A DNA stretch of 64,000 bases from a virus (Duplodnaviria > Heunggongvirae > Uroviricota > Caudoviricetes), in the IMG/VR virus record IMGVR_UViG_3300025838_000019, positions 102,640 to 166,639 of that record; one strand, written 5' to 3'. A program made the translations under genes and the position numbers. Below the pieces are notes generated by a model. It made no database searches, was not told the DNA's origin, and was given only the letters and a program-made list of their open reading frames with translations. Below, in pieces: positions 1 to 64,000 of the stretch; within the stretch, counting starts at the first letter, position 1; each line of letters opens with the position of its first letter.

Positions 1-6093: not shown

Positions 6094-6167
6094 GCGGGAT
6101 TAGTTTAGTGGCAAAACGCTATCCTTCCAAGTTAGAGTTAAGAGTTCGATTCTCTTATCCCGCTCCA
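6094..6167 (+). tRNA. tRNA-Gly (anticodon TCC), detached from main array
   Basis: Identical acceptor and T-arm to tRNA-Gly(GCC) at 4050; anticodon arm CTATC-CTTCCAA-GTTAG; discriminator T, CCA encoded. Confidence 0.8.
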
Positions 6168-6250
6168 AGTTTATGCGGCAAACGTAATAACATCATGTGG
6201 ATGCCCTCCGTATGACGGCTGTGAGAATCAGTCTTGCCGCTCCATTTTAT

Positions 6251-6326
6251 AGCAGCGTAGAGAAGTAGCATCTCACCAGGTTCATACCCTCGGAGGTCGT
6301 TGGTGCAAATCCAGCCGCTGCATCCA
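6251..6326 (+). tRNA. tRNA-Met (anticodon CAT), initiator-like features
   Basis: 76 nt; 1:72 A-A mismatch and A11:T24 D-stem pair (bacterial initiator traits); anticodon arm CCAGG-TTCATAC-CCTCG; unusual T-loop TGCAAAT; CCA encoded. Confidence 0.6.
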
Positions 6327-6340
6327 TTATTGAGGATAAT

Positions 6341-6589
6341 ATGAAGCCATTGCGTAATAAAGTTATTGTTGAAAAAGTAGAATCAGATAATAAAACCGCA
6401 GGTGGTATTATTCTTCAAAGAAGTGAAGGACCAGATTTTGCAAGAATCATTGCTATTGGTCCAGAAGTAGAAAATGTTTCCGTTGGTGATGTTATTTTAG
6501 TTGACTGGAGCCGTGCAGTCAAATCAGGAGACTTCTATATCGTCACCGAAGATGATGTTGCTTTTGTATATGAGGACTACAATGAGTGA
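6341..6589 (+). CDS. GroES/Cpn10-like co-chaperonin (82 aa)
   Basis: MKPLRNKVIVEK...KTAGGIIL...VGDVILV matches the GroES pattern (RPLHDRVIV...KSAGGIVL...VGDIVIF). Confidence 0.7.
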   Translation: MKPLRNKVIVEKVESDNKTAGGIILQRSEGPDFARIIAIGPEVENVSVGDVILVDWSRAVKSGDFYIVTEDDVAFVYEDYNE

Positions 6590-6782
6590 TGGCGGCAAAG
6601 GGTCTGCACCAAGACCGTTTAGTGTTTCACAAGATGAATTTGCAAATTCATTCGAATCTATTTTTGGTAAAAAGAAACCAAAAGAGCCATACATACCCCC
6701 TCCAATCGTAATTGAAGACCAGCAAGCCGAAGATGAGGCTTTTGCTAAAATCAAAGGTGTGTACGACACCAATCAACAGTAA
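6582..6782 (+). CDS. Hypothetical protein (66 aa, MSDGGKGS...)
   Basis: ATG overlapping GroES stop; GAGGA RBS; ORF track extends to 6501 but the internal start is more plausible. Confidence 0.4.
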   Translation: MSDGGKGSAPRPFSVSQDEFANSFESIFGKKKPKEPYIPPPIVIEDQQAEDEAFAKIKGVYDTNQQ

Positions 6783-6894
6783 TTTCAACAAGTAATATTC
6801 CGGTAATTGATACAAATGCCGATGCTAATATTACTATTAATGTTCCAATCAAGATTCCTTTATCGTGCAACCATCTTAAAGTGGTTTTAAACAT
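6751..6894 (-). CDS. Small membrane peptide (47 aa)
   Basis: ATG at 6892-6894 overlaps stop of upstream minus gene by 1 nt (TAATG coupling); hydrophobic core ILIGTLIVILASAFVSITGILLV. Confidence 0.35.
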   Translation of the reverse strand: MFKTTLRWLHDKGILIGTLIVILASAFVSITGILLVEITVDWCRTHL

Positions 6895-7670
6895 TATCGT
6901 CCTGTGTAAATCTTTGGCTTGGCGGCCTCTGATCTTTCTTGTGCTGTCATTGGTATCCACCCGTCACCTAAATGTGGATATTTTTGAATTCTATCCGCAA
7001 CAACCATCGCCATCATAAATCCAACGGAACAAGAAATTATTAACGCAGCAAGTCCCCAAGCAATTTCTATTCTAAGTTGTTGTAATCTTTTTGCTCTTCT
7101 TTTTGCAGCTATATGGTCATTTTGCATTTTCTTGGAAATCAGAACCTTTTGTTCTGAACCCATTTGTTGCATCATAGCTTCAACTTCAGTATACAACGCA
7201 CCAAGTTCTGGTGGTGATTGATATACCATCAACTCACGTAAATCAACCGACATTTGTTCTAGTTGTTTACGCATCAAAACTCTTTGCAAAGCACGTTTGC
7301 CTAAACTTGTATCACCAGTATAAACTTCAGTCTTGGCACGTTTTTCTTCTTCCTCAAACACAGCCATGCACTTATAGAAGTTTTCATAGTATGTGCCTAG
7401 ATGTTCGCCAAGTTCGGTATAAATGCTTGCGGTTTCACCATCACGTTTATTAAGCTCGACAATACGATTCTTTTCTTGAATGTATTGGTTACGTTGTTCA
7501 ACGGTTGCAGGTTTATCTGGTGGATGTTTTGCGTGAAACTGGTCGTCAAGGTCCTTGAGTACGGATTTAACGTCCCCAGCAGCACTTTTTATATCCTTGT
7601 ACAGTTGGCAACCTTTTTTGACGGCTGCAACCGCACCATTGGCTAAAGCAAATAATGTTAACGGATCCAT
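6894..7670 (-). CDS. Hypothetical coiled-coil protein with C-terminal TM segment (258 aa)
   Basis: Long minus-strand ORF; predicted helical/charged with hydrophobic segment AALIISCSVGFMMAMVVA. Confidence 0.55.
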   Translation of the reverse strand: MDPLTLFALANGAVAAVKKGCQLYKDIKSAAGDVKSVLKDLDDQFHAKHPPDKPATVEQRNQYIQEKNRIVELNKRDGETASIYTELGEHLGTYYENFYKCMAVFEEEEKRAKTEVYTGDTSLGKRALQRVLMRKQLEQMSVDLRELMVYQSPPELGALYTEVEAMMQQMGSEQKVLISKKMQNDHIAAKRRAKRLQQLRIEIAWGLAALIISCSVGFMMAMVVADRIQKYPHLGDGWIPMTAQERSEAAKPKIYTGR

Positions 7671-7780
7671 TTTTATTCAGGGAAATGATGTTGTCAGAGG
7701 CAAACATAACACGGACCTATTGCAAGTCCAGACAAAATCATATATAATTCTTTATTATTTATCTAAAAGGAGTATGTAAA

Positions 7781-8089
7781 GTGGCAATTAAAATTTTGAA
7801 ATTGATTACAGGTGAAGAAGTTCTAGGTGAAATTGAGAATGAAACAGAACATCCTTACAGAATTAAAAATCCAGTTGGTGTTTCTATTGTTCGTCAACCA
7901 AGTGGCCAACCAGGAGTAGGTTTTACACCATTCCCACTACATGCACCACAGTCAAAGAATTCAACTATTGACTTACCACCAACAAGTGTAGTATACTCAT
8001 ATGAACCTGCACAAGACTTCATTGACAACTACAACCAAATCTTTGGTTCAGGTATTGTGCTTCCAAATAAACAACTGATTACAGGCTAA
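7781..8089 (+). CDS. Hypothetical protein (102 aa), GTG start
   Basis: RBS AAAGGAG 7 nt upstream of GTG; promoter-like TTGCAA-N17-TATAAT at 7720-7748. Confidence 0.5.
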   Translation: MAIKILKLITGEEVLGEIENETEHPYRIKNPVGVSIVRQPSGQPGVGFTPFPLHAPQSKNSTIDLPPTSVVYSYEPAQDFIDNYNQIFGSGIVLPNKQLITG

Positions 8090-10662
8090 TGAATTTTTAT
8101 ACTAATGTTCAATCATTCGGTGGCAGTATTCTTTACCGTGGCATACGAGACGGTAAAAGAGTCAAGCTAAAGATTGATTATGAACCATCTTTGTTTCTAC
8201 CTTCAACCAAAAAAGTAGAGACACCTTTCAAATCTCTTGAAGGCATTCCCCTAGAACGCAAAAAGTTTGATTCGATACGTGAAGCGAGAGACTTTGTTAA
8301 ACGTTACCAAGACATTCCTGGTGCGCCCCTGATCTATGGTCAAACACGATTTGAGTATGCATTTATTGGTGACCAACACAAAGGCATGATTGACTTTGAT
8401 CCGTCATTGATCGATGTTGACTTTCTTGATATTGAAGTTGGTTCTGAAAACGGTTTCCCTGATCCATACGAAGCAAACGAACCTATTACTGCCATTGGTC
8501 TGAAAAGACATGGCCGTAGTATGGTCGTTTGGGGTTGCGGTGATTATGACCGTGAAAAAGATAAAAGTAATCCTGATATCGTTGTAACATATATCAAGTG
8601 TAAAGATGAATGGTCTTTATGTAAACAATTCATCACATATTGGCAACAACATTATCCAGACATTATGACTGGCTGGAACACCGAGTTCTTTGATATTCCG
8701 TATCTTGTAAACCGTTTCCGTAAAATTCTTGGTGAAGATGACACTAAGAAGTTGTCGCCATGGAATTTCATTGGTGAACGTAAAGTCAACGTCAACGGTA
8801 AGATGTTAACCAGTTACACCTTGACTGGTATTGCACACTTAGATTATATTGAACTCTACAAATGGTATTCTCCTAACGGCAAGTCACAAGAATCTTATCG
8901 TTTGGACGCAATCGCTTCATCAGAAATCGGTGAAAATAAGTTGTCTTATGAAGAATTTGATAACCTACATGCACTATATCGATTAGATCACCAAAAGTTT
9001 ATTGAGTATAACATCAAAGACGTTGTGCTTGTTGAACGTATTGATGACAAACTGAAGCTGATTGAACTGGCCATCACTTTGACATACGACACCAAATCAA
9101 ACATGGAAGATGTGTTTGCACAAACTCGTATGTGGGATGCTCTGACTTATTGTTATCTACGTGACCAAAACATCATCGTACCACCACGTATCGTCAAAGA
9201 AAAAGACGGTATGTTTGAAGGTGCATACGTGAAAGAACCACAAACTGGTGCTCACGATTGGGTTGCATCGTTTGACTTGGACAGTTTGTATCCTCACTTG
9301 ATGATGCAATACAATATCAGTCCTGAAACACTGATTGAGCCAGAAGATTACACACAAGAAATGCGTGATGTTATTTCTCAAGGTGTCACGGTTGATAAGA
9401 TGTTAAATAAGGAAGTCAACACAGATAACCTTAATGGTGTTACCCTGACACCAAACGGTCAATTCTTCCGTACAGATAAACAAGGTTTCTTGCCTAAGAT
9501 GTTGGAAGAAATGTATGAAGACCGTAAACGATTTAAGAAGATGATGTTGGCAGCCAAACAGGAGTTGGAAAATGAACCAGACACATCAAAACACCGAGAA
9601 ATCGAAAAACGAATTGCACAGTACAACAACATCCAGCTTGCTAAAAAAGTTGGTCTCAATAGTGCGTACGGCGCTCTTGGTTCTCAGTATTTCCGTTTTT
9701 ACGATCTCCGTATGGCTCTGGGTGTTACATCAGCCGGCAAGTTATCTATTAGATGGATTGAAAATAAAATAAATGCATACATGAACAAAATCTTGGGTAC
9801 AACAGACCAAGATTATGTTATTGCATCAGACACAGATTCGATTTACCTACGACTGAATGAATTGGTTCTGAAGGTCTATGGCGTTGACAAATCAGTTGCA
9901 ATGCCTAAGATCAAAGTGATTGACTTCATGGATCGTGTTTGTGAAGATCGTATTCGTCCTTACATCGACAAATCGTACCAAGAATTGGCCGAGTATGTTC
10001 ATGCGTATAAACAAAAAATGCGTATGAAACGTGAGGGTCTATCTGATCGTGGAATCTGGACAGCCAAGAAACGTTACATTCTAAACGTATACGACAATGA
10101 AGGTGTTCGTTACAATGAACCTGATTTGAAAGTCATGGGTCTTGAAATGATTAAATCTTCAACACCATCGGCTGTTCGTACCAAGATGAGAGAACTGGTC
10201 AAGGTCATGATTTCAGGTGGTGAAAAAGATGTGCAAAATTTTGTTGCTTCTTTCCGTGAAGAATTCTACAAGCTGGCACCAGAAGATATTTCTTTCCCTC
10301 GTGGTTGTAATGGCATTGGTAACTATACCGATAAACTGACCTTGTACAAGAAAGGCACACCAATTCATGTTCGTGGTGCAATCTTGTACAACCACTATCT
10401 AAAAGAAAGAGGCTTGGTTAAGAAGTATCCTTTCATTCAAGAAGGTGAGAAAGTTAAGTTTGCATATCTTAAAATGCCAAACACATTTAAAGATAACGTC
10501 ATATCTTTTCCCGGTAGACTTCCGCAGGAATTTGACATTCACAAGTTTATCGATTATGATATGCAATTCAGTAAAACTTTCCTTGAGCCGATTCGTGTGA
10601 TTGTTGAACAAGTTGGATGGAAAGTAGAGCACGTTGATTCTATTGAGGACTTCTTTTCATGA
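8089..10662 (+). CDS. Family B DNA polymerase, T4 gp43-like (857 aa)
   Basis: Exo I FLDIEV, Pol motif A DLDSLYPHLMMQYNISPET (DxxSLYPS), motif C IASDTDSIYL (YGDTDS-like). Confidence 0.9.
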   Translation: MNFYTNVQSFGGSILYRGIRDGKRVKLKIDYEPSLFLPSTKKVETPFKSLEGIPLERKKFDSIREARDFVKRYQDIPGAPLIYGQTRFEYAFIGDQHKGMIDFDPSLIDVDFLDIEVGSENGFPDPYEANEPITAIGLKRHGRSMVVWGCGDYDREKDKSNPDIVVTYIKCKDEWSLCKQFITYWQQHYPDIMTGWNTEFFDIPYLVNRFRKILGEDDTKKLSPWNFIGERKVNVNGKMLTSYTLTGIAHLDYIELYKWYSPNGKSQESYRLDAIASSEIGENKLSYEEFDNLHALYRLDHQKFIEYNIKDVVLVERIDDKLKLIELAITLTYDTKSNMEDVFAQTRMWDALTYCYLRDQNIIVPPRIVKEKDGMFEGAYVKEPQTGAHDWVASFDLDSLYPHLMMQYNISPETLIEPEDYTQEMRDVISQGVTVDKMLNKEVNTDNLNGVTLTPNGQFFRTDKQGFLPKMLEEMYEDRKRFKKMMLAAKQELENEPDTSKHREIEKRIAQYNNIQLAKKVGLNSAYGALGSQYFRFYDLRMALGVTSAGKLSIRWIENKINAYMNKILGTTDQDYVIASDTDSIYLRLNELVLKVYGVDKSVAMPKIKVIDFMDRVCEDRIRPYIDKSYQELAEYVHAYKQKMRMKREGLSDRGIWTAKKRYILNVYDNEGVRYNEPDLKVMGLEMIKSSTPSAVRTKMRELVKVMISGGEKDVQNFVASFREEFYKLAPEDISFPRGCNGIGNYTDKLTLYKKGTPIHVRGAILYNHYLKERGLVKKYPFIQEGEKVKFAYLKMPNTFKDNVISFPGRLPQEFDIHKFIDYDMQFSKTFLEPIRVIVEQVGWKVEHVDSIEDFFS

Positions 10663-11495
10663 TGATATTTTTAACCTTTCTATCAGCACTATTATTATCT
10701 GGTATTGCAGAGTATTATTCAATCATTGGTTTGGCATCCATTTTCCCTGGCGTTTTTTGGCCAGTGGTTGCAATGGGTGCCACTCTTGGTTTTGCCAAGA
10801 TCATTGCAACATCTTGGGTGTATCGTAATTGGGATACCGCACCAAGAGCATTGAAATACTATTTGACTTCAGCTGTGGTGATTTTAATGATGATTACCAG
10901 TATGGGTATCTTTGGTTATTTGTCAAAGGCACATATTGACTCTACATTGGCATCTGGTGATAATATTGTTGAATTGAAAACAATTGAACAACAAGAAAAA
11001 GGTACCAGAGAAAGATTGGAATACTTGCTTGCAAGAGCAAAGGATCCATCAACCGCATCAAACAAATTGGATAAACAAATCCAAGAGACACAAAAAGAAT
11101 TATCCGATATCAATCAGAGAAAGGCACCTTTACTCAAAGAAAGTAATAAATTGACCGCAGAGGTCGGACCTATCGCCTACGTGGCACAAATGTTCTTTGA
11201 AGGTGATAATGCTCTAGACCGTGCAGTTCGTTTGGTAATCTTTGCAATCATACTTGTATTTGACCCGCTAGCTGTGTTATTATTGATAGCAGGTAATATT
11301 TCGTTGAAGAATAGAATTGTCGCAGAGCAAAAGAAAACAATCAGAACACCAGTTGAAGAATTGGATATTCCAGTGTTTACTCAAAACAATACTGTTGCGA
11401 TTGACAAATCTAATATTGCTGAAGTGAAGCCCGCACCAACAACCAACTATGATTATGATTCATCATTCTCGTTTCGTAAAAAGGAAAAACAATGA
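10659..11495 (+). CDS. Membrane protein with coiled-coil region (278 aa)
   Basis: ATGA-coupled to polymerase; several hydrophobic helices at N-terminus and middle. Confidence 0.55.
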   Translation: MMIFLTFLSALLLSGIAEYYSIIGLASIFPGVFWPVVAMGATLGFAKIIATSWVYRNWDTAPRALKYYLTSAVVILMMITSMGIFGYLSKAHIDSTLASGDNIVELKTIEQQEKGTRERLEYLLARAKDPSTASNKLDKQIQETQKELSDINQRKAPLLKESNKLTAEVGPIAYVAQMFFEGDNALDRAVRLVIFAIILVFDPLAVLLLIAGNISLKNRIVAEQKKTIRTPVEELDIPVFTQNNTVAIDKSNIAEVKPAPTTNYDYDSSFSFRKKEKQ

Positions 11496-12562
11496 GCATA
11501 CTTGACAAAATTAAAAAGAACAGCAGCATCAAAGAGTCTGCAATTCTATCCAAATCAAAGTTCTTTAGTGATAAAGATATGATTCCGACCGCAATTCCAG
11601 CAATCAACATTGCATTGTCTGGTAAATTGGATGGTGGTTTAACACCAGGTCTTACTATGTGGGCAGGTCCATCCAAACATTTTAAGACTGCATTTTCTTT
11701 GTTGATGGCCAAATCTTATCTAGACAAATATGATGATGCTGCACTTCTTTTTTATGATTCTGAGTTTGGCACTCCTCAATCTTATTTCGATTCCTTCGGC
11801 ATTGATACTAATCGTGTCCTTCATACTCCTCTTACTGACATTGAACAGTTGAAGTTTGACATTATGGCTCAGTTGACCAATCTAGAACGTGGTGATAAGT
11901 TGATTATTATTATTGATTCGATTGGTAACTTGGCATCTAAGAAAGAAGTTGAAGATGCATTGGCAGAAAAATCAGTTGCTGATATGAGCCGTGCAAAACA
12001 AGTCAAGTCTTTGTTCCGTATGGTAACACCACACTTGACTATGAAAGATATTCCAATGATTGTTGTGAACCACACATATAAAGAAATTGGCATGTTCCCT
12101 AAAGATATCGTAGGCGGTGGTACTGGTTCATATTACTCAGCTGATAACATTTTCATTCTTGGTCGCCAGCAAGAAAAAGATGGTTCTGAAGTCACTGGTT
12201 ATAACTTTATTATCAATGTCGAAAAATCCCGTTACGTTAAAGAAAAATCTAAAATACCTGTTACTGTATTGCATGATGGTGGTATTAACAAGTGGTCTGG
12301 TCTACTTGATATCGCACTCGAAAGCAAGCACGTTATAAAACCAAAAGCTGGTTGGTATCAACGTGTTACAGAAGATGGTGAAATTGAAGAAAAGAATTAC
12401 CGTGAGAAAGACACCAACACTGGTGCTTTCTGGTTGCCTATTCTGAAGCAAAAATCTTTCCAACAATTCGTTGAAGATAAGTATCGTATTGCATCCGGCA
12501 ATATTATGCAAGAAGAAGTAGAAGAAACCTTTGATGAGGTACAAACAACAAACGGAGAATGA
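11492..12562 (+). CDS. uvsX: UvsX-like RecA-family recombinase (356 aa)
   Basis: N-terminus KSKFFSDKDMIPTAIPAINIALSGKLDGGLTPGLTMWAGPSKHFKT parallels T4 UvsX (SKFFNEKDVVRTKIPMMNIALSG...ILAGPSKSFKS). Confidence 0.85.
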   Translation: MSILDKIKKNSSIKESAILSKSKFFSDKDMIPTAIPAINIALSGKLDGGLTPGLTMWAGPSKHFKTAFSLLMAKSYLDKYDDAALLFYDSEFGTPQSYFDSFGIDTNRVLHTPLTDIEQLKFDIMAQLTNLERGDKLIIIIDSIGNLASKKEVEDALAEKSVADMSRAKQVKSLFRMVTPHLTMKDIPMIVVNHTYKEIGMFPKDIVGGGTGSYYSADNIFILGRQQEKDGSEVTGYNFIINVEKSRYVKEKSKIPVTVLHDGGINKWSGLLDIALESKHVIKPKAGWYQRVTEDGEIEEKNYREKDTNTGAFWLPILKQKSFQQFVEDKYRIASGNIMQEEVEETFDEVQTTNGE

Positions 12563-12563
12563 T

Positions 12564-12812
12564 ATGAGCACCGAAGAAGACAAGTTCAAACACAGCAAAC
12601 GTCTACTTAAAAACGAAAACGCTGTTAAGAAGCAAGCCAAGATTGCCAAAGAAAATGGTATGACGGTAAAAGAACCTCATAAATTTGAAAAACAACATGC
12701 AATGAATTGTGGCAATCCTAATTGTATGTTGTGTTCAAATCCTCGTAAAATATTTGGAGAAAAGACTATGCAAGAACGTAAGTTTGAACAAACGGAGGGC
12801 TGGGATGGTTGA
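12564..12812 (+). CDS. Hypothetical protein (82 aa) with CxxC...C..C cluster
   Basis: GGAG RBS 6 nt before ATG 12564; NCGNPNCMLCSNP. Confidence 0.45.
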   Translation: MSTEEDKFKHSKRLLKNENAVKKQAKIAKENGMTVKEPHKFEKQHAMNCGNPNCMLCSNPRKIFGEKTMQERKFEQTEGWDG

Positions 12813-13125
12813 AGGCCTAGATTATTGTTTCATCTACCCTAAAGAAGATGCTCAAACAGTACACATTAAATTTTTAGAAGGACCTTACAAAGATACCGTA
12901 TTCAAATACGGTAAGGTAAAGTTTAAGGAAGAAAACGACCAGGTCTATTTACTTTTTGCGTATGATGTGTTAGAATCTCCTGTAAATAAGCCAAGTAAGT
13001 TGGAGAAAGATGATGCTTTCAAAAATTATATTGGTGATTTATTAGTAAGCATTATGAGTGGAAACCTAGAACAGGATATTATTGATGAAACTGGAACAGA
13101 CGATTCTCAAGAATCTAATTTATAA
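12805..13125 (+). CDS. Hypothetical protein (106 aa)
   Basis: GGAGGG RBS before ATG 12805; in the T4 gene-40 position between uvsX and helicase. Confidence 0.4.
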   Translation: MVEGLDYCFIYPKEDAQTVHIKFLEGPYKDTVFKYGKVKFKEENDQVYLLFAYDVLESPVNKPSKLEKDDAFKNYIGDLLVSIMSGNLEQDIIDETGTDDSQESNL

Positions 13126-14479
13126 TGATGAATATTTGCGGAAAGTTCTCCCGTTTCTTAAACCCGAATATTTCTCTGAGAATTCCGACCGCACATTGTT
13201 CAACGAGTTACACCAATTCGTACAAGATTACAATGGTGCGCCAACGGTTGAAGCACTTACATTGGCCATCGAAGACCGGAGAAATCTCACGAATGATGAA
13301 ATGGAAAGATGCAAAGAGAGTTTACAAGAGATTGCATCATCTACACTTGAAGGATCAGAACTTCAATGGCTTGTTGATAGGACCGAAAAGTTCTGTCAAG
13401 AGAAAGCAGTCTACAACGCAGTATTGGGGGCAATTTCTATACTTGACGGGAAGGACAAAACTTCCGAGAAAGGTGCGATTCCCAAGATATTATCGGATGC
13501 CTTGGCTGTAAGCTTTGATAGTTCCGTAGGTCATGATTATTTGGAAAACTCGGATGAACGATATCAATTCTACCACAGACACGAAGAAAGAATCCCATTC
13601 GATTTGGAATTCTTTAACAAGATTACAAAAGGCGGTCTTCCAGCCAAAACGCTCAACATCGCATTGGCAGGAACTGGCGTTGGTAAGTCTCTTTTTATGT
13701 GCCATGTGGCTTCTAGTTGCATGGTACTGGGTAAAAATGTACTTTACATAACAATGGAAATGGCTGAAGAAAGAATTGCGGAACGTATTGATGCAAATCT
13801 TTTGAATGTGACCGTTGATGATTTAGTGTCTATGCCTAAAGATATGTTTGATAAACGAATCAACAAACTACGTGAGAAGACTGTTGGTAAATTAATCATC
13901 AAAGAATATCCAACCGCATCGGCTTCTGTTACACACTTTAGGACACTACTCAATGAGCTCAATCTCAAAAGGTCTTTTAAGCCTGACATTATTTTCGTGG
14001 ATTATCTTAATATCTGTTGTAGTTCAAGACTCAAAGCCGGAGCCAACGTCAACAGTTACACTTATGTCAAAGCTATCGCAGAAGAATTGCGAGGTCTTGC
14101 CGTTGAATTCGGACTACCAATTGTTTCTGCTACGCAAACTACAAGAAGCGGATTTAGTTCATCTGACCCAGGGTTGGAAGATACAAGCGAGTCTTTTGGT
14201 CTGCCAGCAACCGCAGACTTGATGTTTGCTCTTATTTCATCCGAAGAACTAGAAGAAATGGGACAGATTATGGTCAAGCAATTGAAGAATCGTTACAATG
14301 ATCCAACATATCTGAAACGATTCACACTTGGCATCGACCGTTCTAAAATGAGATTGTATGACGTTGAACAATCAGCACAGCAAGGCTTGGCTGATGCTGG
14401 TCATAGTGACAAACCTATAAACACATTCGGCAATAGAGAAAAACCTACCAAGAAGGCATTTGATGGATTTAAAGTTTGA
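13085..14479 (+). CDS. DnaB-family replicative helicase, T4 gp41-like (464 aa)
   Basis: Walker A LAGTGVGKS, NVLYITMEMAEE...RIDANLL block nearly identical to T4 gp41 (NVLYISMEMAEE...RIDANML). Confidence 0.9.
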   Translation: MKLEQTILKNLIYNDEYLRKVLPFLKPEYFSENSDRTLFNELHQFVQDYNGAPTVEALTLAIEDRRNLTNDEMERCKESLQEIASSTLEGSELQWLVDRTEKFCQEKAVYNAVLGAISILDGKDKTSEKGAIPKILSDALAVSFDSSVGHDYLENSDERYQFYHRHEERIPFDLEFFNKITKGGLPAKTLNIALAGTGVGKSLFMCHVASSCMVLGKNVLYITMEMAEERIAERIDANLLNVTVDDLVSMPKDMFDKRINKLREKTVGKLIIKEYPTASASVTHFRTLLNELNLKRSFKPDIIFVDYLNICCSSRLKAGANVNSYTYVKAIAEELRGLAVEFGLPIVSATQTTRSGFSSSDPGLEDTSESFGLPATADLMFALISSEELEEMGQIMVKQLKNRYNDPTYLKRFTLGIDRSKMRLYDVEQSAQQGLADAGHSDKPINTFGNREKPTKKAFDGFKV

Positions 14480-15569
14480 TGAAGCCTTGCATTGTGCAAA
14501 GGTATTTGAAAATTATTTTGGTAACTTCAATCGCATCGATGAATATATGAAGGATCAAAAACTCAAGTCACTTAGTGGTTTGGGTGATCCTTTGTTTCCA
14601 TTGGAAGATGACTTGTTCTCCGATTTTACGATGCATCCAAAAGATATGAATTTTGAAATCATCGAAATGCAAACTGAATCGTGGGAAAACTTGTTGAACA
14701 TTACCAGTTCACACATCAACATTTCTCCTGTTGGTCGTCAGGTTAGGCTTGCTGTTAGAGAAACCAATACAGGTAAGATTGTTGGCTTCTTGAGACTTGG
14801 TTCTCCAGTTATCAACATGAAGCCTCGTAATGAAATGCTAGGTCAGGTCTTCACACAACAAAAAGAATGGGGTACTCGTTTCAATAACTCTGCTATGATG
14901 GGTTTTGTTATTGTGCCAGCACAACCTTTCGGTTACAATTATCTTGGTGGAAAGTTACTTGCAGGTATCTGTACTAGCCATGAAGTGCGTGAAATTGTCA
15001 ACAAGAAGTATGGCATGAACCTGTGCCTATTTGAAACCACAAGTCTGTATGGTTCATCTAAGACCGTGTCTCAATATGATGGCATGAAACCCTTCATTCG
15101 TTACAAAGGTTTGACCGACTCTGATTTTATTCCTATGATGCACGGCCAAGAGTATGATGACCTAGTTGCATTTGTAAAAGATAAAGTTGGTGATATTGTA
15201 GATGAAGATGCTTCAAGTAAGAAGTTGAAAACCACAATGAAGATTATTGCCATGGTTAAAGCATCATTAAAGAGTGATAAAGACGCTTTAAGTGCATTTA
15301 ATGATACAATAACAAAAGCCAAAGACTTGACCGAACAGAAACGTTACTATATCAGTGACTATGGTTTCAAGAATATGGTTGACTATGTGAACTGCAAAAC
15401 TGATGTGTTGATTCCTGGTGAGAACTATGCAAAACATAAAATGGCCAACATTGTTGAATGGTGGAGAAGTAAAGCAATCAATCGTTATGCAACACTACAT
15501 AATGAAGGTCGTTTGAGAACAGAATTGGAAGTCTGGACTTCTGGTAAGGACATTCAGATTATCAGATAA
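14460..15569 (+). CDS. Hypothetical protein (369 aa) in the position T4 uses for primase
   Basis: Long ORF coupled to helicase; no recognisable motif; true gp61-like primase is at 33323. Confidence 0.5.
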   Translation: MMDLKFDEALHCAKVFENYFGNFNRIDEYMKDQKLKSLSGLGDPLFPLEDDLFSDFTMHPKDMNFEIIEMQTESWENLLNITSSHINISPVGRQVRLAVRETNTGKIVGFLRLGSPVINMKPRNEMLGQVFTQQKEWGTRFNNSAMMGFVIVPAQPFGYNYLGGKLLAGICTSHEVREIVNKKYGMNLCLFETTSLYGSSKTVSQYDGMKPFIRYKGLTDSDFIPMMHGQEYDDLVAFVKDKVGDIVDEDASSKKLKTTMKIIAMVKASLKSDKDALSAFNDTITKAKDLTEQKRYYISDYGFKNMVDYVNCKTDVLIPGENYAKHKMANIVEWWRSKAINRYATLHNEGRLRTELEVWTSGKDIQIIR

Positions 15570-15590
15570 ATACTTCCATTTGAGGTTCAA

Positions 15591-16340
15591 ATGGCAGCTC
15601 AACAGGGTTTTCAATATGAAGAAAATGCAGCAAAGGTTTTGAAAAAGATGGGTATTGTTCCTAAAAACTTTACACCTGCTGGTGCAAGCCATGACCAACC
15701 AGACTTGATGTTGGAACACAACAAGAAAAAGTCTGGATGTGAATTGAAGATTACAGCTGCATCAGCAGGTTCTCTTGTTTTGAAATACGATACAAAAGAT
15801 AAAAAGAATCCGTGGAAATTTGGTGACATTGACAAAAACGATACAGAAAAGATGTTCATCAAAGACTTGGCTGATGAGATTGGATTGTTTGATACAATTA
15901 GAAAACAATGGAAAGAGATTCCATTCAAAAGAGAAAAAGATGAATTGTGGGAAGCCACAGCAGGTAAACTAACCAAGAAGCAAATCTATGAAAGAGATAG
16001 AGACACCTTCAAGGACATTCGAGGTGAAATTCCTGCAACAAAAATTGAACAGTATTATAACAAGAAGAAGACCTACTATGTAAACGTAGGAACACACGGA
16101 TTTTATTTGATGGGTAGAAGTAACCCATTAAAGTTAAAAGATGTACCAACTTTTGGTTCATCAGCTAAGGCAACATATCGTGCAAGAGTACAATATAAAG
16201 GAAGTGACAATTATCAATTCACTTTTGAAATGCAGTTCTCCATACCCGCTGCAAAAAAGTCACCTTACAACATAGCACCTGTCGATGGTAAAACTGTAAA
16301 GATCATCGAAAAGGATATCAACTTAAACTGTTTCGTATAA
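15591..16340 (+). CDS. Hypothetical protein (249 aa)
   Basis: GAGG RBS; lysine-rich. Confidence 0.5.
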   Translation: MAAQQGFQYEENAAKVLKKMGIVPKNFTPAGASHDQPDLMLEHNKKKSGCELKITAASAGSLVLKYDTKDKKNPWKFGDIDKNDTEKMFIKDLADEIGLFDTIRKQWKEIPFKREKDELWEATAGKLTKKQIYERDRDTFKDIRGEIPATKIEQYYNKKKTYYVNVGTHGFYLMGRSNPLKLKDVPTFGSSAKATYRARVQYKGSDNYQFTFEMQFSIPAAKKSPYNIAPVDGKTVKIIEKDINLNCFV

Positions 16341-16341
16341 A

Positions 16342-16644
16342 ATGGCACTCGTAGATTTTGACAAACTCGCAAAAGAATATGCTAGCGTTAACGTTAGTGA
16401 TACATTCAATTTTTCTGCTATATCGGAAGATGAATACAAAAAAACTCTTGAAGATGCACAAAATGATGCATCAGAATTGACAGCTGAACAATATAAAGAA
16501 AAGTTGAAGAAACTTGAAGCAATGATTGTTCCTTTCCTACACAAACTACATAGTACAGGCGATAAAGAATATATCTATTGGCCTAATCGTAAACCTGTTA
16601 TTGAAAAACAAATTGAAGAAATTTTGAAACTGACTAGAGAATGA
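16342..16644 (+). CDS. Hypothetical acidic protein (100 aa)
   Basis: ORF tightly packed between neighbours. Confidence 0.45.
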   Translation: MALVDFDKLAKEYASVNVSDTFNFSAISEDEYKKTLEDAQNDASELTAEQYKEKLKKLEAMIVPFLHKLHSTGDKEYIYWPNRKPVIEKQIEEILKLTRE

Positions 16645-16645
16645 T

Positions 16646-17353
16646 ATGACTGCTACTGTTATTATGCCAACTACAGGTTCGCCTGAGTTGAAAGATGCTT
16701 TGACTTCGGTATTAAATCAAACTTACCCAACAACCGCATATGTTGTTGCGGATGGACCAAAGGCACATTCATCGACAAGACTGAATGTTGGTTACCATGA
16801 AAATCTATACATTTGTAATTTACCAATCAACGTTGGTGCAAATGGTTATTATGGCCATCGTGTGTATGCCGCTTTTACACATTTGGTAAATACCAAGTAT
16901 GTTCTTTACTTGGATCAAGATTGTTGGTTTGAACCAACTCACGTAGAGTCTTGCATCAAACACATAGAAGAAAACAACCTAGACTGGTCCTATTCACTCC
17001 GGAACATCATGGATAAAGATGGTAAATTCTTGACTACCGATGATTGTGAATCTCTTGGTAAATGGCCAGTTTTTAGTGGTAATTATAACCATATAGACAC
17101 TAATTGCTATTGCATAAAAACTGAAGTTGCGATAAAATTGGCACAGATTTGGCACGGTGGTTGGGGACAAGATAGAGTTTGGTTACAAGCCTTGTCGCAA
17201 TACTTTCCAAAATTTGATTGTACGGGTGAATACACCGTCAATTATAGAGTTGCAGGAAATGCTGGCTCAGTAAAACCAGAATTCTTCTTGCATGGTAATG
17301 AAGTGATGAAACAGAAATATAATGGAGTTTTCCCATGGCGAAACAAAATCTAA
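16646..17353 (+). CDS. Glycosyltransferase family 2-like (235 aa)
   Basis: N-terminal IMPTTGSPELKDALTSVLNQTYP and DxD-like LDQDCWF typical of GT-A fold GT2 enzymes. Confidence 0.6.
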   Translation: MTATVIMPTTGSPELKDALTSVLNQTYPTTAYVVADGPKAHSSTRLNVGYHENLYICNLPINVGANGYYGHRVYAAFTHLVNTKYVLYLDQDCWFEPTHVESCIKHIEENNLDWSYSLRNIMDKDGKFLTTDDCESLGKWPVFSGNYNHIDTNCYCIKTEVAIKLAQIWHGGWGQDRVWLQALSQYFPKFDCTGEYTVNYRVAGNAGSVKPEFFLHGNEVMKQKYNGVFPWRNKI

Positions 17354-18201
17354 TTATTGGTGGTTGCACCAATTACGGTATCAATGAACTAAAACCATGG
17401 GTGTTGTCTATCAATGAGACAATGCCTAATGTGAAAAAAGTAATGTGTGTTGGTAATGCGACACAAGAAACCAGAGATTGGTTGGTTGAACAAGGCTTTG
17501 AAATTTTTCCTATGCCACAAGCCAACATTCCAGTTCATGTGTTGCGCTTCTTGTCTATCTATGAATACCTACGTCAGAATTGGGAACAGTTTGAATATGT
17601 TATCACCACTGATGTGAAAGATGTGTACTTCCAAAAAGACGCATTTAAATTCTTAGACTACCATAATGTTGGTGTCAGAGATATGCACCAATTGGTTTGT
17701 GCCTCCGAAGCACTGAAATACAAAGATGAATCTTGGGGTAACGAGAACTTATTGCAAGCCTATGGTCCATACATCCACAATCTGTTCAAAGATAATATTA
17801 TCTTCAACGTTGGTGTTCTAGGTGGTTCTGCTGAATACATGAGAGACTTGGTGTTTAACATCTTCTCTAATGCAACCAATCGTCCAATTGCTATTGTTGA
17901 CCAAGCCGTGTTCAACGTACTAATCAACACACAACCATACAAAAATATTGTGTTCAAAACTTGGATGGATCATGGTTGGGCAGTTCAAGCAGGTACAGTT
18001 GCAGACCCATCTAAGATTGATGGTTTCAGACCAAATCTTTTGGAACCAGAACCAAAATTTGTTGATGGTAAAGTAGTCAACTCTAAAGGCACAGAATTTG
18101 CCATCGTACACCAATATGACCGTGTGCCAGAATGGAAGAAGTTCGTGGCTGAAAAATACGGACAAGAAGATCAATCTCAATATTTTACATATAAAGCATG
18201 A
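17335..18201 (+). CDS. Hypothetical protein in glycosylation cluster (288 aa)
   Basis: Coupled between two GT genes; no clear motif. Confidence 0.45.
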   Translation: MAKQNLIIGGCTNYGINELKPWVLSINETMPNVKKVMCVGNATQETRDWLVEQGFEIFPMPQANIPVHVLRFLSIYEYLRQNWEQFEYVITTDVKDVYFQKDAFKFLDYHNVGVRDMHQLVCASEALKYKDESWGNENLLQAYGPYIHNLFKDNIIFNVGVLGGSAEYMRDLVFNIFSNATNRPIAIVDQAVFNVLINTQPYKNIVFKTWMDHGWAVQAGTVADPSKIDGFRPNLLEPEPKFVDGKVVNSKGTEFAIVHQYDRVPEWKKFVAEKYGQEDQSQYFTYKA

Positions 18202-19187
18202 AAAAAATCTTATACGTAGTGCATCGTTATGCACCATACCCTGGTGGTTCTGAAAATTATGTGCGTGATATGGCTGAAGAAACCTTATCACGTGGTCATC
18301 AAGTTGCCGTATTTGCAGGCGAACACAAAGGTGATGTGAACGGAGTTAGAGTAACTTCAGATGTACAAATCTTTGGTGAAAAATGGGACTTGATTGTTGT
18401 TCATGGTGGTGATGTACCATTACAAGATTTTGTTCTTACAAACATCAATAAAATCCCTTCGCCGGTTATGTTTATGTTGATTCGTCCTTCACAATCATAT
18501 ACCTATACTGTTGCAATGAGAGACTGTAGTTACATTGCTTGTTCAACCGAAGAAGATTGGGAATTTGTTAGAGCCAAAGGTTATGAACATAAGTCAGTAC
18601 AAGTATCACATGGCGTTGTCGGTGATAACTGTTTGGCTAATAGAAAGAAATACGAATCTTTACCTGATCTTACAGATGATACTTTCCGTAAAAGATACGA
18701 TATCAAAACTAAAAACATGTTCTTGTCTTGTGGTGGTTTCTGGCCAAACAAAGCATTCCATGAACTTATCGATTGTTTTAAGAAAGCAAACCCATCAGAT
18801 ACAACATTAGTGTTGACTGGTTATGATAATCGTCACGGTATCATGCCACCAGATGAGGAAAACATCAGAACATTGATGTTAGACAATCACAAAGAAGTGT
18901 ATGAAGCTATTGCGGAATCAGACCTATATATTATGCACTCACACAGTGAAGGTTTTGGTCTAGTTCTATTGGAGTCGATGGTCAACACGACTCCTTGGGC
19001 TGCAAGAAACATTGCTGGTGCTAGAGTATTGAAAGACTATGGTTTCACATATGATAATGATGAACAGTTGATTGAATATTTGAAAGATTTTAAACCTGAT
19101 CTAAATCAAATTTCGGAAGGTTATCATTTTGTATGGAAGAACCATCAAATTAAAAATACAGTTGATGGAATATTGAACGTACTATGA
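18198..19187 (+). CDS. Glycosyltransferase family 1/4-like (329 aa)
   Basis: GGSENYVRDMAEE N-terminus and C-terminal EGFGLVLLESM motif (GT-B fold EX7E region). Confidence 0.65.
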   Translation: MKKILYVVHRYAPYPGGSENYVRDMAEETLSRGHQVAVFAGEHKGDVNGVRVTSDVQIFGEKWDLIVVHGGDVPLQDFVLTNINKIPSPVMFMLIRPSQSYTYTVAMRDCSYIACSTEEDWEFVRAKGYEHKSVQVSHGVVGDNCLANRKKYESLPDLTDDTFRKRYDIKTKNMFLSCGGFWPNKAFHELIDCFKKANPSDTTLVLTGYDNRHGIMPPDEENIRTLMLDNHKEVYEAIAESDLYIMHSHSEGFGLVLLESMVNTTPWAARNIAGARVLKDYGFTYDNDEQLIEYLKDFKPDLNQISEGYHFVWKNHQIKNTVDGILNVL

Positions 19188-20557
19188 CCAAATTAGTTAT
19201 CTTTGACCTTGATGGTGTGTTACTTGATTCACGTGAATTACATTATGAAGCTTTGAATGAAGCACTTCGTAAAATCGGTGAACAATTCATAATCACCAGA
19301 GAAGAACACCTATCGACCTACGATGGGTTAAACACCACCAAAAAACTCCAGTTGTTATCACAAAACAAAGGTTTGCCAACAGAATTGTACGACCAAGTTT
19401 GGCAAGATAAACAACAAGCAACCTTTGACTTAATTCCAAATGCACCAAAAAATCCTTCAATAAGATATATTGTAGGCCAATTAAAGTTGCATGGTTGGAA
19501 AGTTGCTGTTGCATCAAACTCAATACGACACACAGTAAAGCTTGCATTAGCTTCTATGGGTGTATTGGAACACATTGATTACTATGTGAGTAATGAAGAT
19601 GTGTTTAGAACAAAACCATATCCAGAAATGTATTGGAAATGCATGACCGCATTAGGTGCTTTACCAAAAGATACAATCATCGTTGAAGATAGTCACATTG
19701 GTCGTGAAGGTGCAATCAATTCTGGCGCAACATTATATCCAGTGAAAGATGCTTACGAATTAAATGGTATAGTGTTTATGCAATATCTCGAAAGCTTTGA
19801 GAAATCACAAACAAGTAAAAATATACCATGGAGAAATAAAAAGATGAACGTACTTATTCCTATGGCTGGTGCAGGTTCTAGATTTGCACAAGCTGGTTAT
19901 ACATTCCCTAAACCATTGATTGATGTGAATGGTAAACCAATGATTCAGGTTGTGGTTGATAACCTAAACGTTGAAGCACACTTCATTTTCTTGGTTCAAA
20001 AAGAACACTACGAGAAGTACAATCTACAATCAGTTTTGAATTTGATTGCACCTGGATGTGATATTGTACAAGTTGATGGCTTGACAGAAGGTGCTGCATG
20101 TACTACACTATTAGCTAAAGACTTCATTAATAATGATGAACCATTGTTGATGGCTAACTCAGACCAATTCGTAGAATGGAACTCCAATGAATGTTTATAT
20201 GCTTTTACTGCCGACTCAATTGATGGTGGCATTGTCACTTTTAAGTCAACTCATCCTAAGTGGTCTTTTGCCAAAATCGGAGAAGACGGATTTGTTACAG
20301 AAGTCGCTGAGAAGAATCCTATTAGTGACATTGCTACTGTCGGTATTTACTATTGGAGCCATGGTTCTGACTACGTGAAGTATGCAGAACAGATGATTGC
20401 AAAAAATATTCGTGTCAATAACGAATACTATGTTTGTCCAGTATTCAATGAAGCTATTGCAGATGGCAAGAAATTCCGTGTGAAGAACATTAATAAAATG
20501 TGGGGTCTAGGTACTCCAGAAGATTTACAACATTATTTGGAACACCACAAATCATGA
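19184..20557 (+). CDS. Bifunctional HAD-family phosphatase/phosphomutase + sugar-1-phosphate nucleotidyltransferase (457 aa)
   Basis: N-term LVIFDLDGVLLDS (HAD motif I, beta-phosphoglucomutase-like); C-term domain begins NVLIPMAGAGSRF (G-x-G-[ST]-R nucleotidyltransferase signature as in RmlA/GlmU). Confidence 0.65.
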   Translation: MTKLVIFDLDGVLLDSRELHYEALNEALRKIGEQFIITREEHLSTYDGLNTTKKLQLLSQNKGLPTELYDQVWQDKQQATFDLIPNAPKNPSIRYIVGQLKLHGWKVAVASNSIRHTVKLALASMGVLEHIDYYVSNEDVFRTKPYPEMYWKCMTALGALPKDTIIVEDSHIGREGAINSGATLYPVKDAYELNGIVFMQYLESFEKSQTSKNIPWRNKKMNVLIPMAGAGSRFAQAGYTFPKPLIDVNGKPMIQVVVDNLNVEAHFIFLVQKEHYEKYNLQSVLNLIAPGCDIVQVDGLTEGAACTTLLAKDFINNDEPLLMANSDQFVEWNSNECLYAFTADSIDGGIVTFKSTHPKWSFAKIGEDGFVTEVAEKNPISDIATVGIYYWSHGSDYVKYAEQMIAKNIRVNNEYYVCPVFNEAIADGKKFRVKNINKMWGLGTPEDLQHYLEHHKS

Positions 20558-21273
20558 ACGTAGCATTAGTTTTAACAGGACACTTGCGTTGTTGGGAACA
20601 AGTGTTTCCAAACACCAAAGAAACAATCCTTGATCGTTGGAACCCAGACGTATTCATCCATTCTTGGGACGAACAAGCTTGGTGGGACCCACATAGTAAA
20701 GAAGGTTTTGTTGCAAATTCACCTGAAATTGATATCAAAGGTGTTCGTGAAGCATATAAACCTGTTTCTTTTGTAACTGAAGACTTTGAAAACTATCGTG
20801 CAGGCTTTGACCAACACGCCGAATTATATGAAAAACACTATCATGTAAAACGTAATATCATTTCCATGTTCTATAAGATGCACAAGGGTATGGAATTGGT
20901 AAATGATTATACAGCTAGAACAGGCAAACACTACGATATGGTTATTCGTATGCGTCCTGATTTGGTGTTTAAGAATCATCTACCCAACTTTGATCCTAAT
21001 AAATTCTATACTATCTTGCATAGAAACCATGTTGGCCAAGGTACAGGTGATATGTTCCAAGTCAGTAACCCATGGTTGATGACCATTTATACAAACATAC
21101 TTACCGTTCTACCGCACATCTATAAAGAAACTGGCATTTTGTGTCCACATATTGTATCAGAACACTTCTTTAAAAAGATGAACTTTCCTTGGGAAGAATT
21201 TCCAATCGAACGTATGTTGATGCACACTCCAGCCGGTGAGTATAAACCAAAACAAGTATACGGATTTCAATGA
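20554..21273 (+). CDS. Hypothetical protein in glycosylation cluster (239 aa)
   Basis: ATGA overlap with upstream gene; Trp/His-rich, no clear motif. Confidence 0.45.
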   Translation: MNVALVLTGHLRCWEQVFPNTKETILDRWNPDVFIHSWDEQAWWDPHSKEGFVANSPEIDIKGVREAYKPVSFVTEDFENYRAGFDQHAELYEKHYHVKRNIISMFYKMHKGMELVNDYTARTGKHYDMVIRMRPDLVFKNHLPNFDPNKFYTILHRNHVGQGTGDMFQVSNPWLMTIYTNILTVLPHIYKETGILCPHIVSEHFFKKMNFPWEEFPIERMLMHTPAGEYKPKQVYGFQ

Positions 21274-21728
21274 TTTATATTGCACATAGAGGCCTGATTG
21301 CAGGTCCAGACAAAGACAAAGAAAATAACCCTGAATGGATTCAAGAAGTTTTGAATAAGGGTTTTTCGGCTGAGATTGACCTATGGAGATACAACGATGA
21401 GTTAATCTTAGGTCACGATGAACCACAATATAGAGTCTCGATAGACTTCTTACTGGCTAACCGTCAGAAGTTGTGGATACATGCAAAAGATATTGATGCA
21501 TTAGAGTATCTGTCCACTGGTCAAGGTCTAAACTACTTCTGGCACGACAAAGACGACTACACCATTACTAGCTATGGTTATATTTGGGCTTATCCAGGTA
21601 AGAAAGTACCTTCAATGGGTATTTGCGTACAACCGGAATGGGACAGCAATTTTGACCCTACGAACTTTAAACCTAAATGCATAGGTATTTGTTCAAAACA
21701 TGTCGGACTACTAGCCGAATATAACTAA
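21270..21728 (+). CDS. Glycerophosphodiester phosphodiesterase (GDPD)-like protein, short (152 aa)
   Basis: IAHRGL...ENNPEW...FSAEIDLWRYNDELILGHDEP mirrors GDPD catalytic N-terminal motifs (HRG...ENT...E.D...HD). Confidence 0.5.
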   Translation: MIYIAHRGLIAGPDKDKENNPEWIQEVLNKGFSAEIDLWRYNDELILGHDEPQYRVSIDFLLANRQKLWIHAKDIDALEYLSTGQGLNYFWHDKDDYTITSYGYIWAYPGKKVPSMGICVQPEWDSNFDPTNFKPKCIGICSKHVGLLAEYN

Positions 21729-21775
21729 ATAGTCCTTAGGTACAACCATAGTGTGTTGCATTTCTAAAGGTATTC

Positions 21776-22954
21776 ATGTATACATTCAAGTCGTTTTTAA
21801 CAGAAGAAACCGAAGAAGGTACGAAACTTAAGCATATTACTCATGCTGAGGATCGTCCTTTGCAGCATGGAGCAAAAGGGTTTCAACATGCATATAATGC
21901 TTTACATCATGTGCATGACCATATCAAATCAGGTGCAAATAGTTCGGCTCTAACTATGAAATATGATGGTTCTCCGTCAGTTGTTTTCGGTCACCATCCA
22001 GAGACAGGTAAGTTTTTTGTTGCATCAAAATCAGCCTTCAACAAGAACCCTAAACTGAATTTCAACCACAAAGATATTCAAAAGAACCATGGCCACGCAC
22101 CAGGTTTGATGGACAAACTACATTCCGCACTGAATCATCTACCAAAAATTGCACCAAAATCTGGTGTGTATCAAGGTGACCTGATGTATTCAGAAGGTGA
22201 TTTGAAACACAAAGATGGTGGAAAAGTATCGTTTGAACCAAATACCATCAGATACACAGCCTCCGGTGACAAGGCAGATAAGATCAAAAATTCTAAGATG
22301 GGTATTATCGTGCATACACAATATCACGGTAACGATATCCATACGATGGCTGCGGATCCACATCCAGACCTACACAACTTTGCACAACACAAAGACGTAT
22401 GGCACCAGTCTGCAAACCACGACACAAAACACATTCACTATTCTGAAGAAGACCAAAAAGAATTTAAAAAACATATGGCCGAAGCTGATAAGATTCATTC
22501 AGCAAATAGAGGTACAATGTACAAAGCCACAGAACCACATCGTGGTGAAGGTAGTCATCTAGAAACTTACATTAACCATACAGTAAGAACCGATGAAGAA
22601 CCTACTTCTGAAGGTTTGAAAAAACACATTCAAGATAAGTATGACAAGTCAGCAGCTAAACTAAAAACTCCTGCTGGCAAGGCAAAACGATCACAAGAAG
22701 CAAAATCGCATATGTTACATATTGATGCAAATAAAGAACAATATGATAACATGTTAAAAATGCACTCACATCTACAAGCTGCTAAAAATGTTCTAATTAA
22801 AAACTTAGAACAACATGAGGGTGGACTTGAACATCATATTGACAACAAGAGAAGTAAGCCAGAAGGTTTCGTTGTCAATCATGGTGGCGAACCAACTAAA
22901 TTGGTTAACCGTAAAGAGTTTGCTCGTGCCAATTTATTGAAGGTTAGAAAATGA
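21776..22954 (+). CDS. His/Lys-rich low-complexity protein (392 aa)
   Basis: About 10% His, many HxH/HH dipeptides; no enzymatic motif. Confidence 0.55.
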   Translation: MYTFKSFLTEETEEGTKLKHITHAEDRPLQHGAKGFQHAYNALHHVHDHIKSGANSSALTMKYDGSPSVVFGHHPETGKFFVASKSAFNKNPKLNFNHKDIQKNHGHAPGLMDKLHSALNHLPKIAPKSGVYQGDLMYSEGDLKHKDGGKVSFEPNTIRYTASGDKADKIKNSKMGIIVHTQYHGNDIHTMAADPHPDLHNFAQHKDVWHQSANHDTKHIHYSEEDQKEFKKHMAEADKIHSANRGTMYKATEPHRGEGSHLETYINHTVRTDEEPTSEGLKKHIQDKYDKSAAKLKTPAGKAKRSQEAKSHMLHIDANKEQYDNMLKMHSHLQAAKNVLIKNLEQHEGGLEHHIDNKRSKPEGFVVNHGGEPTKLVNRKEFARANLLKVRK

Positions 22955-23946
22955 AAACACTGAATTACTTATTGTTTGAAGCATTAGAAATGTCACGTGG
23001 TTTCATCAAAGGAACTGGTGCAGAAGCTGCACGCCACGAAAGACAATACATCACACCACATCTTGGTGCAACAGATTATACTCACACTCTAGGTAAAGCA
23101 CATGATGATGTACCGGCTGGCGCAAAGTTAATGTTCCACAAAACAGAAGTGCTTGATGGTAAATTGCATGTACATGCTACTGACGACCAAACTCGTACAA
23201 AACATGTTATTCCAGTTTCAAAGATTCATAAACCAGGTGAAGTAAAAGCCAACAAAGGTTTTGCATATGAACAACAATTCGTTGACCGTTTGAAGAAACA
23301 TGGTTTGATGGAAGGTGAAGCTGCTGGTTTCACATCAGGTAATGACTTCAATCTAGTTAACAAAAAGAACAAGACCAAACACAAAGGTGAAGTACACAAC
23401 GAAAGTGCTTTACAAGGTGAAACAAAAGCAGGCAAGACAGCCGCATTTGGTCAACTAACAATTGCATACGATAAGAAAAAAGGTGGTTGGCATATTCCAG
23501 ATGATGCTCGTCAAAAACGACCTGGTTATGCAAAACACATTGAAGACAAGGGTATTGTTGAACATATGAACAAACACCACAAACCAGAAAAACAAGGTCT
23601 GGTTGCTGGTGGTCCACTTGCAAAGAACGTTATGTTTGAACATGATAATTTAGAACCAGCAAATGCATATTTGGGTGACCATCATGTAGACGTTGTTCAA
23701 GTTGGTAAACATGGAACATACAAGGTCGGTAAGAAAGATAAAACAGGCCACGGTCTTCCTAGTTTGACAGGTAAAGGTCAATGGAGAGTCCGCCAAAAGA
23801 CTGCCGATCCACTAAAACGTACAGTACAATTCATGGTTAAAAATGCAGATAAGAGTCACGTTGACCTAGATAATGATGACCACTTGGCAGCCATGGCAAA
23901 AACATTGGGTCATAAACCACTTAACTTCAAGAAATCAGAAGAATGA
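22951..23946 (+). CDS. His/Lys-rich low-complexity protein (331 aa), paralog-like of 21776
   Basis: Similar composition (KH-rich, HKPEKQG, HHKPEK). Confidence 0.55.
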   Translation: MKTLNYLLFEALEMSRGFIKGTGAEAARHERQYITPHLGATDYTHTLGKAHDDVPAGAKLMFHKTEVLDGKLHVHATDDQTRTKHVIPVSKIHKPGEVKANKGFAYEQQFVDRLKKHGLMEGEAAGFTSGNDFNLVNKKNKTKHKGEVHNESALQGETKAGKTAAFGQLTIAYDKKKGGWHIPDDARQKRPGYAKHIEDKGIVEHMNKHHKPEKQGLVAGGPLAKNVMFEHDNLEPANAYLGDHHVDVVQVGKHGTYKVGKKDKTGHGLPSLTGKGQWRVRQKTADPLKRTVQFMVKNADKSHVDLDNDDHLAAMAKTLGHKPLNFKKSEE

Positions 23947-25844
23947 AATCATTCCTACAGTTAGTCGAGGAAAAAGAAAAAACCAAAAAGCCAGTCGTAA
24001 TGGCTTTTGGTCGTATGAATCCGCCTACAACCGGTCACTTAAAACTGATCGATAAGGTACGTTCAGAAGCAGAGAAACGTAAAGCTGCACATACAATTAT
24101 TGTTTCTCATTCACAAGACACCAAAAAGAACCCACTTTCTGGTGCTCAAAAGGTTAAACACCTAAAGCGTTATTCTCCAGGTACTCACTTTGAAGCATCT
24201 TCAAAAGAACACCCAACAATTATGCACCATGCAGCACGTTTACATGCAGCAGGTCATGACCACTTGGTGGTTGTTGGTGGTTCAGACCGTGTAAAAGAAT
24301 ACCACGATTTATTGCACCGTTACAATGGAAAACCAGATAAGTCTGGCCATGTACCTTTCAACTTTAAAAAGATTGAAGTGGTTTCAGCAGGACACCGTGA
24401 TCCTGACGCTGAAGGTGCAGAAGGTATGTCCGCTACTAAGATGAGAGATCACGCCAAGAATAATGACTTCAGTTCATTCCGTCAGGGTGTGCCACATCAC
24501 GTTTCAGATAACCATGCAAGAGAATTGATGAAAGATGTCCGTAAAGGTATGGGTATCAACGAATCTTTTGACCATGGTATCTTTAAGGCAGTTTTTGTGA
24601 CTGGTGGTCCAGGTTCTGGTAAAGATGTTGTTATTCGTGAAGCCATTCCAGAAGCACATGCAGTAGAATTGAATGTGGTTCAAGCTTACGATTACCTTGC
24701 AGACAAAATGAAGTTGTCGGAACAGTCTAGTGACTACCGCAGAGAAGCATTGCGTACCCGTGGTCCTTTGATTATCAATGGTCCAGCCGATGACATTCAA
24801 CGTATTTCATACATCAAAGAAGAGCTAGAAGAACTAGGATATAACACTTTGATGATTTTTGTACACACTTCCGATGAAGTATCACAAGAGCGCAACACCA
24901 GATTGTCACGTATGATGGTAGAATCCGTAAGACATGACAAATGGATTCGTTCACAAAAAAGTAAAGATATGTACTTTGAAATGTTTGAACACATGATTGA
25001 ATTTGATAACTCCGATTCGATTATTGAAGAAAATATCAACGATATCTACCAAATTTCTGAAAAATTCTTTGATAAAAAGAGTTTCAATGACATTTCTGAG
25101 AGCTGGCTAGAAAGTCAAGGAAAGCTAAATATACTAGAGAAAAGTTCGAAATCTATTCAGACTTCTACCGTTAAAAAATACAACCCTTTCTATCAGGCAG
25201 CTGGACCGTCAGATGCAATTCCAGACAACGATAGAAAGAGAAGTTCATCGGATCAAATCAAGGGTGATACTTTCCCTAGAAAAAATCCTAATGGTAATGG
25301 TCATTCAGGTGGTGCTTGGTCTGGTGCATATAGTACCGAAGAAGCAAAACCTATGTTAAAGATTAGTGCTCCTCCAAAAGAACCAAAATTTAGACTTGAT
25401 AAAGATAAATTGAAGAAGTTGAAAAGAGGAGATACAAGTTTAAGTGCTGCTCGTGTTGGTAAACCTTCTGGCGTTGGACCAGAATATGATACGAGAGCTG
25501 GTGGTCAGGGTGCCGCAGCAGGCGCCGGCTTAGGTGACCAAACGTACAGTGAAGATTATGCTGGTCCTACAACAAGTAATGCAGATGTAAGCAATTATGC
25601 AGGTATGACTGGTGTATCCGTAAATCCTTTGGATTCAAGATATCAATCTAAAGAATTTGACAAATTTAGAAAGAAATTTAAGAAAGAAGCCATTGATGAT
25701 CCAGGTTCAACAGACATGGGTGTTGGCGGAACTCTTGGTGGTGCAAGTAACAAAGAAGGTATGGATACCTACAAGGATACCATGCGTAATGTACAAAACG
25801 ATTACGGTCTGAAAATTAAAAAGAAGAAAAAAGGGGCAAAATAA
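23943..25844 (+). CDS. Nucleotidyltransferase (T-x-G-H motif) + P-loop kinase-like domain + Gly/Lys-rich tail (633 aa); NadR-like architecture
   Basis: VVMAFGRMNPPTTGHLKLID (HxGH-class nucleotidyltransferase, PPAT/NMNAT-like) then VFVTGGPGSGKD Walker A, then disordered G/K-rich C-terminus. Confidence 0.5.
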   Translation: MKSFLQLVEEKEKTKKPVVMAFGRMNPPTTGHLKLIDKVRSEAEKRKAAHTIIVSHSQDTKKNPLSGAQKVKHLKRYSPGTHFEASSKEHPTIMHHAARLHAAGHDHLVVVGGSDRVKEYHDLLHRYNGKPDKSGHVPFNFKKIEVVSAGHRDPDAEGAEGMSATKMRDHAKNNDFSSFRQGVPHHVSDNHARELMKDVRKGMGINESFDHGIFKAVFVTGGPGSGKDVVIREAIPEAHAVELNVVQAYDYLADKMKLSEQSSDYRREALRTRGPLIINGPADDIQRISYIKEELEELGYNTLMIFVHTSDEVSQERNTRLSRMMVESVRHDKWIRSQKSKDMYFEMFEHMIEFDNSDSIIEENINDIYQISEKFFDKKSFNDISESWLESQGKLNILEKSSKSIQTSTVKKYNPFYQAAGPSDAIPDNDRKRSSSDQIKGDTFPRKNPNGNGHSGGAWSGAYSTEEAKPMLKISAPPKEPKFRLDKDKLKKLKRGDTSLSAARVGKPSGVGPEYDTRAGGQGAAAGAGLGDQTYSEDYAGPTTSNADVSNYAGMTGVSVNPLDSRYQSKEFDKFRKKFKKEAIDDPGSTDMGVGGTLGGASNKEGMDTYKDTMRNVQNDYGLKIKKKKKGAK

Positions 25845-27373
25845 TGTTCACAACTAACAAAGTATCTAAGTCATTGCTTGATGCAGTATCTACCATCACA
25901 GAAGATAAAAAAAGAATGCTTACTGATGATGATTTAGATGAAACTGGTTTTCATAAAGCTGCTCATGCTGCTAAGAAAGCAAATCAGAAGCATTTTGAAT
26001 TCATGGGTAAAAAATATCCAGTTACAGCCAAGTCTCACAAAGAAGAATATGAATTGGCCAAAGAAGGTAACTGTGTTACACCTATGAAAGCAAAAGATAT
26101 TGCTAAAAAAGAAGTTGGCAAACATGAAAAAGGTATGCATGGTAAGAACGGTGAAGTAGCTCAACACGTTAAGAAAATGCACAAAGAAGAAACTGTAGAT
26201 GAAGGTCTAAAAGACACTTTGAAATCAGCAGGCAAAAAAGTATTGTCTAAACTAGGTCATGGTGACGATGAAGCTATGCGTAAAGACTTGCAAAAGAAAA
26301 TGGGTATGCCACAAACAGGTAAGAAACCAGAATCACCAATGGCATCACACAAAGAAGAAACTGAAGTTGCACCTTTGAACTTCAAAGAACGTTTGTTAGA
26401 ACGTGAAATGACCAAGAAAGAAAAAGCTAAGAGACATGAAATCTCTGGTGCTATGGAAAAAGACCCATCATACTTCAAAAAGAAATATGGCGCAAATTGG
26501 AAAAATGTAATGTACGCTACTGCTACCAAGAAAGCCATGGGTGAAGAACTTGAACAAGTAACTGAAGCCGAAACAAAAGATGTTGCAACAGATATGTTGA
26601 GTGGTCGTGAACAAGGCGAAGGAAAAACAAATAGCTTTAGAAACTTCAAAGTGAAAATTGAAGGCAGCCAAAAGACTGCAAGAGAACCTGAAGTTGAAAA
26701 AGCACCAGACTCAAAAGCAAAAGAATCTATCAAAGCTCACGGTGGCGGTGTAAACCCAATCGAACAACCAAAAATTGGTGTTGATGGCCACGGTAATGTT
26801 GAATTCACTAAACAAGGTTTCGCTGAAGAAGTAGAATATCTTGACGAAGCAAACATCACACACGCAGCTCACTTTGATGATCCAAAAACAGGTAAATGGG
26901 CAAGTATGGCTTTGTTGACTGCTAAAAACGATGCAGAAGCCATGGAACAAGCTAAAGACTTGTTGAGAACACATGCATATCGTCATTATAAATTGTCTGC
27001 TGTTGAAAAACACGAGCCAATTAAAATGAAGATGAAAATGAAAGAAGAAGTTGAAAACGTTGAAGAAGGTTGGGATGACATGATGAAGGATGTTAAATCC
27101 AAAAGTGCTCCACAACCAAACGGCGGCGCAGGTAAGAAACAAGGTTCTCGTTACGGTGGTTCTAAACAAAAAGACAAACCAGAACATGACGACAAACCAA
27201 TGAAAGAAGGCAAAGACCCTGAAATGGATTCTGGTGCCGGTTCTGCACCAAACTTTGCAACTCCTGCTAATACAACATCTAGTCCAGTGATGAAACGTGT
27301 TAAAGAAATCACAAAATCAGCAATGGGCCGTGTTAAGAATGAAATGTTGGGTAAAGCATCAGGAAACCAATAA
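25844..27373 (+). CDS. Lys/Glu-rich low-complexity protein (509 aa)
   Basis: Highly charged, KK/EE runs, no motif. Confidence 0.5.
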   Translation: MFTTNKVSKSLLDAVSTITEDKKRMLTDDDLDETGFHKAAHAAKKANQKHFEFMGKKYPVTAKSHKEEYELAKEGNCVTPMKAKDIAKKEVGKHEKGMHGKNGEVAQHVKKMHKEETVDEGLKDTLKSAGKKVLSKLGHGDDEAMRKDLQKKMGMPQTGKKPESPMASHKEETEVAPLNFKERLLEREMTKKEKAKRHEISGAMEKDPSYFKKKYGANWKNVMYATATKKAMGEELEQVTEAETKDVATDMLSGREQGEGKTNSFRNFKVKIEGSQKTAREPEVEKAPDSKAKESIKAHGGGVNPIEQPKIGVDGHGNVEFTKQGFAEEVEYLDEANITHAAHFDDPKTGKWASMALLTAKNDAEAMEQAKDLLRTHAYRHYKLSAVEKHEPIKMKMKMKEEVENVEEGWDDMMKDVKSKSAPQPNGGAGKKQGSRYGGSKQKDKPEHDDKPMKEGKDPEMDSGAGSAPNFATPANTTSSPVMKRVKEITKSAMGRVKNEMLGKASGNQ

Positions 27374-27374
27374 A

Positions 27375-28616
27375 ATGGATGCTAAAAAAGTAAAAGATAT
27401 CATTAAGAAAACGGTTGCACCAAAGTCTACCTTTGGCACCGATCCAAGAGACCCATGGTCCGCAAAAGCTGGCATTGCTGAGTCAGCTTTGCTGGACCGT
27501 TACTTGTTGTCTAGAGGTATTCAACCAAAATTTGCAAGTAAAGATATAAAGGTTGCACACTCAAAGTCTAATGAGTTTAAGAAGTGGGCTCGTGACCATA
27601 TGAACACCGAAGAAATTCAAGTGGAAGATATGGGTCATATGGCAACCAAAGGTGAAGGTGGTAAAACTTCTGACCGTGCAGGTGAAATTAAAAAAGCAAA
27701 AGATTCTTATAAAGAAATCAAAACACCTCGTGGACCAGGTACTCACAACGAAGGTTATGATGATAACCGTACCGGTTTTGCGAAGAAATCACGTGAAGAT
27801 GATGAAGGTCATCCAAGAACTAAATTCAAAGCAAAATCATTGATGGACCGTCCACATACAGTTCATGTTGATGGTAAATCTTGGAAAAGATTCCCTAACG
27901 GTCACCAAGCACACAAGGCTGTAGAGACACTTACATCAAAAGGTAAGAAAGCTGTTGCTATCGCACATTTCAAAGAAGAAACTGGTTTATGTCCTTTGTG
28001 TAATGAGGATCCATGTTCTTGTAGTCACGGTTTTGTTCAAGAAGCTCGTATGACAGCTGCAATGAAACTTCAACGTGCTTTGGGTCGTGAACAAGAAAGA
28101 AGTGAACGTGAACGCCGTTTAGGTGCAGAGTTGATTAAAAAACCAACAACACCACAAAAACAAGACCACGATCCACTTTCACAAACACCTAAAATGACAC
28201 AGGAAGATGTTGGTGATGCAAAGGCTGCTGTTAATGCAGATGGTCTACCTAACGCACAACTAGAACCGGTGTCAGAAGTTAAAAAACAACTATCAAAATC
28301 GGCTCGAATGCTTAAATCTATCTTTAAAAAAGATATGATGAAAGAAGATATGTACGACCATGAGAAAGAAGATAAGTCTGTTGCCACATACGGTAAAAAA
28401 CCAAAGATGGACTCAGCAGACCCAAAAGACAGTAAAGGTGAGAATAAACCACAAGCTGCCGCAGTTCTAACTGGTGGTACAACACTAACAGGTCAAAAAC
28501 GTGATACTATTGAAATTGATCCGATGATGAGAGCACGTCCTGGTCAACCTGATCCTACTAAGAAGAAGGAAGGTGAGAAGGATGACAAAAAAGACGATAA
28601 GAAAAAAGATAAATAA
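27375..28616 (+). CDS. Lys/Glu/Asp-rich protein with CPLCNEDPCSCSHG cluster (413 aa)
   Basis: ATG 27375 just after upstream stop; ORF track start 27297 overlaps upstream gene. Confidence 0.5.
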   Translation: MDAKKVKDIIKKTVAPKSTFGTDPRDPWSAKAGIAESALLDRYLLSRGIQPKFASKDIKVAHSKSNEFKKWARDHMNTEEIQVEDMGHMATKGEGGKTSDRAGEIKKAKDSYKEIKTPRGPGTHNEGYDDNRTGFAKKSREDDEGHPRTKFKAKSLMDRPHTVHVDGKSWKRFPNGHQAHKAVETLTSKGKKAVAIAHFKEETGLCPLCNEDPCSCSHGFVQEARMTAAMKLQRALGREQERSERERRLGAELIKKPTTPQKQDHDPLSQTPKMTQEDVGDAKAAVNADGLPNAQLEPVSEVKKQLSKSARMLKSIFKKDMMKEDMYDHEKEDKSVATYGKKPKMDSADPKDSKGENKPQAAAVLTGGTTLTGQKRDTIEIDPMMRARPGQPDPTKKKEGEKDDKKDDKKKDK

Positions 28617-28643
28617 GCCATAAGTTTTCAAAGGAGAAAAACC

Positions 28644-29264
28644 ATGCCAATGTGGGGTAATACTGACAACGCTAATAAAAAGCCAAAGTCACCAAACACA
28701 AGAAACGTAAGAGAAGTAATTCAGATATCACTAGGCTCTTGGGCAAACACAGGACAAGCTAACCTTACGTTAGTTTATAATGACGGTGCAGGCAACAACG
28801 TTGCAAACATCGGTGTTGCTACAGGTCAGTTCGTATATTTCTATCCTAACGGTGCGAATAATGCTGGTGGTGCTGCTGGTAACGGTTATCCAAGTATGTT
28901 TTCATCCAACAACACTGTATTGTCTATCAGCGGCAACACAGTAACATTGGCTGCTAACGTGTTTGCTAACACATCACCAGGCGCAACAATCGAATTTGAT
29001 AAGACACTTCCATATAACTCAAACAAAGTATATGAAAAGAACTTTAACCAAGACGTAGTATTGGTAACACCAACTCGTATGGCTAACGCATCATTTGCTA
29101 ATAACGCAACATCACATGCCGGTTGGGTAAAAGTAACAACAGGTACTGGTGGTCGTGCAGGTCGTGTTCAAACAGAAGTTTTGGTTGCATTGGCAAGTCC
29201 AACAGCAGCTAACACATTGTCTGGTAACACATCTAATAGTTCGACTTACTACGCTGGCGTTTAA
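28644..29264 (+). CDS. Asn/Gly/Thr-rich protein, possible virion component (206 aa)
   Basis: AAAGGAG RBS; composition like fibre/structural proteins; followed by strong terminator. Confidence 0.5.
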   Translation: MPMWGNTDNANKKPKSPNTRNVREVIQISLGSWANTGQANLTLVYNDGAGNNVANIGVATGQFVYFYPNGANNAGGAAGNGYPSMFSSNNTVLSISGNTVTLAANVFANTSPGATIEFDKTLPYNSNKVYEKNFNQDVVLVTPTRMANASFANNATSHAGWVKVTTGTGGRAGRVQTEVLVALASPTAANTLSGNTSNSSTYYAGV

Positions 29265-29270
29265 TGATAA

Positions 29271-29296
29271 GGGGTGCTTCGGCACCCCATTTTAAT
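29271..29296 (+). terminator. Rho-independent terminator-like hairpin with UUCG tetraloop
   Basis: GGGGTGC-TTCG-GCACCCC followed by ATTTTAAT. Confidence 0.6.
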
Positions 29297-29683
29297 ATGT
29301 TTGAAAATCTTAATGATGACAATTTCATGATGTATGCGATGAAGTGCTATAACTCACCTCATTACATAATGTCTGAATTTGACGGAGATATGAAACGAAC
29401 AAAGTACCTAAAAAGACTTTTTCGCAGATATAAGAATGGTGGTTCGTTGAAGGAACGCCTGATACTAAACCACATTATTTTATTGAATAATGTTTTTGGT
29501 CCTGAAGCCACGGCTAGAATATTATTCTATAAGATAGAAGAACGTGATTATGATGTATTGAAAACTTTTTTGTGTTATCTAAATATTATGCCAGAAACGA
29601 TTTTGGGTATTAACGGTAAGGACTTGTCTTCTTACGAGATACCAATGAACGGCCAAGTTGCAGAAATACTAATAAAAATATGA
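29297..29683 (+). CDS. Hypothetical protein (128 aa)
   Basis: ORF track begins 29264 but those codons are the terminator hairpin; ATG 29297 follows it. Confidence 0.45.
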   Translation: MFENLNDDNFMMYAMKCYNSPHYIMSEFDGDMKRTKYLKRLFRRYKNGGSLKERLILNHIILLNNVFGPEATARILFYKIEERDYDVLKTFLCYLNIMPETILGINGKDLSSYEIPMNGQVAEILIKI

Positions 29684-30189
29684 GAACATTCAAACAATAC
29701 GTAAACGAAAGATGCTGGACAGGTTACAAACCAGTACCTGGCAAAAAGCCATACTCTAAAGGTTCATGCAAAAAAGAAGATATCAATTATGATATCGAAA
29801 TGTATGAAGCTGACGATGAAGAAGAATTCACTCACGTTTTGGAAATGGTGAATGAAGAAGGTGAAGAACTGGACTTGTTCATTGTTGCTGAATCTGATGA
29901 AGATGCAGAAACACTTGTAGACCTAATTGAAACAGCTGCATGGCAACGTAAAGAAGGTAAGAGTGCAACTGGTGGACTAAACGCCAAAGGTATTGCATCA
30001 TATCGTAGACAAAATCCAGGTTCTAAATTGAAGAAGGCTGTTACAGGCAAAGTAAAACCTGGTTCTAAAGCTGCTAAACGTAGAAAATCATTCTGTGCTC
30101 GTATGTCTGGAATGAAAGGCTCTATGAAGAAACCAAATGGTGAGCCAACCAGAAAAGCACTAGCTTTACGCAAGTGGAAATGCAGATGA
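29680..30189 (+). CDS. Hypothetical basic protein (169 aa)
   Basis: ATGA-coupled ORF. Confidence 0.45.
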   Translation: MRTFKQYVNERCWTGYKPVPGKKPYSKGSCKKEDINYDIEMYEADDEEEFTHVLEMVNEEGEELDLFIVAESDEDAETLVDLIETAAWQRKEGKSATGGLNAKGIASYRRQNPGSKLKKAVTGKVKPGSKAAKRRKSFCARMSGMKGSMKKPNGEPTRKALALRKWKCR

Positions 30190-30383
30190 AAAAATTTAAA
30201 GACTACATAACAGAAATGGGTGCAGGTGCTGCAGCTGCTGCAGGACCCACAAACGCTGTTAGTTCAGGCGCAATCGCTGGTTCTGGTGGCAAAGGCGGAG
30301 AACCTGGTGTTGATATGAAAAAACGAAAACGCAATTATAATCCCATCATGATGAGTATGGGTAAAAGAAAGGCGCAGAAGTGA
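30174..30383 (+). CDS. Gly/Ala-rich small protein (69 aa)
   Basis: Coupled ORF. Confidence 0.35.
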   Translation: MEMQMKKFKDYITEMGAGAAAAAGPTNAVSSGAIAGSGGKGGEPGVDMKKRKRNYNPIMMSMGKRKAQK

Positions 30384-30616
30384 TTTTTGATGATATTGTA
30401 AATTATGTTGAAGATCAGTTTGGCATCAGAGTTCAAACTGAAAAAGCTGCAAATGTAATGTTTATGAAAGTGTCTGGATTGGATGATGTTAGTTTGGCTA
30501 GATATATCAACGAAAAATACGATGTTAATATAATTACAAGAAAAGTTGAAGGGTATAAATTCTTCAACAATGATTGGATAAAAATAGAGAATGTGGATTC
30601 TAAAGTTCTTACCTGA
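30380..30616 (+). CDS. Hypothetical protein (78 aa)
   Basis: Coupled ORF. Confidence 0.4.
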   Translation: MIFDDIVNYVEDQFGIRVQTEKAANVMFMKVSGLDDVSLARYINEKYDVNIITRKVEGYKFFNNDWIKIENVDSKVLT

Positions 30617-31028
30617 TTGGTTGTTTTATGTGATACTATTATGTGGCATCGCTGGCTTAGTTGCAACCTACATTCTCAAATATCTCTCTTTTATTCCCCT
30701 AATTTCAGTTTATAGACTTCCTATTAGAATTGCATCATGTGTTGCAATCGTGATTGGTCTATACATGTCAGGTGCAATACATGACAATAACGCATGGGAA
30801 GACCGTGTCAAAGAGATGCAAGCCAAAGTCGCCAAGGCTGAACAAGAATCAAAACAAGCCAACGACAAGATAAATGATAAGTCCAAGCAGAGATTGGACA
30901 GCAACAAACAAAAAGAGATCATCGTCAAACAATACATTGACCGTGAAATCACCAAATACGATAGTACTTGTGTAATTCCAAAAGAATTTGTGGATGCACA
31001 CAATCAAGCAGCGGAGCCACCAAAATGA
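30591..31028 (+). CDS. i-spanin-like protein (N-terminal TM + periplasmic coiled coil, 145 aa)
   Basis: TM helices at N-terminus then charged helical segment RVKEMQAKVAKAEQESKQANDK; embedded o-spanin start at its 3' end. Confidence 0.5.
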   Translation: MWILKFLPDWLFYVILLCGIAGLVATYILKYLSFIPLISVYRLPIRIASCVAIVIGLYMSGAIHDNNAWEDRVKEMQAKVAKAEQESKQANDKINDKSKQRLDSNKQKEIIVKQYIDREITKYDSTCVIPKEFVDAHNQAAEPPK

Positions 31029-31279
31029 AATATTTTATTCTGGTATTAATGCTTGCAGGATGTTCAACTACTGTTCCGGTGACAGCTAAATTTCCTGAAC
31101 CACCTAAATATACAGATAGGTGCCCACAATTGGAAAAACTAAAAGAAGATGCCAAACTGAGTGATGTGGCCACTACTGTTAATGTTAATTATTCTACATA
31201 TTACGAATGTGCTGTGAAAAATGATGCTTGGAATGAATGGTATCAAGTTCAGAAACGTATATTCGAAAGTGTAAAATAA
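31025..31279 (+). CDS. o-spanin-like outer-membrane lipoprotein (84 aa)
   Basis: MKYFILVLMLAGCS signal with lipobox LAGC; ATGA overlap with i-spanin stop. Confidence 0.55.
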   Translation: MKYFILVLMLAGCSTTVPVTAKFPEPPKYTDRCPQLEKLKEDAKLSDVATTVNVNYSTYYECAVKNDAWNEWYQVQKRIFESVK

Positions 31280-31896
31280 TGGAATTGACATTACAACAAC
31301 TCAAACAAATACTTCCAAAAAATCCATACGTTGAACACTGGTTTAAAGACCTAAGTCAACTATTTCCGGATTACGAGATTAATACGCCACAACGCATGGC
31401 GGCTTTCTTTGCTCAAGCCACACACGAGTCTGGTGACTTCTTGTGGTTGCAAGAAAACCTGAACTACAAAGCAGAATCATTAATAAAACTGTTTGGTAGT
31501 CATTTTCCAGGTGGTCTTGACGAAGCAAAACAATATGAACACAAGCCAGAGAAGATTGCTAACCGCATCTACGAAAAACGCATGGGTAACGGACCAGAAG
31601 AAACTGGTGACGGTTACAGATATTGCGGCCGTGGTCTAATTCAAGTTACTGGCAAAGAGAACTATACTTGGTTTGCTGCATCTATTGGTATCTCACCAGA
31701 AGAAGCTTCAGGTTATATGCAAACTTTTGAAGGTGCTGCACAATCTGCTTGCTGGTTCTGGGAAAACAATAATCTTAATCACTTTGCTGACATTGGCGAC
31801 TTTGTTACAATGACAAAGAAGATTAACGGTGGTACTATTGGTATTGAAGACCGTACTGCTCGTTACGAAAGATTCTTAAAAGTTTTTGGAGTCTAA
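31279..31896 (+). CDS. Endolysin, glycoside hydrolase family 19 (chitinase-like) (205 aa)
   Basis: AAFFAQATHESGDF...YCGRGLIQVTGKENY matches GH19 lysozyme/chitinase catalytic core; TAATG overlap with o-spanin. Confidence 0.8.
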   Translation: MELTLQQLKQILPKNPYVEHWFKDLSQLFPDYEINTPQRMAAFFAQATHESGDFLWLQENLNYKAESLIKLFGSHFPGGLDEAKQYEHKPEKIANRIYEKRMGNGPEETGDGYRYCGRGLIQVTGKENYTWFAASIGISPEEASGYMQTFEGAAQSACWFWENNNLNHFADIGDFVTMTKKINGGTIGIEDRTARYERFLKVFGV

Positions 31897-31897
31897 A

Positions 31898-32173
31898 ATG
31901 GACGACCACAAGTTAGTAAAGTTTTTCTTGTTACTATTGATATTGCCTGTAATTTTGGCAATGTGTAGTGGTGACAGATTCAGATATCCATGTCAAGACC
32001 CAGCTAACTGGGACAAAGATATGTGTAAAGCACCCACATGTGATGTGACTAGAACATGTCCTGAACACATCTTCAAAGGACAACGTGACCCAAGATTAGG
32101 ACCGCCAAATGGAACAACTCAAAGTATTACTCCAACGCCTACTGCACAAGGAGCCAACTGTAATGGAAAATAA
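31898..32173 (+). CDS. Small secreted/membrane Cys-rich protein (91 aa)
   Basis: N-terminal hydrophobic FFLLLLILPVILAMCSG then Cys-rich domain. Confidence 0.4.
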   Translation: MDDHKLVKFFLLLLILPVILAMCSGDRFRYPCQDPANWDKDMCKAPTCDVTRTCPEHIFKGQRDPRLGPPNGTTQSITPTPTAQGANCNGK

Positions 32174-32618
32174 CACACCTTTCATGTACACAGAAGAGCA
32201 GTTGATGGCTCGTCTGAAATTTTTTATCGGTATTTGTCTTGCTTTGACCTTGACAGGAATCGTATTTGTAGTATTATTCTCACTTATCTTTGTAACTCAA
32301 CCGTTGAACGCAATTTCTCCGATTGACCAAAAGTTTTTTGAGTTGATTATTCCTATTGCAACATTCTTGACAGGTACATTGTCTGGTATCATGTTGGCAG
32401 GCAACGATAAAGATGCACAAAGAGCTGCATTGCAAGCTGCAAACAAAGGATGGGAAAGAGTACCACAAACAACGACAACAACCATGTCTGTTGGTGGTAT
32501 GACAAGTACCATGTCTACGACTGCACCACCTGCACCGTCAGCACCGATGTTCACACCATCAGTAACAACAATTGGTGGCAAACCAGCACCAGTTCAACCA
32601 CCATTTCCAGTTTTATAA
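32163..32618 (+). CDS. Two-TM membrane protein with Thr/Pro-rich tail (151 aa); holin candidate
   Basis: Hydrophobic helices ICLALTLTGIVFVVLFSLIFV and IIPIATFLTGTLSGIMLAG next to lysis genes. Confidence 0.35.
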   Translation: MENNTPFMYTEEQLMARLKFFIGICLALTLTGIVFVVLFSLIFVTQPLNAISPIDQKFFELIIPIATFLTGTLSGIMLAGNDKDAQRAALQAANKGWERVPQTTTTTMSVGGMTSTMSTTAPPAPSAPMFTPSVTTIGGKPAPVQPPFPVL

Positions 32619-32687
32619 ATATAAGACTAGCATCGGGTACGAATCTTGCATGGATTCCGGTGCTGTCAACTGACTAAAGGACCCAAA

Positions 32688-32876
32688 ATGAAAAAGATTA
32701 TCGCATTGATAGCATTGCTAGCTGTAACAACCGTTTTTGCAGCTGAAGAAAAACAAGTTTGTGTCGATAAGACCGGTAAAGACGGTAAGGCACTTGTCGG
32801 CAAAGACGGCAAACCACAACAAACATGCAAGACTATCAAAGTACACAAAAAACTAGAAGTAGAAGACAAAAAGTAA
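32688..32876 (+). CDS. Small secreted protein with signal peptide (62 aa)
   Basis: MKKIIALIALLAVTTVFAAEEK; AAGGA RBS. Confidence 0.45.
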   Translation: MKKIIALIALLAVTTVFAAEEKQVCVDKTGKDGKALVGKDGKPQQTCKTIKVHKKLEVEDKK

Positions 32877-33307
32877 TGTCAGACGAATGTATCGATGTTA
32901 AAGTTGATGTTGGTAAACTACAAACACAGGTTGCCAATATTACTACACTTTGCGACAAAATGGACAAAGTAATCGATAAACTTGTGGATAACCACGACCG
33001 TATGGTCAATCAAATATATGACGATATGGACCGCAGAAAACAAGATACCACAACTGACATAAAAGAACTACATTCTCGTATCACCACAGTTGATAGAAAC
33101 CTATCAGATAAACTGGAAGCAACCGAAAAGAAGCTGATGGACGAGATAAAGTTGTTGCGTAACGATATTGCCAAGCACAACGAGAAAGAAGATTCCGAGT
33201 TGGCAAAAATCCTACAATGGAAGTGGATGGCTGCCGGTGGCATAATTGTAATTACATGGTTGCTTTCACACATACATTTTAGTATAATAGAGAAAATGTT
33301 GAACTAA
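32876..33307 (+). CDS. Coiled-coil protein with C-terminal TM anchor (143 aa)
   Basis: TAATG coupling; C-terminal WMAAGGIIVITWLLSHIHF. Confidence 0.45.
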   Translation: MSDECIDVKVDVGKLQTQVANITTLCDKMDKVIDKLVDNHDRMVNQIYDDMDRRKQDTTTDIKELHSRITTVDRNLSDKLEATEKKLMDEIKLLRNDIAKHNEKEDSELAKILQWKWMAAGGIIVITWLLSHIHFSIIEKMLN

Positions 33308-33322
33308 TTTTCTTTTTTCGTT

Positions 33323-34345
33323 ATGAGTGTTTTTATTGATCGATCTTTTTTACTTCGGGTATCTCCGAAGCTAAAACTCTTTACCCAAAAGAAAGAGGAC
33401 CTGTATAACTTCAGGTGTCCTCTTTGCGGTGACTCACAAAAACATAAACTGAAGTCCCGTGGGTATATCTACAAGAAAAAGAATGACTATTTTTATATGT
33501 GCCATAATTGTGGTGCATCAATGTCGTTCTACAACTTTCTCAACAAAGTAGACCCTCTCCTCATCAAAGAATATGCACTAGAACGATATAAAGTCGGTTC
33601 TGTGAATGGCCGTGGCACATCTAATACTAAGACACCAGACTTTGACGAATTCAAAACAGAAAAACCAAAATTCAAAACTAAAATTGAGTTGACAACGATT
33701 GCGGAGTTACCAAATACACACTTTGCAAAAGAGTATATCAAGTCACGGGAGATTCCCAAAGAACACTGGAATGATTTGTATTATGCACCAGACTTTAAGA
33801 AGTTTGTGGAAAGTTTGAATGTCGAAAAAGATGGTTTGATTGACGATGACAAAAGACTGGTCATTCCATTTTATGATTTTGATAAGAATCTTGTGGCTAT
33901 TCAAGGTCGGTCATTAACTGATTCAAAGATTCGTTACATCACCGTAAAACTTGATGATGATAATGCCAAAGTGTTCGGTCTTGATAGGATCAACATGGAC
34001 GAAACGATTTATGTTGTGGAAGGTCCTATTGACAGCCTGTTTCTACCAAACTGTGTGGCAACTGCCGATTCGAATCTTACCAGTATTACCAGATTACTGG
34101 ATAAGTCGAATGTGGTACTCGTGTTCGATAATGAACCTCGCAACAAAGATATCTGTAAAATCATTGAAAAAGCAATTGACGATCATTACCGTGTGGTAAT
34201 TTGGCCGGATATGATTGACAAAAAAGATATTAATGATATGATACTAGATGGCTTTTCACCTGAAGAAATTCGCTTCATCATAGATAAACATACACATGTA
34301 AATCTTAGAGCGAAAATGGAATTTATTAATTGGAAGAAAGTATAA
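33323..34345 (+). CDS. DNA primase, T4 gp61-like (340 aa)
   Basis: Zinc ribbon FRCPLCGDSQKHK...CHNCGAS; RLVIPFYD...IQGRSL and VVEGPIDSLFL...VFDNEPRNKD blocks parallel T4 gp61 (RLVIPIYN..., VLEGPIDSLFI..., LDNEPRHPD). Confidence 0.85.
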   Translation: MSVFIDRSFLLRVSPKLKLFTQKKEDLYNFRCPLCGDSQKHKLKSRGYIYKKKNDYFYMCHNCGASMSFYNFLNKVDPLLIKEYALERYKVGSVNGRGTSNTKTPDFDEFKTEKPKFKTKIELTTIAELPNTHFAKEYIKSREIPKEHWNDLYYAPDFKKFVESLNVEKDGLIDDDKRLVIPFYDFDKNLVAIQGRSLTDSKIRYITVKLDDDNAKVFGLDRINMDETIYVVEGPIDSLFLPNCVATADSNLTSITRLLDKSNVVLVFDNEPRNKDICKIIEKAIDDHYRVVIWPDMIDKKDINDMILDGFSPEEIRFIIDKHTHVNLRAKMEFINWKKV

Positions 34346-34346
34346 A

Positions 34347-34994
34347 ATGGAAGTGAAATTAGTGTCCTACTCACAAGGAGTAGATGGAAAGAATTTGCTG
34401 GATCAAGTTGCATATGCAGCTCGTGTATCTAACCCCGCAAACCAAAATAACGATGCGACCTCTGAAAAGTTGGTTCGTTATCTTATCAATCACCAACACT
34501 GGAGTCCATTGGAGATGGTTTCCGTGTGTTTAGAAATCAATACGACTAGAGATATCGCAAGACAGATTCTACGTCACCGTTCCTTCTCCTTCCAAGAATT
34601 CAGTCAACGTTATGCTGATGCATCACAACTTGGTTTTGAAACACGGGAAGCTCGTTTGCAAGATTTGAAAAACCGTCAAAACAGTATTGAAACTGATAAT
34701 CCCGAATTGAGTGGTTACTGGGAAAACCATCAACAACGTATTATCAAAGCAACAAGAGAAGCTTATCAATGGGCACTTGATAACGGTATTGCTAAAGAAC
34801 AAGCACGTGCGGTTCTACCAGAAGGCATGACAAAAAGTAGAATGTACATGAACGGAACACTACGTTCTTGGGTACACTACATACAACTCCGATCAGCAAA
34901 CGGAACTCAAAAAGAACATCAAGAAATAGCATTGGCTTGTGCTGATGCAATTGAACCTATTTTTCCAATGATTAAGGAATTCGTGAATGTATAA
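34347..34994 (+). CDS. thyX: Flavin-dependent thymidylate synthase ThyX (215 aa)
   Basis: ThyX motif RHRSFSFQEFSQRY (RHRxxSxxxxSxRY). Confidence 0.85.
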   Translation: MEVKLVSYSQGVDGKNLLDQVAYAARVSNPANQNNDATSEKLVRYLINHQHWSPLEMVSVCLEINTTRDIARQILRHRSFSFQEFSQRYADASQLGFETREARLQDLKNRQNSIETDNPELSGYWENHQQRIIKATREAYQWALDNGIAKEQARAVLPEGMTKSRMYMNGTLRSWVHYIQLRSANGTQKEHQEIALACADAIEPIFPMIKEFVNV

Positions 34995-35334
34995 TGATGT
35001 AGTAAAATTTATTGAAGCCTGTGACCAAGAGAAATCTGTACCTAACGCTTCACTCTATCGCAATTTAATTGCAGAAGAATTTAACGAGTTTATTGTTGCA
35101 CTCAACAAAAAAGATGAAGTAGAACAACTAGATGCATGTATGGACATGATCTGGGTTATTCTTGGTTTCTGTTATATGAAGGGTTACGATGTTAGTGGTG
35201 CATGGAATGAAGTTGCACGTTCTAACTTAGCAAAGATTAATCCTGAAACGGGTAAAGTAATTAAAAGAGAAGATGGTAAGGTGATGAAGCCAGAAGGGTG
35301 GACACCACCTAACCTGACACCATTTGTAAAATAA
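34987..35334 (+). CDS. MazG-like nucleotide pyrophosphohydrolase (115 aa)
   Basis: All-alpha NTP-PPase pattern with acidic EEFNEF and downstream helices; same position class as T4 dCTPase-type enzymes. Confidence 0.55.
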   Translation: MYNDVVKFIEACDQEKSVPNASLYRNLIAEEFNEFIVALNKKDEVEQLDACMDMIWVILGFCYMKGYDVSGAWNEVARSNLAKINPETGKVIKREDGKVMKPEGWTPPNLTPFVK

Positions 35335-35342
35335 TAATAAGG

Positions 35343-37133
35343 ATGTATATGGAATATCTCGGTATAAGAATAGATTTAGAAAGAGATGGATTATTTGATG
35401 AACTCGGAATTAAAAGACTCAAAGAGTCCTACATGCGTGAAGATGAAGAATCACCACAACACAGATTCGCTTACGTATCGAAAGCGTTTGGTACAAATAC
35501 AGAACATGCACAGCGACTATACGACTACGCAAGTAAACATTGGCTTTCTTATTCTACTCCTATACTTTCTTTCGGTCGTAGTAAGAGAGGTATGCCAATT
35601 TCTTGTTTCCTTAATTACATTGAAGATACTGCGGAGGGTCTAGTTGATAATCTTTCAGAAACTAATTGGCTTAGTATGTTTGGTGGCGGTGTTGGGATTG
35701 GGTTTGGTATACGTTCAGCGGACGACAAATCTACTGGCGTTATGCCGCACCTCAAGATTTACGATGCATCTAGCTTGGCTTATCGCCAAGGCCGTACTCG
35801 TAGGGGCAGTTATGCTGCTTATCTTGACATTAGCCATCCTGATATTATTCCATTCCTAGAAATGCGTAAACCAACGGGTGATCCTAATGTCCGTTGTTTA
35901 AATCTACATCACGGTATTAACATTACTGATGACTTCATGCGTATCATCGAAACATCCATGTTAGACAAGGATGCAAATGACGATTGGCCATTGGTTGATC
36001 CAAAGTCAGGAGAAGTAAGAGAAGTGGTCTCTGCTAGAAGTTTGTGGCAACAGATTCTAGAGTTGCGTATGCATACAGGTGAACCATACTTGCACTTTAT
36101 CGATACAAGCAATCGTCATCTACCAAAATTCCTAAAAGACAAAGGCTTGAAAGTACACCAATCAAATCTTTGTTCAGAAATTATTTTGCCTACAGATGAA
36201 AGACGTACAGCTGTTTGCTGCCTTTCTTCATTAAACTTGGAGACTTATGATGAGTGGAAAAATAATAAACTTTTTCTACGGGACGTGGCAGAAATGCTTG
36301 ATAACGTGTTGCAATATTTTATTGATAATGCACCTGACTCTATTGCTCGTGCCAAGTATTCTGCTAGCCGTGAACGTTCTATTGGCGTTGGTGCTTTGGG
36401 TTTCCATGCTTATCTTCAGCGAAAAAATGTGGCCTTCGAATCTGTAGTTGCAAAGTCGATCAATAATAACATCTTCAAAACTATTAGAAAAGGATTAGAT
36501 GATGCAAATCTTCAACTTGGTAAAGAACGTGGTGAAGCACCCGATGCTAAGGGTACTGGTTTCCGTTTCAGTCATATTATGGCTATTGCTCCAAATGCTT
36601 CTTCGTCTATCATCTTGGGAAATACTAGCCCTAGTATTGAGCCTTGGCGTGCTAACGCATACCGTCAGGACACTTTATCTGGCTCATTTTTGAACAAGAA
36701 CAAGTATTTGGATAAAATCATCAAAGGTTTGACGCAAACAGAAGAACAGTATAATGATGTTTGGTCTTCTATCATTGCTAATGATGGTTCATGCCAACAC
36801 TTGGATATTTTGAATGAAGAACAAAAGTCAGTATTCAAAACATCTATGGAGATTGACCAACGTTGGGTAATTGACTTGGCAGCTGATCGTCAACAACACA
36901 TCGACCAAGCACAATCACTAAACGTATTCTTCCGTCCGGATGCAAATATCAAATACATTCATGCGATTCATTTTATGGCATGGAAAAAAGGATTGAAGAC
37001 GATGTACTATTGCCGTAGTGAGAAACTTGCTAAGGCAGATAAAGTATCTAAACGTATTGAACGTGAAGTAATCAAAGAACTAGATATGACCCAAATTGCA
37101 CAAGGTAACGACTGTATTGCATGTGAGGGATAA
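35343..37133 (+). CDS. nrdA: Ribonucleotide reductase large subunit, class I NrdA-like without ATP cone (596 aa)
   Basis: MFGGGVGIGF, NLCSEI active-site motif, C-terminal CIACEG cysteine pair. Confidence 0.85.
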   Translation: MYMEYLGIRIDLERDGLFDELGIKRLKESYMREDEESPQHRFAYVSKAFGTNTEHAQRLYDYASKHWLSYSTPILSFGRSKRGMPISCFLNYIEDTAEGLVDNLSETNWLSMFGGGVGIGFGIRSADDKSTGVMPHLKIYDASSLAYRQGRTRRGSYAAYLDISHPDIIPFLEMRKPTGDPNVRCLNLHHGINITDDFMRIIETSMLDKDANDDWPLVDPKSGEVREVVSARSLWQQILELRMHTGEPYLHFIDTSNRHLPKFLKDKGLKVHQSNLCSEIILPTDERRTAVCCLSSLNLETYDEWKNNKLFLRDVAEMLDNVLQYFIDNAPDSIARAKYSASRERSIGVGALGFHAYLQRKNVAFESVVAKSINNNIFKTIRKGLDDANLQLGKERGEAPDAKGTGFRFSHIMAIAPNASSSIILGNTSPSIEPWRANAYRQDTLSGSFLNKNKYLDKIIKGLTQTEEQYNDVWSSIIANDGSCQHLDILNEEQKSVFKTSMEIDQRWVIDLAADRQQHIDQAQSLNVFFRPDANIKYIHAIHFMAWKKGLKTMYYCRSEKLAKADKVSKRIEREVIKELDMTQIAQGNDCIACEG

Positions 37134-37765
37134 TGAAAACCATTGCTCTATTTGTAGGACCTCCTTACGTTTCTACACAATCGTGCAATGGTATAATTCA
37201 AGCTTTATCACCAAAGTATAATTTTAGATTATTTTCAAAACATGAGGTAGAAGATGGATTCTTTGAAAAAGTGGATGCTGTATGCTTCGGTGGCGGTTTC
37301 GGCAGTTCTGACAGCTGGGACTTTCTTCTTAGGAATAATGTTGATTCTGTCCGAACCTTCGTGCAACGAGGTGGGGTGTATATCGGAATCTGCATGGGTG
37401 GGTATTGGGCAGCCTCTGATTATTTCGACATTCTTTCTGGTGTGGATGTGTGTCAATATATCAAAAGGCCGGAAACAGATACAAGAAGACCCCATGCCAA
37501 AAACTTGGAAGTTGACTGGAACGGTAAACGGGAAAGAATGTTCTTTTACGATGGATTTGCAGTTACAGGAAATGAAAGAAATTTTGAAACATACGCAAGA
37601 TACATGAACGGTGATCCAATGGCTATTATACAAAACAACATTGGTATAATAGGTTGTCACCCTGAAGCGACTGAGTATTGGTATGATGAATATACTTGGT
37701 TAAAAGGTAAATATGAAAGCAAACACAATTTGTTGTTAGAATTTGTTGACGAGATTATGAAATGA
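37133..37765 (+). CDS. Class I glutamine-amidotransferase-like / BPL_N-like protein (210 aa)
   Basis: GGGFGSSD...GGVYIGICMGGYWA resembles GATase1-fold proteins; function unclear. Confidence 0.4.
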   Translation: MKTIALFVGPPYVSTQSCNGIIQALSPKYNFRLFSKHEVEDGFFEKVDAVCFGGGFGSSDSWDFLLRNNVDSVRTFVQRGGVYIGICMGGYWAASDYFDILSGVDVCQYIKRPETDTRRPHAKNLEVDWNGKRERMFFYDGFAVTGNERNFETYARYMNGDPMAIIQNNIGIIGCHPEATEYWYDEYTWLKGKYESKHNLLLEFVDEIMK

Positions 37766-37878
37766 TTATAGAGTGGACATTAATAGGATTTTTTAGTGCA
37801 TTAGGATGGTGGGGTGCAAATCATTATGTGATTGAGCCTTACTTTCCTCCACCAATAGAAATAAAGGAAGAAAAATGA
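37762..37878 (+). CDS. 38-aa membrane peptide, translationally coupled on both sides
   Basis: MIIEWTLIGFFSALGWWGANHYVIEPYFPPPIEIKEEK; ATGA overlaps with upstream stop and downstream start; absent from ORF track (too short). Confidence 0.4.
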   Translation: MIIEWTLIGFFSALGWWGANHYVIEPYFPPPIEIKEEK

Positions 37879-38120
37879 GAAAAGTATTAAGATTTACTGC
37901 ATCATGGTGTGGACCATGTGCAATGTTATCAAAAAATTTAGAGAGTGTAAAAACAAACCTGCCGATTGAGGTTATTGATATTGATGATGAGATTGATATC
38001 GCAGCCGAATTCGGTATTCGTAGTGTACCAACTCTTGTAATGCTGGATGAAAACGTTGAAGTAAAAAGACTCGTTGGTATGCAGCCATTAAAAAAACTAG
38101 AGGACTGGTTAAATGATTAA
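37875..38120 (+). CDS. Small protein with Trx-type WCGPC redox motif (81 aa); thioredoxin or NrdH-like
   Basis: SWCGPC active-site motif; placed between the two RNR genes; below classical thioredoxin length, so the NrdH-like alternative is open. Confidence 0.65.
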   Translation: MRKVLRFTASWCGPCAMLSKNLESVKTNLPIEVIDIDDEIDIAAEFGIRSVPTLVMLDENVEVKRLVGMQPLKKLEDWLND

Positions 38121-39099
38121 AAAGACAAATTTCAAAATTACGGATCAACGTAGTAACTTTAAACCTTTCAACTATCCGTGGGCATATGATGCATGGTTGA
38201 AACATGAACAATCACATTGGCTTCATACTGAAGTGCCAATGCTTGAAGATGTGAAAGACTGGAAAAAGAAACTTACAAAAGACGAAAAGACTTTCCTTAC
38301 ACATATCTTCCGTTTTTTTACTCAAGGTGACATTGACGTTGCGGGTGGTTATGTAAACAACTATCTACCATATTTCCCACAACCAGAAATTCGTATGATG
38401 TTGATGGGTTTTGCTGCACGTGAAGCTCTACACATTGCTGCATACTCACACTTGATTGAAACTCTTGGTCTACCAGAAACCACATATAGTGAATTCTTGG
38501 AATATCAAGAAATGAAAGACAAACACGACTATGTGTTGGATATTGCAAGTCAAAATAACACAAAAGAAAATACAGCTCGTCACATTGCTGTGTTCTCCGC
38601 ATTTACTGAAGGTATGCAGTTGTTCTCATCATTTATTATGTTGTTGAACTTCCCACGCCACGGTAAAATGAAAGGTATGGGTCAAATCGTTACTTGGTCT
38701 ATCGTTGATGAAACGATGCACGCTGAGAATATGATGAAATTGTTCAAAACATATATAAACGAAAACACCGAGATTTGGAACGATGAACTGAAATCAAGTA
38801 TCTACACAATCGCTGAAAAGATGGTTGCACTTGAAGACAAATTTATCAACTTGGCTTTTGATGTGAATCAAATGGAAGGTCTAACCAAAGAAGATGTTAA
38901 GAAGTATATTCGTTACATTGCTGACCGTAGATTGATTGGTCTTGGCATGAAAGGTATCTTCAAAGTTAAACGTAATCCACTACCATGGGTCGAAGAAATG
39001 ATTAATGCACCAACGCATACCAACTTCTTTGAAAATCGTGCAACAGACTATGCAAAGGGTGCTGTGACGGGAGATTGGAGTGACGTTTGGGCTCACTAA
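38113..39099 (+). CDS. nrdB: Ribonucleotide reductase small subunit NrdB (328 aa)
   Basis: Di-iron ligand helices FAAREALHIAAYSHL and EGMQLFSSF...VDETMHAE typical of R2. Confidence 0.85.
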   Translation: MIKKTNFKITDQRSNFKPFNYPWAYDAWLKHEQSHWLHTEVPMLEDVKDWKKKLTKDEKTFLTHIFRFFTQGDIDVAGGYVNNYLPYFPQPEIRMMLMGFAAREALHIAAYSHLIETLGLPETTYSEFLEYQEMKDKHDYVLDIASQNNTKENTARHIAVFSAFTEGMQLFSSFIMLLNFPRHGKMKGMGQIVTWSIVDETMHAENMMKLFKTYINENTEIWNDELKSSIYTIAEKMVALEDKFINLAFDVNQMEGLTKEDVKKYIRYIADRRLIGLGMKGIFKVKRNPLPWVEEMINAPTHTNFFENRATDYAKGAVTGDWSDVWAH

Positions 39100-39120
39100 T
39101 AACAATAAGAAAGAACTATC

Positions 39121-39309
39121 ATGAACGAAAAACAAATAACGGCAGAGTGTGCAGCTTGTGATTCAAGTTTTACGGTTGCTTACGTAGAAGAATTTGTTTC
39201 ACAAGAATTCCCTGAATGTTGTCCATTCTGTGGTGAGACCATTGAAGAATTTGAAGAACATCAAATCGATGACGAAGACGATGAGAATCTAGATTCAACT
39301 GATTGGTAA
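39121..39309 (+). CDS. Acidic zinc-ribbon protein (62 aa)
   Basis: CAAC...CCPFC four-Cys motif, Asp/Glu-rich tail. Confidence 0.45.
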   Translation: MNEKQITAECAACDSSFTVAYVEEFVSQEFPECCPFCGETIEEFEEHQIDDEDDENLDSTDW

Positions 39310-39346
39310 TTCAATTATCTAAATACTTCCATGAATGGGAGTATTA

Positions 39347-39781
39347 ATGATGAGTTCAAATTGGAAATATAATCTCGAAGATTTTACTGATGACATGGTT
39401 GGTGATAATTACGGGTTCGTGTATCAGATAACTAATCTGACGAATGGTAGGAAATACATAGGGAAGAAATTATTTTACTTCACCAAAACCAAACAAGTCA
39501 AAGGTAAGAAGAAACGTTTTAAAGCCATGTCAGACTGGCAAACTTATTATGGAAGTAGTGACACCTTGAAAAAAGATGTTACAATGTTAGGACAAGACAA
39601 TTTTGTTAGGGAAATCCTACATTTGTGCAAGTCTAAAGGTGAATGTGGTTATCTTGAAGCTAAAGAACAATTCGCAAGAGGTGTTCTGGAGAGTGATGAT
39701 TACTATAACACATGGATTATGTGCAGAGTAAGAGATACACACATAAAAGGATTACATGTCGGAAAATTACAACTTCTATAG
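39347..39781 (+). CDS. GIY-YIG endonuclease domain protein (about 144 aa)
   Basis: GFVYQITNLTNGRKYIGKK matches GIY-N10-YIG; inserted between nrdB and rnh; shorter than full homing endonucleases; start ambiguous (39335 or 39347). Confidence 0.55.
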   Translation: MMSSNWKYNLEDFTDDMVGDNYGFVYQITNLTNGRKYIGKKLFYFTKTKQVKGKKKRFKAMSDWQTYYGSSDTLKKDVTMLGQDNFVREILHLCKSKGECGYLEAKEQFARGVLESDDYYNTWIMCRVRDTHIKGLHVGKLQLL

Positions 39782-40097
39782 CTTTTGGCAAACAGAAGAA
39801 GATGAAACGAAAAGCAGACTCAAATGCATGGAGTTTGACGATGAAACGATGGGTAAATTTGCCGATGAAGAAGGTAGCGAACTTGGTCATAAGTACCAAA
39901 TTGTCCTCGTAAGAGACCACGATGAAGACGAGGAAAAATTTGCCGATTTAGATATCTTTGAGGCAATACTTGCACATCCTATCACCTACATCAAACAACT
40001 AATGAGCTGGGGTTGGTATGGAGTTGTCATCAGAAAATCCGAAAAATCCGGCAAATACGTTGACATAGCTGTTGCCGAAATACAAGAATTATTGTAG
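39756..40097 (+). CDS. Acidic hypothetical protein (113 aa)
   Basis: Overlapping ORF in different frame from GIY-YIG gene end. Confidence 0.4.
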   Translation: MSENYNFYSFWQTEEDETKSRLKCMEFDDETMGKFADEEGSELGHKYQIVLVRDHDEDEEKFADLDIFEAILAHPITYIKQLMSWGWYGVVIRKSEKSGKYVDIAVAEIQELL

Positions 40098-40126
40098 AAT
40101 GTAGTTTTGAAACTTGAAAGTTTATC

Positions 40127-40987
40127 ATGATCCTTATTGATCTAAACCAAGTGCTCTTAGGTGGTCTAATGGCACAAATCAACAAAAAGCACGTGAAGAT
40201 TGAGGAAGACCTCCTACGTCACATGATTCTCAACACGCTGCGTTACAACATCAAACAATTCAAAGAAGAATACGGTGAAGTTATCCTATGTGCGGATAAC
40301 CGTAAGTACTGGCGTAAAGAATTCTTTCCTTTCTACAAAGCTGGTCGCCGCAAAGCACGTGAAAAATCCGATTTGGATTGGCACTTGATCTTTGACTTTC
40401 TTGCCAAATTCAAACAAGAACTAAAAGAAAATTTCCCATACAAAGTTGTGGACGTTGAAGGAGCTGAGGCCGATGACATTATCGGTACTTTAGTGCCTCG
40501 TCATATCATGCACGAGAATATTTTGATCCTATCAAGTGATGGTGACTTCCTACAACTACAACAATACAATGGTCGTTCTAAGTACCATGTGAAACAATAC
40601 AATCCGTCTATGAAGAAGTACATTCATTCGGAAAAACCACTGGAAGAACTAAAAGAGAAAATCATTCGTGGTGATAAAGGCGATGGTATTCCAAACGTGT
40701 TTTCACCAGCTGATTGTTTTGTTCGTGACTTGAGACAAAAAGCAATCACCAAAGGTGTATTGGATAAACTCATGGAAAAACACTACGGTGACTGGGAAGA
40801 TGAAACAGCAAAAGCTGGATTCACACGAAACCAAGTGCTGATTGATCTAAGTCACATTCCTGGTGATATCAAAGACAAAATCATAAATAATTATGAGGAA
40901 ATGAAGCCGGCATCTAGAACTAAGATGCTTAATTATTTCATTGATAAAAAACTAAAAAACTTAATGGATGTTATTGAGGAATTCTGA
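40127..40987 (+). CDS. rnh: RNase H / flap endonuclease, T4 Rnh-like (286 aa)
   Basis: ILCADNRKYWRKEFFPFYKAGRRKAREKSDLDW and ILILSSDGDFLQL parallel T4 RNase H (LCIDNAKSGYWRRDFAYYYKKNRGKAREES..., ILIISSDGDFTQL). Confidence 0.85.
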   Translation: MILIDLNQVLLGGLMAQINKKHVKIEEDLLRHMILNTLRYNIKQFKEEYGEVILCADNRKYWRKEFFPFYKAGRRKAREKSDLDWHLIFDFLAKFKQELKENFPYKVVDVEGAEADDIIGTLVPRHIMHENILILSSDGDFLQLQQYNGRSKYHVKQYNPSMKKYIHSEKPLEELKEKIIRGDKGDGIPNVFSPADCFVRDLRQKAITKGVLDKLMEKHYGDWEDETAKAGFTRNQVLIDLSHIPGDIKDKIINNYEEMKPASRTKMLNYFIDKKLKNLMDVIEEF

Positions 40988-41412
40988 TGAAAAACATATA
41001 TGAAATTTGGGACGAATTTGAGAATTGCGATACGAAAAAAGAACGTATGACCGTGATTCAAAACAATTTGTCAAAAGCCTTGCATGACGTATTACTATTG
41101 ACATTCCATCCGGATTATCAATTTTTGGTAACTGAAATGCCAGAGAACTATTCACCTAAGTGGGAAAATACAAATGGTTTCTCTCGTTGTCAGTTATCTA
41201 CAGAATTGCGTAAGCTGTACATGTTCCGTAAAGGAGATGGTACAGCTGAAGCGTTGAGTGATAGAAAGAGAAATGAATTATTGATTCAATTGCTGGAATC
41301 TCTTGAACCAAGAGAAGCTGAAGTTGTTATGGGTATCTTTCAAAAAGACCAACATGTACCTGGTCTAACATATAAATTTGTTAAAGAAGCATTTCCTAAC
41401 ATGTTACCCTAA
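40987..41412 (+). CDS. Hypothetical protein (141 aa)
   Basis: ATGA-coupled ORF. Confidence 0.45.
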   Translation: MKNIYEIWDEFENCDTKKERMTVIQNNLSKALHDVLLLTFHPDYQFLVTEMPENYSPKWENTNGFSRCQLSTELRKLYMFRKGDGTAEALSDRKRNELLIQLLESLEPREAEVVMGIFQKDQHVPGLTYKFVKEAFPNMLP

Positions 41413-41795
41413 TGACCAAAAAAGAACGAATAATAGTTGTTTGTGGAAAATTTGATACTTTAAATCGTGATGAATTGCAATTTCTACGTAAAGCCAAAGA
41501 TAAGGGTGATTGGTTAGTTGTCGGTGTTTATTCAGATTTGTGGATGACCAACAACAATAATGGTTTTATGCAAAACCATGACACGAGAATTGATATTGTT
41601 CAGAGTATAAAGTATGTAGATGAAGTTTTCAGATTTAACGACTATGACGGTTCAGCTTGTCAACTATTAAAGATTGTAAAAATTGTGTATCCAAATTCCC
41701 ATATTACATTTATAACGGAAGAGGATATAGCATCTATGCCCGAGAGTCATATCAGAGGCATAAATTTTGAGGTAATAAAATTAGGAGAAGATTAA
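41412..41795 (+). CDS. TagD-like cytidylyltransferase-fold protein with HxGH motif replaced by N-R-D-E (127 aa)
   Basis: IIVVCGKFDTLNRDELQFLRKAKDKGDWLVVGV and KYVDEVF align to glycerol-3-P cytidylyltransferase (ITYGTFDLLHWGHIKLLERAK..DYLVVAIS, RYVDEVI) but both His are substituted. Confidence 0.5.
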   Translation: MTKKERIIVVCGKFDTLNRDELQFLRKAKDKGDWLVVGVYSDLWMTNNNNGFMQNHDTRIDIVQSIKYVDEVFRFNDYDGSACQLLKIVKIVYPNSHITFITEEDIASMPESHIRGINFEVIKLGED

Positions 41796-41796
41796 G

Positions 41797-41976
41797 TGTC
41801 AAAAAAATTTGACAGTCGCAAGTCTAACGATTATGACGAATTCGACTACGGTGAAAAATTACACCGTGAGAAAACTAAAAAAGTAAAACGTGGCAAAAAT
41901 CGATATTACGATGAAATGGACTTTTCACCACCACGTAGAGAAAAACCGTTGCGTAGATACAACAACACCTATTGAC
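41797..41976 (+). CDS. Small basic protein, GTG start (59 aa)
   Basis: AGGAG RBS then GTG; Lys/Arg/Tyr-rich; not in ORF track. Confidence 0.3.
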
Positions 41977-42023
41977 ATTATACTCAAACCGTGTATAATC
42001 TAGTCTGTTTGTAAGGAGAACAC

Positions 42024-42368
42024 ATGATTATACACGGCAACCTCGGTAAGTCTAAAAAACGCAAAGTCAGCAAAGCTGACCAGTTGCGAAATGAGCTTTG
42101 GTTAAAATCAATCGAAGCCATTGCACCCAAGCCTAAGAAAATTACCAAGTTCAAGCCTACATATAGTCTCGGACCCGGTTCAGCACCACCCGGTCGTGAA
42201 ACCGTGCGTTATCCTTCCCGTGTTACTGTACCCGCAGTAGCGACCAAAGCAGAATCAAAAGTTTACACTGGCACAAAAGTCATGGGCATTGCAACAATGC
42301 ACAAATCAAACGCTGTACCTGTGTTTAACAGTGAAGAAGCTGTAGAAATTTCAAGCATGAGGCGTTAA
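42024..42368 (+). CDS. Basic protein (114 aa)
   Basis: Promoter TTGACA-N16-TATAAT (41971-41998), RBS TAAGGAG. Confidence 0.5.
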   Translation: MIIHGNLGKSKKRKVSKADQLRNELWLKSIEAIAPKPKKITKFKPTYSLGPGSAPPGRETVRYPSRVTVPAVATKAESKVYTGTKVMGIATMHKSNAVPVFNSEEAVEISSMRR

Positions 42369-42369
42369 A

Positions 42370-42501
42370 ATGAAAGTAAGAAAACTGGTAAAAAGACTTT
42401 ACAGAGCAGTTCGTGAAGGAAAACTCGAAAAAGAAAAAAGACTTTACATAAAATTGCTCAAAAAGTCATTCAAAGGTAAAAAAACATTCGTAGTGAGATA
42501 A
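42370..42501 (+). CDS. Very basic 43-aa peptide
   Basis: MKVRKLVKRLYRAVREGKLEKEKRLYIKLLKKSFKGKKTFVVR; ATG directly after upstream stop. Confidence 0.3.
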   Translation: MKVRKLVKRLYRAVREGKLEKEKRLYIKLLKKSFKGKKTFVVR

Positions 42502-42503
42502 AA

Positions 42504-42644
42504 ATGGCTAAAAAAATGTCATTCACCGTGAAAATTCCAAAACCGGTTTGTCGTACACCGATAAAACCGGTGGAAAAACACAAAATTTCAACAAAATATG
42601 CTCGTAGAGCGAAGCATCCACACAAAGGAACTCATTATGAGTGA
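42504..42644 (+). CDS. Basic 46-aa peptide
   Basis: MAKKMSFTVKIPKPVCRTPIKPVEKHKISTKYARRAKHPHKGTHYE. Confidence 0.3.
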   Translation: MAKKMSFTVKIPKPVCRTPIKPVEKHKISTKYARRAKHPHKGTHYE

Positions 42645-42900
42645 AAAATATGACTTTTCCGAGCTCAATGCAGCGATGCGAAAGTGCATTGTCATGTCCA
42701 GATTCGAGCACGATCAAGAAAAATACGAAAATTTGAAGAATAACTCGTGGATTCTTGATGTTGAAGAAACAAATGATGGCACCGGCGATGCAATTTTGAA
42801 TTTTCCTGATGAGCTCATGATGTTGAATGGCTGGAAAGAAGGCACAAAGCTTGATATGGAAGCCAAAGACGGCAAAATTTACGTGAGGGAAGTGAAATGA
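42637..42900 (+). CDS. Hypothetical acidic protein (87 aa)
   Basis: AAAGGAA RBS before ATG 42637; ORF track start 42598 less likely. Confidence 0.4.
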   Translation: MSEKYDFSELNAAMRKCIVMSRFEHDQEKYENLKNNSWILDVEETNDGTGDAILNFPDELMMLNGWKEGTKLDMEAKDGKIYVREVK

Positions 42901-43553
42901 GAACGGAAGTACTTGCAACAGAACACGGAAATATTGTCCGTTTGTTTGCCGACACAAAAAAGGAGCTCACATTGACTTTTTTTCGAGTCCAAGAATACTA
43001 CGAATCACAAAAACCAGAATTATTCCGTAAAAGTTTCAGTGTTATGGAATTTTTAGAAGCAATGATGACTGATGACGGCGTTATTGAATACTTTTCTGAT
43101 TGGGATGGCTTCAATGTACCTGATGAACTTTTCAATAGATGGATTTCCGAACAATCTTTAGGTGGTTTTACAAAGCAAGAAAATGCTTTGATAGATTCTT
43201 TACTTGATTTGGATCGCAAGACACCGTATTATGTCATTGGTGCGATGAAAGGTGACAAAGGAACATTAGAACATGAAATGTCACATGCATATTATTATCT
43301 AAATCCTGAATACATTGCAGAAGCCAATAATTTGTTGCATATTTTTGAGACAACTTATCCCGATGAATACAAACAATTTGTACATGACCTGAAGGAATTG
43401 GGTTATGCTGATGACGTAATCGATGACGAAACCGTGGCATGGATGGCCGCAACTAATAAAAGAGAATTTAATGACACATTTTACGTAGAATATGCTAAAT
43501 TAGAGCCTTTGATTAAGCGTTTCCGTAAATTGTTGCGTAAATACAACAAGTAA
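42897..43553 (+). CDS. Hypothetical protein (218 aa)
   Basis: ATGA-coupled ORF. Confidence 0.5.
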   Translation: MRTEVLATEHGNIVRLFADTKKELTLTFFRVQEYYESQKPELFRKSFSVMEFLEAMMTDDGVIEYFSDWDGFNVPDELFNRWISEQSLGGFTKQENALIDSLLDLDRKTPYYVIGAMKGDKGTLEHEMSHAYYYLNPEYIAEANNLLHIFETTYPDEYKQFVHDLKELGYADDVIDDETVAWMAATNKREFNDTFYVEYAKLEPLIKRFRKLLRKYNK

Positions 43554-43554
43554 A

Positions 43555-43583
43555 TTGACACATCAAATCTACTGTGATACAAT
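43555..43583 (+). promoter_or_regulatory. Sigma70-like promoter TTGACA-N17-TGTGATACAAT
   Basis: Exact -35 hexamer, 17-nt spacer, extended -10 TGnTACAAT; RBS AGGAG and ATG 43607 downstream. Confidence 0.55.
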
Positions 43584-43606
43584 AACAACATTGTTTAGGA
43601 GATAGA

Positions 43607-45757
43607 ATGTCAAAACTGTTAGATTCCAAGTCCCTGTTGGCAAAGCTCATGGCTACTGAGGACATTATGGTTGAACAACGTAAAGTTTCAACCGCATACT
43701 TTGATTTGAAGAACCGTGTGCTGTGTCTTCCAATCTTAAAATCCGACCTCGAATCGTACAACTACGACCACTTTATTGGCCACGAAGTCGGTCATGCACG
43801 TTATACACCCGTTGAAAAATATCGAGAAGCCGCCAAAAAGACTGTAGCTTCTATTCTAAATTGCGTTGAAGATGTACGTATCGAACGCAAAATCAAATAC
43901 AAGTACCCTGGTCTCAAAAACTCATTTATCAAGTCATACAAAGATTTGATTGAACGTGACTTCTTTGGCACAAAAGAAAAAGATATCAACGAATTCAATT
44001 TCATTGACCGTGCTAACTTGTACTTCAAGGGTGGTCCTGACCAAGGCATCGAATTTACCGATGAAGAAGAAGTTTATTTGGAGATGATGGAATCTGCCGA
44101 AACATTTGAAGATGTGGTAGAAGTCACCAACAAAATCGTTGGCTTTATGAAAGCATCAGCCAAAGAAGAATTGCGTACCATCAAAGTTGTAGTTCCACCT
44201 TCCGTTGACGATGAATTGGAAGAATCAGAACAACCTCAAGGTTCTCCTAATCCAGAAGAAGATGAACCTGAAGATAATCAAACTCAGGAAAAAACTCAAG
44301 CTTCAGAAGAAGATGGTGAAAACACCGAAGAAAAATCTACCACTCCAGATTCTGGTGCTCAAGTTGAAGAAGAAAAAGAACCTACAGAAGAAGAAATCTT
44401 GGACCACATCCAATCCAAGACTGACGAAGCTTACAAGTTCAACGAAAAGCAATTGTTTGAAGAAAGCAATTACCGTGAAATTAAGTATGTAAACATTCCA
44501 GAAGTTGTCTTGTCAAAAACCATCATGCCGTTTGATGATTTGCACAGTAAACTTCAAGAGAGTATAAATTCAAATGATTCGGCAAAGGCTTTCTTCAAGA
44601 TTGGTGCAACGAGTTACATGGAATACCGCAAAGATTTGAACCGCATGGTTTCTTATCTTGTCAAAGAATTTGAATTGCGTAAGAACGCTGACCAGATGAA
44701 ACGTGCTCAAACCTCCAAAACTGGAGAATTGAACATGTCTAAAATTTACTCATACAAATTCAGCGAAGACATTTTCAAGAAAATCACGGTGATGCCTGAT
44801 GGTAAATCACACGGCTTGGTATTGTTCCTTGACTGGTCAGGTTCTATGCGAAACAATATTGAAAATACTTGTAAGCAATTACTTGCACTGGTTCTTTTCT
44901 GTAAGAAGGTAAACATTCCTTACGAAGTATATGCTTTTGGTGATGGCAATATCGAACATAGTTATTTGCCAATAACAGCTGTACCTAAAGAAGGTGACCT
45001 AGAAATTGGTCAATTTACTCTTTACAACATCTTTTCAAGCCGCATGAATGCCGCACAATTCAAATTTATGGCTTCTTGTTTCTCACACAAAAATCCATAC
45101 TATATTGTTGGTCGTGTCATGGACATGTCTGGTACTCCTTTGAATGAAGCAATCATTGCTGCGATGAAGATTGTTCCTGAATTCCAACAAAAGTACAAAC
45201 TTCAAATTGTTAACACCGTTATTTTGACTGACGGTGAAAGTAATTCTAATGACAGCATTTATGAAAAGAACACAGACCGTCTATATCCTCGTCCATTTGG
45301 TGGATCAGATATTGTGTTCCGTGATCCAAAATCTCGAATTGAAGAAAAGGTTGAACTGCAAAAAGCCAACTACAATCGTGGTATTGCAAAAACACAAACT
45401 TTGATTTGTATGTTGAAACGGAAAACAAATTGTAACGTCATTGGTTTCTACCTTGTTTCTCCACGACACATTGATCGAGCTTACAGATTCTACGGTAACG
45501 GTTCAGTCGGTTCTAAAAACTATGAAGAAACGAAAAACCAGTTCCGTAACGAAAAACACGTTGTGTTAGAAACTCATGGCTTTGATGAGTACTACCTACT
45601 ACGTGACGATTCTATTACTGCCGATTCTATTGACTTTGAAGATGTTGAAGTAAAAAACAACACAGCTCGAAGCATTGTTTCGTCATTCAAGAAGTTCAAC
45701 AAAAACCGTCTCGAATCTCGTGTGGTGTTGAATCGCTTTATTAACTTAATTGCATAA
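43607..45757 (+). CDS. vWA-domain protein with N-terminal HExxH motif and acidic linker (716 aa), CobT-like
   Basis: IGHEVGHARY (HExxH), long E/D-rich segment, C-terminal MIDAS LVLFLDWSGSM. Confidence 0.6.
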   Translation: MSKLLDSKSLLAKLMATEDIMVEQRKVSTAYFDLKNRVLCLPILKSDLESYNYDHFIGHEVGHARYTPVEKYREAAKKTVASILNCVEDVRIERKIKYKYPGLKNSFIKSYKDLIERDFFGTKEKDINEFNFIDRANLYFKGGPDQGIEFTDEEEVYLEMMESAETFEDVVEVTNKIVGFMKASAKEELRTIKVVVPPSVDDELEESEQPQGSPNPEEDEPEDNQTQEKTQASEEDGENTEEKSTTPDSGAQVEEEKEPTEEEILDHIQSKTDEAYKFNEKQLFEESNYREIKYVNIPEVVLSKTIMPFDDLHSKLQESINSNDSAKAFFKIGATSYMEYRKDLNRMVSYLVKEFELRKNADQMKRAQTSKTGELNMSKIYSYKFSEDIFKKITVMPDGKSHGLVLFLDWSGSMRNNIENTCKQLLALVLFCKKVNIPYEVYAFGDGNIEHSYLPITAVPKEGDLEIGQFTLYNIFSSRMNAAQFKFMASCFSHKNPYYIVGRVMDMSGTPLNEAIIAAMKIVPEFQQKYKLQIVNTVILTDGESNSNDSIYEKNTDRLYPRPFGGSDIVFRDPKSRIEEKVELQKANYNRGIAKTQTLICMLKRKTNCNVIGFYLVSPRHIDRAYRFYGNGSVGSKNYEETKNQFRNEKHVVLETHGFDEYYLLRDDSITADSIDFEDVEVKNNTARSIVSSFKKFNKNRLESRVVLNRFINLIA

Positions 45758-45766
45758 GGAGAAAAA

Positions 45767-45958
45767 ATGAAAGAAACCATTGCCAACTATGTTCACCATG
45801 AAAACCACTACACAGTGGTAAAAGTGAACAACATGTTTCATGTAGAATGCCGTCAAAACGGTGTTCTTACAAGGTCGATTCCGTTCCTGTCTGAACAAGA
45901 AGCCATACTTTTTGCTGATTCACATGGAACCACCAGTAAACAATTATTGAATGGTTAA
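45767..45958 (+). CDS. Hypothetical protein (63 aa)
   Basis: GGAG RBS. Confidence 0.4.
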   Translation: MKETIANYVHHENHYTVVKVNNMFHVECRQNGVLTRSIPFLSEQEAILFADSHGTTSKQLLNG

Positions 45959-45959
45959 T

Positions 45960-46268
45960 ATGTTACAAGATTTAAATGGTAATGATGAGGCACTCCGTAT
46001 CCTCCAAGAGGAGTGTGCGGAAGTTGTTCAAGCTACGTCCAAGGTCTTTCGGTTTGGTTTGAATACGGCATACAACGACAAAACAAACCGTGAAAGACTG
46101 GAAGAAGAAATTGGTGACCTTCTTTGTATGATTGACATTCTAATAGAGAATTGTGTCCTGTCGGATTCCAATATCAACGGTGCCAGAATTAAGAAACGTG
46201 AAAAACTAAAACTTTGGTCTAATGTTGTCCAGAAACAACAAAATGATTGCCAAAGTCCATCCGAGTGA
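45960..46268 (+). CDS. Second MazG-like NTP pyrophosphohydrolase (102 aa)
   Basis: ILQEECAEVVQA...RERLEEEIGDLLCMIDIL matches MazG EExxE/EExGD helices. Confidence 0.5.
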   Translation: MLQDLNGNDEALRILQEECAEVVQATSKVFRFGLNTAYNDKTNRERLEEEIGDLLCMIDILIENCVLSDSNINGARIKKREKLKLWSNVVQKQQNDCQSPSE

Positions 46269-46299
46269 TATAATAGAGTTATCTTCTTTGGAGTTTATT

Positions 46300-46569
46300 A
46301 TGAAACTTTTGATCTTGATTCCCGTTATCGCTCTGGCTGCCTGTTCTTCAGTTGCACCACCACAAACTGCTCAGCCTTCTAAAATCAATCCTAACCTTGA
46401 AGTCAAGGAAATGGATCGTACTGAGGTTATTCAGGCTGCTCGTGAGTGTATCAATTCACACATGAAACCTTATATCCAATCAGTACCACAAAAAACTGAC
46501 CACGGTACTATTTTGATTCCCGTAGCCGTTAACTGTGAAGTTTACGGTCCTACTTTAGCTAATCAATAA
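46300..46569 (+). CDS. Lipoprotein (89 aa)
   Basis: MKLLILIPVIALAACSS signal with lipobox LAAC; GGAG RBS. Confidence 0.5.
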   Translation: MKLLILIPVIALAACSSVAPPQTAQPSKINPNLEVKEMDRTEVIQAARECINSHMKPYIQSVPQKTDHGTILIPVAVNCEVYGPTLANQ

Positions 46570-46578
46570 GGTGATATT

Positions 46579-47019
46579 ATGTCCGCAGGAATGACAGCTC
46601 TATCTTCAATTGGCATTACCCACGAAGTTTTGATTCTTGGTGTATCCGTTTGTATTCTAGTTGGTATTATCGGCATGTTTGCTCAGTACATCATTCCAGG
46701 TGCCATCATTGTGGCAGCTGCATTGTTGTTCTATGAACCCCCAAATGCGACAAATGCCGAACAAGCCAAAGATTCTACCAAACAGGAAGAAGTCTTTGAC
46801 GAACAACAAGCCTTTATGAAGGACTGTATTGAGGTAGCAGAATATTCTCGTGACCAGTGCCGTAGTTTATGGAACCAAGGTCCTACCGACACCAAAACGC
46901 AACCCACCATGAAGAATGTGAAGTTGCTTGATGTTGACAATGAGGAATATAAAATGCGCCGTGCAAGTGCTTTAACTAAACCAAATGCCGTGGTAATCCA
47001 CGAGACTTTGAATTATTAA
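46579..47019 (+). CDS. Membrane protein (146 aa)
   Basis: Two N-terminal hydrophobic helices. Confidence 0.5.
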   Translation: MSAGMTALSSIGITHEVLILGVSVCILVGIIGMFAQYIIPGAIIVAAALLFYEPPNATNAEQAKDSTKQEEVFDEQQAFMKDCIEVAEYSRDQCRSLWNQGPTDTKTQPTMKNVKLLDVDNEEYKMRRASALTKPNAVVIHETLNY

Positions 47020-47266
47020 AACATTCTGCTTAGGTGGCGTTGTTTACGATCATATTCACGGATGAAACGTTCCACGTCAGCTTCTGATTGTGGGTTACGT
47101 GCTGTGATGTATGCATCCAATTCCGCCATTCTAACTGCTTTCAAAAATTTTGTAATTGAAGAAAAGAATTTTAGCATGATTGACCTTTTGAGTATTTACG
47201 ATATTAGTGTTTGTACTAATATATATCCGTCTTAGGTCGTTTATAATCTAGTTAAGAGGCACTTAC

Positions 47267-47401
47267 ATGACAGACCAAGACATTTTACACCACTACCAAA
47301 GAATGGTAGAGATTTATGGAGACAAGCTTCCTGATCCAGACCATAGTCCTCGTGAGTTTCAATACTACGTAAATCTCTACCTCTATTTCCATTCCAAATA
47401 A
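47267..47401 (+). CDS. Small hypothetical protein (44 aa)
   Basis: TTATAAT -10 box and AAGAGG RBS precede ATG 47267; ORF track instead lists implausible minus-strand ORFs here. Confidence 0.3.
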   Translation: MTDQDILHHYQRMVEIYGDKLPDPDHSPREFQYYVNLYLYFHSK

Positions 47402-47462
47402 CCTTTGCGTTTCCCCGCCCCTCCGGAAGGGAAGCGCCCCTAAAATAAAATGATTTTCTAAA

Positions 47463-47651
47463 ATGAACGAACAAGTTAATTGTATCAATTGTGGGTGTGA
47501 AATGAAAAAAGTTTCGATTGGAATTCCTTTATGCTCACACTGTTCTAATGTAGGTAGACAATTTGAAAATCTACTGAAACAAGGGCTTACTTTGGATTGT
47601 TTTGATCCCAAAACAAAACAACGCAAAAAAGAAACTATCAAAATCAAATAA
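47463..47651 (+). CDS. Zinc-ribbon protein (62 aa)
   Basis: CINCGCE...CSHCSN. Confidence 0.45.
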   Translation: MNEQVNCINCGCEMKKVSIGIPLCSHCSNVGRQFENLLKQGLTLDCFDPKTKQRKKETIKIK

Positions 47652-47670
47652 ACAGACAACAGGATAATCG

Positions 47671-47901
47671 ATGAACGAACAAATTGAACATTGCTTGTAC
47701 CAATCGGGCTTGACTGCACAAGGGTGCTGGGATGAACTGGATGATTATGCCCGAGAGTGCATTGAAAAGTTCGCCGAGTTGCTTATTCGGGAATGTGCCG
47801 AAGTATGTAAAGCACAGTCAACATATGATCCTATTGTGTTGCCCTACAAACCATCTGAACAGTTTGAAAAAGCAATCAGGCAACATTTTGGAGTTGAATA
47901 A
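47671..47901 (+). CDS. HFGVEE-family small protein, member 1 (76 aa)
   Basis: MNEQIE...FAELLIRECAE...HFGVE; stop overlaps next start. Confidence 0.5.
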   Translation: MNEQIEHCLYQSGLTAQGCWDELDDYARECIEKFAELLIRECAEVCKAQSTYDPIVLPYKPSEQFEKAIRQHFGVE

Positions 47902-48107
47902 TGAACGGACTAATTAAAGAGCTTGCTCGACAGGCAGCACTACCAATTACTTGTGAATATGAAATTCCTGATGAATTTGTAGAAAATTTCGCCGAATTGC
48001 TTGTGCGAGACTGTCTAAATGTAATCAATCAGCCCAACGGTGTCGGTGATGACGATGTTATCCGAATCAGCGATGATGTTAAAAAACATTTCGGAGTTGA
48101 AGAATGA
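47901..48107 (+). CDS. HFGVEE-family small protein, member 2 (68 aa)
   Basis: MNGLIKELARQA...FAELLVRDC...KKHFGVEE. Confidence 0.5.
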   Translation: MNGLIKELARQAALPITCEYEIPDEFVENFAELLVRDCLNVINQPNGVGDDDVIRISDDVKKHFGVEE

Positions 48108-48316
48108 AAGCAACTGAGGTAGCTTTAGTCAAAGCGGTTTTGCTCAATGGCAAGACTTACCGCACACCTATTCACGCAGCCAACGCATACGCAGACCGAC
48201 ATAATCATCAGCGTTACAATATGCGAGGGATTTGGCCCGACTACATCACACGAAAAATTCGTTTTAAAAAAGTCGTGCGTAGAGTGTTACCAATCTTTGA
48301 AAGACTGTTAAAATGA
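48104..48316 (+). CDS. Basic small protein interrupting the paralog array (70 aa)
   Basis: ATGA-coupled; unrelated sequence. Confidence 0.4.
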   Translation: MKATEVALVKAVLLNGKTYRTPIHAANAYADRHNHQRYNMRGIWPDYITRKIRFKKVVRRVLPIFERLLK

Positions 48317-48579
48317 ATGAACGAATTAAAGAACTTGCTGTACAGGCTTCCAATGAATACCTGTCGGAAATGGAACCTGTAACAGATACATTGTCAACCG
48401 CAAAGCGTAATGAACTTGCTCAAAAAGCAAAACAAGCAGGAATTGGTATCATTCCGCATGGCTTTAGTGAAAAGTTCGCCGAGTTGATTGTGCGAGAATG
48501 TACCAATATTGTGTTACACTATACTGATGTTGATGAAGGTGTAGCAGTGGCCAAGAAACATTTCGGAGTTGAAGAATGA
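48313..48579 (+). CDS. HFGVEE-family small protein, member 3 (88 aa)
   Basis: MNERIKELAVQAS...FAELIVREC...KKHFGVEE. Confidence 0.5.
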   Translation: MNERIKELAVQASNEYLSEMEPVTDTLSTAKRNELAQKAKQAGIGIIPHGFSEKFAELIVRECTNIVLHYTDVDEGVAVAKKHFGVEE

Positions 48580-48794
48580 ACGATGTTAACAAATTTCGAC
48601 AACTTGCTGAACAGGACAAACCTTACCTGGACAAAGAGTTCAAAGAACTTGCTGAAAAAGTAGGTTTAATAGCTCCAGCTGATTTTGCAGGTGACGGTCA
48701 TTATTATACAGGTGACGGTACACGATTTTATATCGACCGTATGCTACAGATGTATTCACTTGAATTAAAGAAACATTTCGGAGTTGAAGAATGA
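48576..48794 (+). CDS. HFGVEE-family small protein, member 4 (72 aa)
   Basis: MNDVNKFRQLAEQ...KKHFGVEE. Confidence 0.5.
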   Translation: MNDVNKFRQLAEQDKPYLDKEFKELAEKVGLIAPADFAGDGHYYTGDGTRFYIDRMLQMYSLELKKHFGVEE

Positions 48795-48979
48795 ACGAAC
48801 GATTATTTGATAGAATTGACCGATTGGCCAGAGAATCTGGTATCAAAGAAGTTACACCGGCGATCCGTAGGTTTGCATTTGCCATTAGAAAAGACCAATG
48901 TGATACAATAGAGAAAATGCTGGGACCTAAAGATAAAACTGATGCTATGGTTTCAATTTTGAAGAATGAAGAAAAATGA
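48791..48979 (+). CDS. Divergent family member 5 (62 aa)
   Basis: MNERLFDRIDRLARESG; lacks C-terminal HFGVEE. Confidence 0.4.
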   Translation: MNERLFDRIDRLARESGIKEVTPAIRRFAFAIRKDQCDTIEKMLGPKDKTDAMVSILKNEEK

Positions 48980-48985
48980 CACAAG

Positions 48986-49216
48986 ATGAAAATAACTGAT
49001 TATGTGAAACCCATCGGATGGACCAAAGACACGAACCTGTCAGGTTATCTTACGGGAACATATGACGTTTTGGCTGTCTGGCCTAAGGGTCCGGAAAAGG
49101 AAGTCTGGAGCCATGTGGGAATGTATACGCAGGCTCAAGTTGAAGAAATACTGAAACGCTCTGGAATCTGTGAGGACCTCCTGAGGGAACTTTGTTCCGA
49201 GAAAAAAATTTTCTGA
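48986..49216 (+). CDS. Hypothetical protein (76 aa)
   Basis: Last plus-strand ORF before the minus-strand island. Confidence 0.45.
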   Translation: MKITDYVKPIGWTKDTNLSGYLTGTYDVLAVWPKGPEKEVWSHVGMYTQAQVEEILKRSGICEDLLRELCSEKKIF

Positions 49217-49518
49217 AGCGAGCTCTGGGGGTATCTGGGGCTCCTGGGAAAATTTTGAAACCTTCTGATTCCGGCCGAGAAAATAAAAATTTGAAATAAT
49301 TAGTTTGACCTGGGGAGAGCTTTTTTTAGCCATAACGCTTACCCATGGCCTTACCACAAGCGCCATGGCAAGCCGCTACCGCTGCCGCTGAGCATACCCA
49401 AAGCCCTACGGCCGCCAGTACACCAAGTCCAAGAGCACTACAACCACGCAAGCCACGATAATAAATTTGAGAACCAAAGTCTCATAGCGATTCAAAAAAT
49501 CAATCATTTTGTTTTCCT

Positions 49519-50160
49519 TTATACTGAAGCAATGCGAATAACCTTGGCCATTTTCTTACCGTGAGCGATATAGCCAACAACCGGAACGGATTTGTCATAG
49601 CAAGCACGGCAATCCAAGCACTTGCCGCCTTGAGAAGGTGCGCTGCATACAAAGGTATTACTATCTGCCATGGAAGCATCAGGCAGGATGGTCGAGCCAT
49701 GTAAACCTTTGGTATAGGTTCCGTCTACATTGTCGGAGGAGAAGCGAACCATTACATTAGGAAGAGCTTGCATTTTGGCAAGGATGCTCTGGAATTTAGG
49801 GAATTTTGCCATACGGGTAGGCAACCAGTGCTTGGTAGCAGGGGTCTCCAGCATGACTTGGTACATTTTCTCTGCCAAGCCAATGGAGTACATGTCACCG
49901 GAATCAAACCAGCGGAAGTGGGTCTGCTTTTTGAGCTCTTTTTTCATGAGCTCTACCCAGTCGGTCTCCTGCCATGCGGCTTTATTATCGGCACGGACCG
50001 CCTTGGTATCTGGGAAATTATAGCAACCGGTTGTGGCATAGCATCCAGAGCAAGCAGGGACTAATTGACCATCAGCACCAACCGAACCGGGGCAGGTTTC
50101 AATAGCTTGGAGGGACCAGCTTTTGGTACCGAGCTTGCTTGTTTTGGATACTTTATTCAT
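49519..50160 (-). CDS. Cys-motif protein resembling phage Gp37/Gp68 (DUF5131) family (213 aa), higher GC
   Basis: N-terminal TCPGS...ACSGCYATTGCY pattern recalls the GC..S.GC..CYA signature of Gp37Gp68 proteins (from memory); codon usage visibly GC-richer than flanking genes. Confidence 0.45.
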   Translation of the reverse strand: MNKVSKTSKLGTKSWSLQAIETCPGSVGADGQLVPACSGCYATTGCYNFPDTKAVRADNKAAWQETDWVELMKKELKKQTHFRWFDSGDMYSIGLAEKMYQVMLETPATKHWLPTRMAKFPKFQSILAKMQALPNVMVRFSSDNVDGTYTKGLHGSTILPDASMADSNTFVCSAPSQGGKCLDCRACYDKSVPVVGYIAHGKKMAKVIRIASV

Positions 50161-50263
50161 TTTGCTTCCTTGGTTTGTTTTGTTGGATCAATTATACCAC
50201 AACCAGAAGGAATGGCAACCAATAGTTGACCACTCCGGTGGATCATTATGCGGTTGCTTTTCC

Positions 50264-50608
50264 TTAAGCCTGACGGATGGCAGCAATGTTGGCGGTCTTG
50301 CGAGCAATGATGGCAGCAGCAATGGCATTGTCCTCTGCACCGAAGGTGGTTACCTTGGATGGTTTGCGGTTTGCCTTCAGTGCCTTGGCACCAACCGGTG
50401 CAGCTTGTTTTTCCAGCAACTTCTGGAGGCGTGCTTGTGCTTTCTCAACCTGAGCGGCAACCTTAGCAGCCTTGGCAGCTGCACGGTCAGCCTTTAGCAA
50501 TTCCTTGCCAGCTTTCAAGTCAGCACGGGATTGAGCATGGATCGCACGGAGCTCCTTGAGCATGGCGGATTGGAGACGGATGGGGAGAAGAGCGAATTCT
50601 GCTTTCAT
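50264..50608 (-). CDS. Ala/Lys-rich helical protein (114 aa)
   Basis: AAAGGA RBS before ATG 50606-50608; histone-H1-like AK repeats; ORF track start 50701 overlaps upstream gene. Confidence 0.45.
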   Translation of the reverse strand: MKAEFALLPIRLQSAMLKELRAIHAQSRADLKAGKELLKADRAAAKAAKVAAQVEKAQARLQKLLEKQAAPVGAKALKANRKPSKVTTFGAEDNAIAAAIIARKTANIAAIRQA

Positions 50609-50697
50609 TTTGGTTTCCTTTTCAAATTTCATGGATGAATTGTAATGGATTTTGCTGGTTTTGGCAACTGTAAACTTTTTTATTACAACCAATCCGG

Positions 50698-50892
50698 TCA
50701 AGATATATTTGCCAGTTCTTCCTTGGTTGTGACGAAGTGAAAGCGCTTGGACTCATTATAACATTGCTCATAGCCTTGCTCACTGAATTCAAAATTGAAA
50801 GTCCGAACAATTCTATCTACACCAATGTCCTCTGCCGTCAATAAAGGGTAAGAATAGGCCTTGCCAAAATATTGTATGGTTACAGTTTTCAT
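50698..50892 (-). CDS. Small protein (64 aa) behind promoter-repeat R1
   Basis: AGGAGAA RBS, ATG 50890-50892; the ORF-track N-terminal extension runs through the repeat. Confidence 0.45.
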   Translation of the reverse strand: MKTVTIQYFGKAYSYPLLTAEDIGVDRIVRTFNFEFSEQGYEQCYNESKRFHFVTTKEELANIS

Positions 50893-50990
50893 GGTGTTCT
50901 CCTGATTTGTTGGAGCAAGTATAACAAGATTGGCCAAGAATGGCAAGCAATACTATACCATTCTACTGGGTCATTCTATGATGGCCATGG
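50893..50990 (-). repeat. Promoter/operator repeat R1 (one of three copies)
   Basis: Minus-strand TTGCCA-N17-TATACT with palindromic TTGGCCAA and CTTGTT...AACAAG half-sites; shares GAGCAAGTATAACAAG...GGCCAAGAATGGCAAGC...CCATTCTACTGGG with R2/R3. Confidence 0.55.
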
Positions 50991-51315
50991 CCAGTTCGAC
51001 AATTTCTAACTCGATGAGCCAGTGCTCAATGTCATACAATTCTGATTGGCTGTCTACAAATTGTTGTATACCAGAGTAGTACTTGTCTTCATTTTCATTA
51101 ATAATGACGAATTGGCTGTAATTAATAGGCCAACCATCTGCGGCCAATTGTTTTGTGTTGGCCTTCAGTACCTTTTCAGCAGTTTTTCGCTGATTGAAGT
51201 ATACGCCTTTGGTTATGGCCTCTTCAAAAGTAGCAAAATATAAGTTTTTACCACTACACTTAAAAAAGTCGGTACCCTTGATTCGAATAGCATAGAATTT
51301 GACGCCGTTGCTCAT
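50971..51315 (-). CDS. Small protein (114 aa) behind promoter-repeat R2
   Basis: AGGAGAA RBS, ATG 51313-51315. Confidence 0.45.
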   Translation of the reverse strand: MSNGVKFYAIRIKGTDFFKCSGKNLYFATFEEAITKGVYFNQRKTAEKVLKANTKQLAADGWPINYSQFVIINENEDKYYSGIQQFVDSQSELYDIEHWLIELEIVELAMAIIE

Positions 51316-51420
51316 GTTGTTCTCCTGACTTGTTGGAGCAAGTATATCAAGAATGGCAGAGAATGGCAACCATTACTATACCATTCTACTGGGTTATTGT
51401 GCAAGGTCTTCTAGTATGGC
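51316..51420 (-). repeat. Promoter/operator repeat R2
   Basis: CTTGTTGGAGCAAGTATATCAAGAATGGCAGAGAATGGCAACC...CCATTCTACTGGG. Confidence 0.55.
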
Positions 51421-51549
51421 CAACTGCTCAGAGAGCTCGGCTTGGCTCATAGTCTGAAGCTCTTCGCAAAACTCTAAGAATTGATCCTCATGCTCAATAC
51501 CATGGTTTTTCATAATCTCAATAATAAGTGATATTGTATCTTCACGTGT
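51394..51549 (-). CDS. Small acidic protein (51 aa) behind promoter-repeat R3
   Basis: AAAAGGCAAG RBS region, MTREDTISLIIEIMKNHGIEHED...; ORF-track upstream extension is low-complexity and overlaps a noncoding region. Confidence 0.4.
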   Translation of the reverse strand, partial: TREDTISLIIEIMKNHGIEHEDQFLEFCEELQTMSQAELSEQLAILEDLAQ

Positions 51550-51645
51550 CATTTCTTGCCTTTTCGAATCTATGAATAGAGTATAACACATCGGCCAAGA
51601 ATGGCAAGCGTCATCATAGAATAACCCACTGGGAATACTGAGAAC
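51550..51645 (-). repeat. Promoter/operator repeat R3 (more diverged)
   Basis: GAGTATAACACATCGGCCAAGAATGGCAAGCG...CCCACTGGGAATACTG. Confidence 0.45.
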
Positions 51646-51655
51646 TTTTGTGTGA

Positions 51656-51683
51656 CTTGACAAAATCTCTGGAGCCTGTATAA
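51656..51683 (+). promoter_or_regulatory. Strong sigma70-like promoter TTGACA-N16-TATAAT with no downstream ORF for ~300 nt
   Basis: Consensus hexamers; downstream 51684-52000 lacks RBS-preceded ORFs. Confidence 0.5.
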
Positions 51684-52001
51684 TTGACCTATTCGAAAGC
51701 AAGACTGGGATGCACACAGCCCCTGCACAATACCAGAAAAAGAATACCTTTGTTTTCAGATTTCCTCTCGAATAAACGCATACTTTTTCTGTACCCGCTG
51801 CAGCCTTTCTGAAACAAACTGATGCACCTCCGATGGTTTCTGAGTACTTCGGCATTAATTCCGGCGTTGTGCTGAGAGTCTAAGACCCACAGCGATACGC
51901 ATACCTGCGACATACCGTGCGACATAAAATTACAACTTTTGTTTCTTAATGAAATATTCTTTCAATACTGTACCGGAGGGCTTGAATACTAAACGGTACA
52001 C

Positions 52002-52029
52002 TTGCCAAAATCTTAAAATCGCTTATAAT
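52002..52029 (+). promoter_or_regulatory. Sigma70-like promoter TTGCCA-N16-TATAAT
   Basis: Followed by ATGAAAAACGCAAGA mini-ORF then ATG 52065. Confidence 0.45.
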
Positions 52030-52064
52030 AGACTACATGAAAAACGCAAGAAAGCGAGAAAAAC

Positions 52065-52253
52065 ATGGAAATTAGTACTTTACACTGCACCAAGGCAGAA
52101 CTAATCATTTTGCGTACAGCATTGGACAATTTGTACAAAAAATGTAATAAATTGGAAACTGATGACTTTGTGCTTAATATGGAGAATGAAGACTTAATTC
52201 TTAATTTGACCGCTCAAGTGATTGGCCAATTAGAACTTTTGAATAAGGAGTAA
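52065..52253 (+). CDS. Hypothetical protein (62 aa)
   Basis: ORF after promoter at 52002. Confidence 0.4.
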   Translation: MEISTLHCTKAELIILRTALDNLYKKCNKLETDDFVLNMENEDLILNLTAQVIGQLELLNKE

Positions 52254-52257
52254 TACT

Positions 52258-52431
52258 ATGATTGACTTGCTCAGAAAATATCGTGAACTTTTGTATACAG
52301 AAGGCTTGGGTAATACTGAAGTTATACGTATTGAAACTTTGTTAAAACTATGTGGTTATAATGACGAAGTAACAGCTTTGCGATACGAATTTGAAACTTT
52401 TGTATTCAACGGAGAATTAGAGTACTTTTGA
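52258..52431 (+). CDS. Hypothetical protein (57 aa), not in ORF track
   Basis: TAAGGAG RBS 6 nt before ATG 52258. Confidence 0.4.
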   Translation: MIDLLRKYRELLYTEGLGNTEVIRIETLLKLCGYNDEVTALRYEFETFVFNGELEYF

Positions 52432-52499
52432 TTAGGTTAATAGGCACTTACGAGTGCTTTAGTAATCTAGCTCGGCGTTGGATTACTAAAGTATTCAGG

Positions 52500-52527
52500 T
52501 TGACAAAATCTCAAAATCTGGTATAAT
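52500..52527 (+). promoter_or_regulatory. Sigma70-like promoter TTGACA-N16-TATAAT
   Basis: Consensus hexamers upstream of ATG 52535. Confidence 0.5.
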
Positions 52528-52534
52528 TGATAAC

Positions 52535-52768
52535 ATGAAAAACGCAAAATCTATGACAAAAAACGAATTTAATCTAAATGATTACATTTCCCCAGAATAC
52601 GAACAATCGTATTACAAAGGAATTCCCGTAGAATTTCGTACTAAAGTGTCCGCAATTCTTAAGTCAAAAGGTTACAAATTTCGTTTCTTGTTTCGTGGTA
52701 GTAAAAAGCATTCAGATGCCTCGGTTCGACTGAGAAATGCTAAAACTTTTGCAGTATATCAACGGTAA
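52535..52768 (+). CDS. Hypothetical basic protein (77 aa)
   Basis: Starts ATGAAAAACGCAAAA, the same opening as the mini-ORF at 52039. Confidence 0.45.
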   Translation: MKNAKSMTKNEFNLNDYISPEYEQSYYKGIPVEFRTKVSAILKSKGYKFRFLFRGSKKHSDASVRLRNAKTFAVYQR

Positions 52769-52789
52769 GTATTGAAAAAAGGAATGAAA

Positions 52790-52981
52790 ATGAAACAATA
52801 CGCATTAATTTACGAAGGCTCTGCTATTGAGTATACGGGTTACTTCGAAACTGTAAAGAAATGTATTACATACGTGAGAAAACGATATGGTACTAATACA
52901 GAAGTAGTAATCCGTGCTGTTTACCCAGTAGTCGAAAATGAGTACTATTCGGTTAAAACAGGTAAGCTCGTGAATATCTGA
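52790..52981 (+). CDS. Hypothetical protein (63 aa)
   Basis: AAAGGAA RBS before ATG 52790. Confidence 0.4.
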   Translation: MKQYALIYEGSAIEYTGYFETVKKCITYVRKRYGTNTEVVIRAVYPVVENEYYSVKTGKLVNI

Positions 52982-53010
52982 CCGGTTTACTAGATTACTT
53001 AAGTAGTCAG

Positions 53011-53039
53011 TTGCCATTCAGGTAAAATTGTGGTAGAAT
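53011..53039 (+). promoter_or_regulatory. Sigma70-like promoter TTGCCA-N17-TAGAAT
   Basis: Upstream of ATG 53071. Confidence 0.4.
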
Positions 53040-53070
53040 TCTCTTATTATAAATTGAAAAGGACGCCAAA

Positions 53071-53241
53071 ATGTCAAGCTTAACTAAAAATGATTACATT
53101 GCTCTTATCATTGAGCATATTGTAAACCAAGGGTATTCAAGCTCGGATCGGTTTGTGAACTATATCACTATGATTCTCCCGCAAATGAATACGGAAGAAT
53201 TACAGGACGAACTGGACGCATTGGAACTGGCGGCGGTTTAA
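53071..53241 (+). CDS. Hypothetical acidic protein (56 aa), not in ORF track
   Basis: AAAAGGA RBS before ATG 53071. Confidence 0.35.
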   Translation: MSSLTKNDYIALIIEHIVNQGYSSSDRFVNYITMILPQMNTEELQDELDALELAAV

Positions 53242-53266
53242 ACTTTTGTACTAGAAAGGATTAAAA

Positions 53267-53488
53267 ATGCAAACTAATTTCGTAACTGAGATGGTCGATG
53301 ACATTTTCGATAGCGAAGGCGATGTTGAAATTGGCAACTTAAGTTTTAGCCGGTCTCAAATTGTGAAAGAATTAGATCCAATTGCGTACCGTATGGCGGT
53401 AAACGAATACATTGATTTTATGATAGACGATTTGGACCCAGAGTCGGATACTGATGAAATTGAGCGATTGGAACAATGTTATATCTGA
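53267..53488 (+). CDS. Hypothetical acidic protein (73 aa)
   Basis: AAAGGA RBS. Confidence 0.4.
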   Translation: MQTNFVTEMVDDIFDSEGDVEIGNLSFSRSQIVKELDPIAYRMAVNEYIDFMIDDLDPESDTDEIERLEQCYI

Positions 53489-53518
53489 CCGGTTTACTGG
53501 AGTACTTTGGTACTCAGG

Positions 53519-53547
53519 TTGACAATCAGGTAAAATTCTGGTATAAT
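53519..53547 (+). promoter_or_regulatory. Sigma70-like promoter TTGACA-N17-TATAAT
   Basis: Consensus hexamers upstream of ATG 53573. Confidence 0.5.
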
Positions 53548-53572
53548 TGGTGTTTTGATTGTGAGGTAAACA

Positions 53573-53785
53573 ATGGCTAAACGAAAGTACAAACGCTCGG
53601 AAATATTCGATGAGGTAAGAGATTTTCTCGAAGCTGTCAACAAAACCATGGGTAACCATCAGGTTGGCTTGGAGTACATCATTTCCCAGTATGTGCATTT
53701 GGTCGCTGAGTTGCCTAAAATCAAACAGCAAGAGCATATCAACGGTTTAAAAAATCAGGTAAAGGAGTTAGTTTATGAGCAATAA
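53573..53785 (+). CDS. Hypothetical protein (70 aa)
   Basis: GAGG RBS. Confidence 0.4.
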   Translation: MAKRKYKRSEIFDEVRDFLEAVNKTMGNHQVGLEYIISQYVHLVAELPKIKQQEHINGLKNQVKELVYEQ

Positions 53786-53975
53786 TTTTCAATGGGATTT
53801 GATGGTCGGTATTCTAGGTGGCGTCAAATTCAACCAGTTAGGTAGCGAAACCGTTGCTGGCATGAGTTGTGGTGAGGTAAAAAGTTCTACCGTGTACGAA
53901 AAACTGACTGCTCGGTTGGCAACACCTGACCGCTTTCAAAAGCTCGATGCTTTGACTGGTCCAACTGTGTTGTAA
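53775..53975 (+). CDS. Hypothetical protein (66 aa)
   Basis: Overlapping coupled ORF. Confidence 0.35.
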   Translation: MSNNFQWDLMVGILGGVKFNQLGSETVAGMSCGEVKSSTVYEKLTARLATPDRFQKLDALTGPTVL

Positions 53976-53992
53976 TTGTGCAACAAACGAAT

Positions 53993-54019
53993 TGACAATC
54001 CTCGGATTACCTGTATAAT
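53993..54019 (+). promoter_or_regulatory. Sigma70-like promoter TTGACA-N16-TATAAT
   Basis: Upstream of ATG 54040. Confidence 0.5.
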
Positions 54020-54039
54020 TGACGTTTTAACTGGAGAAT

Positions 54040-54585
54040 ATGATGGAATTTCGCACTGACACCCCAACCGCATCGGCTTTGTACCTTGTTGATCGTGGCG
54101 CACAAGGCAAGTATTATCGATATTTTGATGCCGAAACTGGCACCTGGTCTCGCTGTGGTATTAACTTTGCAGAAGCCATGGAAAATAAAGACAAACCAAG
54201 TCCTGTCGGCTTTTTCCCTTGGGTTGGTCCTTTGACTGGTCCCAACTTCATGGTCAACAAAGCACCTACACCAGAACCAGTTAAAGTTGCCAAGTTGACC
54301 AAGGCTGCCAAGGCTGCAGATAAACGAATCCTAAAAGCGGTCACTAAGCCTAAGGCCAAGTTAGTGGTCACTCAAGTAGGTAACACTAAGGTAGGCTCTA
54401 TTGTCAAAACTTCAGGTAAAGTTGTCCACCCCGATGGCACCGTGTTCTATCGTGCTGACCGTCAAAAGTGGGTTGCTGTGTGGGCAGGTAAGCAAGAAGC
54501 CGCTCGACCAACTGCTGAAGCGTGCTTGGCTTTCTTGAAGAAAAAATACAACCATGATGGCGTTGTGTTGGTGAAAGGTGAATAA
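54040..54585 (+). CDS. Hypothetical protein (181 aa)
   Basis: GGAG RBS; Lys/Ala-rich middle region. Confidence 0.5.
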   Translation: MMEFRTDTPTASALYLVDRGAQGKYYRYFDAETGTWSRCGINFAEAMENKDKPSPVGFFPWVGPLTGPNFMVNKAPTPEPVKVAKLTKAAKAADKRILKAVTKPKAKLVVTQVGNTKVGSIVKTSGKVVHPDGTVFYRADRQKWVAVWAGKQEAARPTAEACLAFLKKKYNHDGVVLVKGE

Positions 54586-54772
54586 AATGCACCCATCATT
54601 ACAATACATTCAAGATACATTGGTCGATGCTGCCAAAGCAGGTATCGAACGATTGCAAAAAGAAAATAAAGAATTGAAATTGGAAAATCAAGAATTGCAA
54701 TTGGAAATTCGAGAGTTGATAGCCAAAAACAATAGACTGATTGACCGTATTCTCGAAAACAAAAAGGATTAA
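54578..54772 (+). CDS. Small coiled-coil protein (64 aa)
   Basis: KENKELKLENQELQLEIRELIAKNNRL heptads. Confidence 0.4.
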   Translation: MNKMHPSLQYIQDTLVDAAKAGIERLQKENKELKLENQELQLEIRELIAKNNRLIDRILENKKD

Positions 54773-54916
54773 TATGAAAGATTTGCAGTGAAATTTGATG
54801 TTGGAACAGCTGAATAATTGACCACGTTGTAAATATACAACATTTTACAATAATGCTTGCCAAAACGGTAGGCATTATGATAAAATATTGTCTTAAATTG
54901 TTGAAAAGGTTGCATT

Positions 54917-55798
54917 ATGTCAAAAATTGATTTTGTGAACGGTAAGTATCAGGCAATGGTTAACGGCAAGTTGGTCAAACGCACCAAGTTGGCGCATATG
55001 GAATATGTGTTGCGTAAAGCTGGCCTGACCACTGGTGCCGTTGCTGCACCCGTTGCAGAGTCCAATTTTACGATCAATGAGCGCTTTGAATTCTTGTCCG
55101 ATATGGTGACAATGCTTGCCAAAGGCGACCAATCCTCCGTGATTGTGACTGGTCCTGGTGGTCTTGGCAAGTCACACACCGTGACCAAGTCATTGGCCAA
55201 TGCCGGTTTCAAAGATGTGTCCTTGCTTGATGACTTTGAAGTTGGTGCCAAAATGCCAAAAGATTCCTATTGTGTTGTGAAAGGTTACTCCACACCTAAA
55301 GGCCTTTACCGCACCTTGTATGAAAACCGTGAGTCTGTGATTGTGTTTGATGATTGTGATTCCGTGCTCAAAGACCCTGTATCGTTGAACCTGCTCAAAG
55401 GCGCTCTTGATTCTTATTCTCGCCGTATTATCTCATGGAAAGCAGATATGCGTGACGAAGAATTGCCAAACGTGTTTGAATTCAAAGGTCGTGTTGTGTT
55501 CATTTCCAACATGAGCGGTTCATCCCTTGACCAAGCCATTATCTCCCGTTCCATGGCCGTTGACCTGTCAATGACTACCGAACAAAAGATTGAGCGTATG
55601 CGTCACCTGTTGACCGAAGCAGAATTCATGCCAGAGTTTAGCAAGACCATCAAGCAAGATGCCATGGGCTTGATTGAGAAGGTTGCCAATAAGGTCAAAG
55701 AGTTATCCTTGCGTACCTTGATTCAAGTTGTTAAGATTCGCAATTCTAATCCAAACGGCCGTTGGGCTAAGTTGGCAGAATATGCGATTTGCGGTTAA
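54917..55798 (+). CDS. AAA+/P-loop ATPase, clamp-loader/RFC-like fold (293 aa)
   Basis: Walker A TGPGGLGKSHT, Walker B VIVFDDCD, sensor-1-like ISRS; promoter-like TTGCCA-N18-TAAAAT at 54857-54886. Confidence 0.45.
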   Translation: MSKIDFVNGKYQAMVNGKLVKRTKLAHMEYVLRKAGLTTGAVAAPVAESNFTINERFEFLSDMVTMLAKGDQSSVIVTGPGGLGKSHTVTKSLANAGFKDVSLLDDFEVGAKMPKDSYCVVKGYSTPKGLYRTLYENRESVIVFDDCDSVLKDPVSLNLLKGALDSYSRRIISWKADMRDEELPNVFEFKGRVVFISNMSGSSLDQAIISRSMAVDLSMTTEQKIERMRHLLTEAEFMPEFSKTIKQDAMGLIEKVANKVKELSLRTLIQVVKIRNSNPNGRWAKLAEYAICG

Positions 55799-55812
55799 TT
55801 AGGAGTTGAAGA

Positions 55813-55968
55813 ATGACAAAAGCAGAGTTGCTAGAGAAATTGAAATTGGCACAAAACCTATTGGCCGATGTGTATGCGTATGCTGAAGAATTTGAACTGG
55901 ATTTGTTAGAGCGTCAAATGTCGGTTGCCGATTCTTGCATTTGGGATGCTTTAGAGGAATTAGAATGA
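55813..55968 (+). CDS. Small acidic protein (51 aa), not in ORF track
   Basis: AGGAG RBS before ATG 55813; ATGA-coupled to next ORF. Confidence 0.35.
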   Translation: MTKAELLEKLKLAQNLLADVYAYAEEFELDLLERQMSVADSCIWDALEELE

Positions 55969-56144
55969 TTGAATACGCTTTGATAGCTGTGACCATTGTT
56001 CAAGGCGCACATTTGGGTAGTTATGACACACATTATGATGTGGTTCAAACCTATCCAAATGCCAAAGCCTGCCAAGTGGCAATGAAGAAGATTGCCAAAG
56101 ATGATTTTGTCGTGTATACTTGCCTAAAGATTGACAAGGATTGA
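55965..56144 (+). CDS. Small membrane protein (59 aa)
   Basis: GAGGAA RBS; hydrophobic N-terminus. Confidence 0.4.
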   Translation: MIEYALIAVTIVQGAHLGSYDTHYDVVQTYPNAKACQVAMKKIAKDDFVVYTCLKIDKD

Positions 56145-56332
56145 TTATGAGAGAAGATATATTTGCATTTATAATTGGTATATTTTTCGGTGTGTGGGCT
56201 GTGATTATCCTTTTGTTTTCGATTCCTAGCAGTTCTATCAACCGTCTTGACAAATTGATTAATGAATGTGAAGCAACATTGCCTAGAAACCAACATTGTG
56301 TGTTGGTTGCATTACCAAAGGACACAAACTAA
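56141..56332 (+). CDS. Small membrane protein (63 aa)
   Basis: IFAFIIGIFFGVWAVIILLFSI. Confidence 0.4.
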   Translation: MIMREDIFAFIIGIFFGVWAVIILLFSIPSSSINRLDKLINECEATLPRNQHCVLVALPKDTN

Positions 56333-56496
56333 TGAAGTGGTTATACCTTTTATTCCATGGCAACAAATGCCGTCACAAGTGGAAGATTATCAAAACAACC
56401 GATGTTTACCAATACGAAGAATCAAAGTTGCCACATTCAACCCGTTACACCTTACAATGTACCAAGTGTGGTGACCTTAAAACGGTTAAAACCTAA
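56332..56496 (+). CDS. Zinc-ribbon small protein (54 aa)
   Basis: HGNKCRHK...CTKCGD; TAATG coupling. Confidence 0.35.
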   Translation: MKWLYLLFHGNKCRHKWKIIKTTDVYQYEESKLPHSTRYTLQCTKCGDLKTVKT

Positions 56497-56505
56497 CAGG
56501 AGAAA

Positions 56506-56730
56506 ATGATGCACAAAACCATCACCAAAACAAAACTATTTGCCAATGGTCGTTTGAACTACTCGGTGAAGTACCATCAATTCACCACAACCGTGACGGA
56601 TGTGGATACTGGTCTTCAAACCAAAGAGCTGTTTCATGAAGAAACCGTAAAGTATTTCCAGTTGCCATTCGAATTTGGCACGCAAGTCCAATTTGGACCC
56701 TGTGACGACACCGGCCAATATTACCGTTGA
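56506..56730 (+). CDS. Hypothetical protein (74 aa)
   Basis: AGGAG RBS. Confidence 0.4.
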   Translation: MMHKTITKTKLFANGRLNYSVKYHQFTTTVTDVDTGLQTKELFHEETVKYFQLPFEFGTQVQFGPCDDTGQYYR

Positions 56731-56768
56731 TAATACTTGACCAAAAGGCTTGAGTACTTTTTGGTTAA

Positions 56769-56797
56769 TTGCCAACCAGCTGTTTCCGTGATATAAT
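56769..56797 (+). promoter_or_regulatory. Sigma70-like promoter TTGCCA-N17-TATAAT
   Basis: Upstream of ATG 56830. Confidence 0.5.
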
Positions 56798-56829
56798 TAT
56801 TGCATTGATTGATTGAAAAGGAGTTTGTT

Positions 56830-57261
56830 ATGGGTACTCGTAGTCGCATTGGTGTCATGCACGGTGATGTGTGCAAGTCAGTTTATTGTCATTGGGATGG
56901 TTATTTGGAACACAATGGCCGTATCTTGTTGGATCATTATGATTCAGCAAAAGCCAACCGATTGGTTAAATTTGGTGATATGTCCGTTTTAAAACCTGAA
57001 ATTGTAATTCCTGAAGGTGTCGAGCATTGGTTTGATGCCCGAGCACAAGATATCACCGTGTTTTATGGTCGTGACCGTGGTGAAGATGGTATTGATTTTC
57101 AAGTTGACCATACCTTTAAAGATTTTATTGAGCGTTGCAAGGATTGCGATGCTGCGTATTTTTACCTGATGAAGGACGATGTATGGTATACAGGCACACC
57201 TGATTCTAATATATTGGTCCGTTTGGACGAAGCATTGGCTGCATTGCCTGTTGAGGAGTAA
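56830..57261 (+). CDS. Hypothetical protein (143 aa)
   Basis: AAAAGGAG RBS before ATG 56830. Confidence 0.5.
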   Translation: MGTRSRIGVMHGDVCKSVYCHWDGYLEHNGRILLDHYDSAKANRLVKFGDMSVLKPEIVIPEGVEHWFDARAQDITVFYGRDRGEDGIDFQVDHTFKDFIERCKDCDAAYFYLMKDDVWYTGTPDSNILVRLDEALAALPVEE

Positions 57262-57263
57262 TT

Positions 57264-57656
57264 ATGGGTTTGGATATGTTTGCTTGGCGTGTTAATGCCG
57301 GTGATGTGATTGACGATTTCACGGTGCGTGAAAATGACGATGGTTCTGGTTCTCGTGTTGAAGAATTCTTTTATTGGCGCAAGCACCACGACCTGCATGG
57401 TTGGATGGAACAACTGTATCGTGCCAAAGGTGGCACCAAAGAATCCTTTAATTGTGTTAAGGTACGGTTGACCGATACCGATTTGGATAACCTGTTGCTT
57501 GCTGTGGCAAATAACAATTTACCACAAACCACTGGTTTCTTTTTTGGTGATAATCCACCAGATTTGGAATCAATGTCCGAAGATATTAAGTTCATTGCAC
57601 AAGCAAAAGAAGTAATCAAAGCCGGCGATGCCGTTTATTATGATTCATGGTGGTAA
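57264..57656 (+). CDS. Hypothetical protein (130 aa)
   Basis: GGAG RBS. Confidence 0.5.
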   Translation: MGLDMFAWRVNAGDVIDDFTVRENDDGSGSRVEEFFYWRKHHDLHGWMEQLYRAKGGTKESFNCVKVRLTDTDLDNLLLAVANNNLPQTTGFFFGDNPPDLESMSEDIKFIAQAKEVIKAGDAVYYDSWW

Positions 57657-57658
57657 TT

Positions 57659-57937
57659 ATGGAAAAAATTGATTTCTCCGTTGAAGGTTCAAAACAATCA
57701 TTGATTGAGTCCTTGCATAAAGGTCCATTGAAGGTAACCTTCACCAAAAAAGATGGCACTGAGCGTGTAATGAATTGCACGTTGGTCGATACTTTCATTG
57801 AACCCAATCCAAGTGGGTTGAAAGCCGCCCCAGGTCGCAAGAAAAGTGAAGCAGCAATGCCTGTATGGGATATTGATGCCAAGGCTTGGCGTGCGTTCCG
57901 TTGGGATTCTATCATCAGCATTGAGGAAACAAAATGA
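57659..57937 (+). CDS. Hypothetical protein (92 aa)
   Basis: ATG just after upstream stop. Confidence 0.45.
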   Translation: MEKIDFSVEGSKQSLIESLHKGPLKVTFTKKDGTERVMNCTLVDTFIEPNPSGLKAAPGRKKSEAAMPVWDIDAKAWRAFRWDSIISIEETK

Positions 57938-58058
57938 GAATTTTTGACCATTACTTGTCAGCATATTGGTTTTGCAAGAGCCACAACCTTGCAGTTGACA
58001 GCATTAGCCGTAAGTCATTCAGAGAATGGCAAGTTAAAACATATATCAAGGTTTAATC

Positions 58059-58289
58059 ATGAGTTATAAAGTTGGCCGCACAGTTTATAAAGATATTGAA
58101 GTTGAATTTGATATCTCGGACTTTAGCGATGAAGAATTGATGGAAGAACTTACCGAACGTGGTAAATTGCCAACAATGGGTGACTCAAACGAATTGATCG
58201 ACAAAATTTACCATGCTCGCCGGCAAGGTAAACCATATGAAGATTTGTTGGATCAATATCTTTACATGGTTACAGGTATGGCCATCTAA
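58059..58289 (+). CDS. Hypothetical acidic protein (76 aa)
   Basis: ORF with plausible start. Confidence 0.4.
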   Translation: MSYKVGRTVYKDIEVEFDISDFSDEELMEELTERGKLPTMGDSNELIDKIYHARRQGKPYEDLLDQYLYMVTGMAI

Positions 58290-58332
58290 TGGCAGTCGCT
58301 ATCATTCTCTTTTGTGAATTCGTATTGAAGAT

Positions 58333-58536
58333 ATGAAAACCTACGCAATTTGGTTACTAATGACCTGGACTAATCAAAACGGATTGGTCCTACAACAACC
58401 TTACTTTCCTACCTTCCAAGAATGTGAAGGTGTCAGGAAAGTGGCTGAAGAATTCGCCCCTGCCTACGTGGTCAGAGGTAAATGTATCCGTGTTGATGTG
58501 CTGCAAACGGTAGAGCACATGAATACCACACGATAA
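58333..58536 (+). CDS. Hypothetical protein (67 aa)
   Basis: ORF. Confidence 0.35.
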   Translation: MKTYAIWLLMTWTNQNGLVLQQPYFPTFQECEGVRKVAEEFAPAYVVRGKCIRVDVLQTVEHMNTTR

Positions 58537-58553
58537 TTACCACATTTTGGGGC

Positions 58554-58582
58554 TTGACACAATAATGGTATTGTGTTACAGT
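58554..58582 (+). promoter_or_regulatory. Sigma70-like promoter TTGACA-N17-TACAGT
   Basis: Upstream of ATG 58613. Confidence 0.4.
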
Positions 58583-58612
58583 CTCGGTGTCCCCTTTTGA
58601 TGAAAGTATTTT

Positions 58613-59107
58613 ATGGATGATGATTTCCAAATTAATATCCCCGCTTACTATAGCCTTGACTATGAACAAATTTCTAAAGACACCAAACTATTGGCTGTCT
58701 CTCGTATGTTGGCTATGAAGCTGATGGAAAACCCATATGTAAATGTGGGTGAATTCATTAGTTCGTTGTCTAATGATGACCTACAAATTCTTATTGAGAA
58801 AATCGAAGTTGAAGACCGTGGAGACGGTGCTCAACTGGAAGATTTAATTGTTATCTCTGGTATGTTGGCCATCTCTGAGGGTTTGGATACAACCTTTGAT
58901 GTTGATGAGGTAATGCATCGAATCGATAAACTCGTTGGCTTTTTGGTGATTGAATCATTGAAGCGTAAAGGTTTTGTGAAGGTCTTTTACGAAAACATGT
59001 CATTCGGTGAAGACATGGGTGATAAAGTGGTTGTGGAAAAAATCGATGCAGCATTTGGTGGTTTTCCTGTTTCTAAAATGAAGTCTAATGAAAAGCCTAA
59101 CGGCTAA
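58613..59107 (+). CDS. Acidic hypothetical protein (164 aa)
   Basis: ORF. Confidence 0.5.
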   Translation: MDDDFQINIPAYYSLDYEQISKDTKLLAVSRMLAMKLMENPYVNVGEFISSLSNDDLQILIEKIEVEDRGDGAQLEDLIVISGMLAISEGLDTTFDVDEVMHRIDKLVGFLVIESLKRKGFVKVFYENMSFGEDMGDKVVVEKIDAAFGGFPVSKMKSNEKPNG

Positions 59108-59119
59108 GGAGTTTTTGAT

Positions 59120-59968
59120 ATGATGTTGATTTTTATTGCAATTCTCTTGTTGATTGCTATTACGATTTTTGGTTGGGTCAACAACAAAGCATCCGCTGGT
59201 TTTGCGGTTGGTGTGTTTGTTTCGGTTTTTGTATTAGTGATTGATTGTATTACTGTGATTGGTGCTGGTGAGCGTGGTGTTCAAGTTACTTTTGGTGATG
59301 TGAATCCTGTGGCACTTGAATCTGGTGTGCATTTTGTAAACCCATTATCAAATATTCGTGAATTGAATGTACAGCTACAGAGTGCTACATTGGAGAAGTC
59401 TAGTGCATCCACTAAAGACTTGCAGCAAGTGCATACAGATATTGTGACCAATTTCCGTTTGAGTGAATCAAAGGTCGCCAATATCTACAAAGAGTATGGC
59501 GTAAACGTGGTTGATAAAGTGTTGACACCATCGGTTAATGAATCATTCAAGGCGGTTACTGCCAAGTACACAAGTGAAGAATTGGTGACTAAACGTGATG
59601 AAGTATCTGGTGCTATTCTAGAGCATCTACGTGCAAAACTGGCACCGTATGATATCTCCGTTGATGGTGTGTCATTGGTCAACTTTGGATTCTCACCTGA
59701 ATACCAACATGCTATTGAACAGAAGGTTATTGCAACACAGAGCAAATTGAAAGCTGAACAAGATTTGGCACGTATTCAAGTTGAAGCACAATCCCGTATT
59801 GCACAGGCTGATGGTGAAGCGAAAGCGATTGCTATTCAAGCACAAGCGATTCAATCAAGTGGTGGTGCTCAGTATGTTCAATTGGAATGGATCAAAAAGT
59901 GGAATGGTAAAATGCCTGACACTATGTTGGGTGATCCAAGTCGTTTGATGATTAACACTGGCAAGTAA
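59120..59968 (+). CDS. SPFH/band-7 (prohibitin/HflK-like) membrane protein (282 aa)
   Basis: N-terminal TM then GERGVQVTFG...TNFRL... and Ala/Gln-rich coiled coil typical of SPFH proteins; TAAGGAG RBS. Confidence 0.65.
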   Translation: MMLIFIAILLLIAITIFGWVNNKASAGFAVGVFVSVFVLVIDCITVIGAGERGVQVTFGDVNPVALESGVHFVNPLSNIRELNVQLQSATLEKSSASTKDLQQVHTDIVTNFRLSESKVANIYKEYGVNVVDKVLTPSVNESFKAVTAKYTSEELVTKRDEVSGAILEHLRAKLAPYDISVDGVSLVNFGFSPEYQHAIEQKVIATQSKLKAEQDLARIQVEAQSRIAQADGEAKAIAIQAQAIQSSGGAQYVQLEWIKKWNGKMPDTMLGDPSRLMINTGK

Positions 59969-60027
59969 CACAAGAGGCTTCGGCCTCTTTTGGAGTATAT
60001 GATGAACGAACAACTATTGGTTAACAC

Positions 60028-60402
60028 ATGACAAAAATGATTGATGAATTTCCACCAAGTTGGTGGGAATTTCCACCAGAATGTAAAACAGAAGCGGAGA
60101 AAACCGCTTTTGCTTTTGGTTGGTGGAAGGCAATGGAAGCAATGCGAGAAAAAGACCAAGATGAGCCTGTATTGTGGCTGCGTGACCCCAAACATTATCC
60201 TGAAGAAGATTCCATAGTTCCTCATGTTTCTTGGAAAAAAGAACGACTGAATACAATTCCTCTCACATATTGGCCACAACCTCGTCCATGGGTTGGGTTG
60301 ACACCAGAACAAAAATTGTCACTTGAAATTCAAGGCAATAAATCTGATGTAATGTTGGCAGAGCTTGTCGAAAGTTGGTTAAAGGATATGAACACATGGT
60401 GA
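60028..60402 (+). CDS. Trp-rich hypothetical protein (124 aa)
   Basis: ORF. Confidence 0.45.
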   Translation: MTKMIDEFPPSWWEFPPECKTEAEKTAFAFGWWKAMEAMREKDQDEPVLWLRDPKHYPEEDSIVPHVSWKKERLNTIPLTYWPQPRPWVGLTPEQKLSLEIQGNKSDVMLAELVESWLKDMNTW

Positions 60403-60495
60403 AATTTGACAGCAAGACTGGTCGTTTTATCTTCTCACACGAAAAAGATAAAGTGTCTATGATTTTGACTAAGGCTGCACCTAAGTATTTCAACT

Positions 60496-60717
60496 TTGAC
60501 GCTTTCTAATATGTCACAAGAATCGGTTTTGGGTTATATCAACAAAGGCCGTGGCCAATGGGAACCAATTGAGGAAATCCCACGAGGTCATATTGCAACT
60601 CGTGCATTTGTTATGTGTTGTAATTGCTTGGCACCGATTCGTAGTGGTGGTGGCCCCATCTATCGTGCATGGTGTCTAAAATGCTACGAGGAGAAAAAGA
60701 ATGAATCAACGGATTAA
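60496..60717 (+). CDS. Zinc-ribbon protein (73 aa)
   Basis: CCNC...CLKC. Confidence 0.4.
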   Translation: MTLSNMSQESVLGYINKGRGQWEPIEEIPRGHIATRAFVMCCNCLAPIRSGGGPIYRAWCLKCYEEKKNESTD

Positions 60718-60955
60718 GGAACTTGCTGAACAGGCTGGCATTTATAATTTGAATTTGGTGGATGAAACTGAATATTGGATTTTGGAAAACTTCTCCAAGA
60801 TGATTGTTAGGGAATGTGCTAGAATAAGCAAAGAAACTTGCAATGAGTTAAAGGCAGATGAAACCATCCAGATGCCTGCGCTCAAAACAAGTCTTAACCT
60901 TTACCATGCCACCTTACGCAATAAACTGGACGAACATTTCGGAGTTGAAGAATGA
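60701..60955 (+). CDS. HFGVEE-family small protein, member 6 (84 aa)
   Basis: MNQRIKELAEQAG...MIVRECA...EHFGVEE. Confidence 0.5.
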   Translation: MNQRIKELAEQAGIYNLNLVDETEYWILENFSKMIVRECARISKETCNELKADETIQMPALKTSLNLYHATLRNKLDEHFGVEE

Positions 60956-61106
60956 ATCAACGGATTAAGGAACTTGCTGAAGAAGCCGGATTCATACCGG
61001 ATGGTTTTTTAGAACTCTTTGCTGAGTTGATTATGAGAGATGTGTGCAATAAACTAGAACCGGTATTGGCCAAAGAGATTTTACAACTGTATGGAATTGA
61101 AGAATG
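60955..61106 (+). CDS. HFGVEE-family member 7, truncated (50 aa)
   Basis: MNQRIKELAEEAG...FAELIMRDV...YGIEE. Confidence 0.4.
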
Positions 61107-61331
61107 AAAACTGATGATGTGAACCGCATGATTGAAAGACTTACAAACCTATCGGTGATGCGTCAACGGTCAGAAGCCTTGGTGATTGCATTGGTTGGTA
61201 AAGATGCAGCTGAAAAGTGGTGGAACAGCCACAATAAAGCATTCGATAAAACACCACATGAGCAATGGTTCGATGACCCACACCAAGTGTACGAATACTT
61301 GATGAATCACGGTGCAGGAGAATATTTGTAA
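61104..61331 (+). CDS. Hypothetical protein (75 aa)
   Basis: Coupled ORF. Confidence 0.4.
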   Translation: MKTDDVNRMIERLTNLSVMRQRSEALVIALVGKDAAEKWWNSHNKAFDKTPHEQWFDDPHQVYEYLMNHGAGEYL

Positions 61332-61558
61332 TGGAAGAAAAAGATAAAAACAACCTGACTTATATCATGTCGTTGAACGACCATGATTTTGACCTTTGGC
61401 TAGATACCATTGACTATGAGGACGTGGAATATGCCATGCGGTTGATTCGCCAGCATCGCCAGGAACTCGTGGAACAAGAAATTGAACTGGAGTTGCAACT
61501 GGACAACATGGACTTGTCCCAAGCGCAGGAAATACTTTCCAGAATAAGTAAAAAGTAG
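61331..61558 (+). CDS. Hypothetical acidic protein (75 aa)
   Basis: Coupled ORF. Confidence 0.4.
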   Translation: MEEKDKNNLTYIMSLNDHDFDLWLDTIDYEDVEYAMRLIRQHRQELVEQEIELELQLDNMDLSQAQEILSRISKK

Positions 61559-61561
61559 TAC

Positions 61562-61590
61562 TTGCCAACCACCCTGTTTTGTGATACAAT
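61562..61590 (+). promoter_or_regulatory. Sigma70-like promoter TTGCCA-N17-TGTGATACAAT
   Basis: Same extended -10 as promoters at 4229 and 43555; precedes AAA+ ATPase gene. Confidence 0.5.
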
Positions 61591-61614
61591 TTGTTTTTTA
61601 TTATGGAGTTGTGA

Positions 61615-62748
61615 ATGTTAAATCGTAACCAAGTTGTGTTTGTTGAAGCTGCTCAAGAAATTTTTGGCGTTGGTGCCATTCTTACTCGTGACGGTATTCA
61701 GCATGTGTGTGAAGAAAAGAATGTGAGTTTTCCTTATTGGTTGACCACTAAATCAGAGTACCGTTATGACCGTGGTCAATACAAATTGCCAGTTATCAGT
61801 GCAGCAGTTGCCGAAGAAGAGCCAATGACAGTTGATATGTCAGCTCAAGTCTTGCAGTTGAAACAACCTAAACTGGTTGATGATTCTGATGTTTCAATTC
61901 CCACAAAATATCCCGATTATGTACCCTTTGGATTTTATAAAGACCTCACCAATATTATTAATTCTGGTCAATTTTATCCTGTATTCATTACTGGCCTATC
62001 TGGTAACGGTAAGACCCTCATGGTTGAACAAGTTTGTGCCACACTTGGCCGTGAATGTATCCGTGTTAATATCTCGATTGAAACTGATGAGAGCGATTTG
62101 CTCGGTGGTCCTACTCTTGTTAATGGTAACGTGGTTAACCGTGACGGTCCTGTTTTACAGGCAATGAAACGTGGCGCCGTGTTGTTGATTGACGAAGTTG
62201 ACCGTGGTTCTAATAAGTTGATGTGTTTGCAAGGTATCTTAGAAGGCAAACCATACTACAACAAAAAATCTGGTGAAATGGTTTATCCTACCAATGGTTT
62301 CACCGTGATTGCTACTGCTAACACCAAAGGTCGTGGTAGTGAAGAAGGCAAGTACCTGTCACAAATTCTTGATGATGCGTTCCTTGAGCGTTTCCCAATT
62401 ACTGTTGAACAGGAATATCCTGATGCCAAAACAGAGAAAAAGATTCTCACACCATTGATCGATGATTCCGAATTCGTTGACCTGTTGGTTAAATGGGCTG
62501 ACATTGTACGACAATCAGCCGACCAAGGCGCCATCGATGAGATTATTTCTACTCGCCGTTTGGTCCACATTGCCAAAGCATACAAGATTTTCAAGAATCG
62601 TATGAAAGCCATTGAGCTGTGTGTCAATCGTTTTGATGCTGATACAAAAACAGCGTTTCTTGACCTGTACGCTAAATGTGATGTGAAGGTTGAAGCTGCA
62701 CCTGTTGCTACTCCTGTACCACCAACTAACGAAGAAGTTCCATTCTAA
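61615..62748 (+). CDS. MoxR/CobS-like AAA+ ATPase (377 aa)
   Basis: Walker A GLSGNGKT, Walker B LLIDEVDRG, VIATANT sensor region; architecture of CbbQ/NorQ/CobS-type ATPases. Confidence 0.7.
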   Translation: MLNRNQVVFVEAAQEIFGVGAILTRDGIQHVCEEKNVSFPYWLTTKSEYRYDRGQYKLPVISAAVAEEEPMTVDMSAQVLQLKQPKLVDDSDVSIPTKYPDYVPFGFYKDLTNIINSGQFYPVFITGLSGNGKTLMVEQVCATLGRECIRVNISIETDESDLLGGPTLVNGNVVNRDGPVLQAMKRGAVLLIDEVDRGSNKLMCLQGILEGKPYYNKKSGEMVYPTNGFTVIATANTKGRGSEEGKYLSQILDDAFLERFPITVEQEYPDAKTEKKILTPLIDDSEFVDLLVKWADIVRQSADQGAIDEIISTRRLVHIAKAYKIFKNRMKAIELCVNRFDADTKTAFLDLYAKCDVKVEAAPVATPVPPTNEEVPF

Positions 62749-62767
62749 TTGAATACCACAAATTCGG

Positions 62768-62796
62768 TTGACAACTGGCTGAATTTGTGGTACAAT
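62768..62796 (+). promoter_or_regulatory. Sigma70-like promoter TTGACA-N17-TGGTACAAT
   Basis: Upstream of ATG 62834. Confidence 0.5.
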
Positions 62797-62833
62797 GTGA
62801 CAGTTGTATCTCTCTTTAATAAAGGAATATATT

Positions 62834-63157
62834 ATGACAGTCGTTCGCAAAGGTAAACAAAATCGTCACGAGAAAATCACCCAAGTTTTGTTGAGTGGTA
62901 AACCCGTATCACCCGAAGAAATTCAAGCCGTGTTCAAAGGCACGGATCAAGCAGCGGTGTTATATCGTTTGTCTACCAATATCTACAATATTCGCCTTGA
63001 TGGTGGTATCGTGAAGGTTATCAAAGATGGCCGCAAAGTCAAAGCATATCAATTGGTGAATTACACTGAGTTCAATGCTGAAGGTCGTTATGTTGGTCCA
63101 CAAACAGCTGTTGCACAACCTGCAACCGTTGAAACAAAAGAAGTTGAAGTAGCATGA
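62834..63157 (+). CDS. Hypothetical protein (107 aa)
   Basis: AAAGGAA RBS before ATG 62834. Confidence 0.45.
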   Translation: MTVVRKGKQNRHEKITQVLLSGKPVSPEEIQAVFKGTDQAAVLYRLSTNIYNIRLDGGIVKVIKDGRKVKAYQLVNYTEFNAEGRYVGPQTAVAQPATVETKEVEVA

Positions 63158-63360
63158 ATAAACTGATGGTTTTTATTGGCCTTATTGGCTTTGTTGTCAT
63201 TACTGGCCTATTCTTGTCTCTGCCAATTTACTTTCTATGGAATGCCTGTTTAGTTCCTGCTATTGATGGTGTCCGTGAGATTAGTTGGTTGCAAGCATGG
63301 GGTTTGCTTGTATTGTTCCGTGGTTTTACTGAAGTAAAGGTAACAACAAAAAATGCATGA
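63154..63360 (+). CDS. Small membrane protein (68 aa)
   Basis: LMVFIGLIGFVVITGLFLSLPIYFLW. Confidence 0.4.
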   Translation: MNKLMVFIGLIGFVVITGLFLSLPIYFLWNACLVPAIDGVREISWLQAWGLLVLFRGFTEVKVTTKNA

Positions 63361-63592
63361 TAGTAATTTTGTTGATGATGAATTTGGTTCCGAATGGAAA
63401 CCAGATTTGTATGAGTGTCCTAAATGCAAGACACAGTTGTGGTTCCAACTGAACGATGGTTGGGTTGAATCACCAGTTACACAACGGAATAATCCAATGT
63501 GTCCTAACTGTTGGGATGGTTTCTTGCAAGGTCTTGGTTTTGAAATGACAAAGGTGAAAGACAATGGGCAAACTGAAAGCCAAAATAATTGA
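63353..63592 (+). CDS. Zinc-ribbon protein (79 aa)
   Basis: CPKC...CPNC. Confidence 0.4.
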   Translation: MHDSNFVDDEFGSEWKPDLYECPKCKTQLWFQLNDGWVESPVTQRNNPMCPNCWDGFLQGLGFEMTKVKDNGQTESQNN

Positions 63593-63720
63593 TGTACAGG
63601 AATATTTCCTCAACGGTTACGATGTTGATGATATTCCGTATTTGACAGACCTCACATTGGCTGAGGTCGAACAAATTTTAAAAGATTTCGGTGTAGCCGA
63701 AGAAGATATGCGAGCACATA

Positions 63721-63954
63721 ATGAATCCATTTGATGAACGATTGACCGAGTTGGCGTACAAGGTCGATAAAATGATTGAAGAACTTTCTCGTGAGTATGA
63801 TATCGATGTGCTGACACTTTCTAGTGTTGTTGCTGGTCGATTTGCTCGCATTAGCATTGACTTGAATCAAGGCGAACATTATATTCGTTTGATGAAAGCC
63901 ACAACCGAACACACACAAAATTATATCAATAAAACTCCTGTTGTAGCACACTAA
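63721..63954 (+). CDS. Hypothetical protein (77 aa)
   Basis: ORF. Confidence 0.4.
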   Translation: MNPFDERLTELAYKVDKMIEELSREYDIDVLTLSSVVAGRFARISIDLNQGEHYIRLMKATTEHTQNYINKTPVVAH

Positions 63955-64000
63955 CATGTCACAATTCACCGAAGATGAACAACATAAAATTTTGTTGGTA

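Follow-up and report, generated by a model that had tools for sequence, protein, structure and literature searches.

The window analysed here, a 64-kb stretch of DNA from a T4-like aquatic phage, carries a module of six genes (A to F) on one strand (Table 1). An open reading frame check of the window confirmed all six positions, and gene calling done independently on public contigs from this phage gave the same six genes. A and B overlap by 19 nt, while the B/C, C/D, D/E and E/F overlaps are each the 4 nt ATGA. No transmembrane segment was found in any of the six proteins (maximum hydropathy of A, 0.53). The GC content of the module (0.35-0.38) was equal to that of its flanks, so the module was not inserted recently. 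The island lies within the replication block, between the gp41 helicase/DruA-like gene and DUF6267, and the synteny of its genes was seen again in dozens of IMG/VR contigs, a clustering that far exceeds chance. When the small acidic ORF abutting A was used as tblastn query, 39 of 82 related loci showed a match directly ahead of the module.

Table 1 Features of the six-gene module in the window
Feature	Position	Strand	Description
Six-gene module	16646-21728	+	A, B, C, D, E, F, all on the same strand
100-aa acidic ORF	16342..16644	+	Abuts A; conserved upstream neighbour; possible module member
ORF A, 235 aa	16646..17353	+	GT2-family (GT-A) glycosyltransferase
ORF B, 288 aa	17335..18201	+	Predicted GT-A-fold glycosyltransferase, like retaining GT8/GT6-type enzymes
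ORF C, 329 aa	18198..19187	+	GT4-family (GT-B) glycosyltransferase
ORF D, 457 aa	19184..20557	+	HAD-IA phosphotransferase domain (~1-200) fused to sugar-1-phosphate nucleotidyltransferase (~220-455)
ORF E, 239 aa	20554..21273	+	Divergent GT-A/nucleotide-diphospho-sugar-transferase fold, DUF7796 type
ORF F, 152 aa	21270..21728	+	Mini GDPD/GP-PDE-like putative metal-dependent phosphodiesterase; obligate partner of D

An earlier note on this DNA had described the locus as a glycosylation and NDP-sugar module, and this was borne out by Pfam for A, C and D and by fold models for B and E. Pfam profile searches agreed with the assignment of A to GT2 (Glycos_transf_2, 3.1e-10, 40.7 bits against a cutoff of 23.3) and of C to GT4 (Glycos_transf_1, 1.5e-12; Glyco_trans_1_4, 2.3e-10; Glyco_transf_4 at the N-terminus, 1.9e-6), and D is indeed flanked by a GT-A and a GT-B transferase. 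A also matched PHROG 14775 “glycosyltransferase” and has a DQD motif within YLDQDCW, and C has an EX7E-type motif, SEGFGLVLLESM. B and E had been called unknown, and neither has a significant Pfam family: B gave no match even below threshold, and the sole match of E was sub-threshold (DUF7796, E=0.0088, 15.4 bits against a cutoff of 27). But both are confidently predicted to be additional GT-A-fold transferases by their AlphaFold2 models (pLDDT 86 for B and 92 for E), which would give the module four glycosyltransferases without a kinase. The closest structures to B and E were those of giant-virus machinery (chlorovirus A64R-type and mimivirus R699-type glycosyltransferases and DUF7796 proteins). 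Like the phage module, these systems consist of virus-encoded, soluble, bacterial-like sugar genes, but the resemblance of B and E is at the fold level only, with 10-26% identity. The start of E is most likely the ATG at 20554 rather than the upstream GTG at 20500.

D is the most conserved gene in the module, and Pfam supported its reading as a HAD-IA domain fused to an RmlA-superfamily nucleotidyltransferase (HAD_2, 6.7e-27, residues 5-183; NTP_transferase, 2e-9, residues 227-407). Both motifs quoted in the earlier note (DLDGVLLDS and PMAGAGSRF) were present, and D has the four HAD catalytic motifs (DxDG, S/T, K, ED), a beta-phosphoglucomutase (beta-PGM)-like cap and the nucleotidyltransferase superfamily signature G-x-G-x-R...PK. 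It scored above the cutoff of the HAD-IA model TIGR01509, but below those of the bPGM, rmlA_long and GlmU models, and it was far below the equivalog cutoffs of both beta-PGM (75.6 bits for the HAD domain against 189.4) and RmlA (glucose-1-phosphate thymidylyltransferase). TM1254 (sugar phosphatases), CbbY and HAD-type pyrophosphatases matched the HAD domain about equally well. When D was aligned to beta-PGM with HMMER, conservation was missing at the columns taken as R49 and K117 (numbering of the L. lactis enzyme), which we take to be the distal-phosphate residues. The nucleotidyltransferase domain belongs by best hits to the sugar-1-phosphate family, not to the TagD or LicC families, and its nearest solved structure is not RmlA but 4evw, an uncharacterised V. 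cholerae NDP-sugar pyrophosphorylase (8e-19). RmlA-type enzymes do not act on the beta-anomer that a true beta-PGM would yield, so the two activities would misfit as a pair. For these reasons, the claim that the fusion forms a self-sufficient route from sugar-6-phosphate to NDP-sugar is not established.

F gave no Pfam match at E<=0.1, so the label “GDPD-like” fails the standard profile test. What stands of that label is the catalytic motif and a weak profile match restricted to GDPD: a profile of the F family (34 sequences) matched GDPD chains only in the PDB (7e0v, E=0.0069, residues 2-52, one third of F), and H6, R7, E18, N19, E35, D37 and H49, which are invariant in the family together with H71 and K73, align to the GDPD motif region (HR..EN..ExD..HD). 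F is only about 60% as long as a normal GDPD barrel. It matched phrog_34507 (1.3e-23), one SAR11 homologue is named “GP-PDE domain-containing protein” in UniRef, and in other proteins an F-type domain is joined either to an FkbM methyltransferase or to GT61.

The main new result is that D and F are neighbours in cellular genomes as well. They were adjacent in 47 of 57 cellular loci, and the cassette is widespread in bacteria and archaea, with SAR11 (including HTCC9565 and nBUS_30), SAR86, CPR and Bacteroidota among its bearers. Adjacent pairs occur, for instance, on a 512-kb contig of Pelagibacter HTCC9565 and on the complete chromosome of nBUS_30. Identity was 46-64% for D homologues (SAR11/SAR86 and other genomes) and 37-52% for F homologues. 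At the recJ-xerD site of Pelagibacteraceae, the order in HTCC9565 is recJ, GT1, GT2, RmlC, F, D, a 252-aa ORF (no Pfam match; UniRef name “Glycosyltransferase”), GT2 and an xerD-like gene. A family tally of 148 neighbours from 14 cellular loci was led by Epimerase (17), GDP_Man_Dehyd-type dehydratase (16) and RmlD_sub_bind (13), with GT1/GT4, FkbM (5), Polysacc_synt_2 (5) and GT2 (4) also common. NDP-sugar dehydratases and epimerases, glycosyltransferases, FkbM methyltransferases and RmlC are typical of surface-polysaccharide islands of the O-antigen or capsule type, to which the D-F cassette is native. The phage module differs from these islands in having no dehydratase or epimerase genes, and the GT-A proteins B and E are phage-specific; the SAR11 loci have no homologue of E. 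Export and polymerisation genes were found neither in the phage module nor in the immediate flanks of the HTCC9565 island, the one locus in which each gene was annotated; the remaining cellular loci were covered by family summaries.

The module is also common among phages. At least 591 relatives of D are present in IMG/VR (74-83% identity), and over 82 related phage loci D was present in 82, F in 67, B in 61, E in 53, C in 43 and A in 21, with variable inserts such as HtrL/YibB, TylF and FkbM sugar-type methyltransferases, extra GT2s and an NDP-hexose 4,6-dehydratase. Cultured T4-like cyanomyoviruses (Kyanoviridae), such as S-CAM9 (gp059-gp071) and S-PRM1 (gp092-gp103), carry the same fused gene (65-67% identity), the same mini-GDPD ORF (45% identity; mis-annotated in S-CAM9 as a truncated gene) and weakly E-like ORFs (24-26% identity) adjoining the D homologue, with glycosyltransferase genes and a nucleotide-sugar epimerase around this core. 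But A, B and C gave no tblastn match in S-CAM9 or S-PRM1, so the glycosyltransferase complement differs, and the cyanophage island lies in the AMG-rich hyperplastic region instead of the replication block. In the literature, such “LPS-like” glycosyltransferase clusters of cyanomyoviruses and pelagimyophages are putative host-surface or DNA glycosylation genes. The island is shared by this phage lineage and the surface-polysaccharide islands of aquatic bacteria, probably with exchange between them.

Because D and F stand side by side in bacterial surface-sugar islands, the probable target of the module is a glycan of the cell surface or the virus particle, not phage DNA. Virion proteins or host surface polymers, which the earlier note had given as the alternative target, are thus the better-supported reading. 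Beside the observed domain identities, folds, synteny and D-F pairing in cells, we infer the step order, sugar, acceptor and chemistry of F and of the HAD domain as follows. Our tentative preference (probability about 0.4) is for a soluble, cytoplasmic glycan-building island whose acceptor would be an intermediate of a host envelope glycan (LPS, O-antigen or capsule-like), so that infection would re-decorate the cell surface. The C-terminal domain of D would make an NDP-sugar, most likely an NDP-hexose, from sugar-1-phosphate and NTP. The HAD domain may perform a coupled phosphoryl step, either delivering the sugar-1-phosphate (as a mutase or as a sugar-bisphosphate phosphatase) or removing pyrophosphate, which would pull the reaction of D forward. 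A, B, C and E would then add sugars stepwise to a non-DNA acceptor, and F may take a phosphodiester step tied to the product of D or to the glycan, by trimming or installing a phospho-linked substituent or by making the phospho-substrate of D. Against an envelope acceptor, the module contains no initiating phosphoglycosyltransferase, flippase, polymerase or ABC exporter, so host lipid-linked intermediates would be needed, and the gain of a lytic phage from surface remodelling is hypothetical.

The earlier note had drawn an analogy to T-even and RB69 phages. On a DNA-modification reading, the glycosyltransferases would move sugar from the NDP-sugar of D onto a hydroxylated base of phage DNA, and the phage would so evade restriction. 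Known cases are the glucosyl-hmC of T-even phages, the arabinosyl-5hoC of RB69 and the MT/TET-dependent glycosyl-5hmC, and to our knowledge every such route requires a ThyA homologue, or a C5-methyltransferase plus TET. No ThyA-family hydroxymethylase or hydroxylase, C5-cytosine methyltransferase or TET dioxygenase was found among window ORFs of at least 120 aa, none was annotated in the complete genome of S-CAM9, which bears the D-E-F core, and tblastn with E. coli ThyA found no ThyA homologue in 1.3 Mb of related loci. T-even-style DNA glycosylation is therefore unsupported and, in our view, improbable, although the search in this phage covered 64 kb (with the ThyX/RNR nucleotide block) of ~167 kb. 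The module does sit amid DNA replication genes beside a DruA-like gene, and DNA-glycosylating phages have recruited GT-B and GT-A enzymes from LPS and teichoic-acid pathways, some with their own nucleotidyltransferase and HAD phosphatase for NDP-sugar supply. The arabinosyl-5-hydroxycytosine pathway of RB69, DLP3 and HY126, with the AfhE nucleotidyltransferase-kinase fusion, AfhF HAD phosphatase, API, GT-B arabinosyltransferases and ThyA-type 5hodCMP synthase (PMC13326640), likewise joins a nucleotidyltransferase and a HAD-fold enzyme to several glycosyltransferases in T4-like phages. But the partner of the nucleotidyltransferase is a HAD domain in D and a kinase in AfhE, the HAD is of type IA (beta-PGM-like) in D and GmhB-like in that pathway, and the module has neither an SIS isomerase nor an AfhE-type kinase domain; the window also lacks a ThyA homologue, dCTPase and dNMP kinase set. 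Moreover, the accessory genes of relatives are sugar O-methyltransferases and 4,6-dehydratases, the cellular D-F loci resemble polysaccharide islands, and no DNA-modification family is among their 25 commonest neighbour families.

The NDP-sugar and the four soluble glycosyltransferases could instead serve to decorate phage structural proteins (of capsid, tail or fibres) while these are still in the cytoplasm, either before they assemble or as they do; we consider this somewhat less probable than an envelope acceptor. Chloroviruses, mimiviruses and some mycobacteriophages glycosylate their own structural proteins, and the nearest structural relatives of B and E, protein-glycosylating and giant-virus enzymes among them, would suit this target equally well; the fold family of E is common to many giant-virus proteins, whose virus-encoded glycan machinery decorates virions. 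Consistent with it, all six proteins are soluble and lipid-carrier machinery is absent, glycosyltransferase content varies strongly among relatives, as expected of an exposed glycan, and sugar O-methyltransferases are typical of viral as well as bacterial surface glycans. However, the module lies in a replication, early-middle block with no late-promoter motif found nearby, its cyanophage counterparts lie away from structural genes, and the cassette's cellular home is in polysaccharide islands. Fold similarity does not identify the acceptor, and T4-like phages are not known to have glycosylated virions. A small-molecule product is about as improbable as DNA glycosylation and would take one of two forms: D, F and one glycosyltransferase could make a soluble glycoside on a phosphorylated acceptor, e.g. 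glycerol-3-phosphate from F, with the HAD domain finally stripping the phosphate as in glucosylglycerol, sucrose or mannosylglycerate synthesis, or the nucleotidyltransferase of D could activate a phospho-alcohol from F. Four glycosyltransferases and the methyltransferases and dehydratases of relatives suggest an oligosaccharide over a simple glycoside, no GT20-, GT55- or GT81-type synthase was found, the best hits of the nucleotidyltransferase point to sugar-1-phosphate, and glycerol-3-phosphate is a central metabolite for which a dedicated supply is unnecessary. On the other side, GDPD enzymes release sn-glycerol-3-phosphate, phosphatases acting on sugar phosphates and glycerol phosphate are known within the HAD-IA family, and the nearest NCBIfam models of C, all far below cutoff, include the small-acceptor GT4 enzymes BshA and MshA. 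In some cellular loci, F pairs with a nucleotidyltransferase domain alone, without HAD, and the same phage encodes a TagD/ECT-like cytidylyltransferase at 41412-41795.

The module consists of six genes, which encode in order a GT2 glycosyltransferase (A), a protein formerly left as unknown (B), a GT4 glycosyltransferase (C), a fusion of a HAD domain with a nucleotidyltransferase (NT) domain (D), a second former unknown (E) and a GDPD-like protein (F). A and B overlap by 19 nt, and each of the B/C, C/D, D/E and E/F overlaps is ATGA. The six genes were called identically on independent assemblies of the same phage (ENA ERZ27272006, ENA ERZ27271997, SRR5261040 and JGI 3300025420), and the longest public contig of this phage was 166,639 bp. 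For E, the ORF listing gave a GTG start at 20500, whereas the gene calls on the same-phage public contigs gave the ATG at 20554. The GC content of the module (0.35-0.38) was that of its flanks, and the six proteins lack any hydrophobic stretch that could form a membrane helix (maximum KD19 1.38).

Genes of the module in the window
Gene	Position	Strand	Length
A	16646-17353	+	235 aa
B	17335-18201	+	288 aa
C	18198-19187	+	329 aa
D	19184-20557	+	457 aa
E	20554-21273	+	239 aa
F	21270-21728	+	152 aa

The module is preceded by genes for a family-B DNA polymerase, UvsX, a gp41-type helicase and a DruA-like protein, and followed by DUF6267, a cytidylyltransferase-like/P-loop protein, a primase-like Toprim protein, ThyX, the RNR subunits, RNase H, a SegE-type endonuclease and CobS. 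The polymerase had at most 49% identity to that of any GenBank phage, with Synechococcus myoviruses as top matches, and a megablast search with the module as query gave no match in 50,697 phage records, so its relatives are found at the protein level only. This is accordingly a distant, uncultured T4-like phage. The promoter scan counted promoter-like sites at or below shuffled expectation, and terminator-like sites were only slightly above it. The T4 late-promoter motif TATAAATA occurred once in the window, at 32614, and not near the module. Expression timing was judged from genome position, and this position together with the gene overlaps suggests that the module would be co-expressed with the replication genes.

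Profile analysis supported the earlier assignment of A as a GT2 and C as a GT-B glycosyltransferase, since both reached the Pfam gathering thresholds. A scored 40.7 bits on PF00535 (GT2; cutoff 23.3, E 3.1e-10, residues 4-116) and has 'LDQDC' as its DxD-type motif. C scored 47.8 bits on PF00534 (GT1/GT4; cutoff 26.4, E 1.5e-12), 41.3 bits on PF13692 (cutoff 27) and 28.5 bits on PF13439 (cutoff 28.5), with 'EGFGLVLLE' as its C-terminal EX7E motif. The metagenomic homologues of B (n=1749) and E (n=182) were all unnamed, and sequence-profile searches of the two proteins against the PDB gave nothing significant, so AlphaFold2 models were built on alignments of these homologues. The models were confident (pLDDT 86.4 for B and 92.1 for E) and strongly similar to solved GT-A enzymes, and by these models both former unknowns are predicted GT-A fold proteins. 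Comparison with viral models showed that the E model resembles DUF7796-type proteins of giant viruses and cyanophages. With A and C placed by profile and B and E by predicted fold, the module has four GT-fold proteins and no kinase. B or E might have supplied an anomeric kinase, as AfhE does in the RB69-type arabinose route, but the GT-A folds of both ruled this out. Kinship of E to B or to the SAR11 gene of 239-252 aa that follows D was ruled out by hhalign (probabilities of 0.1-0.2%).

D had been described in the earlier note as a beta-phosphoglucomutase (beta-PGM) type HAD domain fused to an RmlA-type domain; Pfam recovered both the HAD and the NT domain, but the two names hold at the superfamily level only, because the equivalog cutoffs were missed. 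The N-terminal domain scored 95.2 bits on Pfam HAD_2 (cutoff 23.8, E 6.7e-27, residues 5-183) and 43 bits on NCBIfam TIGR01509 (HAD-IA; cutoff 29.4), and it carries the four HAD catalytic motifs (DLDG, ASNS, K(PYPE) and EDS). It stayed below the cutoffs of the beta-PGM equivalog TIGR01990 (75.6 vs. 189.4 bits) and of the PGMB-YQAB subfamily (89.9 vs. 153 bits). HxpB sugar phosphatases, HAD pyrophosphatases (BT2121-type, PpaX) and beta-PGM gave similar scores in NCBIfam, and the scores of BT2127-type pyrophosphatase, TM1254 phosphatase and CbbY were also similar to that of beta-PGM. The PDB ranking was TM1254 sugar phosphatase (4e-12), beta-PGM (2e-11) and CbbY bisphosphate phosphatase (9e-11). 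The HMMER alignment to beta-PGM preserved the catalytic DxD. The distal-phosphate residues of L. lactis beta-PGM are R49, S116, K117 and N118; the columns that we take to be R49 and K117 hold G and I in D, and the one that we take to be His20 is aligned. A pyrophosphatase is one of three options for this domain, suggested by the NCBIfam and PDB similarity and by the existence of HAD-IA pyrophosphatases (review). A heptose (GmhB/HddC) role of D was rejected, since the HAD domain is of type IA and not GmhB-like and the HddC match was marginal (E 0.0086).

The C-terminal domain of D scored 37.9 bits on PF00483 (NTP_transferase; cutoff 21.2, E 2e-9, residues 227-407), with 'PMAGAGSRF...PKPL' as its G-x-G-x-R...K signature. 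Its closest solved relative was 4evw, an uncharacterised NDP-sugar pyrophosphorylase of V. cholerae (8e-19), and GlmU, ManC and GalU were far weaker PDB matches. Every named NT equivalog was far below its cutoff (rmlA_long, TIGR01208, 49.7 vs. 320; Arch_glmU 47.3 vs. 292; GalU 23.9 vs. 327 bits), so the profiles do not fix the sugar and nucleotide specificity of D, which by its sequence is a predicted fusion of a HAD-IA domain with a sugar-1-P nucleotidyltransferase.

F had no Pfam match at E<=0.1, to GDPD (PF03009) or to any other family. Its family profile matched GDPD chains alone in the PDB, weakly (7e0v, E 0.0069, residues 2-52), and the alignment with 7e0v covers the HR..EN..ExD..HD motif. 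H6, R7, E18, N19, E35, D37, H49, H71 and K73 are invariant in 34 F homologues, and the SAR11 homologue is named 'GP-PDE domain-containing protein' in UniRef. At 152 aa, F has about 60% of normal GDPD length, the full (beta/alpha)8 barrel being about 230-250 aa; we refer to it as a mini GP-PDE. Elsewhere it is seen fused with an FkbM methyltransferase, a GT61 domain or a Methyltransf_24 domain. A cytidylyltransferase-like gene (41412-41795, +; 127 aa) lies 20 kb from F and is unlinked to F in cells; its product is closest to ethanolamine-phosphate CT (4e-8), TagD glycerol-3-phosphate CT (1.5e-6) and choline-phosphate CT, and it could take the glycerol-3-phosphate or phospho-alcohol freed by a GDPD-type enzyme such as F.

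The F profile was used to scan one genome per prokaryotic species. This analysis gave 57 loci, mostly in Pelagibacteraceae (including HTCC9565 on a 512-kb contig, HIMB123 and the complete chromosome of nBUS_30), and also in SAR86, Fonsibacter, Magasanikbacteria, Saccharimonadales, Bacteroidota, Bacteriovoracaceae and a few archaeal MAGs; some short SAG/MAG contigs among the 57 could be viral. Of the 57 loci, 47 had a D homologue as the direct neighbour of F, no more than about 0.1 kb away and with either gene first, and three further ones had it 1.5-3.3 kb from F. These homologues were usually full length and usually 46-64% identical to D. The NT domain alone was beside F in six of these loci. 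The order in HTCC9565 was recJ, GT1 (705 aa), GT2, RmlC, F, D, a 252-aa ORF (UniRef name 'Glycosyltransferase', no Pfam match), GT2 and an xerD-like gene. The nBUS_30 cassette occupies the same site, a small GT island between recJ and the xerD-like recombinase gene, with different GT content, which indicates a compact variable glycan locus. When 148 neighbours were scanned in 14 of the cellular loci, the most frequent families proved to be NAD-dependent epimerase/dehydratase (17), GDP_Man_Dehyd-type 4,6-dehydratase (16), RmlD_sub_bind (13), GT1/GT4, FkbM (5), Polysacc_synt_2 (5), GT2 (4), CMP-sugar cytidylyltransferase, UDP-glucose dehydrogenase and a KdsA-like enzyme. Thus, the cellular neighbourhoods of D-F have the content of surface-polysaccharide islands. 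The pairing of D (minimally the NT domain) with F in both cells and phages suggests a conserved functional cassette for glycan biosynthesis. No homologue of D or F appears to have been characterised; in the sources they are called 'HAD-IA family hydrolase', 'dTDP-glucose pyrophosphorylase' or 'hypothetical'.

IMG/VR contains at least 591 relatives of D, of which the best 80 are 74-83% identical to it. We compared 82 related phage loci, namely these 80 contigs and the regions of the cultured cyanomyoviruses S-CAM9 and S-PRM1, and tblastn detected D in 82/82, F in 67/82, B in 61/82, E in 53/82, C in 43/82 and A in 21/82. The recurring backbone around them comprised the DruA-like gene, a 100-aa ORF, DUF6267 and a 633-aa protein. 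Many loci had 1-4 kb of additional genes between B and D, including HtrL/YibB (19 loci), an NDP-hexose 4,6-dehydratase (5 loci), TylF-type, FkbM-type and class-I methyltransferases, additional GT2 genes and one 2OG-Fe oxygenase. The cultured cyanomyoviruses S-CAM9, S-PRM1, DSL-LC03, B3, B23 and S-8S55 carry D at 65-67% identity. In S-CAM9 and S-PRM1, the ORFs on both sides of D match E weakly (24-26% identity), an F homologue labelled merely as a truncated hypothetical lies downstream of D, and these D-E-F relatives are surrounded by more GTs and a nucleotide-sugar epimerase. The S-CAM9 F homologue is a 152-aa ORF (NC_031922.1, about 152549-153007); GenBank gp064 (288 bp, hypothetical) covers just its 3' part, and its 5' part runs over the end of gp065 in a different frame. 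The gene seems to be mis-annotated, and so does its counterpart in S-PRM1. GT islands of cyanomyoviruses and pelagimyophages are already known and have been discussed speculatively, and this island is another of them.

The earlier note had drawn an analogy with T-even and RB69-like phages, in which case the sugars of the module would go onto phage DNA. For T-even hmC and RB69/DLP3 5hoC, the hydroxylated pyrimidine is made by a ThyA homologue (PMC13326640), and the other DNA route leads to it through a C5-methyltransferase and TET (bioRxiv 2023.12.21.572611). The Pfam scan, which covered window ORFs of at least 120 aa (nearly all on the + strand and the longer ones on the - strand, several shorter ones being omitted), detected no DNA methyltransferase or TET and had ThyX as sole thymidylate synthase; ThyX is also the only one in the S-CAM9 annotation. 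An approximate E. coli ThyA query, run by tblastn without positive control, had no match in the window, the whole S-CAM9 genome or the other related loci (1.3 Mb in total). The dCMP hydroxymethylase search proposed in the earlier note returned ThyX only in the window and S-CAM9, and the T-even/RB69-style analogy is not supported, with no ThyA-like or C5-methyltransferase/TET gene among the scanned window ORFs. The UDP-arabinose route of AfhE/AfhF consists of an SIS arabinose-5-P isomerase, an NT-kinase fusion and a separate GmhB-like HAD phosphatase (PMC13326640), whereas D has HAD-IA fused N-terminally to NT, and the six module proteins contain no SIS or kinase domain. Since no precursor enzyme was found among the scanned ORFs of the window (64 kb of a contig of 166,639 bp), the RB69-type sugar route is not encoded by the module and D-F is distributed in cells, DNA modification is improbable.

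We tentatively prefer a host envelope glycan as the acceptor (probability about 0.4), given that surface-glycan islands of cells are the native setting of the cassette and that the module lies in early/middle or AMG-type regions. D would make an NDP-sugar, probably an NDP-hexose in view of the recurrent 4,6-dehydratase, RmlC and epimerase neighbours, and the fused HAD domain would give a coupled phosphoryl step as a mutase, a bisphosphate/sugar-phosphate phosphatase or a pyrophosphatase. A, B, C and E would then pass sugars one after another to a non-DNA acceptor, and F may carry out a phosphodiester step tied to D or to the glycan. Initiating phosphoglycosyltransferase, Wzx/Wzy and ABC transporter families were missing from the module and its flanks in Pfam, which means that there is no complete O-antigen/capsule assembly locus and that the module could only extend host-made intermediates. 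The soluble enzymes and the lack of lipid-carrier machinery favour glycosylation of virion proteins, a reading nearly as good though still somewhat unlikely in itself, and the B and E models resemble protein- and virion-glycosylating GTs at the fold level only. A small-molecule or phospho-alcohol pathway is given little weight. It is also conceivable, if rather doubtful, that the D-F cassette is an undescribed route to a nucleotide-activated donor for a surface glycan of SAR11, SAR86, CPR and T4-like phages, one possibility being a phospho-linked or otherwise unusual sugar made via a phosphodiester intermediate, and a smaller one being DNA as acceptor through a hydroxylation route not yet known. 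With such a route the virus could copy or rewrite the host surface or receptor glycan, or coat its virion with it, and this, if true, would mean new glycan chemistry in the most abundant ocean and lake cells and a phage auxiliary function of a new class.

GT islands of aquatic T4-like phages are routinely labelled 'LPS or DNA glycosylation', and none has been tested. Here the options are narrowed to the extent that no precursor enzyme of the DNA route was found among the scanned window ORFs or in the S-CAM9 annotation, and that the genes not concerned with donor supply all encode GT-fold proteins; new are this absence, the predicted GT folds of both former unknowns and the recognition of the HAD-NT and mini-GP-PDE pair, which is compact and very widespread, being common to SAR11, SAR86, CPR, Bacteroidota and hundreds of phage contigs. 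Surface waters are dominated by SAR11-type cells and their phages, so the chemistry of their surface glycans matters for phage receptors and host range, and because cultured S-CAM9, S-PRM1 and Pelagibacter strains carry the cassette, the question is directly testable.

Several other genes of the window were also recorded. Right after the gp41-type helicase gene, a 369-aa protein (14460-15569, +) matches the DruA family (Druantia defence protein A; E 7e-11), with homologues of 55-82% identity at the same position in 22 related phage contigs and of 33-38% elsewhere in four more. It is a defence-system family conserved inside a phage replication block. Between this gene and the module lies a 249-aa ORF (15591-16340, +) with no Pfam match. 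It is almost unique to this phage, having a tblastn match in only one of the 82 related phage loci (29% identity) and a counterpart identical in size and position in a same-phage public contig, and it may have been recently acquired. Just past the module, the DUF6267 protein (21776-22954, +; E 2e-98) contains 'MKYDGSP', a stretch similar to the KxDG motif found in ligases and capping nucleotidyltransferases. Two genes past it, the 633-aa protein (23943-25844, +) joins an HxGH motif of the cytidylyltransferase-like kind (Pfam CTP_transf_like, 4e-5) to a P-loop, 'GGPGSGKD', and has a long tail of low complexity. By position and size alone, S-CAM9 gp098 and gp097 ('cytidyltransferase') look like the counterparts of these two proteins, a pair that could serve nucleic-acid repair or be NAD-related. 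A class-I glutamine amidotransferase-like gene (37133-37765, +; GATase 3.6e-6, BPL_N 7e-8) lies between the genes of the large and small RNR subunits, and upstream of the DNA polymerase a 484-aa protein (4570-6024, +) matches DUF7788 (3.6e-43), DUF2828 and, weakly, a VWA domain.
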